Shown: positions 1-64,000 of the stretch, one piece after another
How the letters are laid out: every line of letters starts with the position of its first letter
Position numbering within the stretch: the stretch's first letter is position 1
Assembly: GCA_964004625.1 (NCBI GenBank)
Contig: CAXFOB010000016.1
Span: 2,319 to 66,318, forward strand
DNA from: an uncultured Flavobacteriales bacterium
Lineage (GTDB): Bacteria; Bacteroidota; Bacteroidia; Flavobacteriales; BACL11
Length of the DNA: 64,000 bases
Reading direction: 5' to 3'
Made by a program: the position numbers and the translations under genes
The notes under the pieces: generated by a model
The model's input: only the letters and a program-made list of their open reading frames with translations
What the model was told of the DNA's origin: nothing
Databases searched by the model: none

Positions 1-1
1 A

Positions 2-3000
2 GATTATAACTCTGCTCCATCTCTATTAGATTATTCATTGTCTCCAATATGTAATACAACAGACCCTAACTATCCAAATTACAACTATACAATTAACTTA
101 ACTGTTACAGATATTGAAGGTTGTACTAACAACTTACCTCTGAGTATTGATATTGTATGTGAACCTATTGCAGATTTTATACATAATGATATTTGTATTG
201 GAGAACCTGATAATGCAACCTATCAGTTTATAGATAATTCTAATGTTACTCCAAATTCATATTATTGGGATTTTGGCGACCCAGCATCCGGAACAAATAA
301 TAATTCAACAGATCCTTCTCCAACTCATACATTCACAGGAACAGGACTATATTTTGTAGAATTGACAATAATATCCGGATCTTCTTTACAGCCATGCTCA
401 GATAATGAAGGATATTGGATAAATGTTTATGAAAATCCCAACAGCACATCTTTATCTACAAACGTAAGTTGTTTCGGAGATAATGATGGATCTATTGATG
501 TAACTGCAACTGGAGGAACTCCTAGTTATGAATACTCCATTAATGGTGGAACTAATTGGCAATCCTCTAATATATTCTCCAACCTAGCTGCTGGAACATA
601 TACTATAGATATTGAAGATGATAATGATTGTACAGATGATCTGACAATAACAATAACAGAACCTACACAACTAAATAATACATCTTCTTTTACTGAACCT
701 AGTTGTTTCGGAGATACAGACGGAGAGATTACGATAACAACAACTGGAGCAACTCCTAATTATCAATACTCCATTAATGGTGGAACTAATTGGCAATCCT
801 CTAATGTGTTCTCCAACTTATCCGCCGGAACATATACTATAGATATTGAAGATGATAATGACTGCCCGGATCTAATAAATGTTACTGTAACAGAACCTAC
901 ACAACTAAATAATACATCTTCTTTTACTGAACCTAGTTGTTTCGGAGATACAGATGGAGAGATTACGATAACAACAACTGGAGCAACTCCTAATTATCAA
1001 TACTCCATTAATAGTGGAACTAATTGGCAATCCTCTAATGTATTCTCTAACTTATCCGCCGGAACATACACTATCGATATTGAAGATGATAATAACTGCC
1101 CGGATCTAATAAATGTTACTGTAACAGAACCAACTATACTAACTGTAAGTATCGCTAACACAATAAATGTAAGTTGCTTTGGAATGAGTGATGGTGAAGT
1201 TACAATAAACGCAAGTGGAGCAACTCCTAATTATCAATACTCCATTAATGGTGGAACTAGTTGGCAATCCTCTAATATATTCTCTAACTTATCCGCTGGA
1301 ACATACATTATTGATGTAAAAGATGTATTCGATTGTACCGATAACATAACGGTTACTATAACAGAACCTGATATCTTGTCAAGTATTTTCTCATTAACAT
1401 CAATGGATTTGTGTTATTCAGATATAATAAATATAAATGGACAATATATATATTCAAATAATAGTACGGGACCAATTATAGATTTTACATGGACAATATC
1501 TACTACCCCGCCATGGTCATATACAACAAGTAATAGTATACCAACAAACTTTCCTCAACTAGATCAAGATATCAGTCCTATTGATTATGACATAACATTA
1601 AGTGTTAATGGTGGTATATGCGGTACAGAAACACATACAGAAACAATAACAATAAATCCTGAACCACAAGTGAATTTTAACACATTACCATCACAAACTC
1701 AAAATCCAACATGTCTTATAACTCAATTTGTAGATAATCCAATTGAAATACTACTAAATTCATACATAATACCATATAATATATCAGACAATAGTGGTAA
1801 TACGGCTTATATAGAAATATACGCTCCAAATGCATTAGACGCAACTACAGGACTGCCATTACACCCTGTTGGGTCTACTTTTATAATGAATCCTGTTACA
1901 TCTTCAAGTCTTAACTTTCTTGTCTGGCCAGATTTATTCATTGAATATGACGCAGTTGGAACATATCAAATCTGTATTACTGGACATAATACATGGTGTC
2001 CTCCAACTCAGGTTTGTTGTGATGTACAAATAAATACTAATGGAATTCAAGCTAATTTCAATACAATTACTAGAGAGGGATGCGAGGGAGATGATTTTTA
2101 TTTTCAAGATTTATCTTACCCACCAGTTCCTGGAAATATGATTCAATGGTGTTGGAATTGGCAAGGCACTTCATGTGCCCCGGGAGCTCTAACTAGTCTT
2201 ATTCCACAGGACGGTGGGATACATACTCAGAGTGCTACTTCAATTTATTATAACAATCCAGGAATATTTTTTGTTAATCAATATGCAGAAAATTTACTAT
2301 ACAATGATAATTATAGTGACCCTATTCCTGTAATAGTACATCCAAAACCACAACCTAATTTTGATATTCCTATAAATCCTGTGTGTAAAAATACAAGTGC
2401 TTATTTTACCAACACTTCATCTATTACTCCTCTTCCAATAACACCGCCAGAGCAAATCACATCACACAACTGGTATGTTCAAGATTTAGGAGGTATTTAT
2501 AATTTTGGAGCTATAACAAATGTAAATCAATGGATTTCACCTGGAACAAATGATTTAGATTTTACTTTTCCAAATTCAGGAAATTGGAAAATCATCTTAG
2601 AATGTGAATCGGATAATATCACATGTAATTGTATTAATCAATATGAAGAAACTATATTTGTACATGAGTTACCTATCGCTAATTTCATATCAATTCATAA
2701 TCCAAGTTGTGTGGATGACAATTTAGTATTTAATGGAAATACAGGAATAGCAGGTGGTTCAAATAATAGCTCTACAGGTGTTATTGATGAATGGAATTGG
2801 GATTTTAATGATAGTTATTGTCCAACATTACCAACTTGTAGTTTATATAACAGTACTACCAATGGAGACGCTGATCATAATTATACAGTAAATTCATCTT
2901 ATAATGTTACACTAACTGTTAGCGATAATAATGGATGTATTTCCCTCCCAACAACAAATCAGATATTTGTTGACCCATTACCAACAGCATCATTTACTGC

Positions 3001-6000
3001 AACTACCGAATGTTTAAACACACAAACACAATTAGACGGAACCTCTAGTTCAAATTCAACAGATACTTGGGTTTGGGAAATATTTGATCCACAAGAAATT
3101 GGTGGTTCTACTATTCAAACAACAAGTAATCCATATTATAACTACACATTCTCAACACCTGGATATCATAATGTAATATTAACTACATATTCAACTTTAT
3201 CTAATGGACAGATATGTGTTTCAACACCTTTTACACAACAAGTTTATGTTAATGATTTACCTAATCCTAGTTTCTCTTTTAATATTGCTTGTGAAGATAA
3301 TTTTTTAGGTATAAATGAAACAACTAATTTTATAGATCAAACACCTTCATCAACTATAAATTCTATATCAGGCTTGACAGATGCACTTATTACATTATAT
3401 GATTACGTGTGGTATTTTAATGGATCTCCAATTAATTCTCCTCCAGGAAATACTTCATATACATTTGGAGCACCTAATTTCTCACCTGGACATACTGTAA
3501 GTTTACTAGTAACAGATGATAATGGATGTACAAATACTTTTACAGACAATGTACCTGTTTCTAATTTACCAAATCCAGATATATCCTTTACCTCTTCAAT
3601 AACAGGACTAGAAGCATGTGAAGGTGATATAGTACAAGTATCGGACAACTCTATTTATTCAGACTTTGTATCAAATAGTGTAAATTGGTCAATAAGTCCT
3701 GCAGCTTCTATAACAACTTCTTCATCAAACCCAGCAACAATTAATTTATCAAATGTAGGAACACATACTATAACTTTGGATGTAACTGATATAAATAATT
3801 GTCCATCAACAACCTCAATTATTATTGATGTTTGGGATAATCCTACAGCAGTAATAAATCCTATAACAACTGTATGTGAGGACTTAGTAAATTTAATAAC
3901 AGCTACAAACCTTACACATTCTTCTTTACCAGGAAGTGGTGCTATAACTAAATATTATTGGGATTTTGGAGATTTTACAAATGAAATTATTCTATCACCA
4001 TTTAATGGAAACACTACACATTTTTATAATTGTGGAAATTATGATGTAAATCTGACAGTGACAGACGATAATGGTTGTACAAATTCTTCTACAACTGAAA
4101 TTGCGACAGTTAACTGTAATCCTACAGCTAATTTTGATGTTCTACCAATTTGTTTAGATCCATCATCAACAAATCCTAGCACCTTTACAAGTACATCTAT
4201 ACCAATTTCCGGAACAAATATTACAAGTTTTAATTATGAGTTTAATGATCCTAATTTAGGACCTCAAAACATTTATTCAAACCCAGCAACTTGGGCATTT
4301 AGTACCCCAGGAAATTTTCCTGTTATATTAACAATTATTGATGATCAAAACCCTGGTTGTTCTGATGAAATCACAAAATATGCATTAGTTCATGAACTTC
4401 CAACAATTTCTTTTACAGCGCCTGAAGTTTGTGAAGAAGAAATAACAATATTAACGGCGTCATCTAATCATCCAATTATCAATTATTCATGGAATATAGA
4501 TCTAACGACTGGAGATTATGTATCTAATTATAATGATACAGATAACCCAACTCAGTTTGAGTTTAATAATGCCTCTGCTAGTCATATAGTTTCTGTTACT
4601 GTAGTTGATGATAATAATTGTGTAAACTCAACAATACCATCACCTGTTGAAGTTTGGGCTAATCCTCAAGCAAATATTGATATAGATCCTAATCAATCAT
4701 TTTGTTTATATGAAGATATTCAAATAACTGATAATAGCATTTTGGGATCAGGTACAATCAACTATTGGGATTGGGATTTTGGATTAAATTCTAACCCAAC
4801 GATATTATGTTGTAATACTGACAATGCTTTAGTTAACTACAGTTCACAGGGATGGAAAACAATTTCTTTATATGTTGTGGATGATAATAGTTGTAATAGT
4901 ACAATTGTAGAGGACATATATATTAATCAATTACCAAATGCTTATTTTACTACTAACACACCATTGTGTTATGGATTTATTGTTGAATTTAATAACAAAT
5001 CAACTTTAGGTGAACCTTCCAACTATTTTACCGCTTTTGATTGGGAGTTTTATAATTCTGACGGTACAATAAATGGGACATCTCAGCAAATACCTAGCAA
5101 TCCACCATTATCTAACGAACTTATTCAAGGTCATGATTATTCACAAAATATAATTTCGACTATAGGGGCTTATGTAAGTGCGCAACTTATTGTTACAGAT
5201 ATTGAAGGCTGTACTGGTACTTATAATTCTTCATTAAATAATCCTCAGCAGGACATACAAATTCATCCATTACCTATTGTTGATTTTGATTTTGAAAACA
5301 TATGTGAAGATGAGGATTTTATTTTTATTGATAATTCCACAATGGATAACAATTCTGTTTTTCCTACACACCAATTAACAACTATAAATACTGACCCATT
5401 AAACAACCCTATTTTTGACTATAATGGACTTTTTAATTCAAATACAGGTAATATGAATGGAGGAAGTTGGATTCCTCCATTATGGACCCTCCCTGCTAAT
5501 AATTTAATTGCTAATTCTCCAAATGGAGTACCTGTAAAATTAACGAGAGAAACTGACGTTGGATGTGTAGGAACTAAGGTAAAATACCCTGTCATTAAAC
5601 TAAGTCCAAATATTGATTTTACTGTTTCTTATAATCCAATTAACAGATGTGGTGAAGATGTTAAATTTAGTTTTTATAATAATTATTTTGATTTAACCTC
5701 TAATTATGATTATAAATATAGCATACAAAATTTTCAAGGAGTTCAGATTAGTGAACCACAAGATATTAATATTATTAATTATAATTTTAATTTACCGGGA
5801 GTTTATTACTTAAACATTGAATTAGACAATAATAATGATTGTATAGTTGATTCAATTTACAATATCTATATTAATCCAAATCCTATATCTAATTTTACAC
5901 CAAGTATTACAGAAGAATGTGAGGACATTTTAATTGATTTTACAGATTTATCTACTATTCCAAATAATAATGTAAACGGCATTAGTACAAATATTATTAG

Positions 6001-6805
6001 ATGGGACTGGGATCTTGATACAGTTCAACAAATAATTAATTCTCCAGAAGATGGAAATACATTTTTTACTTTTAATAATATTTCTTCTCCATATGATATC
6101 TATTTAACTGTTACAACAGATTCATCCTGTACAGATATTTTTGGACCAAACTCAATTATTGTTCATCCAACACCCATTGCAGATTTTGTAACTCCACTTA
6201 TTGGAGAGAATGGGAAATATTTATTTGATGGTACCATAACTACAACATCAAATGGATTACCTGCTTCTCCACCTCAATATAATTATAGCTGGGAAATTGA
6301 AGATGGGAGTTATATTATAAATGTTTCTCCTGATGATGATATTCAACTTGATGGAACAGAAGATTATGGATACTATTGGTATAATAGTTTGATTAATGAT
6401 GCTTGGCTAGAGGTCTGTTTATTTGTTGAAAATGATTATCGTTGTATAGGGGACACCTGTAAAGATGTAAAGGTAGATCACTTTAACAATTTAATTGTAC
6501 CCAATTTCTTATATCCTTCTGACCCAAGTTCTGGATCAAGTGTCTTTCTACCAAAAGGTAAATCATTAGAAACATATAGATTACAAATATTTGACAAATT
6601 TGGAAATCTGCTTTGGGAAACTACTGCATTAGACGAAAATGGTTCTCCAACAGTAGGATGGAAAGGAACATCTCTAAATGGTATTGTACCTCAGGGAACA
6701 TATGTATGGAGAATTGAAGCTGCTTATGATGATGGAGAACCTTGGTTGGGGATATTAGATAACGGAAAGAGAAAAAAATCTGGATTCATAACACTAGTGA
6801 GATAA
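2..6805 (+). CDS. Large PKD/SprB-repeat surface protein with divergent T9SS type-B (gliding motility-associated) C-terminal domain; probably 5'-truncated by the window edge
   Basis: The frame is open from nt 2, so the TTG at 38 is unlikely to be the true start. Many PKD motifs (YYWDFGD, WNWDFND), four SprB-like repeats (SCFG..DG.I....GGTP.Y.YSI), and a C-terminus LIVPN...L.IFDKFG...GWKG...QGTYVW...SGFITLVR. Confidence 0.88.
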   Translation, partial: DYNSAPSLLDYSLSPICNTTDPNYPNYNYTINLTVTDIEGCTNNLPLSIDIVCEPIADFIHNDICIGEPDNATYQFIDNSNVTPNSYYWDFGDPASGTNNNSTDPSPTHTFTGTGLYFVELTIISGSSLQPCSDNEGYWINVYENPNSTSLSTNVSCFGDNDGSIDVTATGGTPSYEYSINGGTNWQSSNIFSNLAAGTYTIDIEDDNDCTDDLTITITEPTQLNNTSSFTEPSCFGDTDGEITITTTGATPNYQYSINGGTNWQSSNVFSNLSAGTYTIDIEDDNDCPDLINVTVTEPTQLNNTSSFTEPSCFGDTDGEITITTTGATPNYQYSINSGTNWQSSNVFSNLSAGTYTIDIEDDNNCPDLINVTVTEPTILTVSIANTINVSCFGMSDGEVTINASGATPNYQYSINGGTSWQSSNIFSNLSAGTYIIDVKDVFDCTDNITVTITEPDILSSIFSLTSMDLCYSDIININGQYIYSNNSTGPIIDFTWTISTTPPWSYTTSNSIPTNFPQLDQDISPIDYDITLSVNGGICGTETHTETITINPEPQVNFNTLPSQTQNPTCLITQFVDNPIEILLNSYIIPYNISDNSGNTAYIEIYAPNALDATTGLPLHPVGSTFIMNPVTSSSLNFLVWPDLFIEYDAVGTYQICITGHNTWCPPTQVCCDVQINTNGIQANFNTITREGCEGDDFYFQDLSYPPVPGNMIQWCWNWQGTSCAPGALTSLIPQDGGIHTQSATSIYYNNPGIFFVNQYAENLLYNDNYSDPIPVIVHPKPQPNFDIPINPVCKNTSAYFTNTSSITPLPITPPEQITSHNWYVQDLGGIYNFGAITNVNQWISPGTNDLDFTFPNSGNWKIILECESDNITCNCINQYEETIFVHELPIANFISIHNPSCVDDNLVFNGNTGIAGGSNNSSTGVIDEWNWDFNDSYCPTLPTCSLYNSTTNGDADHNYTVNSSYNVTLTVSDNNGCISLPTTNQIFVDPLPTASFTATTECLNTQTQLDGTSSSNSTDTWVWEIFDPQEIGGSTIQTTSNPYYNYTFSTPGYHNVILTTYSTLSNGQICVSTPFTQQVYVNDLPNPSFSFNIACEDNFLGINETTNFIDQTPSSTINSISGLTDALITLYDYVWYFNGSPINSPPGNTSYTFGAPNFSPGHTVSLLVTDDNGCTNTFTDNVPVSNLPNPDISFTSSITGLEACEGDIVQVSDNSIYSDFVSNSVNWSISPAASITTSSSNPATINLSNVGTHTITLDVTDINNCPSTTSIIIDVWDNPTAVINPITTVCEDLVNLITATNLTHSSLPGSGAITKYYWDFGDFTNEIILSPFNGNTTHFYNCGNYDVNLTVTDDNGCTNSSTTEIATVNCNPTANFDVLPICLDPSSTNPSTFTSTSIPISGTNITSFNYEFNDPNLGPQNIYSNPATWAFSTPGNFPVILTIIDDQNPGCSDEITKYALVHELPTISFTAPEVCEEEITILTASSNHPIINYSWNIDLTTGDYVSNYNDTDNPTQFEFNNASASHIVSVTVVDDNNCVNSTIPSPVEVWANPQANIDIDPNQSFCLYEDIQITDNSILGSGTINYWDWDFGLNSNPTILCCNTDNALVNYSSQGWKTISLYVVDDNSCNSTIVEDIYINQLPNAYFTTNTPLCYGFIVEFNNKSTLGEPSNYFTAFDWEFYNSDGTINGTSQQIPSNPPLSNELIQGHDYSQNIISTIGAYVSAQLIVTDIEGCTGTYNSSLNNPQQDIQIHPLPIVDFDFENICEDEDFIFIDNSTMDNNSVFPTHQLTTINTDPLNNPIFDYNGLFNSNTGNMNGGSWIPPLWTLPANNLIANSPNGVPVKLTRETDVGCVGTKVKYPVIKLSPNIDFTVSYNPINRCGEDVKFSFYNNYFDLTSNYDYKYSIQNFQGVQISEPQDINIINYNFNLPGVYYLNIELDNNNDCIVDSIYNIYINPNPISNFTPSITEECEDILIDFTDLSTIPNNNVNGISTNIIRWDWDLDTVQQIINSPEDGNTFFTFNNISSPYDIYLTVTTDSSCTDIFGPNSIIVHPTPIADFVTPLIGENGKYLFDGTITTTSNGLPASPPQYNYSWEIEDGSYIINVSPDDDIQLDGTEDYGYYWYNSLINDAWLEVCLFVENDYRCIGDTCKDVKVDHFNNLIVPNFLYPSDPSSGSSVFLPKGKSLETYRLQIFDKFGNLLWETTALDENGSPTVGWKGTSLNGIVPQGTYVWRIEAAYDDGEPWLGILDNGKRKKSGFITLVR
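463..1370 (+). repeat. Four tandem 234-bp (78-aa) SprB-like repeats inside the large adhesin gene
   Basis: ACAGAACC recurs at 656, 890 and 1124 (period 234). Units 656-889 and 890-1123 are nearly identical at DNA level. Confidence 0.9.
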
Positions 6806-8079
6806 TGAAAAAAATAGCATTTTTTCTTCTAATTTTCATTTGCTTTGACTCTTATAGTCAAGACCCTTCTTTTTCTCAATCTGATGTCGGTTCCATATAT
6901 ATGAACCCAGCATATACTGGATCCTCTGGACATCCAAAATTTCTTTCAATAAGAAGGGAACAGTGGAAAAATTACAACATACCATCTAATGGAGAATTCA
7001 ACGGAAATTCTGGAGGAATTAGACCCTTTACAACATCCCTAGCAGAGTTTAGTATTGGTCTTGATGCGGGTAATGATGGTCGGGTTGGATTAAGAACCAT
7101 AGGTGTAGGAGCGTCATTCATGGCAGAAGATCATCTTTTAGTTCCAGAGTTATTATCAAACACTATATTTTTAAGAAGAAGTGACTATCAAATTTATTTA
7201 TCTGGACTATTTAAAATAGGAAAAACAAGAGCCTTATTCAGCAAAGGTAGCAGTGCATCTGTAATACATTACGCGCAACCTGCAATTAGTTATGGTCAGA
7301 GTGTTTATGGTTTACAAACTGAAGGAATCGTTACTTCAGACATGTTAACTCCATTTACACTGAGTTATGATAATCTTCCAGATCCATCAATAAACATTCA
7401 AGATCTGGCAATTAGCAGTAAACCATTTCATAAATTAGTACTTGGATTACTTTGGAGTGCTCAAGGAAATACAAATACTTCTTCATATAATAGAACTGAA
7501 AGTGGTTTTGCATTCCAAAGAATGACAGAAGGATTTAATAATAATCCGCTTACTTCAAAAATTACTTTACATGCTAAGCATAAAGGATCTTTACCAGATT
7601 GGAATTTGAAAATGATACCTTATTGGAATATTTTTACAAAGAGAGAAATATATTATTCTGGAGGGCCTTTTACAAATAAAATAATGGGGAAAACTGAAAT
7701 TGGAGGATCTATAGAAGTTGGAAGGTACTCTTTATTAGAATTAGGTAGTTTACTTAGATTTAATTCAAATTATGAAAATACAGGAATTAGACAATTAAAT
7801 TGGCAAACAACTAGTCCTTTTATCAGATTTAATCTTCGTGGAAGAAGACATGCTTTCCAATTAAGTTGGTGTAATGATATTGAATCTACATTCTTTACAA
7901 AGTCAGAAAACGACTTATATATTGTCAACACTGGCATTACAAATGAAATTAGCCTTACAATCATTCTTTGGGGAGGTAAAGGCCCTAAAGAATGTATTGA
8001 TTACGGTTTAATGAAGAATAATGGTCTTCTTCAAGATATAAAAAACAATGGATTAATGAACAGAGGTGGATTTAAATAA
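6805..8079 (+). CDS. PorP/SprF-family T9SS outer-membrane protein (divergent, long)
   Basis: Signal peptide, then QDPSFSQ...YMNPAYTG...R.QW, the PorP/SprF N-terminal signature. TAATG coupling to the upstream type-B cargo. Confidence 0.75.
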   Translation: MKKIAFFLLIFICFDSYSQDPSFSQSDVGSIYMNPAYTGSSGHPKFLSIRREQWKNYNIPSNGEFNGNSGGIRPFTTSLAEFSIGLDAGNDGRVGLRTIGVGASFMAEDHLLVPELLSNTIFLRRSDYQIYLSGLFKIGKTRALFSKGSSASVIHYAQPAISYGQSVYGLQTEGIVTSDMLTPFTLSYDNLPDPSINIQDLAISSKPFHKLVLGLLWSAQGNTNTSSYNRTESGFAFQRMTEGFNNNPLTSKITLHAKHKGSLPDWNLKMIPYWNIFTKREIYYSGGPFTNKIMGKTEIGGSIEVGRYSLLELGSLLRFNSNYENTGIRQLNWQTTSPFIRFNLRGRRHAFQLSWCNDIESTFFTKSENDLYIVNTGITNEISLTIILWGGKGPKECIDYGLMKNNGLLQDIKNNGLMNRGGFK

Positions 8080-8084
8080 ATATC

Positions 8085-9719
8085 TTATTTAATTACCTTA
8101 AATTCTACTCTCCTATTCTTTTCATGTGAGGAACTTGCTTTTTGAGACTCTCCAAAAGCTTTTACAGACAATCTTCCTTTATTAACACCTTGACCTATTA
8201 AGTATTCATATACTGAATTAGCTCTTCTTTTTGAAAGTTTCATATTATATTTTTCAGTACCTCTTTCATCTGCATGTCCATTAATCTGTAAATTCTTTTC
8301 AGTATTATCAATTAAAAACTGAGCTACTTTATTTAAAATAATTTTAGAGTTTTCATCTAGATTATGTTTATTAAACTCAAAATGAACTCTATCAGCCCAT
8401 AATGGTAAATTATCCCAAGTTATTTCTGTTATAGTATCAATAAAAGAAGGTACTTTAACAAAAACCTTAATTGTATCCTGTTGAATAATCTCAATTGTAT
8501 CTGGACAACCCATGTTTCTTAAAGAACCTTTTACAAACGGACATTTATCTAATTCATCTTGCAAACCATCTCCATCTGAATCAGGACATCCATTTAACTC
8601 TGGCACTCCAGGAATATCTGGACACCTATCATATTTATCAATAATTCCATCGGAATCTCTATCAGGACATCCATTATTTAGTGCAAGTCCAGGAAAATCT
8701 GGGCATTCATCTTCCCAATCTTGAATACCATCTTTGTCTCTATCAGGACATCCATTTAATTCTGGAGCTCCAGGAATCTTAGGACATCCATCATCTTTAT
8801 CCAATACACCATCCTTGTCAGAATCTTTTTCTTTTGGCTTTAACTTATAAGTCATCACTATTCCATGAGAACCATATGAAGGAATACTCATCTTAGTTGC
8901 GGTAATATCATAGGAATAACCCAAATCATAATTTAAGAAACTTAATCCTAACATTGCTATAAAAGCATCATTTGTTCTATAAGAAAATCCACCCCAAACA
9001 GTATTGTTTATAGAAGTCTTTAGATTTAGGTCCATTTGAACATTAGAAGCTCCGATCTTCTTAATTAATAAAGAAGGAGAGAATTCCAATCCTTTTGAAG
9101 ACTGTATGTTATATTCAGCATTTAAATAGTAATGATTGACTAAAGTGTTTTCTACTCCTGTATTACTAAGATTTAAGTCTGAATTCAAAACATTAATAAC
9201 TGAAGCTCCTATATTAAATTTATCTGAAAAATAGTTTACACCTATTGAAGCTGAATTTGCAACCACCTTATCTATTACACCACCATTCATTGCTGGATCA
9301 ATAACACCATCATTTTCTAATATAATTTCTGAATTATCAATTTTATATTGTAAGATATTTGCAGAAGCTCCAACAGAAATTTTGTTAGAAGATTCGATTG
9401 GAAGTAAATAAGAACCGCTTATTGTCCCACTTAACTTTGAAATAGGTCCAGTATTATCATTTACAATTCTAACACCTCTTCCAAATTTTTCATGCTCAAC
9501 ATTATAATAAGAAACAGATTGTGTTTTAGGAGCTCCATCAAATCCAGTCCATTGATCTCTAATCATGAATCCTAGTTGATTATCTGATTTAGTAGAAATT
9601 AAAGATGGATTTATTACTATATCATTTAACATGTATAGAGAATAATGTGGCATTTGCTGTGCGGTTACTAATAAAGGTAAAGATAGTAGAAACAGAGTGT
9701 ATATTAGTTTTTTCATCAT
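8085..9719 (-). CDS. PorP/SprF-family barrel fused to TSP3-like repeats and a C-terminal OmpA-like domain
   Basis: QQMPHYSLYMLN...INP...RDQWTGFDGAPKTQ...GFSYR...GYSYD...GSH (PorP/SprF); four DxDxDG..D..D.CP repeats; VHFEFNK...GHADERG...YNMKLSKRRA...NRRVEF (OmpA_C). Confidence 0.9.
   Translation of the reverse strand: MMKKLIYTLFLLSLPLLVTAQQMPHYSLYMLNDIVINPSLISTKSDNQLGFMIRDQWTGFDGAPKTQSVSYYNVEHEKFGRGVRIVNDNTGPISKLSGTISGSYLLPIESSNKISVGASANILQYKIDNSEIILENDGVIDPAMNGGVIDKVVANSASIGVNYFSDKFNIGASVINVLNSDLNLSNTGVENTLVNHYYLNAEYNIQSSKGLEFSPSLLIKKIGASNVQMDLNLKTSINNTVWGGFSYRTNDAFIAMLGLSFLNYDLGYSYDITATKMSIPSYGSHGIVMTYKLKPKEKDSDKDGVLDKDDGCPKIPGAPELNGCPDRDKDGIQDWEDECPDFPGLALNNGCPDRDSDGIIDKYDRCPDIPGVPELNGCPDSDGDGLQDELDKCPFVKGSLRNMGCPDTIEIIQQDTIKVFVKVPSFIDTITEITWDNLPLWADRVHFEFNKHNLDENSKIILNKVAQFLIDNTEKNLQINGHADERGTEKYNMKLSKRRANSVYEYLIGQGVNKGRLSVKAFGESQKASSSHEKNRRVEFKVIK
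8502..8826 (-). repeat. Four 27-aa thrombospondin type-3-like Ca-binding repeats
   Basis: DSDKDGVLDKDDGCP / DRDKDGIQDWEDECP / DRDSDGIIDKYDRCP / DSDGDGLQDELDKCP, each ending in GCP. Boundaries approximate. Confidence 0.85.
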
Positions 9720-12700
9720 CTTTTAATTGTTACGGTACCATTAAACACTTTCCCAGAATCTTTTAACTCAATTACATAATAGTATGTTGCGATTGGTAAA
9801 TCAACGCCATTTCTTTTTCCATCCCATGGGACAGAATAGCCCTCAGAGAAAAACACCTTTTGTCCCCATCTATTATGAACATGAACGACAACATCAGGGA
9901 AATTATACAAACCATATATAGCCCATTCATCATGAATACCATCATTATTTGGAGTAAATCCTGATGGAATTTCTATACAACCATCATAGCCGTCAAAACC
10001 AACTTCAATTGTTTCTGTTAGATATACACATGAGTTTGCGTCTCTAACTTCTAAAGTATAAAACCCTTTTGATAAATTATTTAACTCAGAACTATAATCT
10101 CCATTTGACCATAAATAAGCATAAGGCATTGTCCCTCCCGACACATTTGCTGAAATAGAACCGTCATTATTTTCTTCACAACTAGCATCGAATGCTAAAC
10201 AGTTAATTATTACTTCCTCAGGTTGAAAAATTTCAACTGAGAATGTTGCTGAACAATTATTTACATCCTGCACTAACACAGAATATAATCCAGCTTCTAA
10301 ATTTTCAATAGTTGAAGAAGAGGCTCCATTACTCCAAGAATAAAAATATGGAGGAGTATTTCCACTTAGGATAAAATCAATAGAGGCAGTTGATTCTCCA
10401 TAACATTTTACATCTAAAGTATTAAACACATCTAAGTATGCTAAGGGCTCAGAAATAGTATAGTTTTCTGAAATAACACAATTATTTGCATCTATAACAT
10501 CAACTGTATAAATTCCTGCTAAAATATTATTTAAATCTTCTGAAGTTTCTGAATTAGACCAATTATATGATAGTCCTCCGGTTCCACCAGAAACATTAAT
10601 ATCAATACTGCCTAACGCTGCTCCATTACAAACAGAATTTTGAATTGTTGATCCAATTACTAACTCTGTAGGTTCTGTAATGCTCGCAGTATCATAAATA
10701 ATACAACCATTAGCATCAGTTAACTGAACAGTATAAGTTCCAGCAGATAAATTATTTAAATCTTCAGTTGTTTCATTATTACTCCACAAGAAGGAATATC
10801 CAGAAACACCACCAAAAGGAGCAAAATCAATAGAACCATTATTGTTACCATAACAATCTATATTTGTATTAGATATAGAGGATATTAATTCAGGTGCATC
10901 TTGTACATTAAATTGTAAAGTTTCCTCACAATTATATACATCAGAAACTACAACTGTATATTGACCTGCAGAAGCCAAAATAATTGTGTTTGTATTTGTA
11001 GAAAACCCATTACTACAATCATAAGTATAAGGTGGTATACCACCTGTAGTGCTCAAAATATTTATTTCTCCTGTAGAATCTCCATGGCATTTTGTAAAAA
11101 CAGGTGAAACATAAGATGAAATTATCTCGGAATTTTCAGATATATCAACAGTATTTGTTGTATCACATCCATTATCATCTATTATAGTTACTGTATAGTT
11201 TCCAGCTAATAATCCACTAATATCCTCTGTTATTTCTGAGTTGCTCCACTGGAAATTATATGGAGGTGTCCCACCAGAAAGACTTAAGTCGGCTTCACCT
11301 GTAGCATCTCCAAAACATAATATACTTGTTCCAAGTATATTAGATGTCAAGGGAAATTGAGGTTCTGTTATTATAAAATTATTTGAAATCTGACATTGAT
11401 TTAAATCTGTAATGACTACAGAATAGTTACCAGAAGGTATGTTGTATAAATCTTGACTTACTTCTAAATTACTCCATAAATAGGAATAAGGCGATATTCC
11501 ACCGGTAATTTCTAAGTCAATAATTCCTGTATAATATCCTTTGCAAAGAATATTTGTTACTGAATCATTTAAAACTAACTCGTCTGGCTGATAAACATAA
11601 GTTGTATCTGAATAAAGACAACCATTTGAATCTGAAACATAATAAACATAATCAGATGCAATTAAAGAGTCTATATATGTAGAGTCAGATAAAACAGCAT
11701 CCCATGAAATTGAATATGGAATTGTACCACCTTGGATATTTACATTAATGACTCCATCAGAAAACGAATTACAACTTACATCTTGTACACTAGATGTAGC
11801 AAATAAGGAATCTGGTTCCTGAATTGTAAAAATTGTATCTTTAGAACATGAATAATCATCTTCTATATGTAAAGTATATGTTCCATTATGTAAGTTTGCA
11901 ATATCTTCATTATTAGAATTAAAACCATTAGGCCCATTCCAAAGAGTTATTAATGTTCCTGTTCCTCCATTTAGATTAACTGATACTGATCCATTTCCAT
12001 CATTATAACAAGTATTATTTAATACAAGGAATGAATCAAGTGTTATAGGGATTGGTTCTGAAACAATAAACTCAAAAGTATCTCTACAAAGTCTTGAATC
12101 AATTAACTCAAGAGTAAAAGTATCTGCACAAAGATCTGAAATCAAATTTGATGTATTTATACCATTACTCCAATTATAAAGAAAGGGAGCGCTTTCTGGA
12201 TTTAAAATATTTACTTCAATTTGACCACTACAAGAATTAAAACAGCTGTCATTTACAATAGTTGTTTGTAACACAAAAGAATCTCTCTCATATAAGATAA
12301 TAGATTCTGTTTCTGAACAATTGTTAGCGTCTATAAAAGTTATTGAATATAAATCTGGACATAATCCTGTTAGCATTGTCGTGTTAGTATCAATGATAGA
12401 GGCATTTAACTGCCAAATTATATTATAAGGAGTTGAACCTCCACTTATGGAAACCTCAATTGCTCCATCACAAACCTGATAGCATGCACTGTCAGTGATA
12501 ACTGAACTTAATTTAAGTGTGTCTGGATTTTCAATAAATACTGTATTAGTAGTAAAACATCCATTGGAATCAGTGATTATCACATTATGTGTTCCATAAC
12601 ATAAGTTAAAAGCAGTATCTGATGTTTGTCCGTCACCCCAAAGAAATGTAAAGGGATATATTCCGTCTTCAGGTATAACAATAGCAGATGCGTCACATGA

Positions 12701-13291
12701 AGAAATACACGAAAGAGTATCAGAAATAACCTGAGAACTTACCTCAATTGGATCTATCAAGTTAAAAGTATCAATTCTAGAGCAATTATTGGAATCAGTT
12801 GTAGTCAATATATATTGGCCACTTGATAATCCAGACAAGTCTTCAGTACTAAATCCATTGTTCCAACTCCAAGAAAATGGAGAATCTCCTAAAGTTGTCA
12901 CATCAATATTACCATCCGTTAATCCAAAACAAGTTGGATTTATTAAAGTTTTAAAAATTCCTAACTCTGAAGGTTCTTCAATCTCATTTGAACGGAAATC
13001 AACAAGATTTCCTATATTATCTGTAATTGTAACACTATAATTTCCCGCACATAAACTATCTCTATTATTATCATTCGCTATAGCATTACCACTACTACCC
13101 CATTCAAAATAATAAGGTTGATTTCCTCCAAAAACAGTAATTGAAATTTCACCATCACAATTAGCATGACAAGATGAATTAGTCACGCAATATACTATTG
13201 AATCTGCATTTACTACATTTTTATTAGTAACACAATTTTGTGAAAATAATACTAATGGATATAATAAGACAAATATTAATAAACTTCTCAT
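9716..13291 (-). CDS. SprB-repeat protein with canonical T9SS type-B C-terminal domain
   Basis: Signal peptide; many C..G.I....GG..PY.Y.WSN....DL..L.AG.Y.V...D.N.C repeats; C-terminal IPSGFTPNNDG..D.W...NRWG...WDG...TYYY...G.VTIKR. Confidence 0.92.
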   Translation of the reverse strand: MRSLLIFVLLYPLVLFSQNCVTNKNVVNADSIVYCVTNSSCHANCDGEISITVFGGNQPYYFEWGSSGNAIANDNNRDSLCAGNYSVTITDNIGNLVDFRSNEIEEPSELGIFKTLINPTCFGLTDGNIDVTTLGDSPFSWSWNNGFSTEDLSGLSSGQYILTTTDSNNCSRIDTFNLIDPIEVSSQVISDTLSCISSCDASAIVIPEDGIYPFTFLWGDGQTSDTAFNLCYGTHNVIITDSNGCFTTNTVFIENPDTLKLSSVITDSACYQVCDGAIEVSISGGSTPYNIIWQLNASIIDTNTTMLTGLCPDLYSITFIDANNCSETESIILYERDSFVLQTTIVNDSCFNSCSGQIEVNILNPESAPFLYNWSNGINTSNLISDLCADTFTLELIDSRLCRDTFEFIVSEPIPITLDSFLVLNNTCYNDGNGSVSVNLNGGTGTLITLWNGPNGFNSNNEDIANLHNGTYTLHIEDDYSCSKDTIFTIQEPDSLFATSSVQDVSCNSFSDGVINVNIQGGTIPYSISWDAVLSDSTYIDSLIASDYVYYVSDSNGCLYSDTTYVYQPDELVLNDSVTNILCKGYYTGIIDLEITGGISPYSYLWSNLEVSQDLYNIPSGNYSVVITDLNQCQISNNFIITEPQFPLTSNILGTSILCFGDATGEADLSLSGGTPPYNFQWSNSEITEDISGLLAGNYTVTIIDDNGCDTTNTVDISENSEIISSYVSPVFTKCHGDSTGEINILSTTGGIPPYTYDCSNGFSTNTNTIILASAGQYTVVVSDVYNCEETLQFNVQDAPELISSISNTNIDCYGNNNGSIDFAPFGGVSGYSFLWSNNETTEDLNNLSAGTYTVQLTDANGCIIYDTASITEPTELVIGSTIQNSVCNGAALGSIDINVSGGTGGLSYNWSNSETSEDLNNILAGIYTVDVIDANNCVISENYTISEPLAYLDVFNTLDVKCYGESTASIDFILSGNTPPYFYSWSNGASSSTIENLEAGLYSVLVQDVNNCSATFSVEIFQPEEVIINCLAFDASCEENNDGSISANVSGGTMPYAYLWSNGDYSSELNNLSKGFYTLEVRDANSCVYLTETIEVGFDGYDGCIEIPSGFTPNNDGIHDEWAIYGLYNFPDVVVHVHNRWGQKVFFSEGYSVPWDGKRNGVDLPIATYYYVIELKDSGKVFNGTVTIKR

Positions 13292-13295
13292 GCAT

Positions 13296-13303
13296 CAAAT
13301 ATA
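13296..13303 (-). promoter_or_regulatory. Bacteroidota -7 promoter element TATATTTG for the SprB-repeat/PorP operon
   Basis: Matches TAnnTTTG; 4 nt before the ATG at 13291. Confidence 0.65.
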
Positions 13304-13431
13304 AATTAAATAATTGGTATAATATCTACTTATTCATATATTTAAAACATCATAAAAAAGTTGTAGAAAACTTAAGAAAGGTTCCGTAATTTTTTTCAGA
13401 AACATCAATGATTTCAAGGGTTTGTTTTTTG

Positions 13432-13439
13432 TATTTTTG
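13432..13439 (+). promoter_or_regulatory. -7 promoter element TATTTTTG for the GNAT gene
   Basis: Matches TAnnTTTG; 5 nt before the ATG at 13445. Confidence 0.65.
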
Positions 13440-13444
13440 CAGGT

Positions 13445-13924
13445 ATGATAACAATAATTCGACAAGGAGTAAAAGAAGACTTGCCTTCAGTTCTACAACT
13501 AATTAAAGAACTTGCACGATATGAAAATTCAGAACATGAAGTTACTATTACATTAGAAGATTTGGAAAAGGATGGGTTTGGAGATCATCCAAATTATCTA
13601 TTTTTAGTTGCAGTACAGAATCAAGAAATTATAGGAATTTCTTTTTATTGGATAAGATACTCTACTTGGAAAGGTAAATTTCTCTTTTTAGAAGATTTTG
13701 TGATAAAAGAAGAATATAGAAATCAAGGTATTGGATCTAAATTGTTTGAAGAAACAATAAAAATTTGTAAATCAAAAGGTATGAACGGCATGTTCTGGCA
13801 AGTTCTAGATTGGAATGAACGAGCAATTAAATTCTATAAAAAGTATGATGCTGATATTAGTTCAAAATGGTTAAATGGTAAACTAACAAAAAAACAAATT
13901 GAACAAATTTCTTCAAATAAATAA
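13445..13924 (+). CDS. GNAT N-acetyltransferase (diamine/spermidine acetyltransferase-like)
   Basis: LIKELARYE...YSTWKGK.LFLEDF...YRNQGIG...QVLDWN..AIKFY. Confidence 0.85.
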   Translation: MITIIRQGVKEDLPSVLQLIKELARYENSEHEVTITLEDLEKDGFGDHPNYLFLVAVQNQEIIGISFYWIRYSTWKGKFLFLEDFVIKEEYRNQGIGSKLFEETIKICKSKGMNGMFWQVLDWNERAIKFYKKYDADISSKWLNGKLTKKQIEQISSNK

Positions 13925-14018
13925 TACTGTACACATCAATATATTATCATTATTTTTATAGTTTAGTGATGGAAGAATAACTTGGTTATTTGCAGATGAA
14001 ATAAAAATATATATTTCA

Positions 14019-15821
14019 TTATGTATTTTTTTTCAAACATAAAATTATTTTTTGGCATTTACTTTCACCTACTAAATGAATGATCTCATCTGCAGACGCT
14101 TGTTTAATCTTTTCAATACTACCAAAATGAGAAAGGAGTTTTTGGGTTGTTTTTTCACCTATTCCATCTATTTTATCTAATGAATTTTTAAAAATATTTC
14201 TACTTCTTTTATTTCTATGATGTGTTATTGCAAATCGGTGAGCTTCATTTCGGATTTGTTGTATTAATTTTAAACTCTCTGATCGTTTATCTAAATACAC
14301 AGGAATAGGATCGTCTAAAAAGAAAATCTGTTCTAGTTTTTTCGCTATTCCTATAATGTCTATTTTACCTAATAATCCTAGTTTATTTAAACTTTTTGCT
14401 GCAGAGGATAACTGACCCTTACCACCATCTATAATAATAAGTTGTGGTAACTCTTTTTGTTCTTCTAACAAACGCTTGTATCTTCTGTATACTACTTCTT
14501 CCATAGATTTAAAATCATCAGGACCAACTACAGTTTTGATATTAAAATGACGATAATCTTTTTTAGATGGTTTTGCATTTTTAAACACAACACAAGCAGC
14601 AACCGCATCTACTCCTTGAAAGTTTGAATTATCAAAACACTCTATATGCCTTGGTCTTTCTATTAACTTTAAATCTACTTGCAATTGATTAATTATTCTC
14701 TTATCTGAAGATTTTTCTCTCAACTGCTCCTTTTTCTTTAACTTATCAAACTGCATGTATTTTGCATTTCTCCTGGAAAGTTCAATCAACTTAAATTTAT
14801 CTCCTATTTTAGGAATTATAATCTTAGTATTTTCCCATAAATTATCTATCCGAATAGAACTATAAATTTCTTTTGAGTTAGAACTGAATCGTTGTCTAAT
14901 ATCAGTTATAGCATAAATCAACAATTCTTCGTCTGTTTCCTGTAATTGTTTCTTTAATTCTATTGTATGGGTTTGTATTATTGCTCCATTAGATATTTTT
15001 AGGTAATTTACAAAAGCAGATTTCTCATCTGAAACAATTGTAAATACATCTACATTATTTATTTTAGTACTCACAATAGTGGACTTTGCCTGATAATTAT
15101 TTAACAAATTTAATTTCTCTTTTACAGATTGAGCTTTTTCGAACTCCAAATTTTTTGAGTGATAGTGCATTCTATCTTTTAAAATTGAGCTAACTGATTT
15201 AATATCTCCTTTCAATATTTGTTTTATATGATTGATTCCAATTTCGTAACTTTCTTCTGATTGGAATCCCTCACAAGGAGCCAAACAATTTCCTATATGA
15301 TATTCCAAACAAAGTTTAAATTTCCTATTGTCTATATTTTCTTTCTTCAGGTTAAAATTACAATTTCGTAAAGGATACAACTGATGTACAAAATCTAATA
15401 AAGTTCTCACTAGTTTAACGGATGTATACGGTCCAAAATAAACCGATCCATCTTTAACTACTTTTCTGGTAGAAAACACTCGAGGAAATGACTCATTTTT
15501 AATACAAATAAAAGGATAACTTTTATCATCCTTTAGCATAACATTATACTTTGGTTGGTATTTTTTAATCAGGTTATTTTCCAATAATAAAGCATCCATT
15601 TCAGTAGGTACAACAAAATATTTGAGATGCTTAATCTTGGACACCAATAATCTCGTTTTAGCGTGTTCATGTTTTTTAGAAAAATAAGAAGAAACCCTCT
15701 TTTTTAAATCTTTTGCCTTTCCTACATAAAGTATTTTGTTAGTGGCATCAAAAAATTGATACACACCTGCCTTTTTGGGTAAGTTGTGTATAGTATCTTT
15801 TATTTCTTCAGACGGCTTCAA
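14019..15821 (-). CDS. uvrC: Excinuclease ABC subunit C
   Basis: GIY-YIG (GVYQF...YVGKAK.LKKRVSSY), ECFDNS, IDGGKGQL, RNEAHRFAI, C-terminal HhH. Confidence 0.97.
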   Translation of the reverse strand: MKPSEEIKDTIHNLPKKAGVYQFFDATNKILYVGKAKDLKKRVSSYFSKKHEHAKTRLLVSKIKHLKYFVVPTEMDALLLENNLIKKYQPKYNVMLKDDKSYPFICIKNESFPRVFSTRKVVKDGSVYFGPYTSVKLVRTLLDFVHQLYPLRNCNFNLKKENIDNRKFKLCLEYHIGNCLAPCEGFQSEESYEIGINHIKQILKGDIKSVSSILKDRMHYHSKNLEFEKAQSVKEKLNLLNNYQAKSTIVSTKINNVDVFTIVSDEKSAFVNYLKISNGAIIQTHTIELKKQLQETDEELLIYAITDIRQRFSSNSKEIYSSIRIDNLWENTKIIIPKIGDKFKLIELSRRNAKYMQFDKLKKKEQLREKSSDKRIINQLQVDLKLIERPRHIECFDNSNFQGVDAVAACVVFKNAKPSKKDYRHFNIKTVVGPDDFKSMEEVVYRRYKRLLEEQKELPQLIIIDGGKGQLSSAAKSLNKLGLLGKIDIIGIAKKLEQIFFLDDPIPVYLDKRSESLKLIQQIRNEAHRFAITHHRNKRSRNIFKNSLDKIDGIGEKTTQKLLSHFGSIEKIKQASADEIIHLVGESKCQKIILCLKKNT

Positions 15822-15834
15822 TTTTGTAAAAAAA

Positions 15835-15990
15835 CTACTTTTTTATACAAGACTCAATCTCAAATCTTGTAATATCAACTATAGATCTCAGATTGTTGAA
15901 AAAATCACCATCCAAAAAATCAACTGAAAATTGAACAAATATCAGATAAGAATTACAAATCAGAATAAAAAACAAAAAGTATTTCTTCAT
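15835..15990 (-). CDS. Possible 51-aa small protein or gene remnant upstream of uvrC
   Basis: Read by hand: MKKYFLFFILICNSYLIFVQFSVDFLDGDFFNNLRSIVDITRFEIESCIKK*. Signal-peptide-like start; fills the gap before uvrC; preceded by TATATTTA. Confidence 0.35.
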   Translation of the reverse strand: MKKYFLFFILICNSYLIFVQFSVDFLDGDFFNNLRSIVDITRFEIESCIKK

Positions 15991-16005
15991 AGTGTGTAAA
16001 TATAG

Positions 16006-16013
16006 TATTTTTG
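16006..16013 (+). promoter_or_regulatory. -7 promoter element TATTTTTG for the sulfotransferase-like gene
   Basis: TAnnTTTG match 23 nt before the ATG at 16037. Confidence 0.55.
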
Positions 16014-16036
16014 AAAATATTAATTTTTAAATAATA

Positions 16037-16813
16037 ATGATAATTAGTCACAAATATAAGTTTCTGTTTATAGGATTATCATTTTCAGCTTCTTCAGCAA
16101 TTACAAAGGAGTTGCATAAAGAATATGAAGGTAAACCATATTTAAGAAAGCACTCATTATATCATGAGTTTCTGAAAGTTGCTACTGAAGAAGAAAAAAA
16201 GTACTTTATTTTTTCTGTACTTAGGAACCCTATGGAAATTGCAGTAACCGTTTACGAAAAAATGAAAGCCAATGCAAAAGGGAATTTTACAAACCCAAAT
16301 TTATTTACAGAAAATGGAGGTCATATAAACAAGAAACAAAGAGATAGGTTTAATTTTATACACAACAATAATGCTAGCTTTCAAGAATATTTTAAAAAGT
16401 TTTTCAATAAACCATTTGATAATTTCGCTAGATTAACCCTAGACAATTGTGACTATGTAATTAGATACGAGAATATTTCTGAAGACTATAAAATTGCACT
16501 TGTAAAAGCTGGAATAGAAAATCCAAAGGGATTACCTGTTGTAAACAAAACATCTGGCAAGAAAAAAGATTTAAACGAATATTATACAGAAGACATTCAA
16601 AATCTTGCATTGTTCGTTTTTGGTCCGTTTCTAGAAAAATATAAATACGATATACCAAGGCATTGGAAATTTCAGAAAATTCCTTTTTCTGCTTATTTTT
16701 TATTTAATGTTGGAGGTTTTATAAGAAAGTGGAAATGGAAACTTAGGAAACATTCAGACAGAAAAAGTATAGAAGGAACTATATATGGAGATATGCAAAG
16801 GGATGAAGTCTAA
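16037..16813 (+). CDS. Sulfotransferase family 2-like protein (degenerate PAPS loop)
   Basis: MIISHKYKFLFI start, FSVLRNP, DYVIRYEN, LPVVN, EYY: the layout of Sulfotransfer_2 proteins. Confidence 0.6.
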   Translation: MIISHKYKFLFIGLSFSASSAITKELHKEYEGKPYLRKHSLYHEFLKVATEEEKKYFIFSVLRNPMEIAVTVYEKMKANAKGNFTNPNLFTENGGHINKKQRDRFNFIHNNNASFQEYFKKFFNKPFDNFARLTLDNCDYVIRYENISEDYKIALVKAGIENPKGLPVVNKTSGKKKDLNEYYTEDIQNLALFVFGPFLEKYKYDIPRHWKFQKIPFSAYFLFNVGGFIRKWKWKLRKHSDRKSIEGTIYGDMQRDEV

Positions 16814-16815
16814 AC

Positions 16816-17352
16816 TTATTTGAAATAAGACCTATAAAAAATCAATAAAGAAACTATTCCTGTAAAAATACCAGAATCAGCAATATTAAATATGGGTCTA
16901 AAGAAGATAAAGTGATCTCCTCCCCAAAAAGGAATCCAATCTGGAAGAAAGTACGACTCACCTGTTAAAGGAAAATACAACATATCAACAACTTTACCAT
17001 AAAATATAGTCTCTCCAAAAAACACACTATCAACAATATTTCCTAGTGCACCCCCTATAATTAATCCGAAACAAATCAATAATCCATTTGGAAATTTAGT
17101 TTCTTTTGTCAGCTTGTACACATAAAACACACCCCATATAACCACACAAATTCTGAAAAGAGTTAAAAATAATTTTCCATATTCACCTCCGAACTCCAGA
17201 CCATACGCCATTCCATTATTTTCTATAAAATGTAATCTAAACCAATCAAACACACGAATTTCCTCACCTAAGAGCATCGATGTTTTTACCCAATACTTAG
17301 AGAATTGGTCGACTAATAATAAAATAAAGGAAGTAAGAAATACCTTTTTCAA
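16816..17352 (-). CDS. lspA: Lipoprotein signal peptidase
   Basis: DQFSK, ENNGMAYG, GGALGNIVD, VVDM, FNIADS; follows ileS-dksA. Confidence 0.93.
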   Translation of the reverse strand: MKKVFLTSFILLLVDQFSKYWVKTSMLLGEEIRVFDWFRLHFIENNGMAYGLEFGGEYGKLFLTLFRICVVIWGVFYVYKLTKETKFPNGLLICFGLIIGGALGNIVDSVFFGETIFYGKVVDMLYFPLTGESYFLPDWIPFWGGDHFIFFRPIFNIADSGIFTGIVSLLIFYRSYFK

Positions 17353-17357
17353 AGTTA

Positions 17358-17735
17358 TTACTGGGCTCTTTTAGCTTCTATAGAAAGTGTAGCATGAGGA
17401 ACTAATTTTAATCTTTCTTTACTAATCAATTTTCCTGTAACTCTGCAAATTCCATAAGTTTTATTCTCAATACGAATAAGAGCATTGTTAAGATTTTTTA
17501 TAAATTTTTCTTGCCTCATAGCAAGTTTCATGTTTTCATCTTTTGAAAGAGTAGAAGAACCTTCTTCAAAGGCTTTAAAAGTTGGTGATGTATCATCTGT
17601 GCCATTTTCAGAAGCATTAGAATACGCTGCCTTTAATAAATTTAAATCTTGCTGAGCAGTATTAATTTTTGTTTCTATTAACTCTTTAAACTCTTGTAAT
17701 TCTACTTCTGTATAACAAACTTTTTCTTCTGACAT
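17358..17735 (-). CDS. TraR/DksA-family transcriptional regulator
   Basis: AL.RIENKTYGICRVTGKLI.KERL..VPHATLS; typical ileS-dksA-lspA context. Confidence 0.9.
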   Translation of the reverse strand: MSEEKVCYTEVELQEFKELIETKINTAQQDLNLLKAAYSNASENGTDDTSPTFKAFEEGSSTLSKDENMKLAMRQEKFIKNLNNALIRIENKTYGICRVTGKLISKERLKLVPHATLSIEAKRAQ

Positions 17736-17737
17736 AA

Positions 17738-20700
17738 TTATATTTTTTTAATTTCAACGTAGGTCGATAGATTATCTATTAAGTCAATATTGATTTTTTC
17801 ATTTTTAATAACATCAACCACATTCAACGAATTTGCTAATGTTTCTCCACAAATATAAGATAAATTATTTGTTATCGCATTCTCCAAGGATTCATTTTTT
17901 TCAACAGTAATAACTATCTTATCTGTTACCTCAAATCCTTTTTCTTTTCTTATATTTTGTATTCTGTTTATGAATTCTCTGGCTAAACCTTCTTCTTTCA
18001 AACTTTCGGACAAAGTAACATCTAATGCTACTGTTAATCCATCCTGAGTAATAACTTTCCAACCAGGAATATCTGCAGATGATATTTCTACATCTGATAA
18101 ATCGATTGTTATATCTGAATTTATATTGTATTTACCTTCTTTTTCTATTTTTTTAATATCAGAAGATGTAAACTGATTTACTGTAGAGGTAATCAACTTC
18201 ATATCTTTTCCAAATTTTGGTCCTAAAGTCTTAAAATTAGGTTTTATTTGTTTGGTGAGAATGGATGAGTCTGAAGAAATAAACTCAATCTCTTTTATAT
18301 TAAGTTCGGAAAGTAAAATGTCCTCAACTGAATTTATCTGTGATTTCATTTGCTCTCCGATAACTGGAATCATTATCTTTTGTAGAGGTTGACGAACACG
18401 AACTCTTTCCTTTTTTCTGAGTGAAAGAACCATGCTAGTAATCTTTTGAGATACATCCATTTTTTGTTCCAACTCTCTATCTATCTTGCGTTTTTCTGAT
18501 TTAGGAAAAATAGACAAATGAACAGATGAAGACGCTTGTTTATTAGAAACTGTATTTAAATCTTTAAACAATTGATCCATAAAAAATGGAGCTATTGGAG
18601 CTGATATAATTGCAATCTTTTCTAGACACTCATACAAAGTTTGGTAAGCTGATACCTTATCTTTATTGTACTCTCCTTTCCAGAACCTTCTTCTACTTAA
18701 TCTTATGTGCCAGTTTGACAGTTTATTCATAACAAAATCCTGAACCAAACGAGCCACTTTTGTTGGCTCATAATCTTCATAATTATTTTCTACCTCCTCA
18801 ATAAGACTATTAAGTTCTGAAATAATCCACCTATCTATTTCTGTTCGTTCTTTAATATCTATTTCTTTTTCGGAATAAGTAAAACCATCAATATTTGCAT
18901 ATAATGCAAAGAAGGAATAAGTGTTATATAAAGTCCCAAAAAACTTTCTTTGAACCTCTTCAATTCCGCTTACATCAAATTTAAGATTATCCCAAGGTTG
19001 AGCGTTAGAAATCATGTACCATCTGGCAGCATCTGCTCCGTATTGATCTAAAGTTTCGAAGGGATCAGTTGCGTTACCTAATCTTTTCGACATTTTATTT
19101 CCATTTTTATCAAGAACCAAGCCATTAGAAATTACATTTTTGTATGCTACACTATCAAACAACATAGTAGATATAGCATGTAAAGTAAAAAACCACCCTC
19201 TTGTCTGATCTACTCCTTCTGCAATAAAATCTGCAGGAAAGTTTTTTTCAAATACATCTTTATTTTCGAAAGGGTAATGTAATTGAGCGTAAGGCATAGA
19301 ACCGGAATCGAACCAAACATCAATAAGATCTAACTCTCTCTTCATTTCCTTGCCTCTAGCAGATACTAAAATAATATCATCAACATAAGGCCTGTGTAAA
19401 TCAAATGTATTGTAATTCTCCTCTGAAAAATCACCTGCTTCAAAAGAAGATAGTGGGTTAGATGTCATATATCCCGCTTTTACTGATTTTTCAATTTCAG
19501 ACTGAAGCATCTCAACTGAAGAGATACAAATTTCTTCTTCTCCATCTTCTGTACGCCAAATAGGAATAGGAATCCCCCAGAAACGAGAACGTGAAAGATT
19601 CCAATCTACCAAGTTTTCTAACCAATTACCAAACCTTCCTTCTCCAGTAGATTTTGGTTTCCAATTGATAGTATTATTTAACTCCATCATTCGTTTTTTG
19701 TAATCGGTAGTCTTTACAAACCAACTATCCATTGGATAATATAAAATAGGTTTATCCGTACGCCAACAATGAGGGTAAGAATGTTCGTACTTTTCAGATT
19801 TAAATAATCTGTTATTATTCTTTAAATTTATTACAATTTGGACATCTGCAGGATACTTTGGTTTTTCTTCGGATTCAGTATAAAACTCTTCCTTTACATA
19901 CTGACCTGCTAATTCTCCCATCTGCTCTGTAAATCTACCCTGATCATCTACTAATGTTAAAGACCCAATACCATTGTGTTTAGCAACTAGATTATCGTCT
20001 GCACCAAAAGAAGGAGCTAAATGAACGATTCCTGTTCCATCTTCTGTTGTAACAAAATCTGCAAGTACTACCCTAAATGCATCTCCATCTGATGGTTGGG
20101 CATACGGTAACAATTGATGATAATTTATTCCATTTAATTGTTCTCCAATATATTCTGCAACAATTTGGTAAGGAAGTTGTTTGTCTCCTTGTTTATAATT
20201 GGAAAAAGAAATTCCTTCTGTAAAGTATTTGTGTAATAATGCTTTTGCCATAATAATAGTAATAGGCTCAGCAGTATATGAGTTATAGGTATTAACTTTT
20301 ACATATTTTATTTTTTTACCAACTGCAAGTGCTGTATTTGATGGTAAAGTCCAAGGAGTAGTTGTCCAAGCAACAAAAGAAATTTCTTTCTCTCCGGTAA
20401 ATAAAGAAGAGGATTTTTCATCCTCTATAATTTTAAACATTGCCACTGCAGAAGTATCTTTTACATCTCGATAACATCCTGGCTGATTTAACTCATGTGT
20501 ACTTAATCCTGTCCCTGCTTTTGGAGAATAAGGCTGTATGGTAAAGCCTTTATAAAGCAATCCTTTTTTATGAAGTTCGGCAAGTAACCACCAGACGCTT
20601 TCTATATACTTATTATTATAGGTAATATAGGGATTATCCATATCTACCCAATATCCCATTTCATTAGTTAGTTTTTCCCACTCTCCCTTAAACTTCATTA

Positions 20701-21073
20701 CATCCGTTCTACAAGCTTTATTATAATCTTCTACCGATATAGTTGTACCAATATCTTCTTTAGTTATACTTAAAGATTTTTCTACACCAAGCTCTACGGG
20801 TAATCCGTGCGTATCCCAACCTGCTTTTCTATTTACCTGATATCCTTTTAAGGTCTTATATCTACAAAATAAATCTTTCAGAGTTCTAGCAATAACATGA
20901 TGAATACCTGGCATACCATTTGCAGAAGGAGGACCTTCGTAAAATGTAAATGTAGGCTTTCCTTTTCCTTTTTCTATACAGCTATTAAATACATTATTGT
21001 CGTTCCACTCTTTCAGAATAGTCTTATGAATTTCTGATAGATCTAAAGCTTTGTATTCCTTATAATTACTCAT
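17738..21073 (-). CDS. ileS: Isoleucine--tRNA ligase (type 2)
   Basis: EGPPSANG.PGIHH, GWDTHGLP, WTTTPWTLP, GTGIVH, DWNLSRSRFWG, EGVDQTRGWF, KMSKR. Confidence 0.98.
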   Translation of the reverse strand: MSNYKEYKALDLSEIHKTILKEWNDNNVFNSCIEKGKGKPTFTFYEGPPSANGMPGIHHVIARTLKDLFCRYKTLKGYQVNRKAGWDTHGLPVELGVEKSLSITKEDIGTTISVEDYNKACRTDVMKFKGEWEKLTNEMGYWVDMDNPYITYNNKYIESVWWLLAELHKKGLLYKGFTIQPYSPKAGTGLSTHELNQPGCYRDVKDTSAVAMFKIIEDEKSSSLFTGEKEISFVAWTTTPWTLPSNTALAVGKKIKYVKVNTYNSYTAEPITIIMAKALLHKYFTEGISFSNYKQGDKQLPYQIVAEYIGEQLNGINYHQLLPYAQPSDGDAFRVVLADFVTTEDGTGIVHLAPSFGADDNLVAKHNGIGSLTLVDDQGRFTEQMGELAGQYVKEEFYTESEEKPKYPADVQIVINLKNNNRLFKSEKYEHSYPHCWRTDKPILYYPMDSWFVKTTDYKKRMMELNNTINWKPKSTGEGRFGNWLENLVDWNLSRSRFWGIPIPIWRTEDGEEEICISSVEMLQSEIEKSVKAGYMTSNPLSSFEAGDFSEENYNTFDLHRPYVDDIILVSARGKEMKRELDLIDVWFDSGSMPYAQLHYPFENKDVFEKNFPADFIAEGVDQTRGWFFTLHAISTMLFDSVAYKNVISNGLVLDKNGNKMSKRLGNATDPFETLDQYGADAARWYMISNAQPWDNLKFDVSGIEEVQRKFFGTLYNTYSFFALYANIDGFTYSEKEIDIKERTEIDRWIISELNSLIEEVENNYEDYEPTKVARLVQDFVMNKLSNWHIRLSRRRFWKGEYNKDKVSAYQTLYECLEKIAIISAPIAPFFMDQLFKDLNTVSNKQASSSVHLSIFPKSEKRKIDRELEQKMDVSQKITSMVLSLRKKERVRVRQPLQKIMIPVIGEQMKSQINSVEDILLSELNIKEIEFISSDSSILTKQIKPNFKTLGPKFGKDMKLITSTVNQFTSSDIKKIEKEGKYNINSDITIDLSDVEISSADIPGWKVITQDGLTVALDVTLSESLKEEGLAREFINRIQNIRKEKGFEVTDKIVITVEKNESLENAITNNLSYICGETLANSLNVVDVIKNEKINIDLIDNLSTYVEIKKI

Positions 21074-21099
21074 GTAGATATCTAAAAAATATTATCTTG

Positions 21100-21107
21100 C
21101 AAATATA
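21100..21107 (-). promoter_or_regulatory. -7 promoter element TATATTTG for ileS
   Basis: TAnnTTTG match upstream of the ileS ATG. Confidence 0.6.
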
Positions 21108-21156
21108 GTTTTTTGATTTAGAGTAGAAAGCTAAAATCTTCATTTGTTGGAAGTAT

Positions 21157-21184
21157 AAAAAATCCCCACCAACGGTAAGGATTT
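21157..21184 (-). terminator. Intrinsic terminator after purL
   Basis: RNA AAUCCUUACC-GUU-GGUGGGGAUU stem with G-U pairs, running into a U tract. Confidence 0.75.
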
Positions 21185-21206
21185 AATTAAATTCTAAAAA
21201 ATTATT

Positions 21207-23444
21207 TTATGCTAGTTTTTTAGATAAAGAATCTTGATATATTGATTTGTACTCTGACACTTCACCAAAAGATTGATCATCCACTCTTATCTCTCCTTTA
21301 CTTACATGTCCAATTAACGAAAATGGAAGATCTGATTTCTTTAACAAATCCAAAAACCTATCCTCTTTCACCTCTCTAACTGAAACAATAACTCTAGATG
21401 GAGACTCTCCAAACAAAAAGGCGTCCTCTCTAATCTCAGAAGAAGTAGTAATATCAAACCCTAAGTTGTTAACCATAGCGCTTTCTAATAAAGTAATAAA
21501 TGTACCACCATCTGCAACATCATGTGCTGACTCAATAACTCCCGCACGAATAAGTTTAGTAAGGGTATTCTGTAATTCTGCTTCCATATCTAAATCAAAT
21601 TTAGGAGTAGAAGACTCTTTTATTCCATGATAAGAAGATAAATACTCAGAAGAAGAAATATCGTTATCGCAAGTACCTAACATATATATTAAATCCGACT
21701 TTCCTTTAAAAGCTAAAGATGTAATATGAGATTTATCCTCTATAACTCCTAACATACCTATTGTTGGAGTAGGAAATACAGGAGTTTCAGCTTCATCCGT
21801 TACCATTTGATTATAAAAACTTACATTTCCACCAGTAACAGGAGTATTAAACTTCTCACAAGATTTTTTCATTCCCTTAATTGCCCCTACAAATTGCCAA
21901 TATACCTCAGGATTATAAGGATTACCAAAGTTTAAACAATTAGTAATAGCAGATGGAACACCTCCAGAACAAACAATGTTTCTGGCAGCTTCCGCAACAG
22001 CCATTGCACAACCTTCTTCCGGATCTGCATTTACCATTCTGGCATTACAATCTACCGTCATAGCAAGAGCTTTATTACTTCCCTTTAGGTTTACTATACC
22101 TGCATCTGTAGGTGAATTTGTACTCATATTAACAGTTCCTACCATAGAATCGTACTGCTCATACACCCACCGTTTAGATGCAATATTTTCATGCCCAGCA
22201 AGGTACTTTGCTACTAATGATAAATTAGAAGGCTGCTCTACATTATCTATATTAAACTTCTTCCATTCTTGGTAATATTTTGGTTCTGACCATTCTCTAT
22301 GATAAACGGGAGCTCCTCCTCCTAAAACTAAATCTGAACAAGGTACATCTGCAACTAATTCTCCATACATAAAATACCTCACCCTATTACCTTCTGTAAC
22401 TACTCCTATTTCTTCACAAGATAAATCCCATTTATCAAAAATATCATTTACAATATCTTCCTTACCTTTTTCTACAACTACCAACATTCTTTCTTGAGAC
22501 TCTGAAAGTAAAATTTCCCAATCTTTCATACCCGCTTGTCTGGTAGGAACTTTATCTAACCACAATTCCATACCATGTTCTCCCGCAGCTGACATTTCAT
22601 TAGAAGAACATGTAATACCTGCAGCTCCCATATCTTGCATTCCAACTACCGCATCAGTTTTACCAAGCTCCAATGTAGCCTCTAATAATAATTTCTCCTG
22701 AAATGGATCCCCTACTTGTACTGCAGGTAAATCTTCTGCGGACTCTTCTGTTATATCCTTAGATGCAAAAGATGCTCCATGAATACCATCTTTTCCTGTA
22801 CGTGAACCAACAATAAATACTGGATTACCAACTCCTGTTGAAGTTGCAGAAATCATATCTCCTTTTTTCATAATCCCAGCCGAAAATGCATTTACTAAAG
22901 GATTAGTATTATAACAATCGTCAAAGAACACCTCACCACCAACAATTGGGATACCAAAAGCATTTCCATAATCTCCAATTCCTTTCGTAACTCCTCTAAC
23001 TAACCATTTAGTTCTATCTAACTCAATATTACCAAACCTTAAAGAATTAAGTTGAGCAACAGGACGAGCTCCCATTGTAAAAATATCTCTATTAATACCA
23101 CCTACCCCTGTAGCAGCTCCTTGATAAGGTTCTAGTGCAGATGGATGATTGTGAGATTCAATCTTAAAACAACACGCTAAACCATCACCAATATCTACTA
23201 ATCCTGCATTCTCCTCTCCTGCCTCTACTAGCATATGAGGACCTTCTTTTGGTAATTTTTTTAACCAAACAATAGAGTTTTTATATGAACAATGTTCGGA
23301 CCACATCACCCCAAAAATACTCAGTTCGCAAAAGTTAGGAGTTCTTCCTAATATCTCTTTAATTCTTTCGAATTCATCTGCTCTTAATCCCATTTCTAGG
23401 GCTTGTTCAACAGTAGATAAAGTTAGTGTTGCTTGTGATGACAT
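21207..23444 (-). CDS. purL: Phosphoribosylformylglycinamidine synthase subunit PurL (small type)
   Basis: [47 protein letters not shown]. Confidence 0.97.
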
Positions 23445-23464
23445 ATTTTATATTTTGATTTATG

Positions 23465-23486
23465 TACAAAAATAACTATTTTTGTA
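23465..23486. promoter_or_regulatory. Back-to-back -7 elements (TATTTTTG on both strands) for purL and the lipoprotein gene
   Basis: Perfect inverted repeat TACAAAAATA-AC-TATTTTTGTA between divergent genes. Confidence 0.65.
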
Positions 23487-23507
23487 ACTTATTTATAAAA
23501 AATAAAG

Positions 23508-23993
23508 ATGAAAAAGATATTACTTTTTAGCCTAGCGTTAATAACTTTAAATTCCTGTGAATTTCCGGACCCCATTCCAGTTGAAGGTTGTACTGACCCA
23601 AATGCAATTAACTATAATTCTAATGCTGATACAGATAATAATTCTTGTGATTTTACTGCTGACATCTTGTTTTATATGAATCAGGATGCGGGAATATTTT
23701 TATATAATCAAGGTCTGAGTAAAATAACTTTTTTTATAAACGGAAATAGTATAGGATCACAATATAATAATGGGGGATTTTTTACTTCAGAGATAGCTCC
23801 TATTTGTTTTGATGAATTTTTCACCACAGGATCTGTTTATTGGTCGGAAAGTAGTTACACAACTATATCTTGGGAAGCTATAGATGAAAATGGATATGTA
23901 TGGTATGATAACACAACTAACTTAGTGGCAAATGAATGTTTAACAATGGAACTAACCGCTAAAAAACTGAAAGCATTTCAGGCAAACAGCTAG
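23508..23993 (+). CDS. Hypothetical lipoprotein
   Basis: Lipobox LNSC; GCTDPNAINYN..A..D..SC disulfide motif. Confidence 0.75.
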   Translation: MKKILLFSLALITLNSCEFPDPIPVEGCTDPNAINYNSNADTDNNSCDFTADILFYMNQDAGIFLYNQGLSKITFFINGNSIGSQYNNGGFFTSEIAPICFDEFFTTGSVYWSESSYTTISWEAIDENGYVWYDNTTNLVANECLTMELTAKKLKAFQANS

Positions 23994-26026
23994 TAGAAAC
24001 CATTGTACTTACGAACAATCCACTCTGTACAAAGTAACGAAAGTAAAGATAAAAAGAACCAAATATTATTTAGTATAGAGCTTGTTTTTTCACTAGTATG
24101 TAATATACTTTTATTGAGATTACTACTTACTAATTCATGTTTAATTTCAGAAACATTAAACTCGTCAAATAATTTCCCATTACTTTGCTCAGACAACTGA
24201 TACAGTAACTGATGGTTTGCCGTATTTATACTTCCTTCTTGTTTTCTTGGTAGAATACTAAACTCGCCTTTTTTGGTTTCTTGTCCGGAATTATAACTTA
24301 CAGTAAAAAAGTACTTTCCTTCTGACAGGGAAGGAATATTTAAATAGTAAGATGAATTAGGAAATTTAGAAAATATATAATTAAACTTTTCTCCTTTCTC
24401 ATTTTTTAAATCTATCCGAACTTCTTTCGAGTTGTTAAGCTCATAATTTTCATTATAATATTCTGATCTGAATTCCAATGATTTTCCTTCTTCTATTTTT
24501 TTATCATAAGAAATCCTGAATCTACTTTTATCCTCTTTTATTAGTAGATATTGTGATATTTTAGAAAATAATTCGTTAAAGTTTTGGTGAAATTCCTTCC
24601 CCTCTCTATCATGGATTTTCCACCTCCATATTCCTTCTGCATATACAACTGCAATCTTTCTATTTATATTTTCATCCAAAGAAATAAGAGACTTTTCACT
24701 AGTGTGGATACCAATATTCTGATAAGCTAAAATATCGCAAGTAGCAGAAGTACTATACTTTCCGAAAGTAGAATACAAAGGAGGTAAATTAGTAAGATAA
24801 TATTGTAAATCAGGGGAAACATTAAACTTTCTAAATTTAGTATTGTAACTAGCTGTAACCTCCTGACTTTTGTTTTTTCCTACTACTTTGCCTTCTGGAT
24901 AAATAGATTCCAGGAAAGAGATGGAATTAGGATTTACAAATAGTAAAAGTGGAACAGACGACTCATTAAGTTGTCTGGTAATCTCGGATTTTGAATTAGG
25001 AATATAAAAAGAAACAATTAGATTATATTCTTCAAATGAAGATATAAATTCAGATAGATAATCTATATCAACATCATAATTTTGATTTTTATCTAGAACC
25101 GATTTAAAAGCAGCAATATCAGGATGTACTTTATCGGAAAGAATCAATATTTTATACTTTGTATCTAATACATCAATAAAGAATGTATTACTATTGTTAT
25201 CTAGATACTCCTCCTGTTTTACACCATCTACTTCTACTCTATATTTTTGCAAAGAAAGAGTATTATGTTCCACTTTAAAACTCGTTTTTATAAAATCAGA
25301 ATTGGAAGAAATCTTGTGACTTTTTGTTTGTAATAATTTATTTCCTGAATATAATTTTATCTGTAAAGTTTCACCTTTACATTTTTCAGATTTTATTTGC
25401 ACCTCTACGGGTGAAATATTACCAAGAAATGAAATTTCGTTATGCAATACTTCTGAAATACTAACATCTTTAATAACAGATGTATCTCCAAGAGCAACAG
25501 TATAAAAAGGTACGGATTTTGAAATTTTATGGTATAGAGGATTTGACCCCTCATTATATAATCCGTCAGAACTAAGAACAACAGCCATTAGGTTTCTTCC
25601 AGAATATTTTAAATCAATTTCATCTAATAAAATAGAACTGTTTGTACTCTGTCCGTTCTTATCTTCAGTAAATCCTTCTTTAACCTCATCCGAATAATGA
25701 TAACTTATAACATCAAATTCATCTAAAAGAGATTCTTTCAAATCCTGAAACTCCATATAATCTTGATCGTTTTTACAAGAAACAGAGGCATCTTGAGCAA
25801 GTACAACTAGTGGTTTTTCATTAGTAGTTTGTAGGTTTTTAGTAATAGGATTAAGTAATAAAAAAGCCAATATAGAAACCACCAAAAAACGAAAAATAAA
25901 CAAAAAAGCGGTAATACTTTTACTAGTAAAGTTGTTTTTTCGGTATAAAAAATAAGCATAAATCACACCAAATAGGATGCAGAATATGCTATATATTATT
26001 GGTAACTCTGTAGTTAGGCCAAACAT
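23990..26026 (-). CDS. VWA-domain membrane protein
   Basis: Two N-terminal TM helices, MIDAS-like DASVS and SSDG, GIWRW, C-terminal TM with EWIVRK; usual neighbour of fabG. Confidence 0.75.
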   Translation of the reverse strand: MFGLTTELPIIYSIFCILFGVIYAYFLYRKNNFTSKSITAFLFIFRFLVVSILAFLLLNPITKNLQTTNEKPLVVLAQDASVSCKNDQDYMEFQDLKESLLDEFDVISYHYSDEVKEGFTEDKNGQSTNSSILLDEIDLKYSGRNLMAVVLSSDGLYNEGSNPLYHKISKSVPFYTVALGDTSVIKDVSISEVLHNEISFLGNISPVEVQIKSEKCKGETLQIKLYSGNKLLQTKSHKISSNSDFIKTSFKVEHNTLSLQKYRVEVDGVKQEEYLDNNSNTFFIDVLDTKYKILILSDKVHPDIAAFKSVLDKNQNYDVDIDYLSEFISSFEEYNLIVSFYIPNSKSEITRQLNESSVPLLLFVNPNSISFLESIYPEGKVVGKNKSQEVTASYNTKFRKFNVSPDLQYYLTNLPPLYSTFGKYSTSATCDILAYQNIGIHTSEKSLISLDENINRKIAVVYAEGIWRWKIHDREGKEFHQNFNELFSKISQYLLIKEDKSRFRISYDKKIEEGKSLEFRSEYYNENYELNNSKEVRIDLKNEKGEKFNYIFSKFPNSSYYLNIPSLSEGKYFFTVSYNSGQETKKGEFSILPRKQEGSINTANHQLLYQLSEQSNGKLFDEFNVSEIKHELVSSNLNKSILHTSEKTSSILNNIWFFLSLLSLLCTEWIVRKYNGFY

Positions 26027-26030
26027 AAAA

Positions 26031-26777
26031 TTATGTTAGCATTCCACCACAAACATTAAGTACTTGCCCGGTAACATAAGCCGACATGTCAGATGCTAAA
26101 AACAATGTAGCGTTTGCTATATCTTCAGTAGAACCTCCTCTTTTTAAAGGAATAGAATTTTTCCATTCGTTTATTTGTTCTTCTCCTAAAGATTCAGTCA
26201 TTTCTGTTTCAATAAAACCTGGAGCAATAGAATTACATCTAATATTTCTGGAACCAAGCTCTAAAGCAGTAGATTTGGTAAATCCATTAATTGCAGCCTT
26301 GGATGCAGAATAGTTTGCCTGACCGGCATTTCCTTTTACACCTACTACCGAACTCATATTTATAATAGATCCTTTTCTTTGTTTAAGCATTGGTCTTAAA
26401 ACAGCTTTTGTCATGTTGAAAACAGATTTCATGTTTACGTCCATCACCTTATCGTAATCTTCCTCTGACAAACGCATCAGTAAACCATCTTTTGTAATAC
26501 CTGCATTATTTACCAAAACATCAATAGAACCAAATTCTTCTAATACATCTGATGCCAATTTTTGAGCAGCATCAAAATCTGAGGCATCCGACTTATAACC
26601 TTTTGCCTTGCATCCGTTTGTAGAAAGTTCTTTTTCTAACTGTTTTGCTTTTTCTTCTGAGGAACGATAAGTAAATGCAATATTTGCTCCTTGCTGAGCA
26701 AAAATCTCCGCAATACCTTTACCTATACCTCTACTAGCTCCTGTTATAATTACTGTTTGCCCTTCTAATAATTTCAT
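26031..26777 (-). CDS. fabG: 3-oxoacyl-ACP reductase
   Basis: TGASRGIG, NNAGIT, NYSASK, PGFIET. Start moved to ATG 26777 because the TTG at 26798 lies in the promoter motif. Confidence 0.95.
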   Translation of the reverse strand: MKLLEGQTVIITGASRGIGKGIAEIFAQQGANIAFTYRSSEEKAKQLEKELSTNGCKAKGYKSDASDFDAAQKLASDVLEEFGSIDVLVNNAGITKDGLLMRLSEEDYDKVMDVNMKSVFNMTKAVLRPMLKQRKGSIINMSSVVGVKGNAGQANYSASKAAINGFTKSTALELGSRNIRCNSIAPGFIETEMTESLGEEQINEWKNSIPLKRGGSTEDIANATLFLASDMSAYVTGQVLNVCGGMLT

Positions 26778-26795
26778 AATTTTAATTTTAAAATT

Positions 26796-26803
26796 CAAAT
26801 ATA
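26796..26803 (-). promoter_or_regulatory. -7 promoter element TATATTTG for fabG
   Basis: TAnnTTTG match abutting the sucD terminator U tract. Confidence 0.6.
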
Positions 26804-26831
26804 AAAAATCCCACCAAAAAGGCAGGATTTT
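26803..26831 (-). terminator. Intrinsic terminator after sucD
   Basis: RNA AAUCCUGCC-UUUUU-GGUGGGAUU plus U tract. Confidence 0.75.
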
Positions 26832-26852
26832 ATAAAGTTTATTTTGAATAGA

Positions 26853-27731
26853 TTATGCCGTAACTTCCATTAACTCCGCCATCATTTTTCCAATTTCCGC
26901 TGGAGATTCCGCCACCTTAATACCACACTCACGCATGATAGCCATTTTGGCTTCTGCCGTATCTTCCAATCCACCAACAATAGCACCTGCATGACCCATT
27001 GTTCTACCAGCAGGAGCAGTTTGTCCTGCAATAAATCCTAGAACAGGTTTTGTTCCATTTTCTTTAACCCACCTAGCAGCATCCGCCTCTAACTGACCTC
27101 CAATCTCTCCAATCATAATGATGCCATCTGTTTCTGAATCATTCATAAATAGTTCAACAGCTTCTTTTGTAGTCGTGCCGATAATTGGATCACCACCTAT
27201 ACCAATAGCAGTAGAAATTCCCATCCCCGCTTTTACCACTTGGTCTGCAGCTTCATAAGTTAAAGTTCCTGATTTTGAAACTACACCAATTCTACCTTTT
27301 TTAAATACAAATCCTGGCATAATACCACATTTTGCTTCTTCAGGAGTAATAACACCAGGACAGTTAGGACCAACTAAAGTACAATCTTTATCAGATAAAT
27401 ATTCTTTTACCATGATCATATCTTTTGTAGGAATTCCTTCAGTAATACAAATAATTACTTTAATACCAGCCTCTGCAGCTTCCATAACCGCATCTGCAGC
27501 AAATGATGGAGGAACAAAAATTAATGAAGTATTAGCTCCTAGCTCAATTACAGTCTCTTCTACTGTATTAAATACAGGTCTATCTAAATGAGTTTGCCCA
27601 CCTTTTCCTGGGGTGACACCCCCAACTACATTTGTTCCATACTCAATCATTTGTGTTGCATGGAATGTTCCTTCAGATCCAGTAAATCCTTGTACAATTA
27701 CTTTCGAATCTTTATTTACTAATACACTCAT
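26853..27731 (-). CDS. sucD: Succinate--CoA ligase alpha subunit
   Basis: [41 protein letters not shown]. Confidence 0.98.
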
Positions 27732-27759
27732 TTTTTGTTTATTATTTTTATTTGGGTTG

Positions 27760-27807
27760 CAAAACTACTACAAAATAGTATTTTACAAAGGATTTTAAAT
27801 ACTTTTG
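27760..27807. promoter_or_regulatory. Divergent promoters: TAGTTTTG (minus, sucD) and TACTTTTG (plus, mnmE)
   Basis: Motifs at 27760-27767 (minus) and 27800-27807 (plus). Confidence 0.6.
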
Positions 27808-27811
27808 CAAA

Positions 27812-29167
27812 ATGAATTATTTTAATCCGGAAGATACTATTTGTGCCATAACAACTGGTGGAGGAATGTCTGCTATTGCAGTAATACGAATTTCTGGTGA
27901 TAAAGCGATATCAATTTGCAATGAAGTATTTAGTAAAGACCTTCTAAATGTAGACAGCCATACTATACATTTTGGAAACATTGTACAAAAAAATAAAATA
28001 ATTGACGAGGTACTAGTAAGTATATTTAAAGACGGGAAATCATTTACTGGAGAAGAAAGCGTAGAAATTTCGTGTCATGGATCTACCTTTATACAAAACA
28101 AAATAATGCAAGTACTCATAGAAAAAGGATGTAGAACTGCTACTGCAGGAGAGTTTAGTATGAGAGCTTTTAAAAATGGGAAAGTAGACCTTTCTCAAGC
28201 AGAATCTATTGCAGATTTAATAGAGTCTGAAACAGAAGCCTCACACAAAACTGCACTACATCAACTAAGAGGTGGATTTTCGGAAAAACTACAAAGTTTA
28301 AGAACAAAACTAATAGATTTCTCTAGTTTAATAGAACTAGAATTGGATTTTTCTGAAGAAGATGTAGAATTTGCTGACAGAAAACAATTTAAAGAATTAT
28401 TATTTGGAATGAAATCCGAATTAGAAAAACTCATTCAATCTTTTAGTTTAGGAAATGTAATTAAAAATGGGATTCCAGTAGCAATATTAGGAGCCCCAAA
28501 TGTTGGAAAGTCTACCCTCTTAAATTGCTTACTAAATGAAGAGAAAGCAATTGTATCAGATATAGCAGGAACTACAAGAGATGCCATAGAAGATGAATTA
28601 AATATTGAAGGATTTAAGTTTAGATTTATTGATACTGCAGGAATAAGGAACACCTCAGATACCATCGAAAATCTAGGGATTAAAAAATCTTTTGACAAAG
28701 CTCTACAATCTAAAATTATTCTATTTTTGATAGACACAACTCAAAACATAGAAAATCAGATTAAAGAACTTCAGAAAATAAAAGAAACACTATCAGAAAA
28801 AATAGTAATTATTACAAACAAAACAGACTTAAATCCAAATATATCTATAAATGAGGAAACTATCTCTATCTCCGCAAAAACTGGAAAAGGAATAGAAAAT
28901 CTGAAGGAAAAATTAATTAAGTTTGTAAATACAACTTCTATTTCTGATAATGAAAGTATAGTAACTAATTTACGACATTTTGAAGAATTACAACTAACTC
29001 TACACGAAATTGAAAGTGTTATAAAGGGAATGAAAGGGGGTGTTTCTGGAGATTTTTTATCTGTAAATATACGGCAAGCTCTTTTCCATTTAGGATCGAT
29101 TACTGGAGAAGTAACAACTGACACACTACTATCAAACATATTTGGAAAATTCTGTATTGGAAAATAA
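27812..29167 (+). CDS. mnmE: tRNA modification GTPase MnmE
   Basis: SFTGE..VEISCHG, GAPNVGKS, GTTRD, DTAG, NKTD, C-terminal FCIGK. Confidence 0.98.
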   Translation: MNYFNPEDTICAITTGGGMSAIAVIRISGDKAISICNEVFSKDLLNVDSHTIHFGNIVQKNKIIDEVLVSIFKDGKSFTGEESVEISCHGSTFIQNKIMQVLIEKGCRTATAGEFSMRAFKNGKVDLSQAESIADLIESETEASHKTALHQLRGGFSEKLQSLRTKLIDFSSLIELELDFSEEDVEFADRKQFKELLFGMKSELEKLIQSFSLGNVIKNGIPVAILGAPNVGKSTLLNCLLNEEKAIVSDIAGTTRDAIEDELNIEGFKFRFIDTAGIRNTSDTIENLGIKKSFDKALQSKIILFLIDTTQNIENQIKELQKIKETLSEKIVIITNKTDLNPNISINEETISISAKTGKGIENLKEKLIKFVNTTSISDNESIVTNLRHFEELQLTLHEIESVIKGMKGGVSGDFLSVNIRQALFHLGSITGEVTTDTLLSNIFGKFCIGK

Positions 29168-29537
29168 AATAACAAAAAAAGTCATTGTATTATACGATTC
29201 GGAATGTGGTTTCTGTAATAAAATTGCTTTATATTTAAAAGAAAAAGATACAGATAATTCGATTGTTTGGGAGGAGAGAAATTCTAAGGTATCATCTAAA
29301 TTATTTAAGAACCACTCTATCAACAAAGAAGAAGATTCTATAATAGTAATGATAAATAAAGATTACCTAATAAAGAGTGATGCCGTAATTTACATCCTGA
29401 AATTATTAAAATTTAAAACCTACTATCTCCTAAAAATTATTCCAAAAAAAATTAGAGATATAGTTTATGACTCTATCGCTAAAAACAGATACCTTTTTGG
29501 AAAATGTAATCTTAAAAATGATAATTTAATTAAATAA
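29142..29537 (+). CDS. DCC1-like thiol-disulfide oxidoreductase (DUF393)
   Basis: YDSECGFC, KSDAV, RDIVY..IAKNRY.LFG; start uncertain. Confidence 0.85.
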   Translation: MENSVLENKITKKVIVLYDSECGFCNKIALYLKEKDTDNSIVWEERNSKVSSKLFKNHSINKEEDSIIVMINKDYLIKSDAVIYILKLLKFKTYYLLKIIPKKIRDIVYDSIAKNRYLFGKCNLKNDNLIK

Positions 29538-29567
29538 ATTTTGCTATATTTGATGAAAATAAATATT

Positions 29568-30701
29568 ATGAAAGAAAAAACAAATATCCTAACAACCTTA
29601 TTAATCATACTTTCCATCTCTGTACTTTTGTACATAAATATTGATAAGGAAGAAGTGGAAACAATAAAAAGTTCTGAAGAAAACACAGTAGAAACGATTG
29701 AAATTTTTCCAAAACTAGTTAAGAAAGCAACAAAATTAAATGATGTACAAGAGTTCACGTCGTATATTAAACAAGTGGTGATTACAGGTGAAATAAAGTT
29801 CAAGAAAAATAGAGAAGCAAGATTCTTTACAAGAGATACTTCTATTACAGCTAAAACAGACTTTAAGGGTAGATTTAGCTTAACCTTCCCTCTAGATTCT
29901 TCTGGATACATAACTTTTCATCATGGAGAGGAAACAACAGTAATGTATTGTAACCCTGATGACACGGTACATATTACAATTAATACTAATCAATTTGATG
30001 AAACCATAACTTATACAGGCTCTACAGAAAGCAACTATCTTGCATGGAAATATCTCTACCAGGAAGAATCATCATTCTCACCAGACGTATTTAACAACAC
30101 TTATGAAGAACTATCTTCCTCATTGGATAATTTCTTCAATCCAATGATAGTAGAACTTAATAGAATCAACATGAATAATACAAAGTTCTTTAATGCAGAA
30201 CTGGAATGGATGAATCAAGCCAGAGAATATTATTTAAAAAGGCATGAACAAGTAAAAAACGTACCAAAAATAGGAGAAACAGCGATTAATTTCACTTATC
30301 CAGACAAGGATAGTAATATGGTTTCTTTATCTGATTTTAAAGGAAGTTATGTATATGTTGATGTTTGGGCGACATGGTGTGGACCATGTAGATACGAAAT
30401 ACCTTTTCTTGTACAGTTAGAAAAAGATTATCATGATACAAATATTGTATTCATGAGTGTTTCTGTAGATACGGAAAACGCAAAAGAAAAATGGATGAAT
30501 ATGATTAAAAACGAAAATTTGGGGGGAATTCAATTAATCTCAACTGATGGATGGAAGAGCCAAATCATGAAAGACTATGTCATAAATGGAATCCCAAGGT
30601 TTATGTTGTTTGATCCAGATGGAAATGTAATTTCAGTAGATGCTGCAAGACCATCATCGGATGAAATAAGAGAAATTTTTGATGGATTTGTTAAGCAATA
30701 A
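29568..30701 (+). CDS. TlpA-family thiol-disulfide reductase, membrane-anchored
   Basis: VSLSDFKG.YVYVDVWATWCGPC, GIPRFML.D; N-terminal TM. Start placed after TATATTTG at 29545. Confidence 0.88.
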   Translation: MKEKTNILTTLLIILSISVLLYINIDKEEVETIKSSEENTVETIEIFPKLVKKATKLNDVQEFTSYIKQVVITGEIKFKKNREARFFTRDTSITAKTDFKGRFSLTFPLDSSGYITFHHGEETTVMYCNPDDTVHITINTNQFDETITYTGSTESNYLAWKYLYQEESSFSPDVFNNTYEELSSSLDNFFNPMIVELNRINMNNTKFFNAELEWMNQAREYYLKRHEQVKNVPKIGETAINFTYPDKDSNMVSLSDFKGSYVYVDVWATWCGPCRYEIPFLVQLEKDYHDTNIVFMSVSVDTENAKEKWMNMIKNENLGGIQLISTDGWKSQIMKDYVINGIPRFMLFDPDGNVISVDAARPSSDEIREIFDGFVKQ

Positions 30702-30733
30702 ACATTAGACGAATATTTAAACGGTATATATAT

Positions 30734-30761
30734 AAAAACGGACAAATGTCCGTTTTTTTTT
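30734..30761 (+). terminator. Intrinsic terminator after tlpA
   Basis: AAAAACGGACA-AA-TGTCCGTTTTTTTTT perfect hairpin plus T tract. Confidence 0.85.
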
Positions 30762-30846
30762 ACCCAATAAAAAAACTCTTTTTAAAGAAAAATTAAATCT
30801 ATGAAATGATTATTTTTGCAACTTTTAAATTTTAAAAAATAAAAAA

Positions 30847-32010
30847 ATGAGAAAAATACTTATTATCATCTCAGGTATAGTGATCTTTATTCTTTTTGGG
30901 GTTGTTAGTTCAATAAGCTATGATATGGGAATTTCATATGGAGTAAAAAATGCGGAGAAAATAAGGTCTGAAAAAAATAAAGAATCAATAGATATAGAAA
31001 AAGAAATACCCACTGTTAATTTCAAAACAGCGAAAAATGAAATTTCAAAAATTAAAATTAATAGTTCAGGTAGAGTATTAAGTTACAATAATACAACTAT
31101 TAACTCTGAAGTTAATGGTACAATTCTTTCTAATTCAAAAATAAAAAAAGGATATTATTTTAAGAAAGGAGATTTACTTTTTCAAATCAAAGATAGTGAC
31201 ACAAGACTTTTACTTGATTCAAAAAAGAGTAATTATATAAATACCATATCATCAATTCTTGCTGATATTAAGTTGGATTATCCAGATGAATATGATAAAT
31301 GGGAAAAATATTTCAATTCATTATCTTACAAAATACAAATAAAAGAATTGCCGAAATTTAATAGTACAAAGGAAAAAAACTTCATAATTTCCAGAAGAAT
31401 TATGACTGAATTTTTATCAATAAAATCAGATGAAGAAAGATTGAAAAAATATAAATTTTATGCTCCATTTGATGGAAGTATTACAAAATCCTATATTGAT
31501 ATTTCAACTAATGTAAACATTGGAACACCAATAATTGACATTATTAGAGATGGTAAAAAAGAAGTTGAATTAAACATTAATAATAAAGATAGAAAATTAA
31601 TATCTGTAGGAAATTTAGTTACTCTAACTGATGACAACAAATCTGAATATAACGGATTCGTTAGTAGAATTGGCAATTTTGTGAACCCAGAAACACAAAA
31701 TATTTCCGTATTCATAGAAATTCCAAAAAAATCAATTGATAGAGACTTATTTAATGGAATGTATTTAAATGCACAAATCGAAACTTACACAAAAATGACA
31801 GTGTGTATTATCCCAAGAAGATCATTAATTTCTAATAATGAAATATTTATTTTAAACGAAAATAATTCATTAGAAGTCAAGTCAATAAATATAATTACCG
31901 AACAAGATAATAATATTATTGTTGACAATATTAAAGACGGTGAAAGAGTCATAATTGAACCCCTTGTCAATGTGAAAACAGGAACAAAAGTTATTCCGAT
32001 AGAATTATAG
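30847..32010 (+). CDS. RND efflux periplasmic adaptor subunit
   Basis: SEVNG.I...KKG.FKKGD, APFDG.I, V.PETQ, GMY; first gene of a tripartite operon; TATTTTTG at 30811. Confidence 0.88.
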   Translation: MRKILIIISGIVIFILFGVVSSISYDMGISYGVKNAEKIRSEKNKESIDIEKEIPTVNFKTAKNEISKIKINSSGRVLSYNNTTINSEVNGTILSNSKIKKGYYFKKGDLLFQIKDSDTRLLLDSKKSNYINTISSILADIKLDYPDEYDKWEKYFNSLSYKIQIKELPKFNSTKEKNFIISRRIMTEFLSIKSDEERLKKYKFYAPFDGSITKSYIDISTNVNIGTPIIDIIRDGKKEVELNINNKDRKLISVGNLVTLTDDNKSEYNGFVSRIGNFVNPETQNISVFIEIPKKSIDRDLFNGMYLNAQIETYTKMTVCIIPRRSLISNNEIFILNENNSLEVKSINIITEQDNNIIVDNIKDGERVIIEPLVNVKTGTKVIPIEL

Positions 32011-35000
32011 ATGAAAAAAATAATTGCACATTTTATAAAGTATCCTATATACTCAAATGCTATAATACTTATAACAGCACTTGTAGGTATCATAAGTTTA
32101 AGTCAAATGCCAAGGTCTTTCTTTCCTGAACTATCTCCAAATAAAATCTATATTAATGTAGCATATCCAGGTGCTTCACCAGAAGAGATAGAACAAGGAA
32201 TAACTACTAGAGTAGAAGAATCATTAAATGGAATTGAAGGAATAGAAGAAATCACCTCAAGTAGTTCTGAAAATATCTCTCAGATTACAGTTAAAACATA
32301 TGCAGGATTTAATATTGATGAAATTCTTCAAGAAATTAAAAATTCGGTAGACGCAATATACTCCTTTCCTGAAGGCGCTGAAAAACCAACAATACAAAAA
32401 CAAAAATCCAGAGGTATGGGTGGAATGGGTAATACAGTTGGATTTTATGCATTAAATGGACCAGATGACCTTTGGTCATTAAAAGAAAAATCTGATCAAA
32501 TTGAAAAAGATTTGTTAAGTGATGATAATATTAGTCAGTTAGAAGTAATTGGATATTCTCCAATTATTATTTCTGTTGAATTAAATGAAAATGAACTTTT
32601 AAGACATAATCTAAATTTTGATATAGTTTCTAATAAAATAAAAATGTCAAATATTGATATTTCTGGAGGAAGTATCAAAACTAAAAAAGACGAAATTATT
32701 ATTAGATCAAACAACAGAAAAAATACAGCTGAAGAATTAAGAAAAATAGTTATACAATCAAATATCAACGGAGGTATTGTTAGGTTGAAAGATGTCGCTT
32801 CTGTTGAAATGAAATTCTCCGAAATACCAATTAAATCTTATGTTAATGGAGAAAGATCAATTAGTTTTATTATTAAGAAAACACCAGATGAAGATTTAAA
32901 AAAAATTGCTAATTCTCTAGAAAATTATATTAACAAATTTAATTCAGAAAATAAAGATTTTGAAATATTAACTTTATTTCAATTCTCTGACATGTTAGAT
33001 CAAAGAATTGAAACTTTAAGCGACAACTTGATATTAGGATTAATTTTAGTTTTAATTGTTTTAGGGTTTTTCTTGAGTTTTAGATTGTCAGCCTGGGTTG
33101 CCTTTGGAATACCATTTTCTTTTATTGGAATGATATCTATTGGTATTCTTTATGGAATGACAATAAATATGATATCGTTATTTGGAATGATTTTAGTTGT
33201 TGGAATTTTAGTAGACGATGGTATAGTTATTGCAGAAAATATTTATAGTCATTTTGAAAGAGGAAAATCACCAATGCAAGCTGCCTTAGACGGCACAATG
33301 GAAGTAGTGACACCTGTTCTAACTTCAGTTCTAACTACAGTGTTCGCATTTTCAACACTATTATTTGTTGGGGGTGAAATGGAAATGATGGAAGAAATGG
33401 CCTTTAGTGTAATTGCCGCATTATTATTTTCTTTGATTGAAGCATTCCTAATATTACCTTCTCATCTTTCTAATAAAAAAGTATTTACAAAAGAAAAAAA
33501 CACAATTTTCTCAAAAATTAAAGAAAATGTAGAAAATTTCATTATAAAACTTAGAGATAAATATAATATTCTTAACAAAAAATTTATTAAAAATTACAGA
33601 TATCATGTATGGACACCTATTATATTTATTTCTTTAGTATTAATATTGTTAATAAATGGTACTATACGATGGACTTTCTTCCCTTCTGTTCCTTTTAATG
33701 AAGTGAAAATTGAATTTGCGTACAAGCCCGGAGAACGGGAGTTTAGAACTGAAAATTTCTTAATCTATTGTGATTCAATCATACAAGATTATAATAAGGA
33801 ATTAATCGAAAAATTTAATGACTCAATTATTACTAATGTATCCTATTCAATAGGTTTCACCGAAAACTTAGGTGTTTCTGGAGCAAATGTTGGTTCAATA
33901 AGAATTTCTTCTAAAGAAAATGATTTAATTTCTACCATACAAATGACGAATGATCTACAAAGTAGAATTAGTAAAGATTCGATATCACAAATGGAGAAGA
34001 TTACCTTTGGAGGAGCTCAGCAATTTGGAAAAGAAGTTTCAATTTCATTACAGTCTGAAAATGATTTGGAATTAAAAGAATCTGTAGAATGGTTAAAAGA
34101 TAAGATTTCAAATATCAACATTGTTAAAGAAGTATTAGATAATGGTGGTGTAGGAAACAGAGAATTACATTTGAAACTCAAAGAAAAAGCTTATTCTCTA
34201 GGCCTTACTGAAATCGATATTTATAAACAAATAAGACAAGGTTTCTTTGGAGAAGAGGTTCAAAGATTAATAATTGGAAGAGATGAAGTAAAAATTTGGG
34301 TACAATACACTGAAAAAGACAGAAACAGTATTCAAGATTTAGAAAATATAAAAATTAAAACAAAGTTTGGGCAACAAATTAATTTAAGTGAACTAGTAGA
34401 ATATGAATATAAAAGAGGTCGTGTAAAAATTAATCATATTGATGGAACTAAAGAAATTAGAGTTGACGCATCTTTATTTGACGCTGAGTATTCGGGTGTA
34501 GTTAATGATCAAATTGAAAAAGATTATCTACAAAACCTATCATTATTTTTCCCTAACGTTAAATACAAAATTATGGGACAAGCAGAAAGAGCTGCAGATA
34601 GTGGCAAAAGATTAGGAATTGCTTTTTTAATTAGTATCATTTTAATAGTTATTACAATTTCTTTAAATTTTAAATCCTTCTACCAAGCAAGATTAATTTT
34701 AATGGTAATACCAGTTGGTGTTTTTAGCGCTATTCTAGGACATGGAATTATGGGAAAACCATTTTCAACATTAAGTGTATGGGGAGTAATTGCACTTATT
34801 GGAATTTTAGTAAATGACGCCGTTGTTATGTTAGATAGATTTAATAGAAATCTTGAGGAAGGAATGGATATTAAAAAAGCTGTACTAGCAGCTGGAAATA
34901 GTAGGTTTAGACCTATAATATTAACTACAATAACAACTTTTGTAGGGCTTTTTCCTTTAATTTTAGAAACAAGTTTTCAATCACAATTTTTAATACCAAT

Positions 35001-35196
35001 GGCTATTTCTGTAGCGTTTGGAGTTTTATTCGGGACTATTTTACTTTTATTTTATTTTCCGTCTCTTATCTTGTACTTTAACGATATTAGAAGAAGTAGG
35101 TGGTGGTTGTGGAGAGGTGGAAAAACCCCGCCTAGCAGAATGGAGGTTGAACCATTTACTAAATTACAGAAAAGAAATTTAGAAATAGAAAACTAA
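32011..35196 (+). CDS. RND efflux permease (AcrB/AcrD/AcrF family)
   Basis: YPGASPEEIE, GILVDDGIVIAENI, GILVNDAVV, RFRPIILTTITT. Confidence 0.95.
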   Translation: MKKIIAHFIKYPIYSNAIILITALVGIISLSQMPRSFFPELSPNKIYINVAYPGASPEEIEQGITTRVEESLNGIEGIEEITSSSSENISQITVKTYAGFNIDEILQEIKNSVDAIYSFPEGAEKPTIQKQKSRGMGGMGNTVGFYALNGPDDLWSLKEKSDQIEKDLLSDDNISQLEVIGYSPIIISVELNENELLRHNLNFDIVSNKIKMSNIDISGGSIKTKKDEIIIRSNNRKNTAEELRKIVIQSNINGGIVRLKDVASVEMKFSEIPIKSYVNGERSISFIIKKTPDEDLKKIANSLENYINKFNSENKDFEILTLFQFSDMLDQRIETLSDNLILGLILVLIVLGFFLSFRLSAWVAFGIPFSFIGMISIGILYGMTINMISLFGMILVVGILVDDGIVIAENIYSHFERGKSPMQAALDGTMEVVTPVLTSVLTTVFAFSTLLFVGGEMEMMEEMAFSVIAALLFSLIEAFLILPSHLSNKKVFTKEKNTIFSKIKENVENFIIKLRDKYNILNKKFIKNYRYHVWTPIIFISLVLILLINGTIRWTFFPSVPFNEVKIEFAYKPGEREFRTENFLIYCDSIIQDYNKELIEKFNDSIITNVSYSIGFTENLGVSGANVGSIRISSKENDLISTIQMTNDLQSRISKDSISQMEKITFGGAQQFGKEVSISLQSENDLELKESVEWLKDKISNINIVKEVLDNGGVGNRELHLKLKEKAYSLGLTEIDIYKQIRQGFFGEEVQRLIIGRDEVKIWVQYTEKDRNSIQDLENIKIKTKFGQQINLSELVEYEYKRGRVKINHIDGTKEIRVDASLFDAEYSGVVNDQIEKDYLQNLSLFFPNVKYKIMGQAERAADSGKRLGIAFLISIILIVITISLNFKSFYQARLILMVIPVGVFSAILGHGIMGKPFSTLSVWGVIALIGILVNDAVVMLDRFNRNLEEGMDIKKAVLAAGNSRFRPIILTTITTFVGLFPLILETSFQSQFLIPMAISVAFGVLFGTILLLFYFPSLILYFNDIRRSRWWLWRGGKTPPSRMEVEPFTKLQKRNLEIEN

Positions 35197-36512
35197 TGAA
35201 AAATACTATTCAATACATATTTATTTTTATTCCATTTTTTGTTTTTTCTCAGGAGAACTTAACTTTAGAAGATGCTATAAAAATTGGTTTAAAACAGAAT
35301 TTTGAAATTCAGTTGAGTAAGAAAAATTTGGAAATCAACAAGTTAAACAATAATCTAGGTAACGCTGGAGGTTTACCTACACTTAACATTTCTGCTAGAC
35401 AAGAAAAAGCAATTTCTGATCAATCAGATAATCCAACTTCTTTTATACAGGAAATCCTTAAATCAGAATCCATTAATGCATCGGCAAACCTAAGTTGGAC
35501 TTTATTTAATGGATATGGAATAAAAGCAAATAAAGAAAAACTAAATCAACTAGAGTATCTTAGTAATGGAAATCTAACTATAATTCTAGAGAATACAACT
35601 CAAGCTATTATACTCTCCTATTACAATTGTATCCTACAAAATGAGAGACTTACACTTCTACAAAATGTGGTAAATTTATCCAGAGAGAGATTGATTTATC
35701 AGAAAACTAAATACGATATTGGTGTAAGTAGTAAAATGGAATTACTTCAATTTGAAAACACTCTTTTAATAGATAGCTCTAACCTACTTACCCAAAAACT
35801 GAATTATAGAAATTCTGTAAAAAATTTAAATTTGGTTCTAGGAATTGATTTACATTCAGAATGGAATTTTATCGATAAAATGAAATCGGAAACACAAGTA
35901 TTCAACTATCTTAATCTGCAAGAGAAAACATTATTAAACAATACTAACATCAAAAACCAAAGCATTAATAATGAAATAATTAGACAAGATATTACTTTAG
36001 CCAAATCTGCCTACTATCCTATTGTATCTTTTAATTCAGGAGCTTCATACAATGAAAGTGTTTATGATGTAGGAAACTCTGGATTTGATGGAGATAATAC
36101 AGGAGAAACACTAAATTACTATGCTAATATCTCAGTAAACTTTCGACTATATGATGGGGGTAAGTATAAAAAACTTTTACAAGAAGCAGAGATAAGACAA
36201 GATATAAATAATATAAATTTAGAAAGTCAAAAAAGAGATGTTTTAAATAAATTATCTGTTAGTTATGAAAAATATAATAGCAAAATAGTAATACATAATT
36301 TAAGTAAAAAGGCTTTTGAAATTGCTGAAATCAACTATCAAATAGCTAATGACAAAAGCAATAGAGGTTTGATAAACTCTTTTGACTTAAGAGATATTGA
36401 AATTGCTTATTTAAACTCTGGAATTAGCTATTTACAATCTGTATATAGTTTAAATGAAAGTTACCTTGATTTAGTAAAAATTACTGGGGGAATTCTGGAG
36501 GTTAGCGAGTAA
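35196..36512 (+). CDS. TolC-family outer-membrane channel
   Basis: LTLEDAI..GL.QN, LPTL, WTLFNG, KSAYYP, LYDG; coupled to the RND permease. Confidence 0.9.
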   Translation: MKNTIQYIFIFIPFFVFSQENLTLEDAIKIGLKQNFEIQLSKKNLEINKLNNNLGNAGGLPTLNISARQEKAISDQSDNPTSFIQEILKSESINASANLSWTLFNGYGIKANKEKLNQLEYLSNGNLTIILENTTQAIILSYYNCILQNERLTLLQNVVNLSRERLIYQKTKYDIGVSSKMELLQFENTLLIDSSNLLTQKLNYRNSVKNLNLVLGIDLHSEWNFIDKMKSETQVFNYLNLQEKTLLNNTNIKNQSINNEIIRQDITLAKSAYYPIVSFNSGASYNESVYDVGNSGFDGDNTGETLNYYANISVNFRLYDGGKYKKLLQEAEIRQDINNINLESQKRDVLNKLSVSYEKYNSKIVIHNLSKKAFEIAEINYQIANDKSNRGLINSFDLRDIEIAYLNSGISYLQSVYSLNESYLDLVKITGGILEVSE

Positions 36513-37233
36513 TTAGAAAATTCTTCTTGAAATCTACAAGTATTATTTTAATGTTTTTATTTTTAGACAAATTTACAATCTTTTGTTTATCCTTTTCTGA
36601 TGTTAAGTCATTAGTCCAGCAATTAATAGAGTAATTAGGAAACTTCTTTAAATAAAAATGTAAGGAGTTGTAATCGCATGAAATTGCAGTTGGTTTATAT
36701 TTAATAATATTGTTTGTTATCATAAAAGAGTTAGACAGAACCCCGAAAAAGTGATAATTAGGCAACCAATAACTAATTGCAAAACCATTTTCTTTAAATT
36801 TATGAAGTGTCTCAATTTTTTTTGACTCAACAATAATATTATCTCTTAATTGGTACTGTTCTGTAATTCTTTTAAGAAGTAACACACTCTCTTCTACATT
36901 CATAGAATCTAAATTTTTAAAATCAATCCAAAAATATTTTCCTTCTAAGGATCTAAACTCAGAAAACAATGAGAGTAATGTATGTTTGTAGTCCTTTCCA
37001 TGATGTTTCACCTCAAAAATATTTTTCTTTTTATTGTAAAAAACATCTATTTCGTAACCAGTAAATTCTTCTAAATTATCATTTTCATTTTTTGGATCTA
37101 ACAATCTATGCATCCACAACTTATCCTCCGAAGGATAAAATATTGTATCAGGTTTTACATGACTAAAAGGAATTAAGTAGAATATTAAATAAAATACAAG
37201 AAATAAAATTATAATTCTTAATAAAACTTTCAT
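36502..37233 (-). CDS. Hypothetical membrane-anchored protein, possibly PLC/GDPD-like phosphodiesterase fold
   Basis: N-terminal TM; W.HR...G.EIDV...V.H...WIDFK...IVES pattern. Confidence 0.5.
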   Translation of the reverse strand: MKVLLRIIILFLVFYLIFYLIPFSHVKPDTIFYPSEDKLWMHRLLDPKNENDNLEEFTGYEIDVFYNKKKNIFEVKHHGKDYKHTLLSLFSEFRSLEGKYFWIDFKNLDSMNVEESVLLLKRITEQYQLRDNIIVESKKIETLHKFKENGFAISYWLPNYHFFGVLSNSFMITNNIIKYKPTAISCDYNSLHFYLKKFPNYSINCWTNDLTSEKDKQKIVNLSKNKNIKIILVDFKKNFLITR

Positions 37234-37706
37234 AAATCTGAGATATGAATTACATCCTTAATATTTGCAAAAGAATTTTCTAATCTTTTGTTTACCTCTT
37301 GTTTGTTGCACCACTCTACTTTTGTTATCCCCTCCTCTATTTGAGGTCTTAAATCTCCAGTGAAATCCGTTTTCATTTTAAACCAATATGTTTTCTTTAA
37401 TACTTTTGTGCTATTTACAACATAAGTATGGTACGTATCAATTAATTTATTGTCTATTTGTAATTCCTGAAGTCCACACTCTTCCTCTACTTCTCGTATA
37501 GCGCATTCTTCAATTAATTCTCCCAACTCTAACTTCCCTTTTGGCAAATCCCACTTACCATTTCTGAAAATCATTAGAACTTTTTTCTCACAGTTAAAGA
37601 CCAATCCACCAGCTGCTTCAATCAATGTAAATTGACTGCAAAATTCTTCCCAATTTTCTGTTACAAATTTTGCCTCATTATTTATGTAAACTTTATATTT
37701 TTGCAT
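37230..37706 (-). CDS. NUDIX hydrolase
   Basis: WDLPKGKLE.GE....CAIREVEEECGL Nudix box; start ATG 37706 (or 37709). Confidence 0.92.
   Translation of the reverse strand: MQKYKVYINNEAKFVTENWEEFCSQFTLIEAAGGLVFNCEKKVLMIFRNGKWDLPKGKLELGELIEECAIREVEEECGLQELQIDNKLIDTYHTYVVNSTKVLKKTYWFKMKTDFTGDLRPQIEEGITKVEWCNKQEVNKRLENSFANIKDVIHISDL
37696..37703 (+). promoter_or_regulatory. -7 element TATTTTTG for pyrE, lying inside the NUDIX coding sequence
   Basis: 4 nt before the pyrE ATG. Confidence 0.6.
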
Positions 37707-37707
37707 C

Positions 37708-38349
37708 ATGATATACGATATTGATATTGCCAAACAAGTTGCCAAATCATTATTGCAAATTAAAGCAATTATTTTACAACCAAATAATCCTTTTAAATGG
37801 GCTGCAGGATGGAACTCTCCAATCTATTGTGACAACAGAAAAACTTTATCCTACCCAGAGATAAGAACATTTATCAGAACCTCATTAGCCTCTGCTATAA
37901 ACAACCATTATAAAGGAGCGAATGTAATTGCAGGAGTTGCAACTGCTGGAATTCCTCACGGAGCATTAGTAGCTGAAGAATTAGGACTTCCTTTTATTTA
38001 TGTAAGGTCTAAAGCAAAAGAACACGGAAAAAGAAATCAAATAGAAGGACACTTTGAAAAAGGACAATCTGTAGTACTAATAGAAGATTTAATTAGTAGT
38101 GGGAAAAGTAGTTTGGATGCAGTGTCTGCACTAAGAGAAGCTGGAATGAATGTAAAAGGGTTGGTATCCATATTTACATATGGTTTTGAAGCAGCAAAAC
38201 AAAATTTTAAGAACGCAAATTGCGATTTTGTATCACTTTGCGATTATGAAAATATGCTTCCACAAGCATTAGAAACAAATTATATTACTAAATCTGAACT
38301 CCCTCTATTACAAGAATGGAGAAAAGATCCATCCATTTGGGAAAAATAA
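37708..38349 (+). CDS. pyrE: Orotate phosphoribosyltransferase
   Basis: SPIYCDNR, GVATAGIP, YVR.K.K.HG, LIEDLISSGKS. Confidence 0.96.
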   Translation: MIYDIDIAKQVAKSLLQIKAIILQPNNPFKWAAGWNSPIYCDNRKTLSYPEIRTFIRTSLASAINNHYKGANVIAGVATAGIPHGALVAEELGLPFIYVRSKAKEHGKRNQIEGHFEKGQSVVLIEDLISSGKSSLDAVSALREAGMNVKGLVSIFTYGFEAAKQNFKNANCDFVSLCDYENMLPQALETNYITKSELPLLQEWRKDPSIWEK

Positions 38350-38353
38350 AATT

Positions 38354-38746
38354 ATGTCAACATTTAGTGGACCAGAAGTAGTAGTAGAAAACTTAACTGC
38401 AGAACAATTATTTAATAAACTGAGTAATCTAAGTAATTTAAAAGAAATTATGCCTTCCACTATAGACAGCTTTGAAGCAACAGAAGATACCTGTTCTTTT
38501 AAAATGAAAGGAATGCCACAACTAGATTTGCATCTATCTGAAAAAACTCCATTTTCAAAGATATCATTGTCTGCGGCTGGAATTCCTGTAAGTTTTTCGT
38601 TAGATTGTTTTATTACTGATTGTGGATCAAAATGTCAAGTAAGATTAGAAGTTAATACTGAGTTAAACATGATGATGAAAATGATGGTAGAAAAACCAAT
38701 TAATAATTTCTTAAATGTTTTATCTGAAAAACTTAGAACTCTTTAA
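38354..38746 (+). CDS. SRPBCC/START-like family protein
   Basis: Size, NL..IMP and LNMMMKMMVEKP motifs; typical pyrE-downstream gene. Confidence 0.65.
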   Translation: MSTFSGPEVVVENLTAEQLFNKLSNLSNLKEIMPSTIDSFEATEDTCSFKMKGMPQLDLHLSEKTPFSKISLSAAGIPVSFSLDCFITDCGSKCQVRLEVNTELNMMMKMMVEKPINNFLNVLSEKLRTL

Positions 38747-39474
38747 GACAAATATTTAATCTCTTGCAGTGTAAATTTTTTAGTAGAATCCTCAAGTTCT
38801 AAAACTAAAAAACCATCTCTACTTACAGATCTAATTATTCCGATTTTAATTGAATTATCTACTTCAAAAATAGAAGCCTTATCTTTTAAATATAAGTAAG
38901 AAAAATAATCATCTGAATTTTTTTTCTCAGACATACTCAATCTTTTGGTTATTTTTTTAACAAATTCATCTCTAATCTGGTTTACAGAAAAAGAGGCATT
39001 AGACTCTAAACAAAAGGAGGTTGCTTTTCTGTTATAATTTGCAAAATCTGTTTGATTAATATTTAATCCTAATCCTATTATAGTTTGAAGTATTTTATCC
39101 TGTTTTACAAAGTTCTGTATTAATATACCACCAACCTTTTTTTTATTAATTAAAATATCATTTGGCCATTTAATACTTAAGTTTTTAAAGTTATGTTTTT
39201 CAAGAACATCTATCACAGATAGAGAGGAAACAATATTTAAATAGAATTGGTTCGTTACGTTTATATCTAAATTGAGAACGATACTTATGAGTAAGTTCTT
39301 GCCTCGTTCAGAGTTCCACGAATTTAACAACTGTCCTTTTCCTGATTTTTGAAAATCAGCTGTAATTACAAAATCATCTTGGAATTTATTTTCCTTCAAA
39401 TATTTTCTTGCAGTTTCATTTGTAGAGTTTACCTCCTTAAAATGTATTATATTTTTGTTTAATTCTACTTTCAT
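38743..39474 (-). CDS. birA: Biotin--[acetyl-CoA-carboxylase] ligase (no HTH)
   Basis: STN, Q..GKGQ..N.W.S, IKWPNDI, KKVGGIL, GLGLNINQ. Confidence 0.93.
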   Translation of the reverse strand: MKVELNKNIIHFKEVNSTNETARKYLKENKFQDDFVITADFQKSGKGQLLNSWNSERGKNLLISIVLNLDINVTNQFYLNIVSSLSVIDVLEKHNFKNLSIKWPNDILINKKKVGGILIQNFVKQDKILQTIIGLGLNINQTDFANYNRKATSFCLESNASFSVNQIRDEFVKKITKRLSMSEKKNSDDYFSYLYLKDKASIFEVDNSIKIGIIRSVSRDGFLVLELEDSTKKFTLQEIKYLS

Positions 39475-39535
39475 ATAAAGAGTGCAAATATCCGTACAAA
39501 TTCTTACTTTTGCAGTCGCAATTTAAAAAATAAAT

Positions 39536-39907
39536 ATGATCAAACAAAAACTAGATGAATCTGATATCTTATTAGAAACGATAATTGAAGGTATGCGGGA
39601 GGTAAAAGGAAAAGATATTACTATTCTAGATTTAAAAAATATTGAAACTGCAGTTTGCAAGTATTTTGTAATTTGTAGTGGTACATCAAACACACATGTT
39701 TCTTCAGTATCTGACAATGTAAGAAAATTTGTGGCAAAAGAAATGCAGGAGAAACCATGGAATACAGAAGGACAAAGTACCTCCGAATGGATTTTATTGG
39801 ATTATTCTGACATTGTAGTACATGTATTTCAGGAAAAAACCAGAGCTTTTTATACTTTAGAAGACTTATGGGGTGATGCTGAAATAAGAACCTTTGAAAA
39901 TATATAA
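39536..39907 (+). CDS. rsfS: Ribosome silencing factor
   Basis: KG.DI..LDL, FVICSG.S..HV, WILLDY.DIVVHVF...R.FY.LE.LW; TACTTTTG at 39505. Confidence 0.95.
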   Translation: MIKQKLDESDILLETIIEGMREVKGKDITILDLKNIETAVCKYFVICSGTSNTHVSSVSDNVRKFVAKEMQEKPWNTEGQSTSEWILLDYSDIVVHVFQEKTRAFYTLEDLWGDAEIRTFENI

Positions 39908-39911
39908 AAAT

Positions 39912-41858
39912 ATGCAATCAAGAAAAACACCAAGTAAAAAAGTTCCACAAAATAATTCTCCAATAGGAGGATTTAAGATTTATTGGATTTACGGAATAAT
40001 AGCAATTATCTTTTTAGGATTGCAATTAACTTCTATTAAATCTTCTGAAAACATTACAGAAACTGAGTTTCTAAACAAAGTAGAGAACAATGATGTAAAG
40101 TCAGTAACTTTTGTTACAAATGCTGGATATGCAGAAGTAGAATTAATTAATAATCCTTCTAATACTCCACAATTACATTTCAGATATTCTGACATAAAAG
40201 ATGTTAAAGAGCAGATTAGATTAAAAAACTCTGATAATTATCAAATAATAATAGATAGCAGAGAGGAAAATAGAATGTTTGGAGAGATATTAAGTTGGAT
40301 TTTGCCACTTGTATTATTTATAGGTATCTGGATATTAATTATGAGAAGAATGGGAGGAAGCGCCGGAGGTGGGGGACAGATTTTCAACATAGGTAAATCA
40401 AAAGCTAAACTTATAAACAAAGAAGATGTAGCTGTAAATTTTAATGATGTTGCAGGATTAGAAGGAGCAAAAGAGGAGATAACTGAAATTGTAGATTTCT
40501 TAAAATCTCCACAAAAATATACAAAATTGGGTGGTAAAATTCCTAGAGGAGCAATGTTAATTGGGCCCCCAGGAACTGGTAAAACATTACTTGCAAAAGC
40601 AGTTGCTGGAGAAGCTAAAGTTCCATTCTTTTCTCTGTCTGGTTCTGATTTTGTAGAAATGTTTGTGGGTGTTGGAGCAAGTCGAGTAAGAGATTTATTC
40701 AAGCAAGCAAAAGAAAAGGCTCCTTCCATTATTTTTATTGACGAGATTGATGCGATTGGTAGAGCTAGGGGAAAAAATTCTATGACCGGAGGTAATGATG
40801 AAAGGGAAAATACTCTTAATCAACTTCTAACGGAGATGGATGGTTTTGGAACTAATACTGGAGTAATTGTAATGGCCGCTACTAACAGAGCAGATGTTTT
40901 AGATAAAGCCTTAATCAGACCTGGTAGGTTTGATAGACAAATATATGTAGACTTACCCGACCTAGTAGAACGTAAGGCAATTTTTGAAGTTCATCTAAAA
41001 CCTCTAAAATTAAGTAAAAACATAGATAGAAATTTTCTTGCCAGACAAACACCAGGATTTTCAGGTGCAGACATTGCAAATGTTTGTAATGAATCAGCAT
41101 TAATAGCAGCCAGAAAATCTAAAAAAACCATTGGTAAGCAGGACTTTCTTGATGCAATGGATAGAATTATTGGTGGAATGGAGAAAAAATCAAAAATCAT
41201 CTCTCCTATTGAGAAACAAACAATTGCGTATCATGAAGCGGGTCATGCAACTGTTAGTTGGATGTTACAATATGCATCTCCATTAGTAAAAGTAACAATT
41301 GTACCAAGAGGAAAATCATTAGGAGCGGCTTGGTACTTACCTGAAGAAAGACAACTTACTACAACTCAACAACTGGAGGATGAAATGTGTGCAGCTTTAG
41401 GAGGTAGAGCTGCCGAAGAAATCTTTTTTGGGAAGATATCTACGGGAGCACTATCTGATTTAGAAAAGGTAACTAAACAAGCCTACGCAATGATCTCAAT
41501 TTATGGAATGAGTAAAAAAATAGGGAATATAAGTTATTATGATTCCTCTGGTCAGAATAATGGATTTACAAAACCTTATTCTGAAGAAAGAGCAAAAATC
41601 ATGGATAATGAAGTAACTTCTCTAGTTGAAACACAATACGAAAGAGCTAAAAAAGTATTATTAGACAATAAAGAAAAACTAGAAAAATTAGCAAATTCAT
41701 TATTAGAAAATGAAGTAATTTTCAAATCCGACTTAGAAAAGATATTTGGAGAAAGAAAATGGAAAAGTTATGAAGAAGAAAAACTAAATGAACTAGACTC
41801 AAAAGCTGAACAAAAGAAAATCAAACAAGAAGATAATAATGGAGAAAAACTGGACTAA
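39912..41858 (+). CDS. ftsH: ATP-dependent zinc metalloprotease FtsH
   Basis: [26 protein letters not shown]; two TM segments. Confidence 0.98.
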
Positions 41859-42057
41859 AATATTCAGTTCAACCAATCCTATAGAGGTGGAAATTTTGAA
41901 ACAAATGTTAAAAGAAAATGGGGTAATATCTATTGACATCAATCAACAAGATTCATCATATAATATGTTTGGAAATATAAATCTTTATGTTCAAGAGGAA
42001 TATGTAGAACATGCTAATAAATTAATGACAAAAAACAACAATGAACGAAACTCTTAA
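41839..42057 (+). CDS. DUF2007-like small protein
   Basis: W.KIF....EVEI.K.ML.ENG......DSSY..FG.I.LYV. Confidence 0.7.
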   Translation: MEKNWTKIFSSTNPIEVEILKQMLKENGVISIDINQQDSSYNMFGNINLYVQEEYVEHANKLMTKNNNERNS

Positions 42058-42652
42058 AAGAGCACTTTCTGGCTTAGTTTATGTTGCTATTATGTGGTTT
42101 GGGACTTCTTATTCAAATACGTCAAAATTCCTATTATTTTCGGTAATTATCATTTTTTCTAATTATGAAATGTGGAAGCTTAGAAAAGGAAAAGCCATAA
42201 CATTTCATTATTTTTATGTTTGGACATTAATGCTATCCTTATTTTTAAAAGTAGAAACATTACTTTTTATCTACCTTCTAACCTGGACATTTGACACTTT
42301 TGCTTATTTATTTGGAGTGAAATTCGGAAAACATAAAATAATGCCATTAATTTCTCCAAAAAAATCTTGGGAAGGATTTATTGGAGGATTATTATCTACA
42401 ATTATTGCAAGTTATATCATCTATGATGTGAATTTTTTTGAAGGAATTGATTTAGTTTCACTTATCATTATTACCTTTATTCTACCATTTACAGCTACCT
42501 TAGGTGATTTTATAGAATCTCACTTGAAAAGACAAGCTGGTGTAAAAGACTCAGGAAACTTTATTCCAGGGCATGGAGGTATGTTAGATAGAATAGATTC
42601 CTTTATGATTACAATACCTGTAATTTATATTTTAACAAATTTACTTAAATGA
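42041..42652 (+). CDS. cdsA: Phosphatidate cytidylyltransferase (short form)
   Basis: W..DTFAY..G, ISPKKSWEG, GD..ES..KR.AGVKDSG..IPGHGG.LDR.DS. Confidence 0.92.
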   Translation: MNETLKRALSGLVYVAIMWFGTSYSNTSKFLLFSVIIIFSNYEMWKLRKGKAITFHYFYVWTLMLSLFLKVETLLFIYLLTWTFDTFAYLFGVKFGKHKIMPLISPKKSWEGFIGGLLSTIIASYIIYDVNFFEGIDLVSLIIITFILPFTATLGDFIESHLKRQAGVKDSGNFIPGHGGMLDRIDSFMITIPVIYILTNLLK

Positions 42653-43296
42653 CACTACATAAAGAAGGGATCAAAATCCTAAGAAATGAAATTATAATTT
42701 TTACAATTTTAAACTACTTATTTTATATTTATACACCTATTTATTTAGCCTATTTTATTACTGCATTTACAACTTTTCTATTTATTATGTCTGTTTATTT
42801 TTTCAGAATACCTAACAGAAAATTAGAAAGAAAAGACAGAACAGTATACTCACCTTGTGATGGTAAAGTAGTTATAATAGAAGAAGTAGATGAACCTGAA
42901 TTTTATAAAGACAGAAGGATTCAGGTGAGTATTTTTATGTCACCTTTAAACGTACATAATCAACTTTACCCCATTTCTGGAAAAGTAGAGTACACGAAAT
43001 ATCATCCAGGAAAATATCTTGTCGCTTGGCATCCAAAATCCTCATTGCTAAATGAAAGAAGTACAGTTGTTGTTAAAAATGAGAATATATCTGTATTATT
43101 TCGACAAATTGCAGGAGCTGTAGCCAGAAGAATCATAACCTATTGTAAAGTTGGTGACACAGCAACATCATCTGATGAATATGGATTTATTAAATTTGGA
43201 TCTAGAGTAGATGTCTTTTTACCCTTAGGAACTAAAATAAATATTAGATTAAATGAAGTAGTAAAAGCGGGGCAAAGTATAATTGCTGAGTATTAA
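42649..43296 (+). CDS. psd: Phosphatidylserine decarboxylase
   Basis: SPCDG, IFMSPLNVH, NER, QIAG..ARRI, FGSRVD cleavage motif. Confidence 0.95.
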   Translation: MTLHKEGIKILRNEIIIFTILNYLFYIYTPIYLAYFITAFTTFLFIMSVYFFRIPNRKLERKDRTVYSPCDGKVVIIEEVDEPEFYKDRRIQVSIFMSPLNVHNQLYPISGKVEYTKYHPGKYLVAWHPKSSLLNERSTVVVKNENISVLFRQIAGAVARRIITYCKVGDTATSSDEYGFIKFGSRVDVFLPLGTKINIRLNEVVKAGQSIIAEY

Positions 43297-43339
43297 ACTA
43301 AATTTACTATATTTGTAGTCTATTTAAAAAACTAATAAA

Positions 43340-43705
43340 ATGAAAAAAATATCAATTGTAATACTGTCATTCTTTTTTATAGGAATTAATATTACTTATG
43401 CACAAACTACTTCAGAAGAAGTGAAAACAGAACAAACTGGTGTTAAAACAGAAAAAGTTTGCAGTGAAGTGGAAAAGAAATCTTGCTCTAAAGAAGCAAA
43501 GAAATCTTGTTCTAAAGAAGCAAAGAAATCTTGCTCTAAAGAGAAAAAGAAATCATGCTCTAAAGAAGCAAAGAAATCTTGCTCTAAAGAAGCAAAGAAA
43601 TCTTGCTCTAAAGAAGCGAAGAAATCTTGCTCTAAAGAAGTAAAAAGATCTTGCTCAAAAGAAAAAAAGAAATCTCAATGTTGCAAGACAGCTTCTAAAA
43701 ACTAA
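43340..43705 (+). CDS. Secreted Lys/Cys-rich repeat protein
   Basis: Sec signal (TYA|Q); 8x KKSCSKE(A/K/V); own TATATTTG (43308) and terminator. Confidence 0.8.
   Translation: MKKISIVILSFFFIGINITYAQTTSEEVKTEQTGVKTEKVCSEVEKKSCSKEAKKSCSKEAKKSCSKEKKKSCSKEAKKSCSKEAKKSCSKEAKKSCSKEVKRSCSKEKKKSQCCKTASKN
43475..43666 (+). repeat. 8 x 24-bp tandem repeat, consensus AAGAAATCTTGCTCTAAAGAAGCA
   Basis: Directly visible, in frame, no spacers. Confidence 0.95.
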
Positions 43706-43726
43706 TTATAAAATATAATTAAATTT

Positions 43727-43753
43727 AAAAGCCACTTAATTGTGGCTTTTTTT
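43727..43753 (+). terminator. Intrinsic terminator
   Basis: AAAAGCCAC-TTAATT-GTGGCTTTTTTT. Confidence 0.8.
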
Positions 43754-43765
43754 ACATCAAAAATT

Positions 43766-44407
43766 ATGGAATTTTTACCAGAAGAAATTGAAAAATACTC
43801 TCTAAAAAATACAAGTAAAGAATCTAAACTATTAGCAGAGTTAAACAGAGAAACTTGGGCTAAAGTAATGATCCCTAGAATGCTATCAGGACACCTACAA
43901 GGAAGAATATTGAGTATGATTTCAAAAATGATTAATCCAGAAACAATTATAGAAATAGGAACCTATACTGGTTATTCTGCATTATGTTTAGCAGAAGGTC
44001 TTTCTGAAAATGGAATTCTTCACACTATTGATGTAAATGAAGAATACACCTCTTATGCTCATAAATATTTTAAAAAATCAAATTATACAGATAACATTAA
44101 ACAGCATATTGGAAATGCTTTAGATGTAATTCCTTTTATTTCTGAAAAAGTACAATTAGTATTTATTGATGCTGATAAAGAAAATTATAGTAATTACTAT
44201 AACCTTATTTTTGAAAAATTAGAAGTTGGTGGATATATAATTGCAGATAATGTGCTTTGGAGTGGAAAAGTATTAGACAATAAAATGGATGAAGAAACTA
44301 AAGCTTTAGATGAATATAATAAAATAATTCATGCAGATGATAGAGTAGAAAATGTTTTACTTCCAGTGAGAGATGGTCTTATGATTTGCAGAAAAATATC
44401 TGATTAA
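43766..44407 (+). CDS. Class I SAM-dependent O-methyltransferase (caffeoyl-CoA OMT/TrmR-like)
   Basis: MLSGHLQG, EIGTYTGYS, FIDADK.NY, ADNVLWSG, RDGL. Confidence 0.92.
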   Translation: MEFLPEEIEKYSLKNTSKESKLLAELNRETWAKVMIPRMLSGHLQGRILSMISKMINPETIIEIGTYTGYSALCLAEGLSENGILHTIDVNEEYTSYAHKYFKKSNYTDNIKQHIGNALDVIPFISEKVQLVFIDADKENYSNYYNLIFEKLEVGGYIIADNVLWSGKVLDNKMDEETKALDEYNKIIHADDRVENVLLPVRDGLMICRKISD

Positions 44408-44446
44408 GTCTTACATTTGCAAAAACTAAAATAGAGAGTTATATAA

Positions 44447-45610
44447 ATGGATTTCAACAACTTTAAAGTAGCCTTCTCCAATAAATCAGATTCTGATTTA
44501 AACAGAGCCTCTCTCCTATTTAAAAGTATTAGTAACCCTACAATGTCTAGTCTTTTAACTGGTGTTATAAAAATCTGTTTATGGTTAAAATTTCCAATTA
44601 CTCCTATTATTAAAGCTACTGTTTTTAAACATTTTTGTGGAGGAACAACAATTACAGACAGTCAAAAAACGATAGAATCTTTATGGAAATCTAATATAGG
44701 AACTATTCTAGATTATTCTGCAGAGGGAAAGAAATCTGAAGAAGATTTTAATCATGTAATGGAAGAGACAATCCGTACAATTCTAAAAGCAAAATCAGAA
44801 GAATCAATTCCTTTTTCTGTATTTAAATTTACAGGACTTACTCATTTCTCATTATTAGAAAAAATAAGCTCTGAATTCCCTCTATCTGAAAAGGAACAAA
44901 AAGAAAAAGAGAACTTTATATATAGAGTTGAAAGAATTTGTAAAACTGCAGCTGAAAACAAAGTACCTATTTTTATAGACGCAGAAGAAAGTTGGATTCA
45001 GGATATAATTGACAATTTAACACTTGAAATGATGAAGAAATTCAACAAAACAGAATGTTGGATTTACAATACTTTACAGATGTACAGAAAGGATCGATTT
45101 GCATACCTAAAAGAACTTCTTGAAATAGCTGAAGAAGAAAAGTTTTTATTAGGATTAAAGATTGTAAGAGGAGCTTATCATGAAAAAGAAATAGAAAGAG
45201 CAAAAGAAAAAGGATATGCTTGTCCTGTACATACAGTAAAAGAAAATACAGATAGAGATTACAATGAAGCTTTAAGAATTTGTGTTAAGAATTCCGACTT
45301 TATATCTATTTGTGCTGGAACTCATAATGAACAAAGCTCTTTACTTTTATCTGAATTAATGGAAGAAAATAATTTAAATAAGAATGATAAACGATTTTTC
45401 TTTTCACAACTACTAGGAATGAGCGATCATATAAGTTACAATCTATCAGAACATGGATATAATATAGCAAAATACGTTCCTTACGGACCCGTCAAAGATG
45501 TTCTTCCTTACCTTATTAGAAGAGCAGAAGAGAACAGTTCTATAGCTGGGCAAATGGGAAGAGAACTTGCTAATATTATGAAAGAAAAAAAGAGACGGAA
45601 AAATTCTTAA
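44447..45610 (+). CDS. Monofunctional proline dehydrogenase
   Basis: HFCGG, LDY..EG, IDAEES, TLQMYR, KIVRGAY, GTHN, QLLGM, KYVPYG, YLIRRAEEN; TACATTTG at 44412. Confidence 0.93.
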   Translation: MDFNNFKVAFSNKSDSDLNRASLLFKSISNPTMSSLLTGVIKICLWLKFPITPIIKATVFKHFCGGTTITDSQKTIESLWKSNIGTILDYSAEGKKSEEDFNHVMEETIRTILKAKSEESIPFSVFKFTGLTHFSLLEKISSEFPLSEKEQKEKENFIYRVERICKTAAENKVPIFIDAEESWIQDIIDNLTLEMMKKFNKTECWIYNTLQMYRKDRFAYLKELLEIAEEEKFLLGLKIVRGAYHEKEIERAKEKGYACPVHTVKENTDRDYNEALRICVKNSDFISICAGTHNEQSSLLLSELMEENNLNKNDKRFFFSQLLGMSDHISYNLSEHGYNIAKYVPYGPVKDVLPYLIRRAEENSSIAGQMGRELANIMKEKKRRKNS

Positions 45611-47380
45611 TCACATCTGATTAGGAACCTCTACTCCTAATAAGTTCATAGAATCTTTTATTATAAGGGCTACCTTCTCAGAAAGAGCTACTCTAAAATT
45701 TTTCAATTCGTCATTTTCCTCACCCAAAATAGTGATGTTTTGGTAAAAAGAATTATAACCTTTCACCAAATCATAGATATAGTTTGCAATAAGTGCAGGA
45801 CTATAATTTGTAGCCGCCTCCTGAATTACAGATGGAAAATCTAAAATTTGTTTTATCAAATTTTGTTCTTCCTTCTTTATATTCACAAACTTAATATCCG
45901 AGATCTCTGAATTGTATTTTGAAACAAGCGACTGAATTCTAGCAAAAGTATATTGTATAAATGGTCCTGTATGTCCGTTAAAATCAATTGATTCTTTTGG
46001 GTCGAACATCATTTTTTTTCTTGGATCTACTTTCAGTATGAAATATTTTAAAGCGCCTAATCCTATCATTTCATACAAATCATCCGCTGCTTTATCAGAC
46101 AATCCATCTAACTTTCCTAAATCTTTTGCTATAGATTTTGAAGTTTGAACCATGTCTTCCATTAAGTCATCTGCATCTACCACAGTTCCCTCTCTAGACT
46201 TCATTTTTCCTGTAGGTAAATCTACCATACCATAAGAAAGATGATAACAATTTTTCGCCCAATCATATCCCAACTTATCCAATATTAAGAATAATACTTT
46301 AAAATGATAATCTTGCTCGTTCCCTACGGTATAAGCCATGTTAGAAAAACTGAAATCCTCTTGTCTTTGGATGGCAGTGCCTATATCCTGAGTCATATAA
46401 ACTGCAGTTCCATCTGAACGTAAAATAATTTTCTCATCTAGTCCTTCATCTGACAAATCAATCCATACGGAACCATCTTCTTTTTTATAAAAAACTCCTT
46501 TATCTAATCCAATTTCAACTACTTTTTTACCCAATAAATAAGTGTCGCTCTCGTAATAATTTTTATCAAAATCAACTCCTAATCTTTTATGAGTCACTTC
46601 AAATCCATCATACACCCACTGATTCATCTTTTTCCAAAGAGCGACCGTTTCTTCATCCTTTGATTCCCACTTTCTGAGCATTTCCTGAGCTTGTATAAAA
46701 ATAGGAGCTTCTTTCTCTGCTTGTTTTTCTTCCATCCCTGAAGAAATTAATTCTGAAATCTCTTTTTTATAGTATTTGTCAAATTCTACATAATACTTAC
46801 CTACTAAGTGATCTCCTTTAATTCCTGAAGTTTCTGGAGTTTCTCCATTGCCATATTTTTTCCATGCAATCATAGATTTGCAGATATGTATTCCCCTATC
46901 ATTAATGATCTGAACTTTCTTTACATTTTTTCCTGAAGCTTTTAAAATTTCAGAAACTGAATAACCTAAAAGATTGTTTCGAATATGACCTAAATGAAGA
47001 GGTTTATTTGTATTAGGTGAACAATATTCCACTAAATAAGTAGGGTCATCTTTTTTTGCTTCTTGGATTCCGAATTCTTCTGTATTGTATGCTATTTTAA
47101 ATTGATTAAACCAAAATTCAGAAGATATACTTAAGTTTAAAAAACCTTTCACCACATTAAAACTACAAACCTCTTTTACTCCTTCTTTTAAAAAGTGTCC
47201 AATCTCCTGAGCAGTTTGTTCTGGTCCTTTTTTTGACACTCTTAATAGGGGGAACACAACTAAAGTAACATCCCCATCAAACTCTTTTCTGGTTTTCTGA
47301 AACTGAATATTTTGATTTTTTGCAGAATATAATTCTAGTAAACACGTCTCAATTTCTATATGTAATATTTGTTCTATCAT
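45611..47380 (-). CDS. argS: Arginine--tRNA ligase
   Basis: SPNTNKPLHLGH, KMKSREG, GPFIQY..ARI.S; ATG 47380 overlaps the upstream TAA. Confidence 0.97.
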   Translation of the reverse strand: MIEQILHIEIETCLLELYSAKNQNIQFQKTRKEFDGDVTLVVFPLLRVSKKGPEQTAQEIGHFLKEGVKEVCSFNVVKGFLNLSISSEFWFNQFKIAYNTEEFGIQEAKKDDPTYLVEYCSPNTNKPLHLGHIRNNLLGYSVSEILKASGKNVKKVQIINDRGIHICKSMIAWKKYGNGETPETSGIKGDHLVGKYYVEFDKYYKKEISELISSGMEEKQAEKEAPIFIQAQEMLRKWESKDEETVALWKKMNQWVYDGFEVTHKRLGVDFDKNYYESDTYLLGKKVVEIGLDKGVFYKKEDGSVWIDLSDEGLDEKIILRSDGTAVYMTQDIGTAIQRQEDFSFSNMAYTVGNEQDYHFKVLFLILDKLGYDWAKNCYHLSYGMVDLPTGKMKSREGTVVDADDLMEDMVQTSKSIAKDLGKLDGLSDKAADDLYEMIGLGALKYFILKVDPRKKMMFDPKESIDFNGHTGPFIQYTFARIQSLVSKYNSEISDIKFVNIKKEEQNLIKQILDFPSVIQEAATNYSPALIANYIYDLVKGYNSFYQNITILGEENDELKNFRVALSEKVALIIKDSMNLLGVEVPNQM

Positions 47381-48315
47381 TATATTTCTTTTGGTAAAAA
47401 CACCTCCGCCATCATACATCTTGCACTTCCACCACCACAAGCTTCTATTGTATCCAAAGAACTTGATATGATAGGATTATACTTCTCAATTTTTGTTATC
47501 TGATCTTCGGTTAAACTGTTGTAAGCAGAAGTAGACATTACTAAATATTTCTCATCTCCCATTAATTGTAGCATGTTTCCTGCAAATCTATGTTTTTGCT
47601 CTTCTGATATTTCTATCACTTCTTTGCGAGTAACTTCTAATGAACTTCTTAGCCATTTTCTTTCTTCTTTATCATCTACAGTATCCAAACAAACGACAGC
47701 ATATTTATCTGCAACACAAATCATTACATTAGTATGATAAATCTCCATTCGTTCTCCATCTACATCCTGAGTTGCCGTAAAACAAACTGGAGTATAGTCA
47801 AACACATCACACCATTGTAATACAGCTTGTTCGTCCGTTCTTACTGAAATTGCAGCATAACATATCCTATTCTCTCTATCTAAAACCATGCTTCCTGTAC
47901 CCTCTAAAAACTTATCATGATCCTCAAACTCTGTAAAATCTTTAATGTAATTTATTTTAAAATTATAATCATCAACTAAAACATCTAAAATATCTTCTCG
48001 TCTTTCATCTCTTCTGTTGTCTGCATACATAGGATATAAAGCAATATTTCCACTTTCATGAAAAGAAACCCAATTGTTTGGGAAAATAGAATCAGGAGTA
48101 TCTGGATTTAAAGTATCTTTTACAACAATTACATTAATTCTTTTTTCTCTTAACACATCTACAAAAGTATTAAACTCAGATAAAGCTTTCTTCTGAGTTT
48201 GGTCTGGAGATAAACCATCTAAAACTTGCTGATAATAATTGTTTACAGATGTTTGCTCGTTATACCTAAAAGCAACAGGCTCCATCATTAAAATTGTATC
48301 CGTTATCTGTTTCAT
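47380..48315 (-). CDS. ctlX: Citrulline utilization hydrolase CtlX (amidinotransferase fold)
   Basis: F.YNEQT..NNYYQ, TPDSIFPNNW.SFH, LEGTGS, YHTNV, GGGSARCM.AE. Confidence 0.88.
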   Translation of the reverse strand: MKQITDTILMMEPVAFRYNEQTSVNNYYQQVLDGLSPDQTQKKALSEFNTFVDVLREKRINVIVVKDTLNPDTPDSIFPNNWVSFHESGNIALYPMYADNRRDERREDILDVLVDDYNFKINYIKDFTEFEDHDKFLEGTGSMVLDRENRICYAAISVRTDEQAVLQWCDVFDYTPVCFTATQDVDGERMEIYHTNVMICVADKYAVVCLDTVDDKEERKWLRSSLEVTRKEVIEISEEQKHRFAGNMLQLMGDEKYLVMSTSAYNSLTEDQITKIEKYNPIISSSLDTIEACGGGSARCMMAEVFLPKEI

Positions 48316-49226
48316 TTTCTTTGTAATGGCATGGTAGAACATCTTAATAATCCTTCCATTTTTGCAATTTCAGAATAGTTAATTTCTTCTACAATAAATC
48401 CTTTGTTCCTTAACTCATTATTTAATCTTGTAAATCCTTTTTCTGAAACAATAACTTTTTCTGAAACAGAAAATACATTGGAGTTCATATTATACATTTC
48501 CTCTTTTGTTATAAAAATAATGTTTTCCTCCGAGAACAAATTTACTAAAAAATCTACATCTTGTGGATTTTTAAATCCTCCCTTGTAGAGTATTGCGGTA
48601 TCTATTCCTATTGGTTGGAAACAACAATCAAGATGAAGAGCATTTTCCTTAGCATCAAAATCTGATTTATTTAACTCGAATGCTTTCACCTCTTTATTTG
48701 GAAATTGTTGTTTTATAAAATTCACACCTTCTACATTTGTTCTAGAAACCTTATAAGAATTAAAATCTTCTTTTTCGGAGTATCCTATAAAAATGTAATT
48801 ATTCCAAAGCACAACATCCCCTCCTTCTGCTCTTGCATCTTTTGGCATTTTCAAAATATTATTATCAGGAATCTTTTCTATAATAGATGAAATAGCATGA
48901 ATTTCTTCTATTCTATCTTCTATAATATTAGGCACGATAAGTTTCTCTCCGATTACAAAGGAAATGTCTCTAGTAAAAACTTGATTCAAGTTATAAATAT
49001 TTTGTGGCCTTAACACCTCTACATTATACTTTTTCAAAACGTCTAAAAATTCATTCATCTCAGTAGTTACATCATACTGAGAAGGAAATTCGCCTGATAA
49101 AACATGTTCTTTTGATTTAGGATCATAACAATCTTCTAACTTTGGGCATCCTCCAAAATTATCTGGAAGACCTAAAATAACAAGTTGTAACTCAGATGTT
49201 TCATTATGTATATTGGGTTTTATCAT
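48312..49226 (-). CDS. Arginine deiminase/dimethylargininase-family amidinotransferase
   Basis: QVFTRD, EGGDV, LHLDCC, GLLRCST catalytic pattern; TAAGTTTG at 49236-49243. Confidence 0.88.
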   Translation of the reverse strand: MIKPNIHNETSELQLVILGLPDNFGGCPKLEDCYDPKSKEHVLSGEFPSQYDVTTEMNEFLDVLKKYNVEVLRPQNIYNLNQVFTRDISFVIGEKLIVPNIIEDRIEEIHAISSIIEKIPDNNILKMPKDARAEGGDVVLWNNYIFIGYSEKEDFNSYKVSRTNVEGVNFIKQQFPNKEVKAFELNKSDFDAKENALHLDCCFQPIGIDTAILYKGGFKNPQDVDFLVNLFSEENIIFITKEEMYNMNSNVFSVSEKVIVSEKGFTRLNNELRNKGFIVEEINYSEIAKMEGLLRCSTMPLQRK

Positions 49227-49385
49227 AATCGTTTGCAAACTTAAGTATTAGTATTGTTTCTGACTACTTTATTTATTGTCTTTTTACACATAAATATCAC
49301 ATCCGATTTATTAACAAATTAGAGCTAATATGTATAGTGAAAAACAAGATATTATAAAAATAGTCTTTGTACTTTTGATGAGAAT

Positions 49386-51770
49386 ATGATAAAGAAAAAA
49401 ACAAGTAAATCAAATAGGGGAAAATCTAAAAGATGGGGAAAATTCTTGGAATTCTTTAAGAACGAAAACAATCAAAAGATAATTGGATTTATCTTTATTC
49501 TGTTCTCTTTGTATTTTTTCATATCCTTTACCTCTTCTTTCTTTCAGTGGAAAGAAGATTTCTCTATAGTAAAAAACAACTCTTGGTTTAATTTATTAAC
49601 AGATTCGGAGATAATCGTAAGTAATGCTTTAGGGAAAATTGGAGCTGTATTCTCCTATCTGTTTATATATGTTTGTTTCGGAATATCCGCATATTTCATT
49701 CCTGTATTTTTAATGTTCTCAGGACTACAACTTTTAGGATATCATCTTATGTCTTTAAAAAAATATATCCGACAAAGTATTTGGGGGCTTATTTGGATTC
49801 CTGTTTTTATATACCATTGTTTTGGGTCTCAAATTTTCGCAGGAGGTATTGGTATAAGTAGTACAGAGTTTATTGTATCTTTATTAGGAAGTATAGGAAC
49901 AAGTTTGTTATTACTTACAACTTTTTTAATGTTTATTACTCTCAAATTTAATATCACAACTGAAAAAATCATAGAGTTCTTTAACAACTTAAGGAGACAA
50001 GAGGAGGAACTGAGTATTTATGAAGTTGAAGACGTTGGAGAAATCACCATCAATAAAAGTACTGAAACAGAAAGAAAAAACAATGAAGAACTAAAAGTAA
50101 AAGAAGCTGTTTTACCTAATAACACTGAAAAGGATACTGCTAAAATTTCAGAAAAATGGAAAGGAAAAGAAAATGACCTAGATATAAAAATAGTAGAATC
50201 AGAAGATGAGGAAGAGTTAGGTCAAGCAGAAATACAGGAAAAGTTAAAAGAACTTGGAGATTACGACCCGACTCTTGATTTATCATCTTATAAATTTCCG
50301 AAAATAAATTTATTAAACGATTACGGAAGTGGAGAAATAAACATAGATAAAGAAGAATTAGAAGCAAATAAACAAAAAATTGTAGACACGCTTGGAAACT
50401 ACAAAATAGGTATTTCATCTATTTCTGCTACTATTGGACCTACTATTACTTTATACGAAATAGTACCAGAAGCTGGTGTTAAGATTTCTAAAATTAAAAA
50501 TCTAGAAGATGACATAGCTCTAAGCTTATCAGCAGTAGGGATTCGGATTATAGCTCCTATTCCAGGTAGAGGAACAATTGGTATTGAAGTACCGAACGCT
50601 AAAGCTACTACAGTATCTATGAGTACAATACTAAAATCAGAAAAGTTTCAGAACAGTAAAATGGACCTACCTATAGCATTTGGTAAAACCATATCCAATG
50701 AAACATTTGTAGTTGACTTGGCTAAAATGCCACACTTACTAATGGCAGGAGCAACAGGACAAGGTAAATCTGTAGGATTAAATGCAATCCTCACCTCTCT
50801 TTTATATACGAAACATCCTAGTCAGGTGAAATTTGTTTTGGTAGACCCTAAAAAAGTAGAGCTTACTCTTTTCAATAAAATAGAAAGACACTTTTTAGCA
50901 AAACTTCCAGATACTGAGGAAGCAATAATTACTGATACTAAAAAGGTAGTTAACACAGTCAATTCTCTTTGTATAGAGATGGACCAAAGGTACGAACTAC
51001 TAAAAAATGCAATGTGTAGAAACCTTAAGGAATACAATGAGAAATTTATTGCTAGAAAATTAAATCCGAATGAAGGTCATAGATATTTACCATATATTGT
51101 ACTAGTCATTGACGAATTTGCCGATCTTATTATGACGGCAGGTAAAGAAATTGAAACTCCTATAGCAAGATTAGCTCAACTTGCAAGAGCAATTGGTATA
51201 CATTTAATTGTTGCAACACAACGACCTTCTGTAAATGTTATTACCGGAATAATAAAAGCAAATTTCCCAGCCAGAGCAGCATTTAGAGTAACATCTAGAA
51301 TTGACTCCCGAACAATATTAGATACAGGAGGAGCCGACCAACTTATTGGGAAGGGAGATATGCTTATCTCTACAGGAAATGAATTAGTTAGACTTCAATG
51401 CGCTTTTATAGACACTCCAGAAGTAGAAAAAATTTGTGATTTTATCGGAAGCCAAAGAGCTTATCCTGAAGCTTATTTATTACCTGAATATATTGGAGAC
51501 ACAGAAGGAACAGGAAATGATGCAGATTTAGACAATAGAGATGCACTATTTGATGAGGCAGCTCGTTTAGTAGTCAGTCAACAAACAGGTAGCACCTCTA
51601 ACATACAAAGAAGAATGAAGATTGGATACAACAGAGCTGGAAGAATAATTGATGAGTTAGAAGCAGCGGGTATTGTTGGGCCGTTTGAAGGGAGTAAAGC
51701 AAGACAAGTTCTTATTAAAAACGAAATAGAATTAGAAGAACTCTTAAATAATCTGAATAAAAATGAATAA
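49386..51770 (+). CDS. ftsK: DNA translocase FtsK
   Basis: N-terminal TMs, PHLL.AGATGQGKS, IDEFADL, ATQRPS, gamma domain IGYNRAGR. Confidence 0.97.
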   Translation: MIKKKTSKSNRGKSKRWGKFLEFFKNENNQKIIGFIFILFSLYFFISFTSSFFQWKEDFSIVKNNSWFNLLTDSEIIVSNALGKIGAVFSYLFIYVCFGISAYFIPVFLMFSGLQLLGYHLMSLKKYIRQSIWGLIWIPVFIYHCFGSQIFAGGIGISSTEFIVSLLGSIGTSLLLLTTFLMFITLKFNITTEKIIEFFNNLRRQEEELSIYEVEDVGEITINKSTETERKNNEELKVKEAVLPNNTEKDTAKISEKWKGKENDLDIKIVESEDEEELGQAEIQEKLKELGDYDPTLDLSSYKFPKINLLNDYGSGEINIDKEELEANKQKIVDTLGNYKIGISSISATIGPTITLYEIVPEAGVKISKIKNLEDDIALSLSAVGIRIIAPIPGRGTIGIEVPNAKATTVSMSTILKSEKFQNSKMDLPIAFGKTISNETFVVDLAKMPHLLMAGATGQGKSVGLNAILTSLLYTKHPSQVKFVLVDPKKVELTLFNKIERHFLAKLPDTEEAIITDTKKVVNTVNSLCIEMDQRYELLKNAMCRNLKEYNEKFIARKLNPNEGHRYLPYIVLVIDEFADLIMTAGKEIETPIARLAQLARAIGIHLIVATQRPSVNVITGIIKANFPARAAFRVTSRIDSRTILDTGGADQLIGKGDMLISTGNELVRLQCAFIDTPEVEKICDFIGSQRAYPEAYLLPEYIGDTEGTGNDADLDNRDALFDEAARLVVSQQTGSTSNIQRRMKIGYNRAGRIIDELEAAGIVGPFEGSKARQVLIKNEIELEELLNNLNKNE

Positions 51771-52401
51771 AATATCTGTAATATTCTTATCTCTTGTTTT
51801 ATCTGTTAATTTATCATTTTCTCAAGAGGAACTTGCAAAACAGATATTAGATGAACTTTCTGAAAAAGGAAATTCGTATAAAGATATCACAGCAGAATTC
51901 TCCTTTAATTTCAATAATAATTTACAAGGTATAGATGAAAATTCTGAAGGCAAGATATGGATAAAAGAAGATATGTATAAATTAAATATGGCTTCTGACC
52001 TATCTATAATTAACAATGGAGAAACCTTATGGTATTTTATGAAAGATGTTCCAGAAGTGCAGATAATGGAAAGCAACCCGGAAGATGAGATGAATCCTTC
52101 AAAAATATTTACCATCTACGAAAGAGGGTATAAATTTCAATATAAAGGTAATAGTTCTGAAAAAGGGAAAAATTTACACATTATTAATTTATATCCAGAA
52201 ACAAGTAAAGCTATCAGTAAAGTAGTTTTGTATGTAGATTCTGAGAAAATAGAAATCTATAAAATACAATTAAATGACAAAGATGGAGGTGTTAGTAGTT
52301 ACATTATCAATAGTTTTATAACAAATAATAAGGTTCCAGAATCTACGTTTAACTTCCGAAAGAAAGATCACCCAGGTGTAGAGGTTATTGATTTAAGGTA
52401 A
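51763..52401 (+). CDS. lolA: Outer-membrane lipoprotein carrier protein LolA family
   Basis: Signal peptide, G.T.W....EV.I, NPS.IF..Y..GY, EVIDLR end; ftsK-lolA synteny. Confidence 0.82.
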   Translation: MNKISVIFLSLVLSVNLSFSQEELAKQILDELSEKGNSYKDITAEFSFNFNNNLQGIDENSEGKIWIKEDMYKLNMASDLSIINNGETLWYFMKDVPEVQIMESNPEDEMNPSKIFTIYERGYKFQYKGNSSEKGKNLHIINLYPETSKAISKVVLYVDSEKIEIYKIQLNDKDGGVSSYIINSFITNNKVPESTFNFRKKDHPGVEVIDLR

Positions 52402-52460
52402 ATTACAATAACATATTATAAACATTCGTTTAACATAGTTAATCAAATATTTTATTATCT

Positions 52461-53087
52461 ATGAAAACTTTAGTAAAAACTTTAACACTTTTAACATTCC
52501 TTAGTAATTGTACAACTGAAGGGAAGGAAACTCAAAACACCAGAATAAACATAAAAGAGGAAGTGGTTTTTACTCCTGAAAACTTTGCAGACAGTCTTAG
52601 TGTGGCTTCTATCAAACTCACTGAAACAAGGGTTGTTTACACTCCCAATTATGTAGGAATAGATTATCCTATGGGAGATGTACCAGTAAATACTGGTGTT
52701 TGTACAGATGTAATTATAAGAGCATATAGGGCCATGGGAATTGACCTACAGAAAGAACTTCATGAAGATATAAAAAACTTTCCTAATAGATATCCAAACA
52801 TTGATAGAGCAGATCATAATATTGATCATAGAAGAGTTCCTAATCTTTCCAAATTTTTTACAGAATATGGAGAAGTTTTAGATGTATCTAATAACACAAA
52901 CAACTACAAAGCGGGAGATATTATATATTGGAAATTAGGTGGAACCACAGACCATATTGGAATTGTAACCCACCTTAAAAATAAAAACGGGACACCTCTT
53001 ATAGTTCATAATATTTGCTGTGGACAAAATCTAGAAGACTGTCTTTTTGACTACCCTATCTACAAACATTTTAGGTTTAGAAAGTGA
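52461..53087 (+). CDS. DUF1287 (YijF-like) lipoprotein
   Basis: Lipobox LSNC; YPMGDVP...GVCTDVIIRAYR, NIDHRRVPNL, GDII.W, HIGIV. Confidence 0.85.
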   Translation: MKTLVKTLTLLTFLSNCTTEGKETQNTRINIKEEVVFTPENFADSLSVASIKLTETRVVYTPNYVGIDYPMGDVPVNTGVCTDVIIRAYRAMGIDLQKELHEDIKNFPNRYPNIDRADHNIDHRRVPNLSKFFTEYGEVLDVSNNTNNYKAGDIIYWKLGGTTDHIGIVTHLKNKNGTPLIVHNICCGQNLEDCLFDYPIYKHFRFRK

Positions 53088-54365
53088 TTATTTTATTAGC
53101 ATAACATCACCTATTTTCTTGCGTGTTTCTCCTAATTCATCCTCAATAATAATAGCCCACGCATACTTTCCAGCAATGGCATTCTCACCACTCCATCCAT
53201 CTCCTACGTCATTAGTTTTAAATACTTCTTCTCCCCATCTATCATAAACCACAAAAGTATAAGATTTGTATTTTGCCATTCGTAAACCTTTCGGTATAAA
53301 TACTTCATTCTTTCCGTCTTTGTTTGGAGAAAAACTATTTGGAACATACAATAAGAAATCATAATAAACCGTAATGGAATGAGAAATAGAATCCATACAA
53401 TTATTAGTATCTAATACAGTTAGCATTACCTCATAAATTCCTGGATTTGAAAACACATGTATTGGGTTTTCTATAGTAGTATCTCTACCATCTCCAAAAT
53501 CCCATAATAACGGAATTGCGTCTACAGATTTATTTGTAAATGTAATTTCCGGATTAAGAGTAGATGCAGAATACGGATAATATTCAAACTCTGCTTTGGG
53601 TAGATGATAAATTTGTAAATTCTTGCTAATTGAATCCTCACATCCTGCATCCGATTGTACTATTAAAGTAACATTATATAAATCTACCTCAGAATACAGA
53701 TGAGAAACAGTAGGTCCTGCATTATAACTTCCGTCGCCTAAGTTCCAAATCCAACTTACTATATTGCCTGTAGAAATAGTAGAAGCGTCTATTAAATTAC
53801 TTTCACTCTTAAAACAGATTCCATCAATCCAAAAGTCTGGATTAGGTTTGGGATTAAAATATACATCTATATTATTAGATATATTTTTGCATCCATTCGT
53901 ATCAGATACTAACACAAAATAGTTTCCGCTAGTAAATACATCTATACTATCTGTATTAAGTCCATTACTCCATATTAAAGATGTATACATTGAGTCGGAG
54001 ATTAAGGTCATAGAATCTCCTTCACATAATGTGGTATTACCAAGAGAATAAACAAACGGGGTTGGTTTCGGATATACTTCCACTAAAATACTATCTTTTC
54101 CTGTACATAAATTAGCATCAGTTTCTAGAACATGGAGCCAAAACACACCTGGAGTGTTAAGGTCAATTAAGATGTGCTCTGTTCCATTTCCAGAAGTGAT
54201 AGTTGCAATACTTTGTGTGCCAATAGTCCAATTATAAGTGGACCCAGTTGAAAAAGGAACAGCAAAATGTTGCGCAGTATCTCCTTCACAAAGGCGAATA
54301 ATATTTTGTGCCGATAAGGAAGTCTGCAACAAGAAGAAAAATAATATGTATTGTAGTTTTTTCAA
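53088..54365 (-). CDS. PKD-domain protein with T9SS type-B C-terminal domain
   Basis: Signal peptide, PKD-like N domain, WNLGDG/WDFGDG PKD domains, VPNSFSPNKDG.N..F...YDRWG...GWSG...G.Y...G.V.LIK. Confidence 0.9.
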   Translation of the reverse strand: MKKLQYILFFFLLQTSLSAQNIIRLCEGDTAQHFAVPFSTGSTYNWTIGTQSIATITSGNGTEHILIDLNTPGVFWLHVLETDANLCTGKDSILVEVYPKPTPFVYSLGNTTLCEGDSMTLISDSMYTSLIWSNGLNTDSIDVFTSGNYFVLVSDTNGCKNISNNIDVYFNPKPNPDFWIDGICFKSESNLIDASTISTGNIVSWIWNLGDGSYNAGPTVSHLYSEVDLYNVTLIVQSDAGCEDSISKNLQIYHLPKAEFEYYPYSASTLNPEITFTNKSVDAIPLLWDFGDGRDTTIENPIHVFSNPGIYEVMLTVLDTNNCMDSISHSITVYYDFLLYVPNSFSPNKDGKNEVFIPKGLRMAKYKSYTFVVYDRWGEEVFKTNDVGDGWSGENAIAGKYAWAIIIEDELGETRKKIGDVMLIK

Positions 54366-54374
54366 TTCTTTATA

Positions 54375-55949
54375 TTACCAATGGTTAATAGGTCCTGTAG
54401 TTGGTAGTGCATAAATTTCTAGAATTACTGTTGTAGGAGGACTCTGACATCCATTCTGGCTTTCTGTTACATAATAAGTATATATACCCACCGCAGTTTG
54501 TCCTGTAGCAAAAGGAGAATTTGTACCAACCATATTTGTAAGAGCCGCGTCATTATACCAACTAAATGAAGTACCAACACCTGTTGCTGTTAAATCCGGT
54601 ACAGCAGAACCAAAACAGGTATTTACATTAGATGCGATAGGTAAAGAATTAAATGCATTAATTGTTAAAGTTACAGGAGTTGCAATACTCTCACAACCAT
54701 TTACATTCGTCTCTGTTACATAATAAGTATATACCCCCGCTGTGGTTTGTCCTGTTGTAAAGTAAGTGCCTGTACCAACCACATTCGTTAGAGATGCATT
54801 AGAATACCATATAGAATTAGTTCCACTAGAAACTAAGTCAGGAATAATGCCACCGACACAGGCTGTCTCATTATTAGCAATAGGCGCAGTTGGTAAAGCG
54901 TATATTTCTAAAGTAGCTACAGAAGTAATACTTTCACATCCATTTAGATCTGTTGTAGTCGCATAATAAGTATATATTCCTACGGAATTTTGTCCTGTAG
55001 AAAGGGTATTGCCTGTCCCTACTTGTGCGGTAAGTGTAGAATCCGAATACCAGGTAATATTAGTTCCAGTAGATGTTAAATCTGGAATTATACTTCCAAA
55101 ACATGCTGTTTGATTAGAAACAGAAGGAGATGATGGTAAAGAGTATATTTCTAAAGTGGCAGAAGTTGCTGCACTCTCACAACCATTTACATCTGTAGTT
55201 GTTGCATAATAAGTATATATTCCCGCTGCAGTTTGTCCTGTTGCAAAGTTGGATCCTGTTCCTACTTGAGAAGTAAGTGTAGGATTAGAATACCAGGTAA
55301 TATTAGTACCAGTAGCTGTTAAATCTGGAACAGAAGATGAAAAACAAGTAGTTTGGTTTGTAGCAACTGGCGCTGGAGGAACCGCATATATCTCTAAAGT
55401 AACAGGAACTGAAGGTCCTTCACATCCATTTAATGTTTCAGTTACATAGTAAGTATACAATCCTACTACATTTTGTCCTGTAGCAAAATTATTTCCAGTT
55501 CCTACTTGTGTAGTTAGATTAACATCCGAATACCAAATAACATTACTCCCGATTGCGGTTAAATCCGGGATTGTACTTCCAAGACAAGCTGTTTGACTGG
55601 TACCAATAGTTGCTGTAGGTAATGGATTAACAGTTACATCTACTGTAATTGGAAGACCAATGCAACCATCTGCATCTGTTTCAATTACAGAAACAATATA
55701 TACACCTGGAGTAACCCCCCAATTTATTGTTATATTATCAGTAGTCGATCCATTAATAATAGTTCCTCCTCCAGTTAGACTCCATTGATAAGTAGATCCT
55801 GGAGTTGGAGGATTGATTAAATACGGTTCAACAGAACCTGCACATACCGTTTGAAACGGGGATGTGTTTGTTTGAGCAAACATCACGCTAGATGTAAGTA
55901 AGAATATTCCTAAGAATATTCGATGTAATAATTTGTTTTTTGTTTTCAT
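54375..55949 (-). CDS. Secreted Ig-like repeat protein without T9SS CTD (ends PTTGPINHW)
   Basis: Signal peptide (MFA|Q), PKD-like N domain, five ~82-aa repeats C.G..PDL...G....WY....L...VGT...TGQ...G.YTYY.....GC. Confidence 0.85.
   Translation of the reverse strand: MKTKNKLLHRIFLGIFLLTSSVMFAQTNTSPFQTVCAGSVEPYLINPPTPGSTYQWSLTGGGTIINGSTTDNITINWGVTPGVYIVSVIETDADGCIGLPITVDVTVNPLPTATIGTSQTACLGSTIPDLTAIGSNVIWYSDVNLTTQVGTGNNFATGQNVVGLYTYYVTETLNGCEGPSVPVTLEIYAVPPAPVATNQTTCFSSSVPDLTATGTNITWYSNPTLTSQVGTGSNFATGQTAAGIYTYYATTTDVNGCESAATSATLEIYSLPSSPSVSNQTACFGSIIPDLTSTGTNITWYSDSTLTAQVGTGNTLSTGQNSVGIYTYYATTTDLNGCESITSVATLEIYALPTAPIANNETACVGGIIPDLVSSGTNSIWYSNASLTNVVGTGTYFTTGQTTAGVYTYYVTETNVNGCESIATPVTLTINAFNSLPIASNVNTCFGSAVPDLTATGVGTSFSWYNDAALTNMVGTNSPFATGQTAVGIYTYYVTESQNGCQSPPTTVILEIYALPTTGPINHW
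54400..55610 (-). repeat. Five ~82-aa Ig-like tandem repeats
   Basis: PDLT/WYS/TGQ/YTYY/NGCE motifs recur five times; boundaries approximate. Confidence 0.85.
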
Positions 55950-55980
55950 GACCTTAACATTTAATTGATTAATATTTATT

Positions 55981-57846
55981 TTAATTATGATTTATTGGTT
56001 GTGTGGCTACAATAGAAATAGGCACCAAAACTACTGGAGACCATGGTCCTGCGTTACAGCCATTATCTTCTTTTACTTTGACTCTAAACTGAGTAGTAGA
56101 AGATATGTTATTATATATTTGTGGATTTGATGTTGACATACCAGGGCTTGTCATATTTATCCACCCTCCTCCATTATTAAACTGAAATCTATACCTATTT
56201 ACTGGAAGAGAAGTAGAAGCTGTAAGTATAATACTCTCACCTAAACATGCAGGATTAGGAATAGTTGAGAGAGTAGCTGTTGGAAGAGGATTTACTGTTA
56301 TTGTTACTACATCTGTTGCAACACAACCACCTGAATTAAATGTGCATGTATAGGTTGTTGAAGATGTAATCCCAGAACTAAAAATTGGATTTGGAACATT
56401 AGGGTCAACAAAATCAGATGCTGGACTCCAAGAATAGTTTCCGATAGATGAAGAAGTTGCACTTAATGAATTTGGAACAGCTCCACTACAAATTGTCTGA
56501 CTACCACTTGTAGTAACAGAAACATTAGAAGGTCCTCCAACAATTGCAGTTTCTGTAGCAGTACAGCCGTTAGCATCAGTAATTGTCATTGTATATGTTC
56601 CTGCTGATAGATTTGTTGCAGTCTGTGTAGTTTGTCCATCAGACCATAAATAAGTAACTGGTGTTGCTACCGAACCGGTAACAACAATAGTGTAATCTTC
56701 TGTTTCACCAAAGTAGGCACTTTGGTAATCACACGCTAATGATTGATTAGTATTTTGATGCTGATAGTTTTGAGCAACAATTCTCATTCTACTTTGTCCA
56801 GGTATTGCCGCAAATGGAACGGTAATTGGAATAGTATGAGTTGAAGGACTTTGAGTAGGATTTACTTGTCCAACTAACTCGTTGATATCATTAAAATCTC
56901 CATCAATATTCCAATCAATATATATATTAGCTCTATCTTCCAAATATTGAGCAGACCCATTCATACCAGCAAAATTACATGTACCTAAATCTAGAGTCAG
57001 ATTATAAGTATTTCCAGGAGTAACATCTGCAGACATGGAAGTAAAATCAAAATATTCTGTATTAGGACAAGTAGTATTATTATTTATCACATTAACATCT
57101 CCAATAAAATTTACATTAGTTATGGTAGAATATTGGTGAGAATTATATAAAGAATTAGGGCCAGAAAGACAATAATTATTTAATGCAGAAGCACCAACAC
57201 CAGTAATATTTACGGTAGCATATCCACTTTGAGTACAAGTCGCATCTATAACTGTAGTAGATAAATTAATTGGTGCAAATTGACTTATTCCAAAACTCTC
57301 TATTCCACAAGATTGTCCATCTGCAAAAACTTCATAAGTATGAGAACCTCCACACATATTTGTAAAAGTTTGATTAGCTGTTACGGATGATAATCCATCT
57401 ACAGAATAAGTGTAATTTGTAGGAACAATACCTCCTGTTAAATTTAAACTTAAAGATACATTACACTCGTTCGGACACGCTTGAGTTGGAGAAGATTGAA
57501 TATTGGAACTCGGCATCCTTATCTCAAAAGTATCTGAATACATTACACTTGGACATGAACTATAATAAGGAGAAGACGCGGTAATCACATAAAAACCCGC
57601 TTCTAAATCAACTCTCGAAGTGTTTGCTAGTGGTCCTCCAGTATTGAAAAAAACACCAGTTTGAACATTTTGCCAGGAATAATTTAGATAAGTAGCCTGT
57701 ATAATTTGTGCTGCCCCAACCGCTCCGCCATTCGGACAAATAATATGACTAATATTTGCAGTGTCAACAACTATACTACACTGAGAATGTAAGTTATTGG
57801 TACTTAAAATGAAAAGTATTAATAATATTTCTAAGTAATATTTCAC
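55981..57846 (-). CDS. Secreted GEVED + SprB-repeat protein without T9SS CTD (ends ATQPINHN)
   Basis: Signal peptide; YIDWN.DGDF.D..E...RMRI...GETEDY (GEVED); YLWSDGQTTQTATNLSAGTYT.TITDANGC (SprB). Confidence 0.85.
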   Translation of the reverse strand: MKYYLEILLILFILSTNNLHSQCSIVVDTANISHIICPNGGAVGAAQIIQATYLNYSWQNVQTGVFFNTGGPLANTSRVDLEAGFYVITASSPYYSSCPSVMYSDTFEIRMPSSNIQSSPTQACPNECNVSLSLNLTGGIVPTNYTYSVDGLSSVTANQTFTNMCGGSHTYEVFADGQSCGIESFGISQFAPINLSTTVIDATCTQSGYATVNITGVGASALNNYCLSGPNSLYNSHQYSTITNVNFIGDVNVINNNTTCPNTEYFDFTSMSADVTPGNTYNLTLDLGTCNFAGMNGSAQYLEDRANIYIDWNIDGDFNDINELVGQVNPTQSPSTHTIPITVPFAAIPGQSRMRIVAQNYQHQNTNQSLACDYQSAYFGETEDYTIVVTGSVATPVTYLWSDGQTTQTATNLSAGTYTMTITDANGCTATETAIVGGPSNVSVTTSGSQTICSGAVPNSLSATSSSIGNYSWSPASDFVDPNVPNPIFSSGITSSTTYTCTFNSGGCVATDVVTITVNPLPTATLSTIPNPACLGESIILTASTSLPVNRYRFQFNNGGGWINMTSPGMSTSNPQIYNNISSTTQFRVKVKEDNGCNAGPWSPVVLVPISIVATQPINHN

Positions 57847-57868
57847 AAATAAATCTTATATCTTAATA

Positions 57869-57876
57869 CAAAGATA
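57869..57876 (-). promoter_or_regulatory. -7 element TATCTTTG for the three-gene surface-protein operon
   Basis: TAnnTTTG match 22 nt before the GTG at 57846. Confidence 0.6.
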
Positions 57877-57885
57877 TAAAATATA

Positions 57886-59154
57886 CTACTCTATAGGAGA
57901 TAAATGATAATCCTTATAAATACACATCCTTACATCAGTATTTATATAACCTCCATTGTTTGAAAACTTTATAAATGAAAATTGTCTTTTATCAGAACAA
58001 AAATGCATGATCGACCTAAAAGATAATAATGAGTAATCATCCATTTGATGAGAAAAATTTGATTCAAACTGATGTAACAACCTCCTATTTTTAGTAGAAT
58101 GTCTATCAAAATAATTAGAAACAGGAATATGAACATTTAATTTCATTAATGTCTCTGTATTTAATTCTAAAACGTCCTTTAATGGTTCTTGCGCATATAT
58201 AGTAATTAAAGAATCAGAGGCTCCGCAAAATGTAACCACCTTTTTTATAAATGGTTTATTTTCAGATAAGATTAAAACAACATTCTCTTGATCACTTAAA
58301 AAACCAAAAGAACTTTTATTTACTGAAGATAAATTTCTAAATTCTTTATGGACAATCCCTGGAAAAGTAGTAAATAATCTATTCTTAAGTACAAAATATT
58401 CTGATTTTTTACTTTCCTGTTCGTTAGAAACAATGATTAATTTTTTCTTTGTCTCATTCTTAATAATACACCTTACTAAAGAATCTTTATGTTGTTTTAT
58501 AAAAGGTGTTAAAAAATAAACATTTTTAGATTCTTGTAAAAGAGTATAATTTCTTGACAATGGATTTATAATTACTTTATTATAATCTTTTCTGAAAAAA
58601 TTTCTAACTAAATTAAAATTCTTTAAATAGATAGGTCCAAAAATAATATTTGATGACTTTACTCTGATATCAGTGATAATTTTTTTAAGAGTATCTAAAT
58701 TATTTTCGGTATCAAAAACATGGATAACAACTGGAATCCCTAACTTTTCTAATGTATCTACAGACAATAATATTCCTTCGAGAAAACTAATTGCTAAGTT
58801 TGATTTATTATATATCTGATGAGTATCCTTCTGATTTTCTCTTAAATATTTCAATAATGTAGTGTTTTTATCAATATAAAAAGGAAGTAATACTGAAATA
58901 GTTATAGTATCTTTTATAATGGTAAATACAGAATCAGAACTATGTATAACATCTGAATTATGTAGATTTTTTTGTTGAATCTTAGGAATAATTAATTTAG
59001 GTTCTCTCTTATTTTTTTTTATTTCTTCATTATCAAGAGTCTTTGCTTTTCCACTAGGAGAGTGATATCCAAATTTAATCTTTTCTTGAGCAAAAGTAAT
59101 ATTCATTAAAAAAACGAATATAAAACATAATATATTACTTTTACTAAATCTCAT
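57886..59154 (-). CDS. Periplasmic-binding-protein-type (PBP1-like) exported protein
   Basis: Signal peptide; VLLPF, F.EG.LL..D.L...G.....VFDT, IIFGPIY, NPLS; sits downstream of guaA like the LysM-PBP1 proteins of Bacteroidota. Confidence 0.65.
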   Translation of the reverse strand: MRFSKSNILCFIFVFLMNITFAQEKIKFGYHSPSGKAKTLDNEEIKKNKREPKLIIPKIQQKNLHNSDVIHSSDSVFTIIKDTITISVLLPFYIDKNTTLLKYLRENQKDTHQIYNKSNLAISFLEGILLSVDTLEKLGIPVVIHVFDTENNLDTLKKIITDIRVKSSNIIFGPIYLKNFNLVRNFFRKDYNKVIINPLSRNYTLLQESKNVYFLTPFIKQHKDSLVRCIIKNETKKKLIIVSNEQESKKSEYFVLKNRLFTTFPGIVHKEFRNLSSVNKSSFGFLSDQENVVLILSENKPFIKKVVTFCGASDSLITIYAQEPLKDVLELNTETLMKLNVHIPVSNYFDRHSTKNRRLLHQFESNFSHQMDDYSLLSFRSIMHFCSDKRQFSFIKFSNNGGYINTDVRMCIYKDYHLSPIE

Positions 59155-60690
59155 TTATTCCCATTCTATAGTAGCAGGTGGTTTAGATGAAATATCATAC
59201 ACCACTCTATTAATTCCCTTTACTTTGTTAATTATTTCATTAGATACTTTTGATAAAAACTCGTAAGGAAGGTGCACCCAATCAGCAGTCATTCCGTCAG
59301 TAGATTCAACCGCTCTAAGTGCTACCGCATTTTCATATGTACGCTCATCTCCCATAACTCCTACTGATTGAATAGGTAAAAATATCGCCCCTGCTTGCCA
59401 TACTGAATCATATAAGCCTTCTTTCTTTAAGGAAGTAATGAAAATAGAATCTACCTCCTGAAGTATTCTTACTTTTTCTGAAGTAACATCTCCTAAAATT
59501 CTGATTGCTAATCCAGGACCAGGAAAAGGATGTCTTCCTAAAAGTTCTGGATCAATACCCATGGATTTCCCTATTCTTCTTACTTCATCTTTAAATAAGG
59601 TTTTTAGTGGTTCTACAATCTTTAACTTCATATAATCTGGCAAACCACCAACATTATGATGAGATTTAATAGTCGCAGAAGGCCCTCCTGTAGCAGAAAC
59701 AGATTCAATAACATCAGGATATATTGTTCCTTGCGCAAGCCACACTACATCTTTAATTTTGTTTGCCTCATCATCAAACACATCTATAAATTTATTACCA
59801 ATCGCCTTTCTTTTCTTTTCAGGATCCGAGATCCCGGACAATACATTATAAAATCTATCTTTTGCATCCACTCCTTTTACATTTAGTCCCATTCCATGAT
59901 ATTGTTTTAAAACAGATTCAAACTCATCCTTTCTCAATAATCCATTATCAACAAATATACAATACAGATTATCTCCAATAGCCTTGTGTAATAACACAGA
60001 TGCCACAGTAGAGTCTACTCCACCAGAAAGTCCTAAAACTACTTTATCATTTCCTAATTTTTGTTGTAGTTCTGCAACAGTATCCTCTACAAAAGAGATT
60101 GGGGTCCAATCTTGGGCACATCCCGCAATATCTATTAAAAAGTTATGTAATAATTGTTGACCATCAGTCGAGTGGTAAACTTCAGGGTGAAATTGAATAG
60201 CAAAAGTTGATTCATCTTGTACTTTATATGCAGCAACTTTTACATCTTTTGTACTTGCAATTACTTCAAAATTATCTGGTAAACTTGAAATAGTATCTCC
60301 ATGACTCATCCAAACCTGAGAATTATCTGGAATACTTTTTAATAAAGGGCTTTCATGATTTACATAAGATAAATATGCCCTTCCATATTCTCTAATTTTA
60401 GAAGGCAAAACCTCCCCTCCATTACTTTTAACTAAATACTGAGCTCCATAACATACTCCTAACAAAGGGATCTTACCACTAATATTTTCCAAATTTGGTT
60501 TAGGACTATTATCATCTCTTACTGAAAAAGGACTACCTGACAACACAACCGCTTTAACGTTATCATCTAACTCTGGAATATTGTTAAATGGATGGATCTC
60601 ACAATAAATATTTAACTCTCTAACTCTTCGCGCAATAAGCTGTGTGTATTGAGACCCAAAATCTAGAATAATGATTTTTTCGTGTGTCAT
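59155..60690 (-). CDS. guaA: GMP synthase (glutamine-hydrolysing)
   Basis: [49 protein letters not shown]. Confidence 0.98.
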
Positions 60691-62222
60691 TTTAATTTAG
60701 TTTGTGGTGACAAAATTAAGAAATTTGTATCGAGTGGGTCTAATTCTGCCTTTAATGTTGTAATAAATTTTTCACCATACTTTGTATAATATGGAATGAT
60801 ATTATCAAATCGTTCTTGCAATATATTATTTGGAAACAATTTTTGTTTTATCTTACTTATCTTTCTTAATGACACATCATATTTTTCCTTCTCAAGTTTC
60901 AACAACTTTTTTTCTAGTTTTTGTAATGAATTAAAATGTTTTTTACTTTCAGAAGAAATAGAATTTTTCATACTATTATCCTTTACCTTCTCTAAAATAC
61001 TCTCATATATATTTATCATTTTTGATTTCTCTTCTTGTAAATTAAAAGATGATTGTTTAAGTACGAATTTCTTATGTAAGTTGTCTTCACTCTGAAAAAT
61101 ATCCTTTATTTCAAATCCTAATTCCGTCCATTTTACATAGTCTTTCTCTTCTATCCACATGACAGAATTTCGTAAAACTAATACTGGAAAAACAATCTGT
61201 TGAACTTTAAATAAGGATTTTAACTGCATCCAATACGAAATCTCTGCTCCTCCACCAATATATGCTAAGTTTGGTAGAATCAACTCCTGAAACAAAGGTC
61301 GAATAAGTACATTTGGACTAAATCTTTCAGGGTATTGTTCTATCTCTAATTCTGAAATATTCCCATTTATTCGTATTCTACTAGATTCAGATAATTTGAA
61401 AAAATTAATTTCTCGAACATTCGCTTGAGTTTTATACAACTTTGCATTTTCTGAAGTATTCTGAGAAAGAAAAGGAAATAAGGATTGATTGATAACATCC
61501 TCTTTTATAATAGGAATAAGTTTCTTCTTTAAATCTTTATCGTTTGCATCTAAAATTACAATACCATACTTACCAAAAAGTTCATTAACTAAAAATCTTG
61601 TTGCTTCGGACAATGAATGATTATCATAACAAATCCTTAATCTCTGCATTAAATTTTCAGAATATTCTGATTTTCCCACAACAGAAAAAATTTCATCTAT
61701 TAATTTATTAACTTGTTTGGTGTTAAAATCACCAACCATACCCCTATCATCAGTTTTCCACTCATACTTATTATTATAGATATTTACATGGTTCACCTCG
61801 AAGAAGTCATGGTCTTCAGATGCCATCCAAAAGATAGGAATAAATTTTTTCTCTGGAAAGGACTCTTGTAACTTTTCTGTTAAATTTATTGTAGATAAAA
61901 TTTTATAAATAAAATACAATGGACCTGTAAAAGTACAAAGTTGATGTCCTGTTGTAATGGTAAATGTATTTTTATGTTTAATGCTTTCAATATTTCTTTT
62001 AGATTTACCTGAGAGGTCTAGATTCTCATTCTGTTTCAATAAAACTAAGTGTAATAATTCTCTATCTATATTTTGGGAAGATTTCTCATTGATCTGTTCT
62101 GAAAACTCTGACAAATCTGGATATCTATTAAAAAGTTGTTTTTCTATAATTTTTTCTGTATAATTCTCTACAAGTTTAGAAAAACAAGAAGTGTCTTTAT
62201 ATCTAATTTTATGCACATTCAC
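60687..62222 (-). CDS. bshC: Bacillithiol biosynthesis cysteine-adding enzyme BshC
   Basis: [54 protein letters not shown] 62222 follows TATTTTTG at 62227-62234. Confidence 0.93.
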
Positions 62223-62327
62223 AATGCAAAAATACAAATTGTATTTAGTTTAAAAATGTAGATTGATTTTCTTTATTCAGACTTTATTATTTTATACTTT
62301 TGTAAGAAGTAAATCCACAATACTTCT

Positions 62328-62558
62328 ATGTTCAAACAACATAAAAATAAGTCATTTAATTTTTCATCAAGGTATTATGATGAAACAAAAGAAAGAATTA
62401 AAGAATTAAAGGAAGGAAAAAAAGTGAATATAAAGTTTAAAAGCAATCAACATTTATCCTTCACAAAAGGAAGAACTATCAGACTGACAGTGTTGATTCT
62501 AGGATTTTCATTTGTTGCATATTTATTATTATTTCAAAAATCAATACCTTGGATATAA
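62328..62558 (+). CDS. Small hypothetical membrane protein
   Basis: K.F.F..RYY motif and C-terminal TM; TACTTTTG at 62295; overlaps the mutL start. Confidence 0.65.
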   Translation: MFKQHKNKSFNFSSRYYDETKERIKELKEGKKVNIKFKSNQHLSFTKGRTIRLTVLILGFSFVAYLLLFQKSIPWI

Positions 62559-64000
62559 TTCAACTATTACCAGAACATATAGCCAATCAAATAGCGGCAG
62601 GGGAAGTTATTCAGAGGCCTGCATCTGCTGTAAAAGAGATGTTAGAAAATGCTTTAGATTCTGGAGCCACACACATTCAACTTTTTATAAAGGACGCTGG
62701 AAAGTCATTAATTCAAGTAGTAGATAATGGTTGTGGAATGAGTGAAACTGATGCTATAATGAGTTTTGAAAGACATGCTACCTCAAAAATAAAAAAAGCG
62801 GAAGACTTGTTTAACATTAAAACCATGGGGTTTAGAGGTGAAGCAATGGCCTCAATGGCGGCAATTGCCCATATAGAACTTAACACCAAGTTAACTAATC
62901 AAGAATTAGGAACTAAAATAGTGATTGAAGGAAGTGAAGTTAAAAATAAGGAAAGTTGTGCTTGTGCCAACGGAACTTCAATAAAAATAAAAAATTTGTT
63001 CTTCAATGTTCCTGCCAGAAGGAATTTTCTGAAGTCAGATAAGGTCGAAAACAAACACATTGTAGAACAATTTACAAGAGTTGCACTCGCAAATCCAGAA
63101 ATATCATGGAATTTAGATATAGACGGAAAACAGATTTTCAGACTAGATTCATCCAATTTCAGACAAAGAATCGTAAATATTATAGGAACTAAAACTAATG
63201 AAAAACTTGTTCCTGTTAATGAAGAAACTACTCTAGTAAATATAAGTGGATTTGTTGGAAAACCTGAATTTGCAAAGAGAACAAGAGGAGAACAATATTT
63301 TTTTGTAAACGGTAGATTTATTAAAAATTATTATTTAAACCATGCTATCACTAAATCTTTTACTGATTTAATTGCAGAAAATTATCACCCCTCTTATTTT
63401 TTAAACTTAGAGATAAATCCAAATTTAATTGATATAAATATTCATCCAACAAAAACGGAAATAAAATTTGAAGATGAAAAATCAATTTACGCAATTCTAC
63501 GATCTTCAGTTAAAAAATCTCTAGGACAATATAATATTGCTCCTACTCTAGACTTTAATACAGAACCCTCTTTTGAAATTCCTATAAGAAACAATATAGA
63601 AGTTGTTTCAGAACCAAAAATAAGAGTAAATACAAATTATAATCCTTTTAATGAAGAAATCGAAAATTCAGAATCGTTTTCTCAAACAATATATCAGAAT
63701 CATTCTGAAGAAAACATTCAATCTGAAATTAGCTTATCAGCATCTGAATACAGTAATTATTCTCAATTAAATAATCATTTTATTTTTTGCCACTCAAAAG
63801 AAGGGATAATACTGGTTCATCAACAAAGAGCTCACCAACGAATACTTTACGAATATTTTAAACAAAATAATTCTGTTAAACAGGATTCACAGAAATTAAT
63901 ATTTCCTCATAAAATATCTGTAACAAAAAAAGAATCTTCGACTATTTTGGATATACAAGAAGATCTACAGAACATTGGTTTTCAGATAGAGGTTTTAGAT
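62549..64000 (+). CDS. mutL: DNA mismatch repair protein MutL (3'-truncated by the window; absent from the ORF track)
   Basis: Read by hand from TTG 62549: [38 protein letters not shown]...DNGCGM...RHATSKI...MGFRGEA...DINIHPTK.E...[9 protein letters not shown].YE. Confidence 0.96.
   Translation, partial: [484 protein letters not shown]

Follow-up and report, generated by a model that had tools for sequence, protein, structure and literature searches.

The window analysed here, a stretch of 64,000 nucleotides from the genome of an uncultured Flavobacteriales bacterium (contig CAXFOB010000016.1), carries on its minus strand three co-oriented genes, hereafter A, B and C, for which the ORF calls give products of 621, 524 and 425 aa, respectively (Table 1). 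These calls bear out the first-pass annotation of the same DNA, which had described three co-oriented genes separated by gaps of 31 and 9 nt. Each of the three proteins begins with its own signal-peptide-like sequence. The operon is flanked by ftsK and lolA-like genes, DUF1287, the gene for a 422-aa protein without family, and guaA; the gene for the 422-aa protein also adjoins empty slots. Gene callers label A, B and C as 'hypothetical' or 'PKD domain-containing'. It should also be noted that the annotated starts of C often lie 11-12 codons late, and that such a late start, if applied to the window, would cut the first 12 residues off the signal peptide.

Both junctions are spanned, with 0 differences and no indels, by contigs of an independent DNA run (X2, a metagenome). 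This refutes an assembly error as the origin of the split into A, B and C, in agreement with the earlier judgement that a single gene broken by assembly errors was unlikely. The contigs of the RNA library covered only fragments of A, B and C, and none of them spans a junction. Over 33 operons, the B/C gap has a median of 5 nt and a range from -4 to 38 nt, so that the reading frame is not kept across operons; the short spacing agrees with coupled synthesis of the two proteins. As for the single TAnnTTTG motif that had been placed ahead of the operon, it is present, but it is weak evidence because an AT-rich window such as this one holds many copies (128 occurrences vs 103 ± 9 expected). Five further copies lie on the minus strand within the operon.

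Table 1. Features of the A-B-C operon, in the order of transcription (positions are those of the window).
Feature	Position	Strand	Basis or remark
TAnnTTTG-type promoter-like motif (TATCTTTG)	57869..57876	(-)	22 nt upstream of A start
Gene A, 621 aa, putative tip subunit	55981..57846	(-)	GTG start; full-length orthologues at same locus in related genomes
GEVED domain of A, residues 307-387	56686..56928	(-)	Pfam PF20009, 59.9 bits, cut-off 24.4
Donor tail of A, last 7 residues T-Q-P-I-N-H-N, A-type (x-P-I + three residues)	55984..56004	(-)	
A/B intergenic gap, 31 nt	55950..55980	(-)	33-operon median = 31 nt
Gene B, 524 aa, putative connector subunit	54375..55949	(-)	ORF call, Pfam
Acceptor N domain of B, residues 27-112, PKD_6-like, without first strand	55614..55871	(-)	Pfam, AF2
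Five Ig_7 repeats of B (putative shaft)	54408..55613	(-)	Pfam PF19081, 143.2 bits, 5 stretches
Donor tail of B, last 10 residues, end G-P-I-N-H-W, B-type (G-P-I + three residues)	54378..54407	(-)	
B/C intergenic gap, 9 nt, in frame, single TAA	54366..54374	(-)	
Gene C, 425 aa, putative anchor subunit	53088..54365	(-)	TTG start; ORF call, Pfam, NCBIfam
Acceptor N domain of C, residues 21-100	54066..54305	(-)	Pfam, B-N profile, AF2, complex model
Middle of C, Ig-like stretch + two PKD domains (approximate boundaries)	53346..54065	(-)	Pfam
Type-B T9SS C-terminal domain of C, residues 341-425	53091..53345	(-)	Pfam, NCBIfam

Protein A has a signal peptide and a short C-terminal segment, here called the donor tail, and contains neither the N-terminal domain of B and C, here called the acceptor domain, nor a T9SS C-terminal domain (CTD). 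It had been labelled 'GEVED/SprB'. The first half of this label stands, with a score well over the Pfam gathering score of the GEVED family, while the second was not reproduced, no SprB family being reported on A in Pfam at E <= 0.01. Protein B is composed of a signal peptide, the acceptor N domain, five Ig_7 repeats and a donor tail, and the count of five Ig repeats made from the sequence was recovered in full by Pfam. The PKD_6 profile matches residues 33-83 of B with 30.1 bits (cut-off 25), starting at profile position 12. No CTD family, either type A (Por_Secre_tail) or type B (CHU_C), was found on A or B in Pfam or NCBIfam at E <= 0.01, as had been claimed, and no lipobox was recognized by eye in either protein.

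Protein C, which has no donor tail, combines a signal peptide, an acceptor N domain, PKD domains and a type-B CTD. On its N domain, PKD_6 reaches 21.8 bits, below the cut-off of 25 (residues 24-72, starting at profile position 13); a profile built from B-type N domains matches residues 21-101 with an E value of 1.3e-16. B and C thus both start with a PKD_6-like domain, as first described. The PKD-like nature of the acceptor fold is also apparent from its best structural match, the AAVR PKD domain (TM 0.72), and a search by sequence for a solved structure of a relative retrieved none (best E 0.34). The middle of C scores 96 bits with PKD_4 and 66.7 bits with PKD, each in two stretches. The type-B CTD, present on C alone of the three proteins as originally reported, is recognized by CHU_C (residues 341-414, 49.8 bits vs a Pfam cut-off of 27), and TIGR04131, the type B sorting domain, gives 33.7 bits, 1.3 bits under the NCBIfam cut-off of 35.

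The genome of the window encodes T9SS machinery, including SprA (2646.6 bits), PorV (472.1 bits) and, over cut-off and with its neighbours, GldM. It also holds 20 CHU_C matches over cut-off and seven PorP/SprF matches. There is no PorP/SprF-like gene in or beside the operon, the nearest match lying about 44 kb off on the contig. A cognate PorP/SprF-like gene beside a type-B cargo gene is a frequent arrangement, not an obligatory one. According to PMC12618676, an unlinked shuttle can serve orphan type-B cargoes.

Further copies of the operon occur in marine Flavobacteriales with small genomes, across three families. Orthologues of C (E <= 1e-40) are present in 45 of the 301 genomes of the order, namely in 26 of 42 genomes of family f1 plus the genome of the window, in both genomes of f2 and in 16 of 21 genomes of f9; at the same threshold, the other 15 families have none. 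Complete triplets number 33 (32 of 38 loci plus the window), and in all 33 the architecture is the same, with a tail-only A, a domain-plus-tail B and a domain-plus-CTD C. Lengths range from 200 to 1046 aa for A and from 190 to 639 aa for B, and the number of tail genes per operon varies from one to three.

The two tails of the window end in Q-P-I-N-H-N (A) and G-P-I-N-H-W (B). A census of the stop-to-stop frames of at least 60 aa in the 1.64-Mb genome of the window (4,049 frames) found P-[IVL]-N-H followed by 0-3 residues at the frame end only in A and B, so that the 'PINH' tails spotted by the first-pass annotation are the sole two of their kind in this genome. Across the 33 triplets, none of the 66 tails lacks the Ile, and in 63 of them exactly three residues follow it; in the A tails these two features are invariant (33/33). 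Among database relatives of the N domain of B, 99 of 107 end in G-P-I-x-H-W/N. In 46 genomes of family f1, P-I-x-H-N-stop has 32 matches, of which 23 are operon tails and the other nine sit in frames of 2-24 codons (14 matches for the reversed-pattern control). Tail proteins independent of the N domain had been named at the outset as evidence that would count against a docking of tails on N domains; in f1, the P-I-x-H-N-stop tails were found only before acceptor-domain genes.

The position of the break in the acceptor domain can be read from the PKD_6 profile. Because the match begins only at profile position 12-13, the first strand is missing in B and C. Unsplit PKD_6 domains match from profile position 2 and have G-x-I-x-G ahead of a conserved Cys. 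At E <= 0.001 the domain family comprises 14,873 proteins, of which the 150 best hold 7-52 copies each; in 2,294 tandem unsplit repeats drawn from 150 giant proteins, the segment preceding the Cys reads P-x-P-x-I(69%)-T/S-G(81%). Tails were scored with a matrix derived from this segment and ranked against the 1,718 C-termini found in the genome of the window; the top 5% takes in 28 of the 32 A tails and 28 of the 33 B tails. The best register was that of a tail ending four residues before the Cys, with an excess over the null of +16.6 bits for A and +16.8 bits for B. The tails thus fit the unsplit first-strand segment best in the predicted register, which argues that the tail is the missing first strand. 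The similarity of the tails to the canonical first strand is only modest. The window's own tails rank 24th (A) and 78th (B) of 1,718, the tail His occupies the position of a Gly of the unsplit repeats, and a first matrix and an HMM, both made from few canonical domains, gave no significant match to the tails. The window's genome also encodes an unsplit relative, behind which comes a short C-terminal stretch.

In one relative (G098), A and B are one protein of 1,340 aa, in which tail and B-type domain are contiguous. The fusion aligns with the C-terminal part of A orthologues up to residue 859, that is, Ile856 plus three residues, and from residue 865 onwards it corresponds to mature B, with a Cys at 868. 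C stands in the same slot after the fusion gene.

Structure prediction with AF2 returned confident seven-strand sandwiches for both acceptors (pLDDT 87.7 for the N domain of B and 89.3 for that of C). In the model of B there is no strand before residue 9, and residues 1-5 of the piece have a pLDDT under 50; because this N-terminal extension is predicted to be unstructured, the acceptor site would be free. Complex modelling of tail and N domain had been proposed by the first-pass annotation as a check, and was carried out with the last 95 residues of B and the N domain of C. It gave an ipSAE of 0.79 in three runs, a value that is the model's own confidence and refers to the B-to-C junction, vs 0.01 for the best of three controls. 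Among solved complexes, 58 of 80 reached the mark for this score, as did 2 of 110 mismatched pairs, counts that hold only roughly because our own alignments were used. The runs share at least 94% of their contacts, with a partner pLDDT of at least 89. In the modelled interface, residues 84-95 of the B piece face positions 15-20, 60-66 and 68-76 of the C domain, and the tail Ile contacts positions 17-19, 60, 62, 74 and 76. The interface includes the most conserved acceptor positions, i.e. the aromatic residue at 17, Leu/Ile 60, Glu 64 and Cys 70. An analysis of the mutual information of tails with acceptor residues did not enrich interface positions, which account for 6 and 7 of the top 30 pairs (9 expected).

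The docking of each tail on the N domain of the next subunit, in the order A, B, C, and with it a logic like that of strand-exchange pili, had been put forward from the sequence of the window alone. Both are now supported by four independent lines: conservation in three families, the position of the break, the A-B fusion, and the complex model with its clean controls. For the A-to-B junction, the homology of the pocket, the G098 fusion and the conservation of the tail suggest that the A tail docks on the B domain in the same way.

The tails are of two types. A Gly two residues before the Ile is found in 32 of 33 B tails vs 1 of 33 A tails. In an operon with the gene order A, B1, B2, C (G032), both tails that precede B-type domains read P-P-I, and the tail that precedes C reads G-P-I. 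On the acceptor side, residues at interface positions 6, 15, 16, 63 and 73-75 are type-specific. The two junction types point to an ordered A-B-C chain, not to a polymer of B. The first-pass annotation had envisaged a pilus-like polymer, A-(B)n-C, in which the tail of B would also fit its own N domain. B does carry an acceptor as well as a donor, the two acceptor types have the core pocket residues in common (aromatic 17, Leu/Ile 60, Glu 64 and Cys 70), and B1 of G032, with its B-type acceptor and the tail type that precedes B, could in principle self-associate. However, in two families G-P-I tails always lie before C-type acceptors and x-P-I tails always before B-type acceptors, several interface positions are type-specific, and the one to three tail genes per operon are what would be expected if gene content sets the length of the chain. 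Given the G-P-I of 32 of 33 B tails and the G032 tails, which follow the acceptor type, we do not find B polymerisation supported and consider it unlikely.

From the computed anatomy, conservation, break position, fused relative and confident B-tail/C-domain model, the reading that we regard as probable is that A, B and C together make up one linear adhesin, the pieces of which are exported singly by Sec, joined at split PKD_6 domains and carried through the T9SS by C. The three proteins would be made separately, and each would cross the inner membrane by the Sec route on its own signal peptide. Each junction would be a PKD_6-type Ig-like domain cut in two at the gene level: the Pro-rich linker, the invariant Ile and three further residues would form the first beta-strand of the domain of the next protein, the remainder of which lies directly behind the signal peptide of that downstream protein. 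Once in the periplasm, the tail would pair in trans with the second strand, which lies exposed, and its Ile would fill the hydrophobic core, thereby restoring a whole domain and linking the chains head to tail, x-P-I tails with B-type acceptors and G-P-I tails with C-type acceptors. Topologically, the assembled chain would equal one long T9SS cargo that is nicked at two places. Conjecturally, the T9SS might then export the whole chain, A and B included, by means of the type-B CTD of C, which would also attach the chain to an outer-membrane protein of the PorP/SprF-like kind; at the cell surface, B would act as the shaft of an adhesin and the GEVED-bearing A as its distal binding tip. The broader proposition that the T9SS exports a non-covalent multi-subunit fibre, whose CTD-less subunits ride on the anchor and whose two orthogonal junctions make the subunits swappable cassettes, is advanced more tentatively.

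Docking might also occur as described while A and B are not carried by the T9SS, acting in the periplasm or reaching C by another route. This would agree with the literature searched, in which we found no case of T9SS co-export and no report of T9SS export of a non-covalent complex. Against it, C has a CTD over the Pfam cut-off in a genome with SprA, GldM and PorV; the modules of A and B (Ig, GEVED, P-domain) are of adhesin type, like those of the unsplit T9SS giants; the G098 fusion and C hold the same modules in fewer chains; and the T9SS is described, in PMC9251779, as moving folded proteins. A non-T9SS route therefore appears rather improbable to us.

Even less plausible is a role of the tail as a C-terminal signal in its own right, for sorting or processing, that a protease, a PDZ-type protein or a T9SS component would read. 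A short motif at the extreme C-terminus with a strict Ile-to-carboxylate distance is typical of C-terminal recognition, but such a signal would leave several observations unexplained, namely that the one strand absent from the acceptors is the strand to which the tail is similar, that the G098 protein has tail and domain side by side, that tails occur only before acceptor-domain genes, and the complex model. That the split is an artefact or a product of decay, i.e. a single gene broken by assembly errors or pseudogenisation, is scarcely credible: the window does have B and C in one frame with one TAA between them, and unsplit relatives exist, but each piece has its own signal-peptide-like start, and 33 complete operons, drawn from three families and differing in gap length and frame, retain the split.

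The proposed ordered chain can be compared with several known systems, and no like system was found in the literature searched. In chaperone-usher pili (type 1 and P pili), the strand that is missing is the last one, an N-terminal extension of the neighbour takes its place, and assembly depends on a periplasmic chaperone and an usher. The likeness lies in an Ig-like subunit without one beta-strand, filled by a short terminal extension of the neighbour, and in the distribution of the junctions, the tip having one half-junction, the middle subunits both and the terminator the other half; in the models obtained here, an incomplete Ig-like fold is likewise predicted to be completed by the terminal strand of a neighbour. 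Unlike in these pili, the donor segment here lies at the very C-terminus, the PKD_6 domain lacks its first strand, and export would go by the T9SS. Membership in the chaperone-usher class was rejected, as Pfam identified no chaperone or usher family in the three-gene operon. Type V pili of Bacteroidia (FimA, Mfa1) are made of lipoprotein precursors, in which proteolysis of an N-terminal strand opens a groove, and their shaft polymerises. They, too, belong to Bacteroidota, use C-terminal strands to fill the groove of the next subunit and have tip, shaft and anchor subunits. In contrast, the groove of B and C would be open once the signal peptide is removed, the anchor has a type-B CTD, and the junctions are seemingly pair-specific. 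Type V pilus membership was also rejected, there being no FimA/Mfa match in Pfam and no lipobox by eye.

Giant T9SS-type adhesins with tandem PKD_6-like repeats share the domain family and the same P-x-P-x-I-T/S-G linker and first strand. Whereas these are single polypeptides, the chain described here has two cuts, each placed exactly between the first and second strand, where a stop codon, a short intergenic gap and a further signal peptide are inserted. In SpyTag/SpyCatcher, the Ig-like CnaB2 domain was split by engineering and is locked by an isopeptide bond; this pair resembles the present junctions in that a short peptide equal to one Ig-like strand restores a domain in trans; the junctions of A, B and C differ in being natural, presumably non-covalent and of two apparently orthogonal types. 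As far as is known, T9SS cargo recognition requires a CTD on every exported protein. A precedent for co-export is offered by the 'hitchhiker' mechanism of the Tat system, e.g. PaoABC, in which, according to PMC4273604, signal-less subunits travel with a signal-bearing partner as a folded complex; that case concerns the cytoplasmic membrane and is experimentally shown, whereas the one proposed here would concern the outer membrane and the T9SS. The split-domain junctions of A, B and C would form a variant of strand-complementation assembly.

The two short natural peptide/domain pairs, apparently orthogonal, could become tools for protein assembly. The origin of the system is visible, in that unsplit tandem repeats, a fused relative and split forms coexist. 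If our reading is true, these marine Flavobacteriales would represent a third independent invention of a strand-complementation surface fibre, after chaperone-usher and type V pili. Some of the CTD-less 'adhesin-like' genes of Bacteroidota would thereby be explained, and the co-export of complexes in which two of three subunits lack a CTD would be added to the repertoire of the T9SS.

The cluster at 53088-57846 comprises three co-oriented ORFs, A, B and C (see table), whose layout, coordinates and gaps (31 nt between A and B, 9 nt between B and C) match exactly those given in the first-pass annotation. Each encoded protein opens with a signal-peptide-like stretch, as judged by eye without a predictor. 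Pfam searches matched GEVED in A (59.9 bits), Ig_7 in five stretches of B (143.2 bits), and two PKD domains together with CHU_C (49.8 bits) in C. The N domain shared by B and C, hereafter the acceptor, matches PKD_6 at residues 33-83 of B (30.1 bits) and, below threshold, at residues 24-72 of C (21.8 bits). C belongs to the type-B T9SS cargoes; the NCBIfam type-B sorting model scored 33.7 bits on it against a cut-off of 35. No C-terminal sorting domain (CTD) family of Pfam or NCBIfam was matched in A or B. These two proteins end in Q-P-I-N-H-N and G-P-I-N-H-W, respectively, and are the only two with such an end among the 4,049 frames of at least 60 aa in their own 1.64-Mb genome. A promoter-like TATCTTTG is present, but this motif is frequent across the window, and the sigma-70 and terminator scans returned nothing exceeding shuffles. 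Public calls of C orthologues (P0258-P0288) often give 413-414 aa rather than 425-426 aa; their start, placed in the window, lies 12 codons into the C frame and would cut 12 residues off the front of the signal peptide.

Features of the operon, its surroundings and the relatives discussed
Feature	Position	Strand	Remarks
Gene A	57846..55981	minus	621 aa, GTG start
Gene B	55949..54375	minus	524 aa
Gene C	54365..53088	minus	425 aa, TTG start
422-aa secreted protein	57886-59154	minus	between guaA and operon
DUF1287 protein	52461-53087	plus	203 bits; weak CHAP match; convergent with C, 0 nt apart
2,962-aa CHU_C protein	1-6805 (C16:235-9123)	plus	window starts inside it; weak PKD_6 matches
PorP/SprF-like matches	C16:9171-9296 and 11165-11983		beside 1,192-aa CHU_C protein
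684-aa protein of the same genome	C39:36825-38879 (L058)	minus	outside the window
Fused protein of G098	L049 1664-5686	minus	1,340 aa
In-frame stop in A of G032	about 5190-5300 (L029)	minus	26 codons before the tail

With C as the query (E <= 1e-40), orthologues were found in 45 of 301 genomes sampled across the order. They occur in 26 of the 42 genomes of the window's own family (f1), besides the window's own genome, in both genomes of family f2 and in 16 of the 21 of family f9; at the same threshold none was found in the other 15 families of the order. A related-locus search with protein C found one locus. Complete triplets number 33, i.e. the window and 32 of the 38 fetched loci. The counts leave out L014 (masked letters inside B), L031 (B in short broken frames), L008, L022 and L038 (cut by contig ends) and L049 (A and B fused), and two further complete operons, in genomes G149 and G156, lie outside the 33.

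The logic of the architecture is identical in all 33 triplets and the protein bodies vary freely, with lengths of 200-1046 aa for A, 190-639 aa for B and 353-447 aa for C, and at least five kinds of last domain in B. The median gaps are 31 nt (A/B) and 5 nt (B/C). The Ile of the tail is present in 66 of 66 tails and is followed by three residues in 63 of them. Since this Ile is constant, and the His of the tail, constant in f1, is mostly replaced in f9 by Thr, Phe, Tyr or others, the core of the tail consists of a Pro-rich linker and the Ile, the latter at a fixed distance from the carboxylate. Among 107 database relatives of the N domain of B, 99 have a G-P-I-x-H-W/N end; the remaining 8 stop inside a domain without a tail (two are labelled 'partial') or have another architecture. 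Proteins carrying the tail independently of the operon, named in the first-pass annotation as a finding that would count against its model, were searched for with the DNA pattern P-I-x-H-N-stop in 46 genomes of f1, and none was found: of the 32 matches (14 for the reversed control pattern), 23 are operon tails and the other 9 end frames of 2 to 24 codons.

Matches of the Pfam PKD_6 profile to B and C begin at position 12 or 13 of 82. In other families of the order, unsplit PKD_6 domains are matched from position 2 and show a linker, G-x-I-x-G, three or four residues and a conserved Cys at position 15. A B-type N-domain profile searched against 1.84 billion representative proteins retrieved 14,873 proteins (E <= 0.001). 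Among these, the best 150 are giants in which 7 to 52 copies stand in tandem. These 150 giants provided 2,487 domains, and in the 2,294 that were anchored on the Cys the preceding segment reads V-x-V-N-P-L-P-x-P-x-I (69%)-T/S-G (81%)-x-x-x-V-C, that is, the preceding domain ends in its last strand, and a Pro-rich linker leads to a short first strand around an Ile, a turn and the Cys strand. The operon tails follow this layout and stop one residue past the Gly position; the mature N-terminal end of the next protein lies a few residues ahead of the Cys.

Ten columns of this independent giant-repeat set gave a scoring matrix with which the C-termini of 1,718 frames from the genome of the window were ranked. 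For A, 28 of 32 tails lie in the top 5% and 15 in the top 1%; for B, 28 of 33 and 19 do so, respectively. The window's own tails ranked 24th and 78th among the 1,718. When the register was slid, the excess over the null peaked with the last tail residue four positions before the Cys, at +16.6 bits for A and +16.8 bits for B. A gapless matrix built on 9 distinct first-strand segments of canonical PKD_6 domains failed to rank the tails, and an HMM of these domains gave only scattered, non-significant alignments on 30-residue tails; the models were too few and near-identical, and the linker length differed. On the basis of the profile start positions, the repeat layout, the matrix ranks and the register, the tail is best read as the first strand of a PKD_6 domain, the rest of which lies at the start of the next protein.

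A related genome, G098, has only two genes in the slot, a protein with a B-type tail (the fused protein of the table) and then C. The C-terminal ends of the A orthologues of four related genomes align to residues 856-859 of the fused protein, and B orthologues align from residue 865, starting with their first mature residues. The order is thus Ile856, three residues, five linker residues and a B-type domain with Cys at 868; judged from these alignments, tail and acceptor lie in one continuous chain, arranged as the split model predicts. The stop codon, gap and signal peptide of the split form are absent, and the Pfam PKD_6 match on this domain, a weak one (19.4 bits), starts at profile position 4. 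The fused protein also has an N-terminal proprotein-convertase P-domain (51.4 bits), which stands where A of the window has other modules and GEVED; tip modules vary between genomes. A 729-aa open frame of G188 was considered as a B-C fusion and ruled out, being a different CTD protein without an acceptor-domain match.

By descent, the nearest relatives of the operon are the unsplit tandem-repeat giants. In the f9 loci L037, L039-L041, L045 and L048, A is directly preceded by another large CTD protein (758-1107 aa), which in the three loci scanned (L037, L045 and L048) has one strong unsplit copy of the domain plus weaker matches. Near its C-terminus, the 684-aa protein of the window's own genome has a close, unsplit relative of the acceptor domain, with a P-P-I-T-G first strand ahead of it; the approximately 60 residues after this domain look, by eye, like a type-A (Por_Secre_tail) CTD.

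AF2 models of the acceptor domains (pLDDT 89.3 for C and 87.7 for B) are confident and show seven-strand sandwiches, with strands at 5-9, 15-18, 26-31, 37-41, 47-52, 56-65 and 71-81 of the modelled piece of C. In B, residues 1-5 have pLDDT below 50 and no strand precedes residue 9, so that in the model its N-terminal extension leaves the site unfilled. The fold is PKD-like, the best solved match being the AAVR PKD domain (TM 0.72, 16% identity); by sequence, no solved relative was found (best E 0.34). The N domain of C (31-row alignment) was then modelled with the last 95 residues of B. The ipSAE was 0.79 in each of three runs and 0.01 in the best of three controls; in calibration, 58 of the 80 solved complexes reached this mark, as did 2 of the 110 mismatched pairs, which is a rough guide only, as custom alignments were used here. 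The runs share at least 94% of contacts, with partner pLDDT of at least 89. Tail residues 84-95 face positions 15-20, 60-66 and 68-76 of the C domain, and among the contacted positions are aromatic 17, Leu/Ile 60, Glu 64 and Cys 70, on which conservation is highest in both acceptor types. Since the invariant Ile contacts 17-19, 60, 62, 74 and 76, the modelled tail runs along the second strand with the Ile in the core, i.e. in the place of the first strand.

The model supports binding of the B tail to the C domain. Mutual information between tail and acceptor positions did not enrich for the interface (6 and 7 among the top 30 pairs, where 9 were expected) and was uninformative given the depth and relatedness of the 33 operons. 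The split and its conservation, the register, the fused relative and the complex model support the idea that the tail of one subunit docks on the N domain of the next, and sharpen it to a split-domain mechanism; that the pieces of A, B and C dock as described is, as a prediction, likely.

The first-pass annotation had also proposed that B could polymerise, giving a shaft of repeated B subunits. A Gly two residues before the Ile is found in 32 of 33 B-type tails and 1 of 33 A-type tails, a contrast seen in each of the two large families. Genome G032 has four genes, A, B1, B2 and C. Here P-P-I is found in the two tails that come before B-type acceptors (those of A and B1) and G-P-I in the one that comes before C (that of B2); the tail type therefore goes with the next acceptor and not with its own protein. 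The two acceptor types, B and C, differ consistently at interface positions 6, 15, 16, 63 and 73-75. Nothing points to self-polymerisation of B into a shaft, which seems improbable; the sole protein whose tail and acceptor types would match each other is B1 of G032. From the tail types, the G032 pattern and the type-specific acceptor residues, we read the operon as encoding two specific junctions and hence a defined chain, which would be A-B-C in the window. It should be noted that A of G032 has an in-frame stop where its G019 orthologue has Trp, which may be a MAG error, a pseudogene or a variant.

The possibility of one gene broken by assembly errors, raised in the first-pass annotation, is eliminated because independent contigs from a DNA run of another study bridge both junctions with no differences and no indels. 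Stop-codon read-through at the in-frame B/C junction is ruled out, as the gaps elsewhere range from -4 to 38 nt without keeping the frame and a signal peptide opens every C. Contigs of RNA libraries from three studies (X14, X15 and X16) match parts of all three genes at 99% or more, which is only a hint of expression, as DNA carry-over is possible. No junction-spanning contig was found in these libraries, and for both reasons co-transcription is not claimed.

The host is a small-genome flavobacterium (42 contigs, 99.8% complete), and the sequencing runs containing the stretch are marine metagenomes. Its genome encodes the T9SS components SprA, GldM and PorV, and CHU_C is matched above the cut-off 20 times. 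Matches to PorP/SprF number 7, and not one of them is near C. Unlike the orphan C, the 2,962-aa CHU_C protein and the PorP/SprF-like matches that follow it, beside the 1,192-aa CHU_C protein, form a classical linked arrangement of cargo and shuttle. The operon is flanked by lolA on one side and by the 422-aa secreted protein and then guaA on the other. The 422-aa protein, for which no family was found in Pfam or NCBIfam, has a conserved aromatic-x-D/N-Y/F stretch close to its C-terminus. Its gene is kept at the same place in every locus with an assembled upstream side, operon-less ones included, and was dropped as a candidate fourth member of the operon because it stays there when the slot is empty or otherwise filled. 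Among the loci L070-L074, the slot between lolA and this gene is empty in genomes G034, G021 and G011 and in G014 and G007 holds an unrelated gene pair (787-797 aa and 317-324 aa), the larger protein of which ends, by eye, like a TonB-dependent receptor. Because the slot varies among related genomes, the three genes are a self-contained accessory cassette, with the 422-aa gene outside. The DUF1287 gene, which ends one base before the stop codon of C, is beside the operon in some genomes only (e.g. G005).

Searches of open-access full text and preprints for T9SS strand complementation, for T9SS piggyback, hitchhiking, co-secretion or missing CTD, and for PF19408/PKD_6 returned no description of this arrangement. 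Chaperone-usher pili are built by donor-strand complementation and type V pili by strand exchange, and the principle of strand complementation is common to these and to A-B-C. However, the chaperone and usher that define the former are absent from the operon, as are the FimA/Mfa matches and, judged by eye, the lipoprotein precursors of the latter; in A-B-C the donor is at another end, another strand is missing and the fold is different. The A-B-C system therefore works like both pilus families without being a member of either.

From established knowledge, A, B and C would each enter the periplasm via Sec, where, we infer, the chains would join. The joined chain would be topologically one long cargo with two nicks and a sole CTD at its C-terminal end, to be exported and anchored through C, with the GEVED-bearing part of A outermost as the binding tip. 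PMC9251779 describes the T9SS as transporting folded, CTD-bearing proteins, and, according to PMC12618676, type-B cargoes remain bound to PorP/SprF-like proteins, of which orphans can share an unlinked one. The whole model, carriage by the T9SS included, seems to us reasonably probable. Tip and shaft are probably exchanged as cassettes on a constant anchor, to judge from how freely A and B vary from genome to genome.

Follow-up and report, generated by a model that had tools for sequence, protein, structure and literature searches.

A putative Flavobacteriales operon that probably encodes one cell-surface adhesin in pieces, with a split PKD-like domain closed in trans

We analyzed a 64,000-nucleotide stretch of contig CAXFOB010000016.1 (GenBank assembly GCA_964004625.1; here, the window) from an uncultured Flavobacteriales bacterium. 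Three consecutive genes on its minus strand, here named B, A, and C in 5'-to-3' order, are preceded by one neighbor. The features, with their proposed roles, are as follows.

57886..59154, minus strand: upstream neighbor, 422 aa, syntenic in all relatives
55981..57846, minus strand: gene B, putative tip subunit, 621 aa, with a signal peptide, a variable head with GEVED, Ig-like repeats, and a candidate donor tail
55984..56016, minus strand: candidate donor tail of B (...SIVATQPINHN), residues 611-621, from the interface in a complex prediction, PSSM rank, and conservation
54375..55949, minus strand: gene A, putative middle subunit, 524 aa, with a signal peptide, a PKD_6 acceptor, five Ig_7 stretches, and a candidate donor tail
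55626..55874, minus strand: candidate acceptor N-domain of A, residues 26-108, whose PKD_6 match opens at position 12
54378..54401, minus strand: candidate donor tail of A (TTGPINHW), residues 517-524, from conservation, an orphan strand, and PSSM rank
53088..54365, minus strand: gene C, putative base subunit, 425 aa, with a signal peptide, an acceptor N-domain, two PKD domains, and a type-B CTD
54066..54308, minus strand: candidate acceptor N-domain of C, residues 20-100, putative receptor of the A tail by homology
53091..53345, minus strand: type-B T9SS CTD (CHU_C) of C, residues 341-425, conserved in 16 C proteins

The head of B carries a GEVED domain (PF20009, 59.9 bits, residues 307-387), five stretches of A score 143 bits as Ig_7, and C scores 96 bits as PKD_4; the AF2 model of A has a mean pLDDT of 78.9 and that of C a pLDDT of 88.3. 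The signal peptides of the three proteins, placed by eye, end in ...FAQ/T, ...HSQ/C, and ...SAQ/N. As read from the sequence, the cleavage sites of B, A, and C are of the signal-peptidase-I type, at Gln, with no lipobox; the signal peptide of C, read in the same way, contains a helix (residues 2-13) in the AF2 model. Among the relatives of B, the heads differ (GEVED, C-type lectin, LRR, or SprB-repeat) while the tail is constant.

The B-A-C gene set is syntenic in 20 distinct loci, in the conserved order guaA-LysM/PBP-B-A-C-lolA-like-ftsK. All 20 operons share one pattern, in which B has a donor tail only, A has an acceptor and a donor tail, and C has an acceptor and a CTD. One locus (L038) has a four-gene form with two A-type subunits in series, and A ranges from 190 to 639 aa across loci. 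The organisms are uncultured MAGs. We also considered a single gene broken by stops or a frameshift; this was rejected because a conserved signal peptide opens each downstream ORF and the intergenic gaps between B, A, and C vary from 0 to 81 nt across operons. The upstream neighbor has no Pfam match in the window's copy, and its orthologues contain LysM and a periplasmic-binding-protein-like domain (Peripla_BP_6 under its cut-off). It probably lies outside the B-A-C system.

A preliminary description of the window had claimed that A and B share a C-terminal motif conserved at the protein level. The two minus-strand ORFs, at 54375-55949 (A) and 55981-57846 (B), indeed end in LPTTGPINHW and IVATQPINHN, with stop codons at 54375-54377 and 55981-55983, and P-I-N-H is encoded by CCT ATT AAC CAT in A and by CCA ATA AAT CAT in B, with three wobble differences. 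The tail codons of orthologues are likewise mixed (ATA/ATT/ATC, CAT/CAC, and CCA/CCT/CCC, with TAA or TAG stops), and this synonymous variety points to selection at the protein level. The shared ending also goes beyond a chance match: among the 1463 ORFs of at least 100 aa in the whole 1.64-Mb genome, just two, A and B, end in [ILVM]-x-H-[NWYF], and three end in H-[NWYF]. The ending is conserved among relatives; I-x-H-[NWYF]-stop is found in 80 of the 120 matches to the C-terminal region of B and in 95 of the 106 matches to the N-terminal region of A. Direct alignment of 69 B-type and 90 A-type proteins shows the tail Ile and His to be invariant (I618 and H620 in B; I521 and H523, as well as P516, in A, where T518, G519, and P520 are at least 90% conserved).

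The motif is narrower than first described. What is conserved is I-x-H-[NWYF]-stop after T-[GQPS]-[PLSA]. At the N of PINH, relatives carry N, S, W, F, Q, I, Y, or A, and four residues (N, W, Y, and F) are seen at the final position. Each genome keeps its A-type tail (T-G-P-I-x-H-W/N) different from its B-type tail (T-Q/P-P-I-x-H-N). The counts do not bear out the idea that the motif is general in Bacteroidota: T-G-P-I-x-H-x-stop is present in 25 of the order's 401 genomes, and the window's own family accounts for 22 of these, the window's genome included. This tail is found in none of the 120 long relatives examined and is missing from 146 of the 147 representative proteins checked.

The tails lie where a T9SS CTD, here taken as a folded C-terminal domain of about 70-100 aa, would be expected, and, in agreement with the preliminary description, Pfam and NCBIfam place no such domain in A or B. 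Neither Por_Secre_tail (PF18962/TIGR04183) nor CHU_C (PF13585/TIGR04131) was found there at E values up to 0.01, and both chains stop one residue past the tail His. C has a CHU_C match (PF13585, 49.8 bits, cut-off 27, residues 341-414), with TIGR04131 at 33.7 bits, slightly under the cut-off of 35; with its N-terminal signal peptide, C fits a T9SS type-B cargo, and its CTD is the sole secretion or anchor signal in the operon. Tail and CTD form a direct dichotomy among relatives: none of the 80 tail-bearing matches has a CTD-family domain, and among the 120 longer relatives listed, none has the tail and 108, counted by eye, have CHU_C or Por_Secre_tail. The genome encodes SprA, about 20 CHU_C proteins, and six PorP/SprF matches plus one marginal match. 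None of these seven (one marginal) adjoins C, and four other CHU_C genes have a PorP/SprF gene directly downstream. According to PMC9143113, PorP-like proteins retain type-B CTD proteins, and the T9SS cargo of type A undergoes cleavage and linkage. The latter, together with the strict conservation and terminal position of the motif, would suit a covalent attachment or processing site, with cleavage and transfer to lipid, glycan, or protein by a sortase- or PorU-type enzyme. We regard this as extremely unlikely, as only one residue follows the His, with no hydrophobic or charged anchor after the motif, the identity of that residue varies, and no gene for a dedicated enzyme is present in the conserved neighborhood.

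The tail lines up with the opening strand (positions 4-11) of the PKD-like domain PKD_6 (Pfam PF19408). As a reference for domains closed in cis, we used 83 in-register PKD_6 repeats from 11 single-chain proteins, which start with P-x-P-x-T-S-[PA]-I-[TS]-G-[PSN]-x-x-V-C and have Ile at position 8 in 72 cases and Gly at position 10 in 82. The last eight residues of B directly correspond to positions 4-11 with Gly10 replaced by His, and T-Q-P-I-N-H-N (B) and T-G-P-I-N-H-W (A) both end at position 11. A PSSM built from the cis repeats (positions 4-9 and 11) ranks the B tail 1st and the A tail 3rd of the 1463 genome C termini. The His occurs only in tails: across 147 representative proteins, the open position of the register T-x-x-I-x-?-x(3-5)-C is filled 426 times by Gly and never by His. 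PKD_6 has three matches in the window's genome, and this profile search revealed no further split PKD_6 system; the genome's own cis PKD_6 domain reads N-T-P-P-I-T-G-P. A resemblance of the tail to the P-x-I-x-F strand of classical PKD domains, seen as an internal match on contig C6, was dropped because it is out of register.

These correspondences bear on the proposal that the tail is an autonomous short sorting signal, in which the free I-x-H-[NWYF]-COOH end would be recognized by some component of the T9SS or the outer membrane, such as a PorV/PorP-like shuttle or a different receptor, which would export or anchor B and A with no need of A and C. A free carboxyl end is a typical ligand of peptide-binding domains and would suit such a receptor; conservation is highest in the last four residues, the tail takes the place of a CTD and never accompanies one, and several PorP/SprF paralogues in the genome have no obvious cargo partner. 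This proposal is nevertheless unlikely. The tail is explained residue by residue as PKD_6 positions 4-11, with the remainder of the domain opening the next gene, and general machinery would need neither the PKD_6 match nor an acceptor that is always encoded next. Moreover, the tail exists on just two proteins per genome, and the T9SS signals known so far each form a folded domain, some 70-100 residues long (PMC9251779 and PMC12618676).

In the N-domains of A and C, the match to PKD_6 leaves out the start of the profile. That of A scores 30.1 bits (cut-off 25), with residues 33-83 matching HMM positions 12-63; that of C, which is clearly homologous to it, scores 21.8 bits, under the same cut-off, with residues 24-72 matching positions 13-60. 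Thus, the match starts at HMM position 12 or 13, compared with 4-7 in the cis repeats, and in both proteins the acceptor begins right after the signal peptide. DSSP assignments on the AF2 models place one short strand before strand B in both N-domains and two in each internal repeat of A: in the A N-domain, only 32-36 is predicted ahead of 40-45, and in that of C, 22-26 directly follows the signal peptide, ahead of 32-35. In a search of 1.84 billion representatives with residues 1-115 of A, cis domains mostly align only from about residue 28-35 on; giant multi-repeat proteins dominate, and 4 of the 150 matches listed are of the N-terminal acceptor type. Invariant acceptor residues are Y43, E90, C36, and C96 in A and C26, F34, W46, and C87 in C. 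At the site two places ahead of the strand-B aromatic, 41 of 82 cis repeats carry Val and 3 carry Glu, whereas the residue is Glu in acceptors of the A type and Gln, Glu, His, Tyr, or Arg in those of the C type; the coupling of Gly to His in the tail with Val to Glu in the acceptor may stem from one evolutionary event. Covariation between tail and acceptor gave no clear pairing code across 20 distinct operons, and PINHN, PISHN, PIAHN, PIWHN, and LISHN tails all face near-identical A acceptors. The conserved N-terminal peptide QTNTSP of A could itself provide a strand in cis; in the monomer model it is predicted to be disordered (pLDDT below 50, residues 23-27), which argues weakly against this.

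Complex prediction with residues 515-621 of B and 26-118 of A gave a score of 0.84 (0.84, 0.84, and 0.81 in separate runs), compared with 0.00 for the best of three controls. In calibration, 116 of 157 solved complexes scored at least this high, as did 2 of 215 mismatched pairs, counts that hold only roughly because unpaired, self-made alignments were used. Contacts agree between runs to at least 98%, and the pLDDT of the partners is at least 87. The predicted interface comprises residues 611-613 and 615-621 of B and residues 26-31, 33, 35, 41-49, 52, 86, 88-92, and 94-103 of A. B residues 613-620 are modeled along the A strand 41-45, running opposite to it; I618 is predicted to take a core position, in contact with Y43, L44, I45, 86, 88, and 101-103, and H620 to contact Q33 and E41-L44. 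In silico, the terminal peptide of one protein thus occupies the position of the strand missing from its neighbor, as in donor-strand pairing. The score expresses model confidence, and a split domain tends to pass by its likeness to solved single-chain tandem Ig structures, among them the GhpA fragments discussed below; a pass therefore indicates that the two fragments resemble a single domain and does not establish binding in the cell. Filaments are, by the tool's own description, a poor case for it. Of the three options in the preliminary description (an export signal, a donor strand, or a covalent-linkage site), we favor assembly by a donor strand, because the tail matches the first strand of PKD_6, the next N-domain begins where the tail ends, and the complex prediction is positive; no support emerged for a covalent link or for a self-standing sorting signal.

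The same data bear on whether the tails could be inert leftovers of gene fission, i.e., of a long single-chain adhesin cut in its inter-domain linkers to give three genes, with the resulting proteins acting separately. The long relatives are single chains, and the tail resembles the opening half of a linker between domains (compare LEIYALPTAPIANNETAC within A with LEIYALPTTGPINHW at its end). However, an inert remnant would drift, while Ile and His never vary across the 159 proteins aligned, which have widely different heads. His replaces Gly in all tails and in no cis repeat, the stop always directly follows position 11 with a single exception (L026, one additional residue), and the complex prediction is strongly positive. 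A fission leftover is thus very unlikely.

We propose, with a probability of roughly 0.6, that B, A, and C are one cell-surface adhesin encoded in pieces, in which a split PKD-like domain is closed in trans and C provides the anchor. Each tail resembles the strand with which the opening domain of the next protein should begin but does not, which suggests that the three proteins are probably joined as one chain. The gene boundaries would cut a PKD_6 Ig-type domain after its first beta strand, so that the strand T-x-P-I-x-H-[NWYF] would close the upstream protein and the remainder of the domain would open the downstream one, past its signal peptide. After Sec export, the B tail would enter the A N-domain as the missing edge strand, a contact that is predicted by the complex model. 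Its invariant Ile would fill the core position held by Ile in single-chain domains, and its invariant His, in place of the turn Gly, would lie against the Glu particular to split acceptors. From the sequence homology of the A and C acceptors, we infer that the A tail would pair with the C N-domain in the same manner, giving a bead string B-A-C. B and A would reach the surface and stay there by riding on C, since the type-B CTD of C is the only export or anchor signal. Export of the chain through C is probable; assembly would precede export, which would depend on T9SS. The claim is unproven, in part because the literature searched yielded no report in which proteins without a CTD cross the outer membrane together with a T9SS cargo. 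More tentatively, and with the odds somewhat against it, this could be an undescribed route for assembling Bacteroidota surface fibers, in which a naturally split PKD-like domain, closed in trans by a His-bearing strand, zips Ig subunits that lack a secretion signal of their own onto a periplasmic T9SS cargo. The noncovalent string would then pass through the T9SS like a single giant SprB-like protein, giving a T9SS-dependent, donor-strand-assembled modular adhesin or pilus with a tip that is swappable by recombination and an anchor that is left untouched.

A different wiring of the same parts, in which the A tail enters another A and a shaft of A subunits is capped by B and based on C, would produce a pilus-like fiber instead of a 1:1:1 chain. 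A carries an acceptor as well as a donor, its acceptor is homologous to that of C, and the variable length of A as well as the locus with two A-type genes in series could be read in this way. In addition, the tail of A is scored as an orphan strand (521-523) in its AF2 monomer and is therefore paired with something in that model. Yet A-type and B-type tails are distinct within genomes, which suggests distinct sockets, and we consider the fiber improbable.

The proposed split adhesin can be compared with four known systems. (i) In chaperone-usher pili (Fim, Pap, and Caf1), an Ig-like subunit that lacks one strand is completed by a short terminal extension of its neighbor, which links Ig domains noncovalently into a chain that has a tip adhesin and a base. 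The B-A-C chain would likewise consist of Ig domains closed in trans, with a tip and a base. In these pili, however, an N-terminal extension serves as donor in place of the last (G) strand, and assembly needs a chaperone in the periplasm and an usher in the outer membrane, whereas the donor of B and A would be a C-terminal tail that supplies the first (A) strand of PKD_6, and the base subunit C has a T9SS CTD. No chaperone or usher genes were found in the conserved locus (guaA, LysM/PBP-like, LolA-like, and FtsK neighbors). (ii) Type V pilins are lipoprotein precursors that polymerize after their N-terminal strand is proteolytically removed. The type V pili (FimA/Mfa1) of Bacteroidota are reported to be assembled by strand exchange (PMC4789730 and other papers). 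They share their phylum with the B-A-C system and would resemble it in donated strands and in having separate tip, shaft, and anchor proteins in one cluster, but B, A, and C have no lipobox, belong to PKD_6/Ig_7 families, and end in a type-B CTD subunit. Pfam revealed no fimbrillin families in B, A, and C, only PKD_6, Ig_7, GEVED, PKD, and CHU_C.

(iii) Single-chain T9SS adhesins (SprB-like proteins, the Aureispira grappling hook GhpA, PDB 9flw, and others) share the domain families and the CTD; the closest folds to C are GhpA fragments (E values of 1e-20 to 1e-15), and the tail matches the repeat starts of single-chain PKD_6/Ig_7 adhesins. These are single polypeptides of 1100 to >7000 aa, whereas the B-A-C string is split twice, both times inside a domain, into pieces that each carry a signal peptide, with His for Gly at the split ends. 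(iv) In hitchhiker export, exemplified by Tat export of PaoABC (PMC4273604), subunits without a targeting signal of their own are carried by a partner through a system that moves folded proteins, as T9SS also does according to PMC9251779. The machine and the membrane differ from those of Tat hitchhiking, and no case of hitchhiker export through T9SS was found in the literature searched.

If the B-A-C reading is true, a T9SS cargo need not be a single polypeptide, and proteins without a CTD could be displayed at the surface by strand-zipping to a CTD-bearing partner; CTD-based predictions of T9SS secretomes would then miss such proteins. Tail and acceptor would also constitute a natural, minimal (about eight residues) split-domain tag and socket pair, with a clear design rule that protein engineers could use: His for Gly on the donor side and Glu for Val on the socket side. 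For the abundant, small-genome marine Flavobacteriales, the arrangement suggests a route to vary the adhesin tip while keeping the anchor. The B-A-C reading is accessible to direct testing with two small recombinant domains.

A scan of positions 52900-59300 for sigma-70 promoters and terminators, which does not cover Bacteroidota promoters, stayed at the shuffle level (40 compared with 33.1 +/- 6.2, and 2 compared with 2.3). Four marine RNA-seq runs from four studies contain contigs of 151-445 nt that touch all three genes, with DNA carry-over possible, and none of these contigs bridges a gene junction. Most of them are at least 99% alike to the B, A, and C genes.

Three consecutive minus-strand genes in the window encode the proteins B, A, and C, the proposed tip, middle, and base subunits, respectively:

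55981-57846, minus strand: gene B, 621 aa, GEVED domain and Ig-like repeats
54375-55949, minus strand: gene A, 524 aa, N-terminal PKD_6 domain and five Ig_7 repeats
53088-54365, minus strand: gene C, 425 aa, PKD_6-like N-domain, two PKD domains, and a CHU_C (type-B T9SS) C-terminal domain (CTD)

The intergenic gaps are 31 nt (B-A) and 9 nt (A-C). Each protein starts with a signal peptide whose cleavage site, judged by eye, lies just ahead of a Gln (...HSQ-C, ...FAQ-T, and ...SAQ-N), and at these sites the AF2 models show a low-confidence stretch after an N-terminal helix. A domain-family search found no CTD in B or A. B ends in ...IVATQPINHN and A in ...LPTTGPINHW; when ORFs and codons were reread, the coordinates, residues, and three wobble differences that the preliminary description had reported for these tails all proved right.

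The tail motif is real and conserved beyond chance. In the window's genome (1.64 Mb, 30.7% GC, 42 contigs, completeness 99.79), which has 1463 ORFs with a length of 100 aa or more, an [ILVM]-x-H-[NWYF] end is found in just two of these ORFs, namely, B and A. An I-x-H-[NYWF] end is present in 80 of 120 database proteins matching the last 182 residues of B (the remaining 40 are distant relatives, most with CTD-like ends) and in 95 of 106 new proteins matching the first 115 residues of A (most of the other 11 look truncated). Aligning 69 B-type proteins and 90 A-type proteins shows no change at the Ile or at the His; the position separating the two is occupied by N, S, W, F, Q, I, Y, or A, and the final residue is N, W, Y, or F. 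Synonymous codons differ among the tails of orthologues, and both TAA and TAG serve as stops.

The tail is best explained as the opening strand of a PKD-like domain split between two genes, serving as a donor strand between subunits. In distant single-chain relatives, the number of PKD_6 domains in tandem reaches 14 or more. Of these cis repeats, 85 were collected from 11 proteins, and the 83 in register begin with P-x-P-x-T-S-[PA]-I-[TS]-G-[PSN]-x-x-V-C, with Ile at Pfam position 8 in 72/83, Gly at position 10 in 82/83, and Cys at position 15. The tails correspond to the string at PKD_6 positions 4 to 11, with His at position 10 and the stop after position 11. The Pfam match opens at position 12 in the N-domain of A (residue 33, QTVC), at position 13 in that of C, and at positions 4 to 7 in cis repeats. 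Because the tails make up positions 4 to 11 and the next N-domains resume at 12 to 13, the sequences place both gene boundaries, B-A and A-C, inside a PKD_6 domain, after its first strand. A scoring matrix built from cis-repeat positions 4 to 9 and 11 ranked the B tail 1st (12.3 bits) and the A tail 3rd among the 1463 C-termini of the genome, the next unrelated C-terminus reaching 5.9 bits. At the tail-equivalent place, the cis PKD_6 domain that this genome encodes on contig C39 has N-T-P-P-I-T-G-P, and a count over 147 representative proteins gave 426 Gly and 0 His at the residue in register with the tail His.

These comparisons bear on two other readings. The tail may be an autonomous recognition signal for the secretion machinery, which we consider unlikely, or an inert remnant of gene fission, which we consider very unlikely. 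Both are made less likely by its residue-by-residue match to a domain strand whose remainder always opens the next gene, as well as by the His, which is invariant in tails and absent from all cis repeats.

The acceptor N-domains differ from cis repeats as well. Two residues ahead of the conserved strand-B aromatic, cis repeats have Val in 41/82 and Glu in 3/82 cases, and A-type acceptors have Glu (E-P-Y). In C-type acceptors, this position is Gln, Glu, His, Tyr, or Arg. The tail His is predicted to make its contact at exactly this stretch. We read the tail His and the acceptor residue, from the modeled contact, as a polar pair making up for the lost covalent link, and the coupled Gly-to-His and Val-to-Glu changes may be the trace of a single evolutionary event. 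Against the donor-strand reading, no tail-acceptor covariation was found among 20 distinct operons. That the tail is itself a site of covalent linkage, another idea of the preliminary description, seems to us highly improbable.

Structure prediction agrees with a donor strand. In the AF2 models of A and C (mean pLDDT, 78.9 and 88.3, respectively), every internal repeat has two short strands ahead of strand B, and the N-domains have only one (A 32-36 and C 22-26). A complex prediction for B 515-621 and A 26-118 from custom, unpaired alignments scored 0.84 (runs, 0.84, 0.84, and 0.81; best of three controls, 0.00), a mark that is reached by 116/157 solved complexes and 2/215 mismatched pairs in a calibration only rough for such alignments, with the serious caveat that the halves of a split domain tend to pass this test through likeness to solved single-chain structures. 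Among solved folds, the strings of Ig domains from GhpA, a T9SS-secreted protein, come nearest to C. Contacts agreed between runs by at least 98%, and the pLDDT of the partners was at least 87. The predicted interface comprises B 611-621, 532, and 534-535 and A 26-31, 33, 35, 41-49, 52, 86, 88-92, and 94-103. Within it, B I618 contacts A Y43, L44, I45, 86, 88, and 101-103, and B H620 contacts A Q33 and E41-L44. Judging by the paired indices (616 with 45, 618 with 43-45, and 620 with 41-44), the tail runs antiparallel to A strand 41-45, as a first strand supplied in trans would be expected to look. The prediction supports, rather than demonstrates, binding of the B tail to the N-domain of A. 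In the same model, A 26-31 touches the last domain of B (532, 534-535, and 611-613), which hints at a reciprocal clasp rather than one-way strand donation. This mature N-terminus of A, Q-T-N-T-S-P (residues 26-31; window 55857-55874), is at least 90% conserved among orthologues. As a further point against the donor-strand reading, this peptide might itself work in cis.

In its AF2 monomer, the chain of A ends in an orphan strand of three residues (521-523). As the terminal I-N-H (window 54378-54386) is scored as strand, it pairs with something in the model, and its partner might be the N-domain of A itself, which would bear on a polymerizing variant in which A binds A; we hold such a variant to be improbable.

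Tail and CTD appear to be alternatives. A CTD family was listed for none of the 80 tail-bearing relatives; among the matches listed, 108 of 120 relatives of 1088 to 3105 aa have CHU_C or Por_Secre_tail (counted by eye) and none of the 120 has a tail end. Since tail and CTD do not co-occur in these sets, the same domain types exist in two forms, either as one long chain with a CTD or as pieces, with the CTD on the last piece only and a tail on each of the rest. The genome encodes SprA, six PorP/SprF matches plus a marginal one, and about 20 CHU_C proteins. Many of the latter are 1000 to 2500 aa long, four PorP/SprF genes immediately follow a CHU_C gene, and T9SS surface proteins (contigs C6, C7, C13, C15, C16, C30, C34, C37, C39, and others) take up a very large share of this small 1.64 Mb genome. 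With all genome matches placed, no PorP/SprF gene lies beside C.

Under the donor-strand reading, Sec export and signal-peptide removal would be followed by completion of the N-domain of A by the B tail and of that of C by the A tail, thereby lining up Ig domains in one B-A-C string whose head varies (GEVED, C-type lectin, LRR, or SprB-repeat among relatives). Pairing at the A-to-C junction is inferred by homology, and we infer that B and A may assemble with C in the periplasm and be exported together with it. The type-B CTD of C would guide the string out by way of the T9SS and then keep it attached to a PorP-like protein. PMC9251779 describes the T9SS as moving folded proteins, and PMC9143113 describes type-B cargo as anchored by PorP-like proteins. 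Chaperone-usher pili would resemble B-A-C in working by donor-strand complementation, and type V pili, of the same phylum, in working by strand exchange. However, B-A-C is a member of neither, because the donor of B and A is C-terminal, supplying the first strand of a PKD_6 domain, the base subunit C is T9SS cargo, and no chaperone, usher, lipobox, or fimbrillin families were found in the B, A, and C sequences, by domain search, or among conserved locus neighbors. The literature searched yielded no description of T9SS cargo built by strand complementation or of CTD-less T9SS passengers.

Twelve relatives in the genome set and 13 of the 75 loci drawn from a species-representative collection share one gene order with the window: guaA, a LysM/PBP-like gene, B, A, and C, followed by a convergent LolA-like gene and ftsK. 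The operon entries number 26 with the window, 20 being distinct. In every entry, a tail-bearing gene precedes a gene with a signal peptide and an N-domain of the same kind, and the last gene ends in a CTD, across which 16 C proteins align. Protein length ranges between about 230 and 1046 aa for B and between 190 and 639 aa for A. At the DNA level, 25/401 genomes of the order contain the pattern for T-G-P-I-x-H-x-stop, of which 22 are among the 63 genomes of the window's family (its own genome counted) and three are elsewhere; a reversed control pattern occurs in 6/401 genomes, 0 of them in that family. A general Bacteroidota signal is therefore not borne out: because 22 of the 25 pattern-bearing genomes, and none of the control hits, fall in the window's family, the tail system is restricted to a lineage of small-genome marine Flavobacteriales.

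Four marine RNA-seq libraries, each from a different study, contain short contigs that are 95 to 100% identical to parts of B, A, and C (window 53313-57752); no contig reaches from one gene into the next, and DNA carry-over is a possible source. C is separated from the LolA-like gene by a DUF1287 gene (window 52461-53087, plus strand; 203 bits, and a weak match of CHAP-like type). Because only the window and one same-genus relative (L023/L041) have this gene and the other syntenic loci lack it, it appears to have been inserted recently where gene order is otherwise fixed. The upstream 422-aa protein (window 57886-59154, minus strand) lacks a Pfam match; its orthologues in other genera have a LysM domain and a subthreshold periplasmic-binding-protein match, and the LysM part of the window's copy seems to have been lost or to have diverged. 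One contig deposited under a gammaproteobacterial genus name (L040) has the Flavobacteriales order guaA, LysM/PBP, B, A, C, LolA-like, and ftsK and is probably misbinned. Locus L038 (4498-8702) is a four-gene form, in which two A-type genes in series (363 aa ending in TPPIWHN and 590 aa ending in PGPIWHN) precede the CTD-bearing C and the upstream B gene is broken by unread bases. L045 (2997-6669), a more distant version found in a different family of the same order, has the tails NTSLIYHY and TTGPIMHN, a downstream base protein of just 194 aa, and an A-type acceptor with G-V-A-Y where others have E-P-Y.
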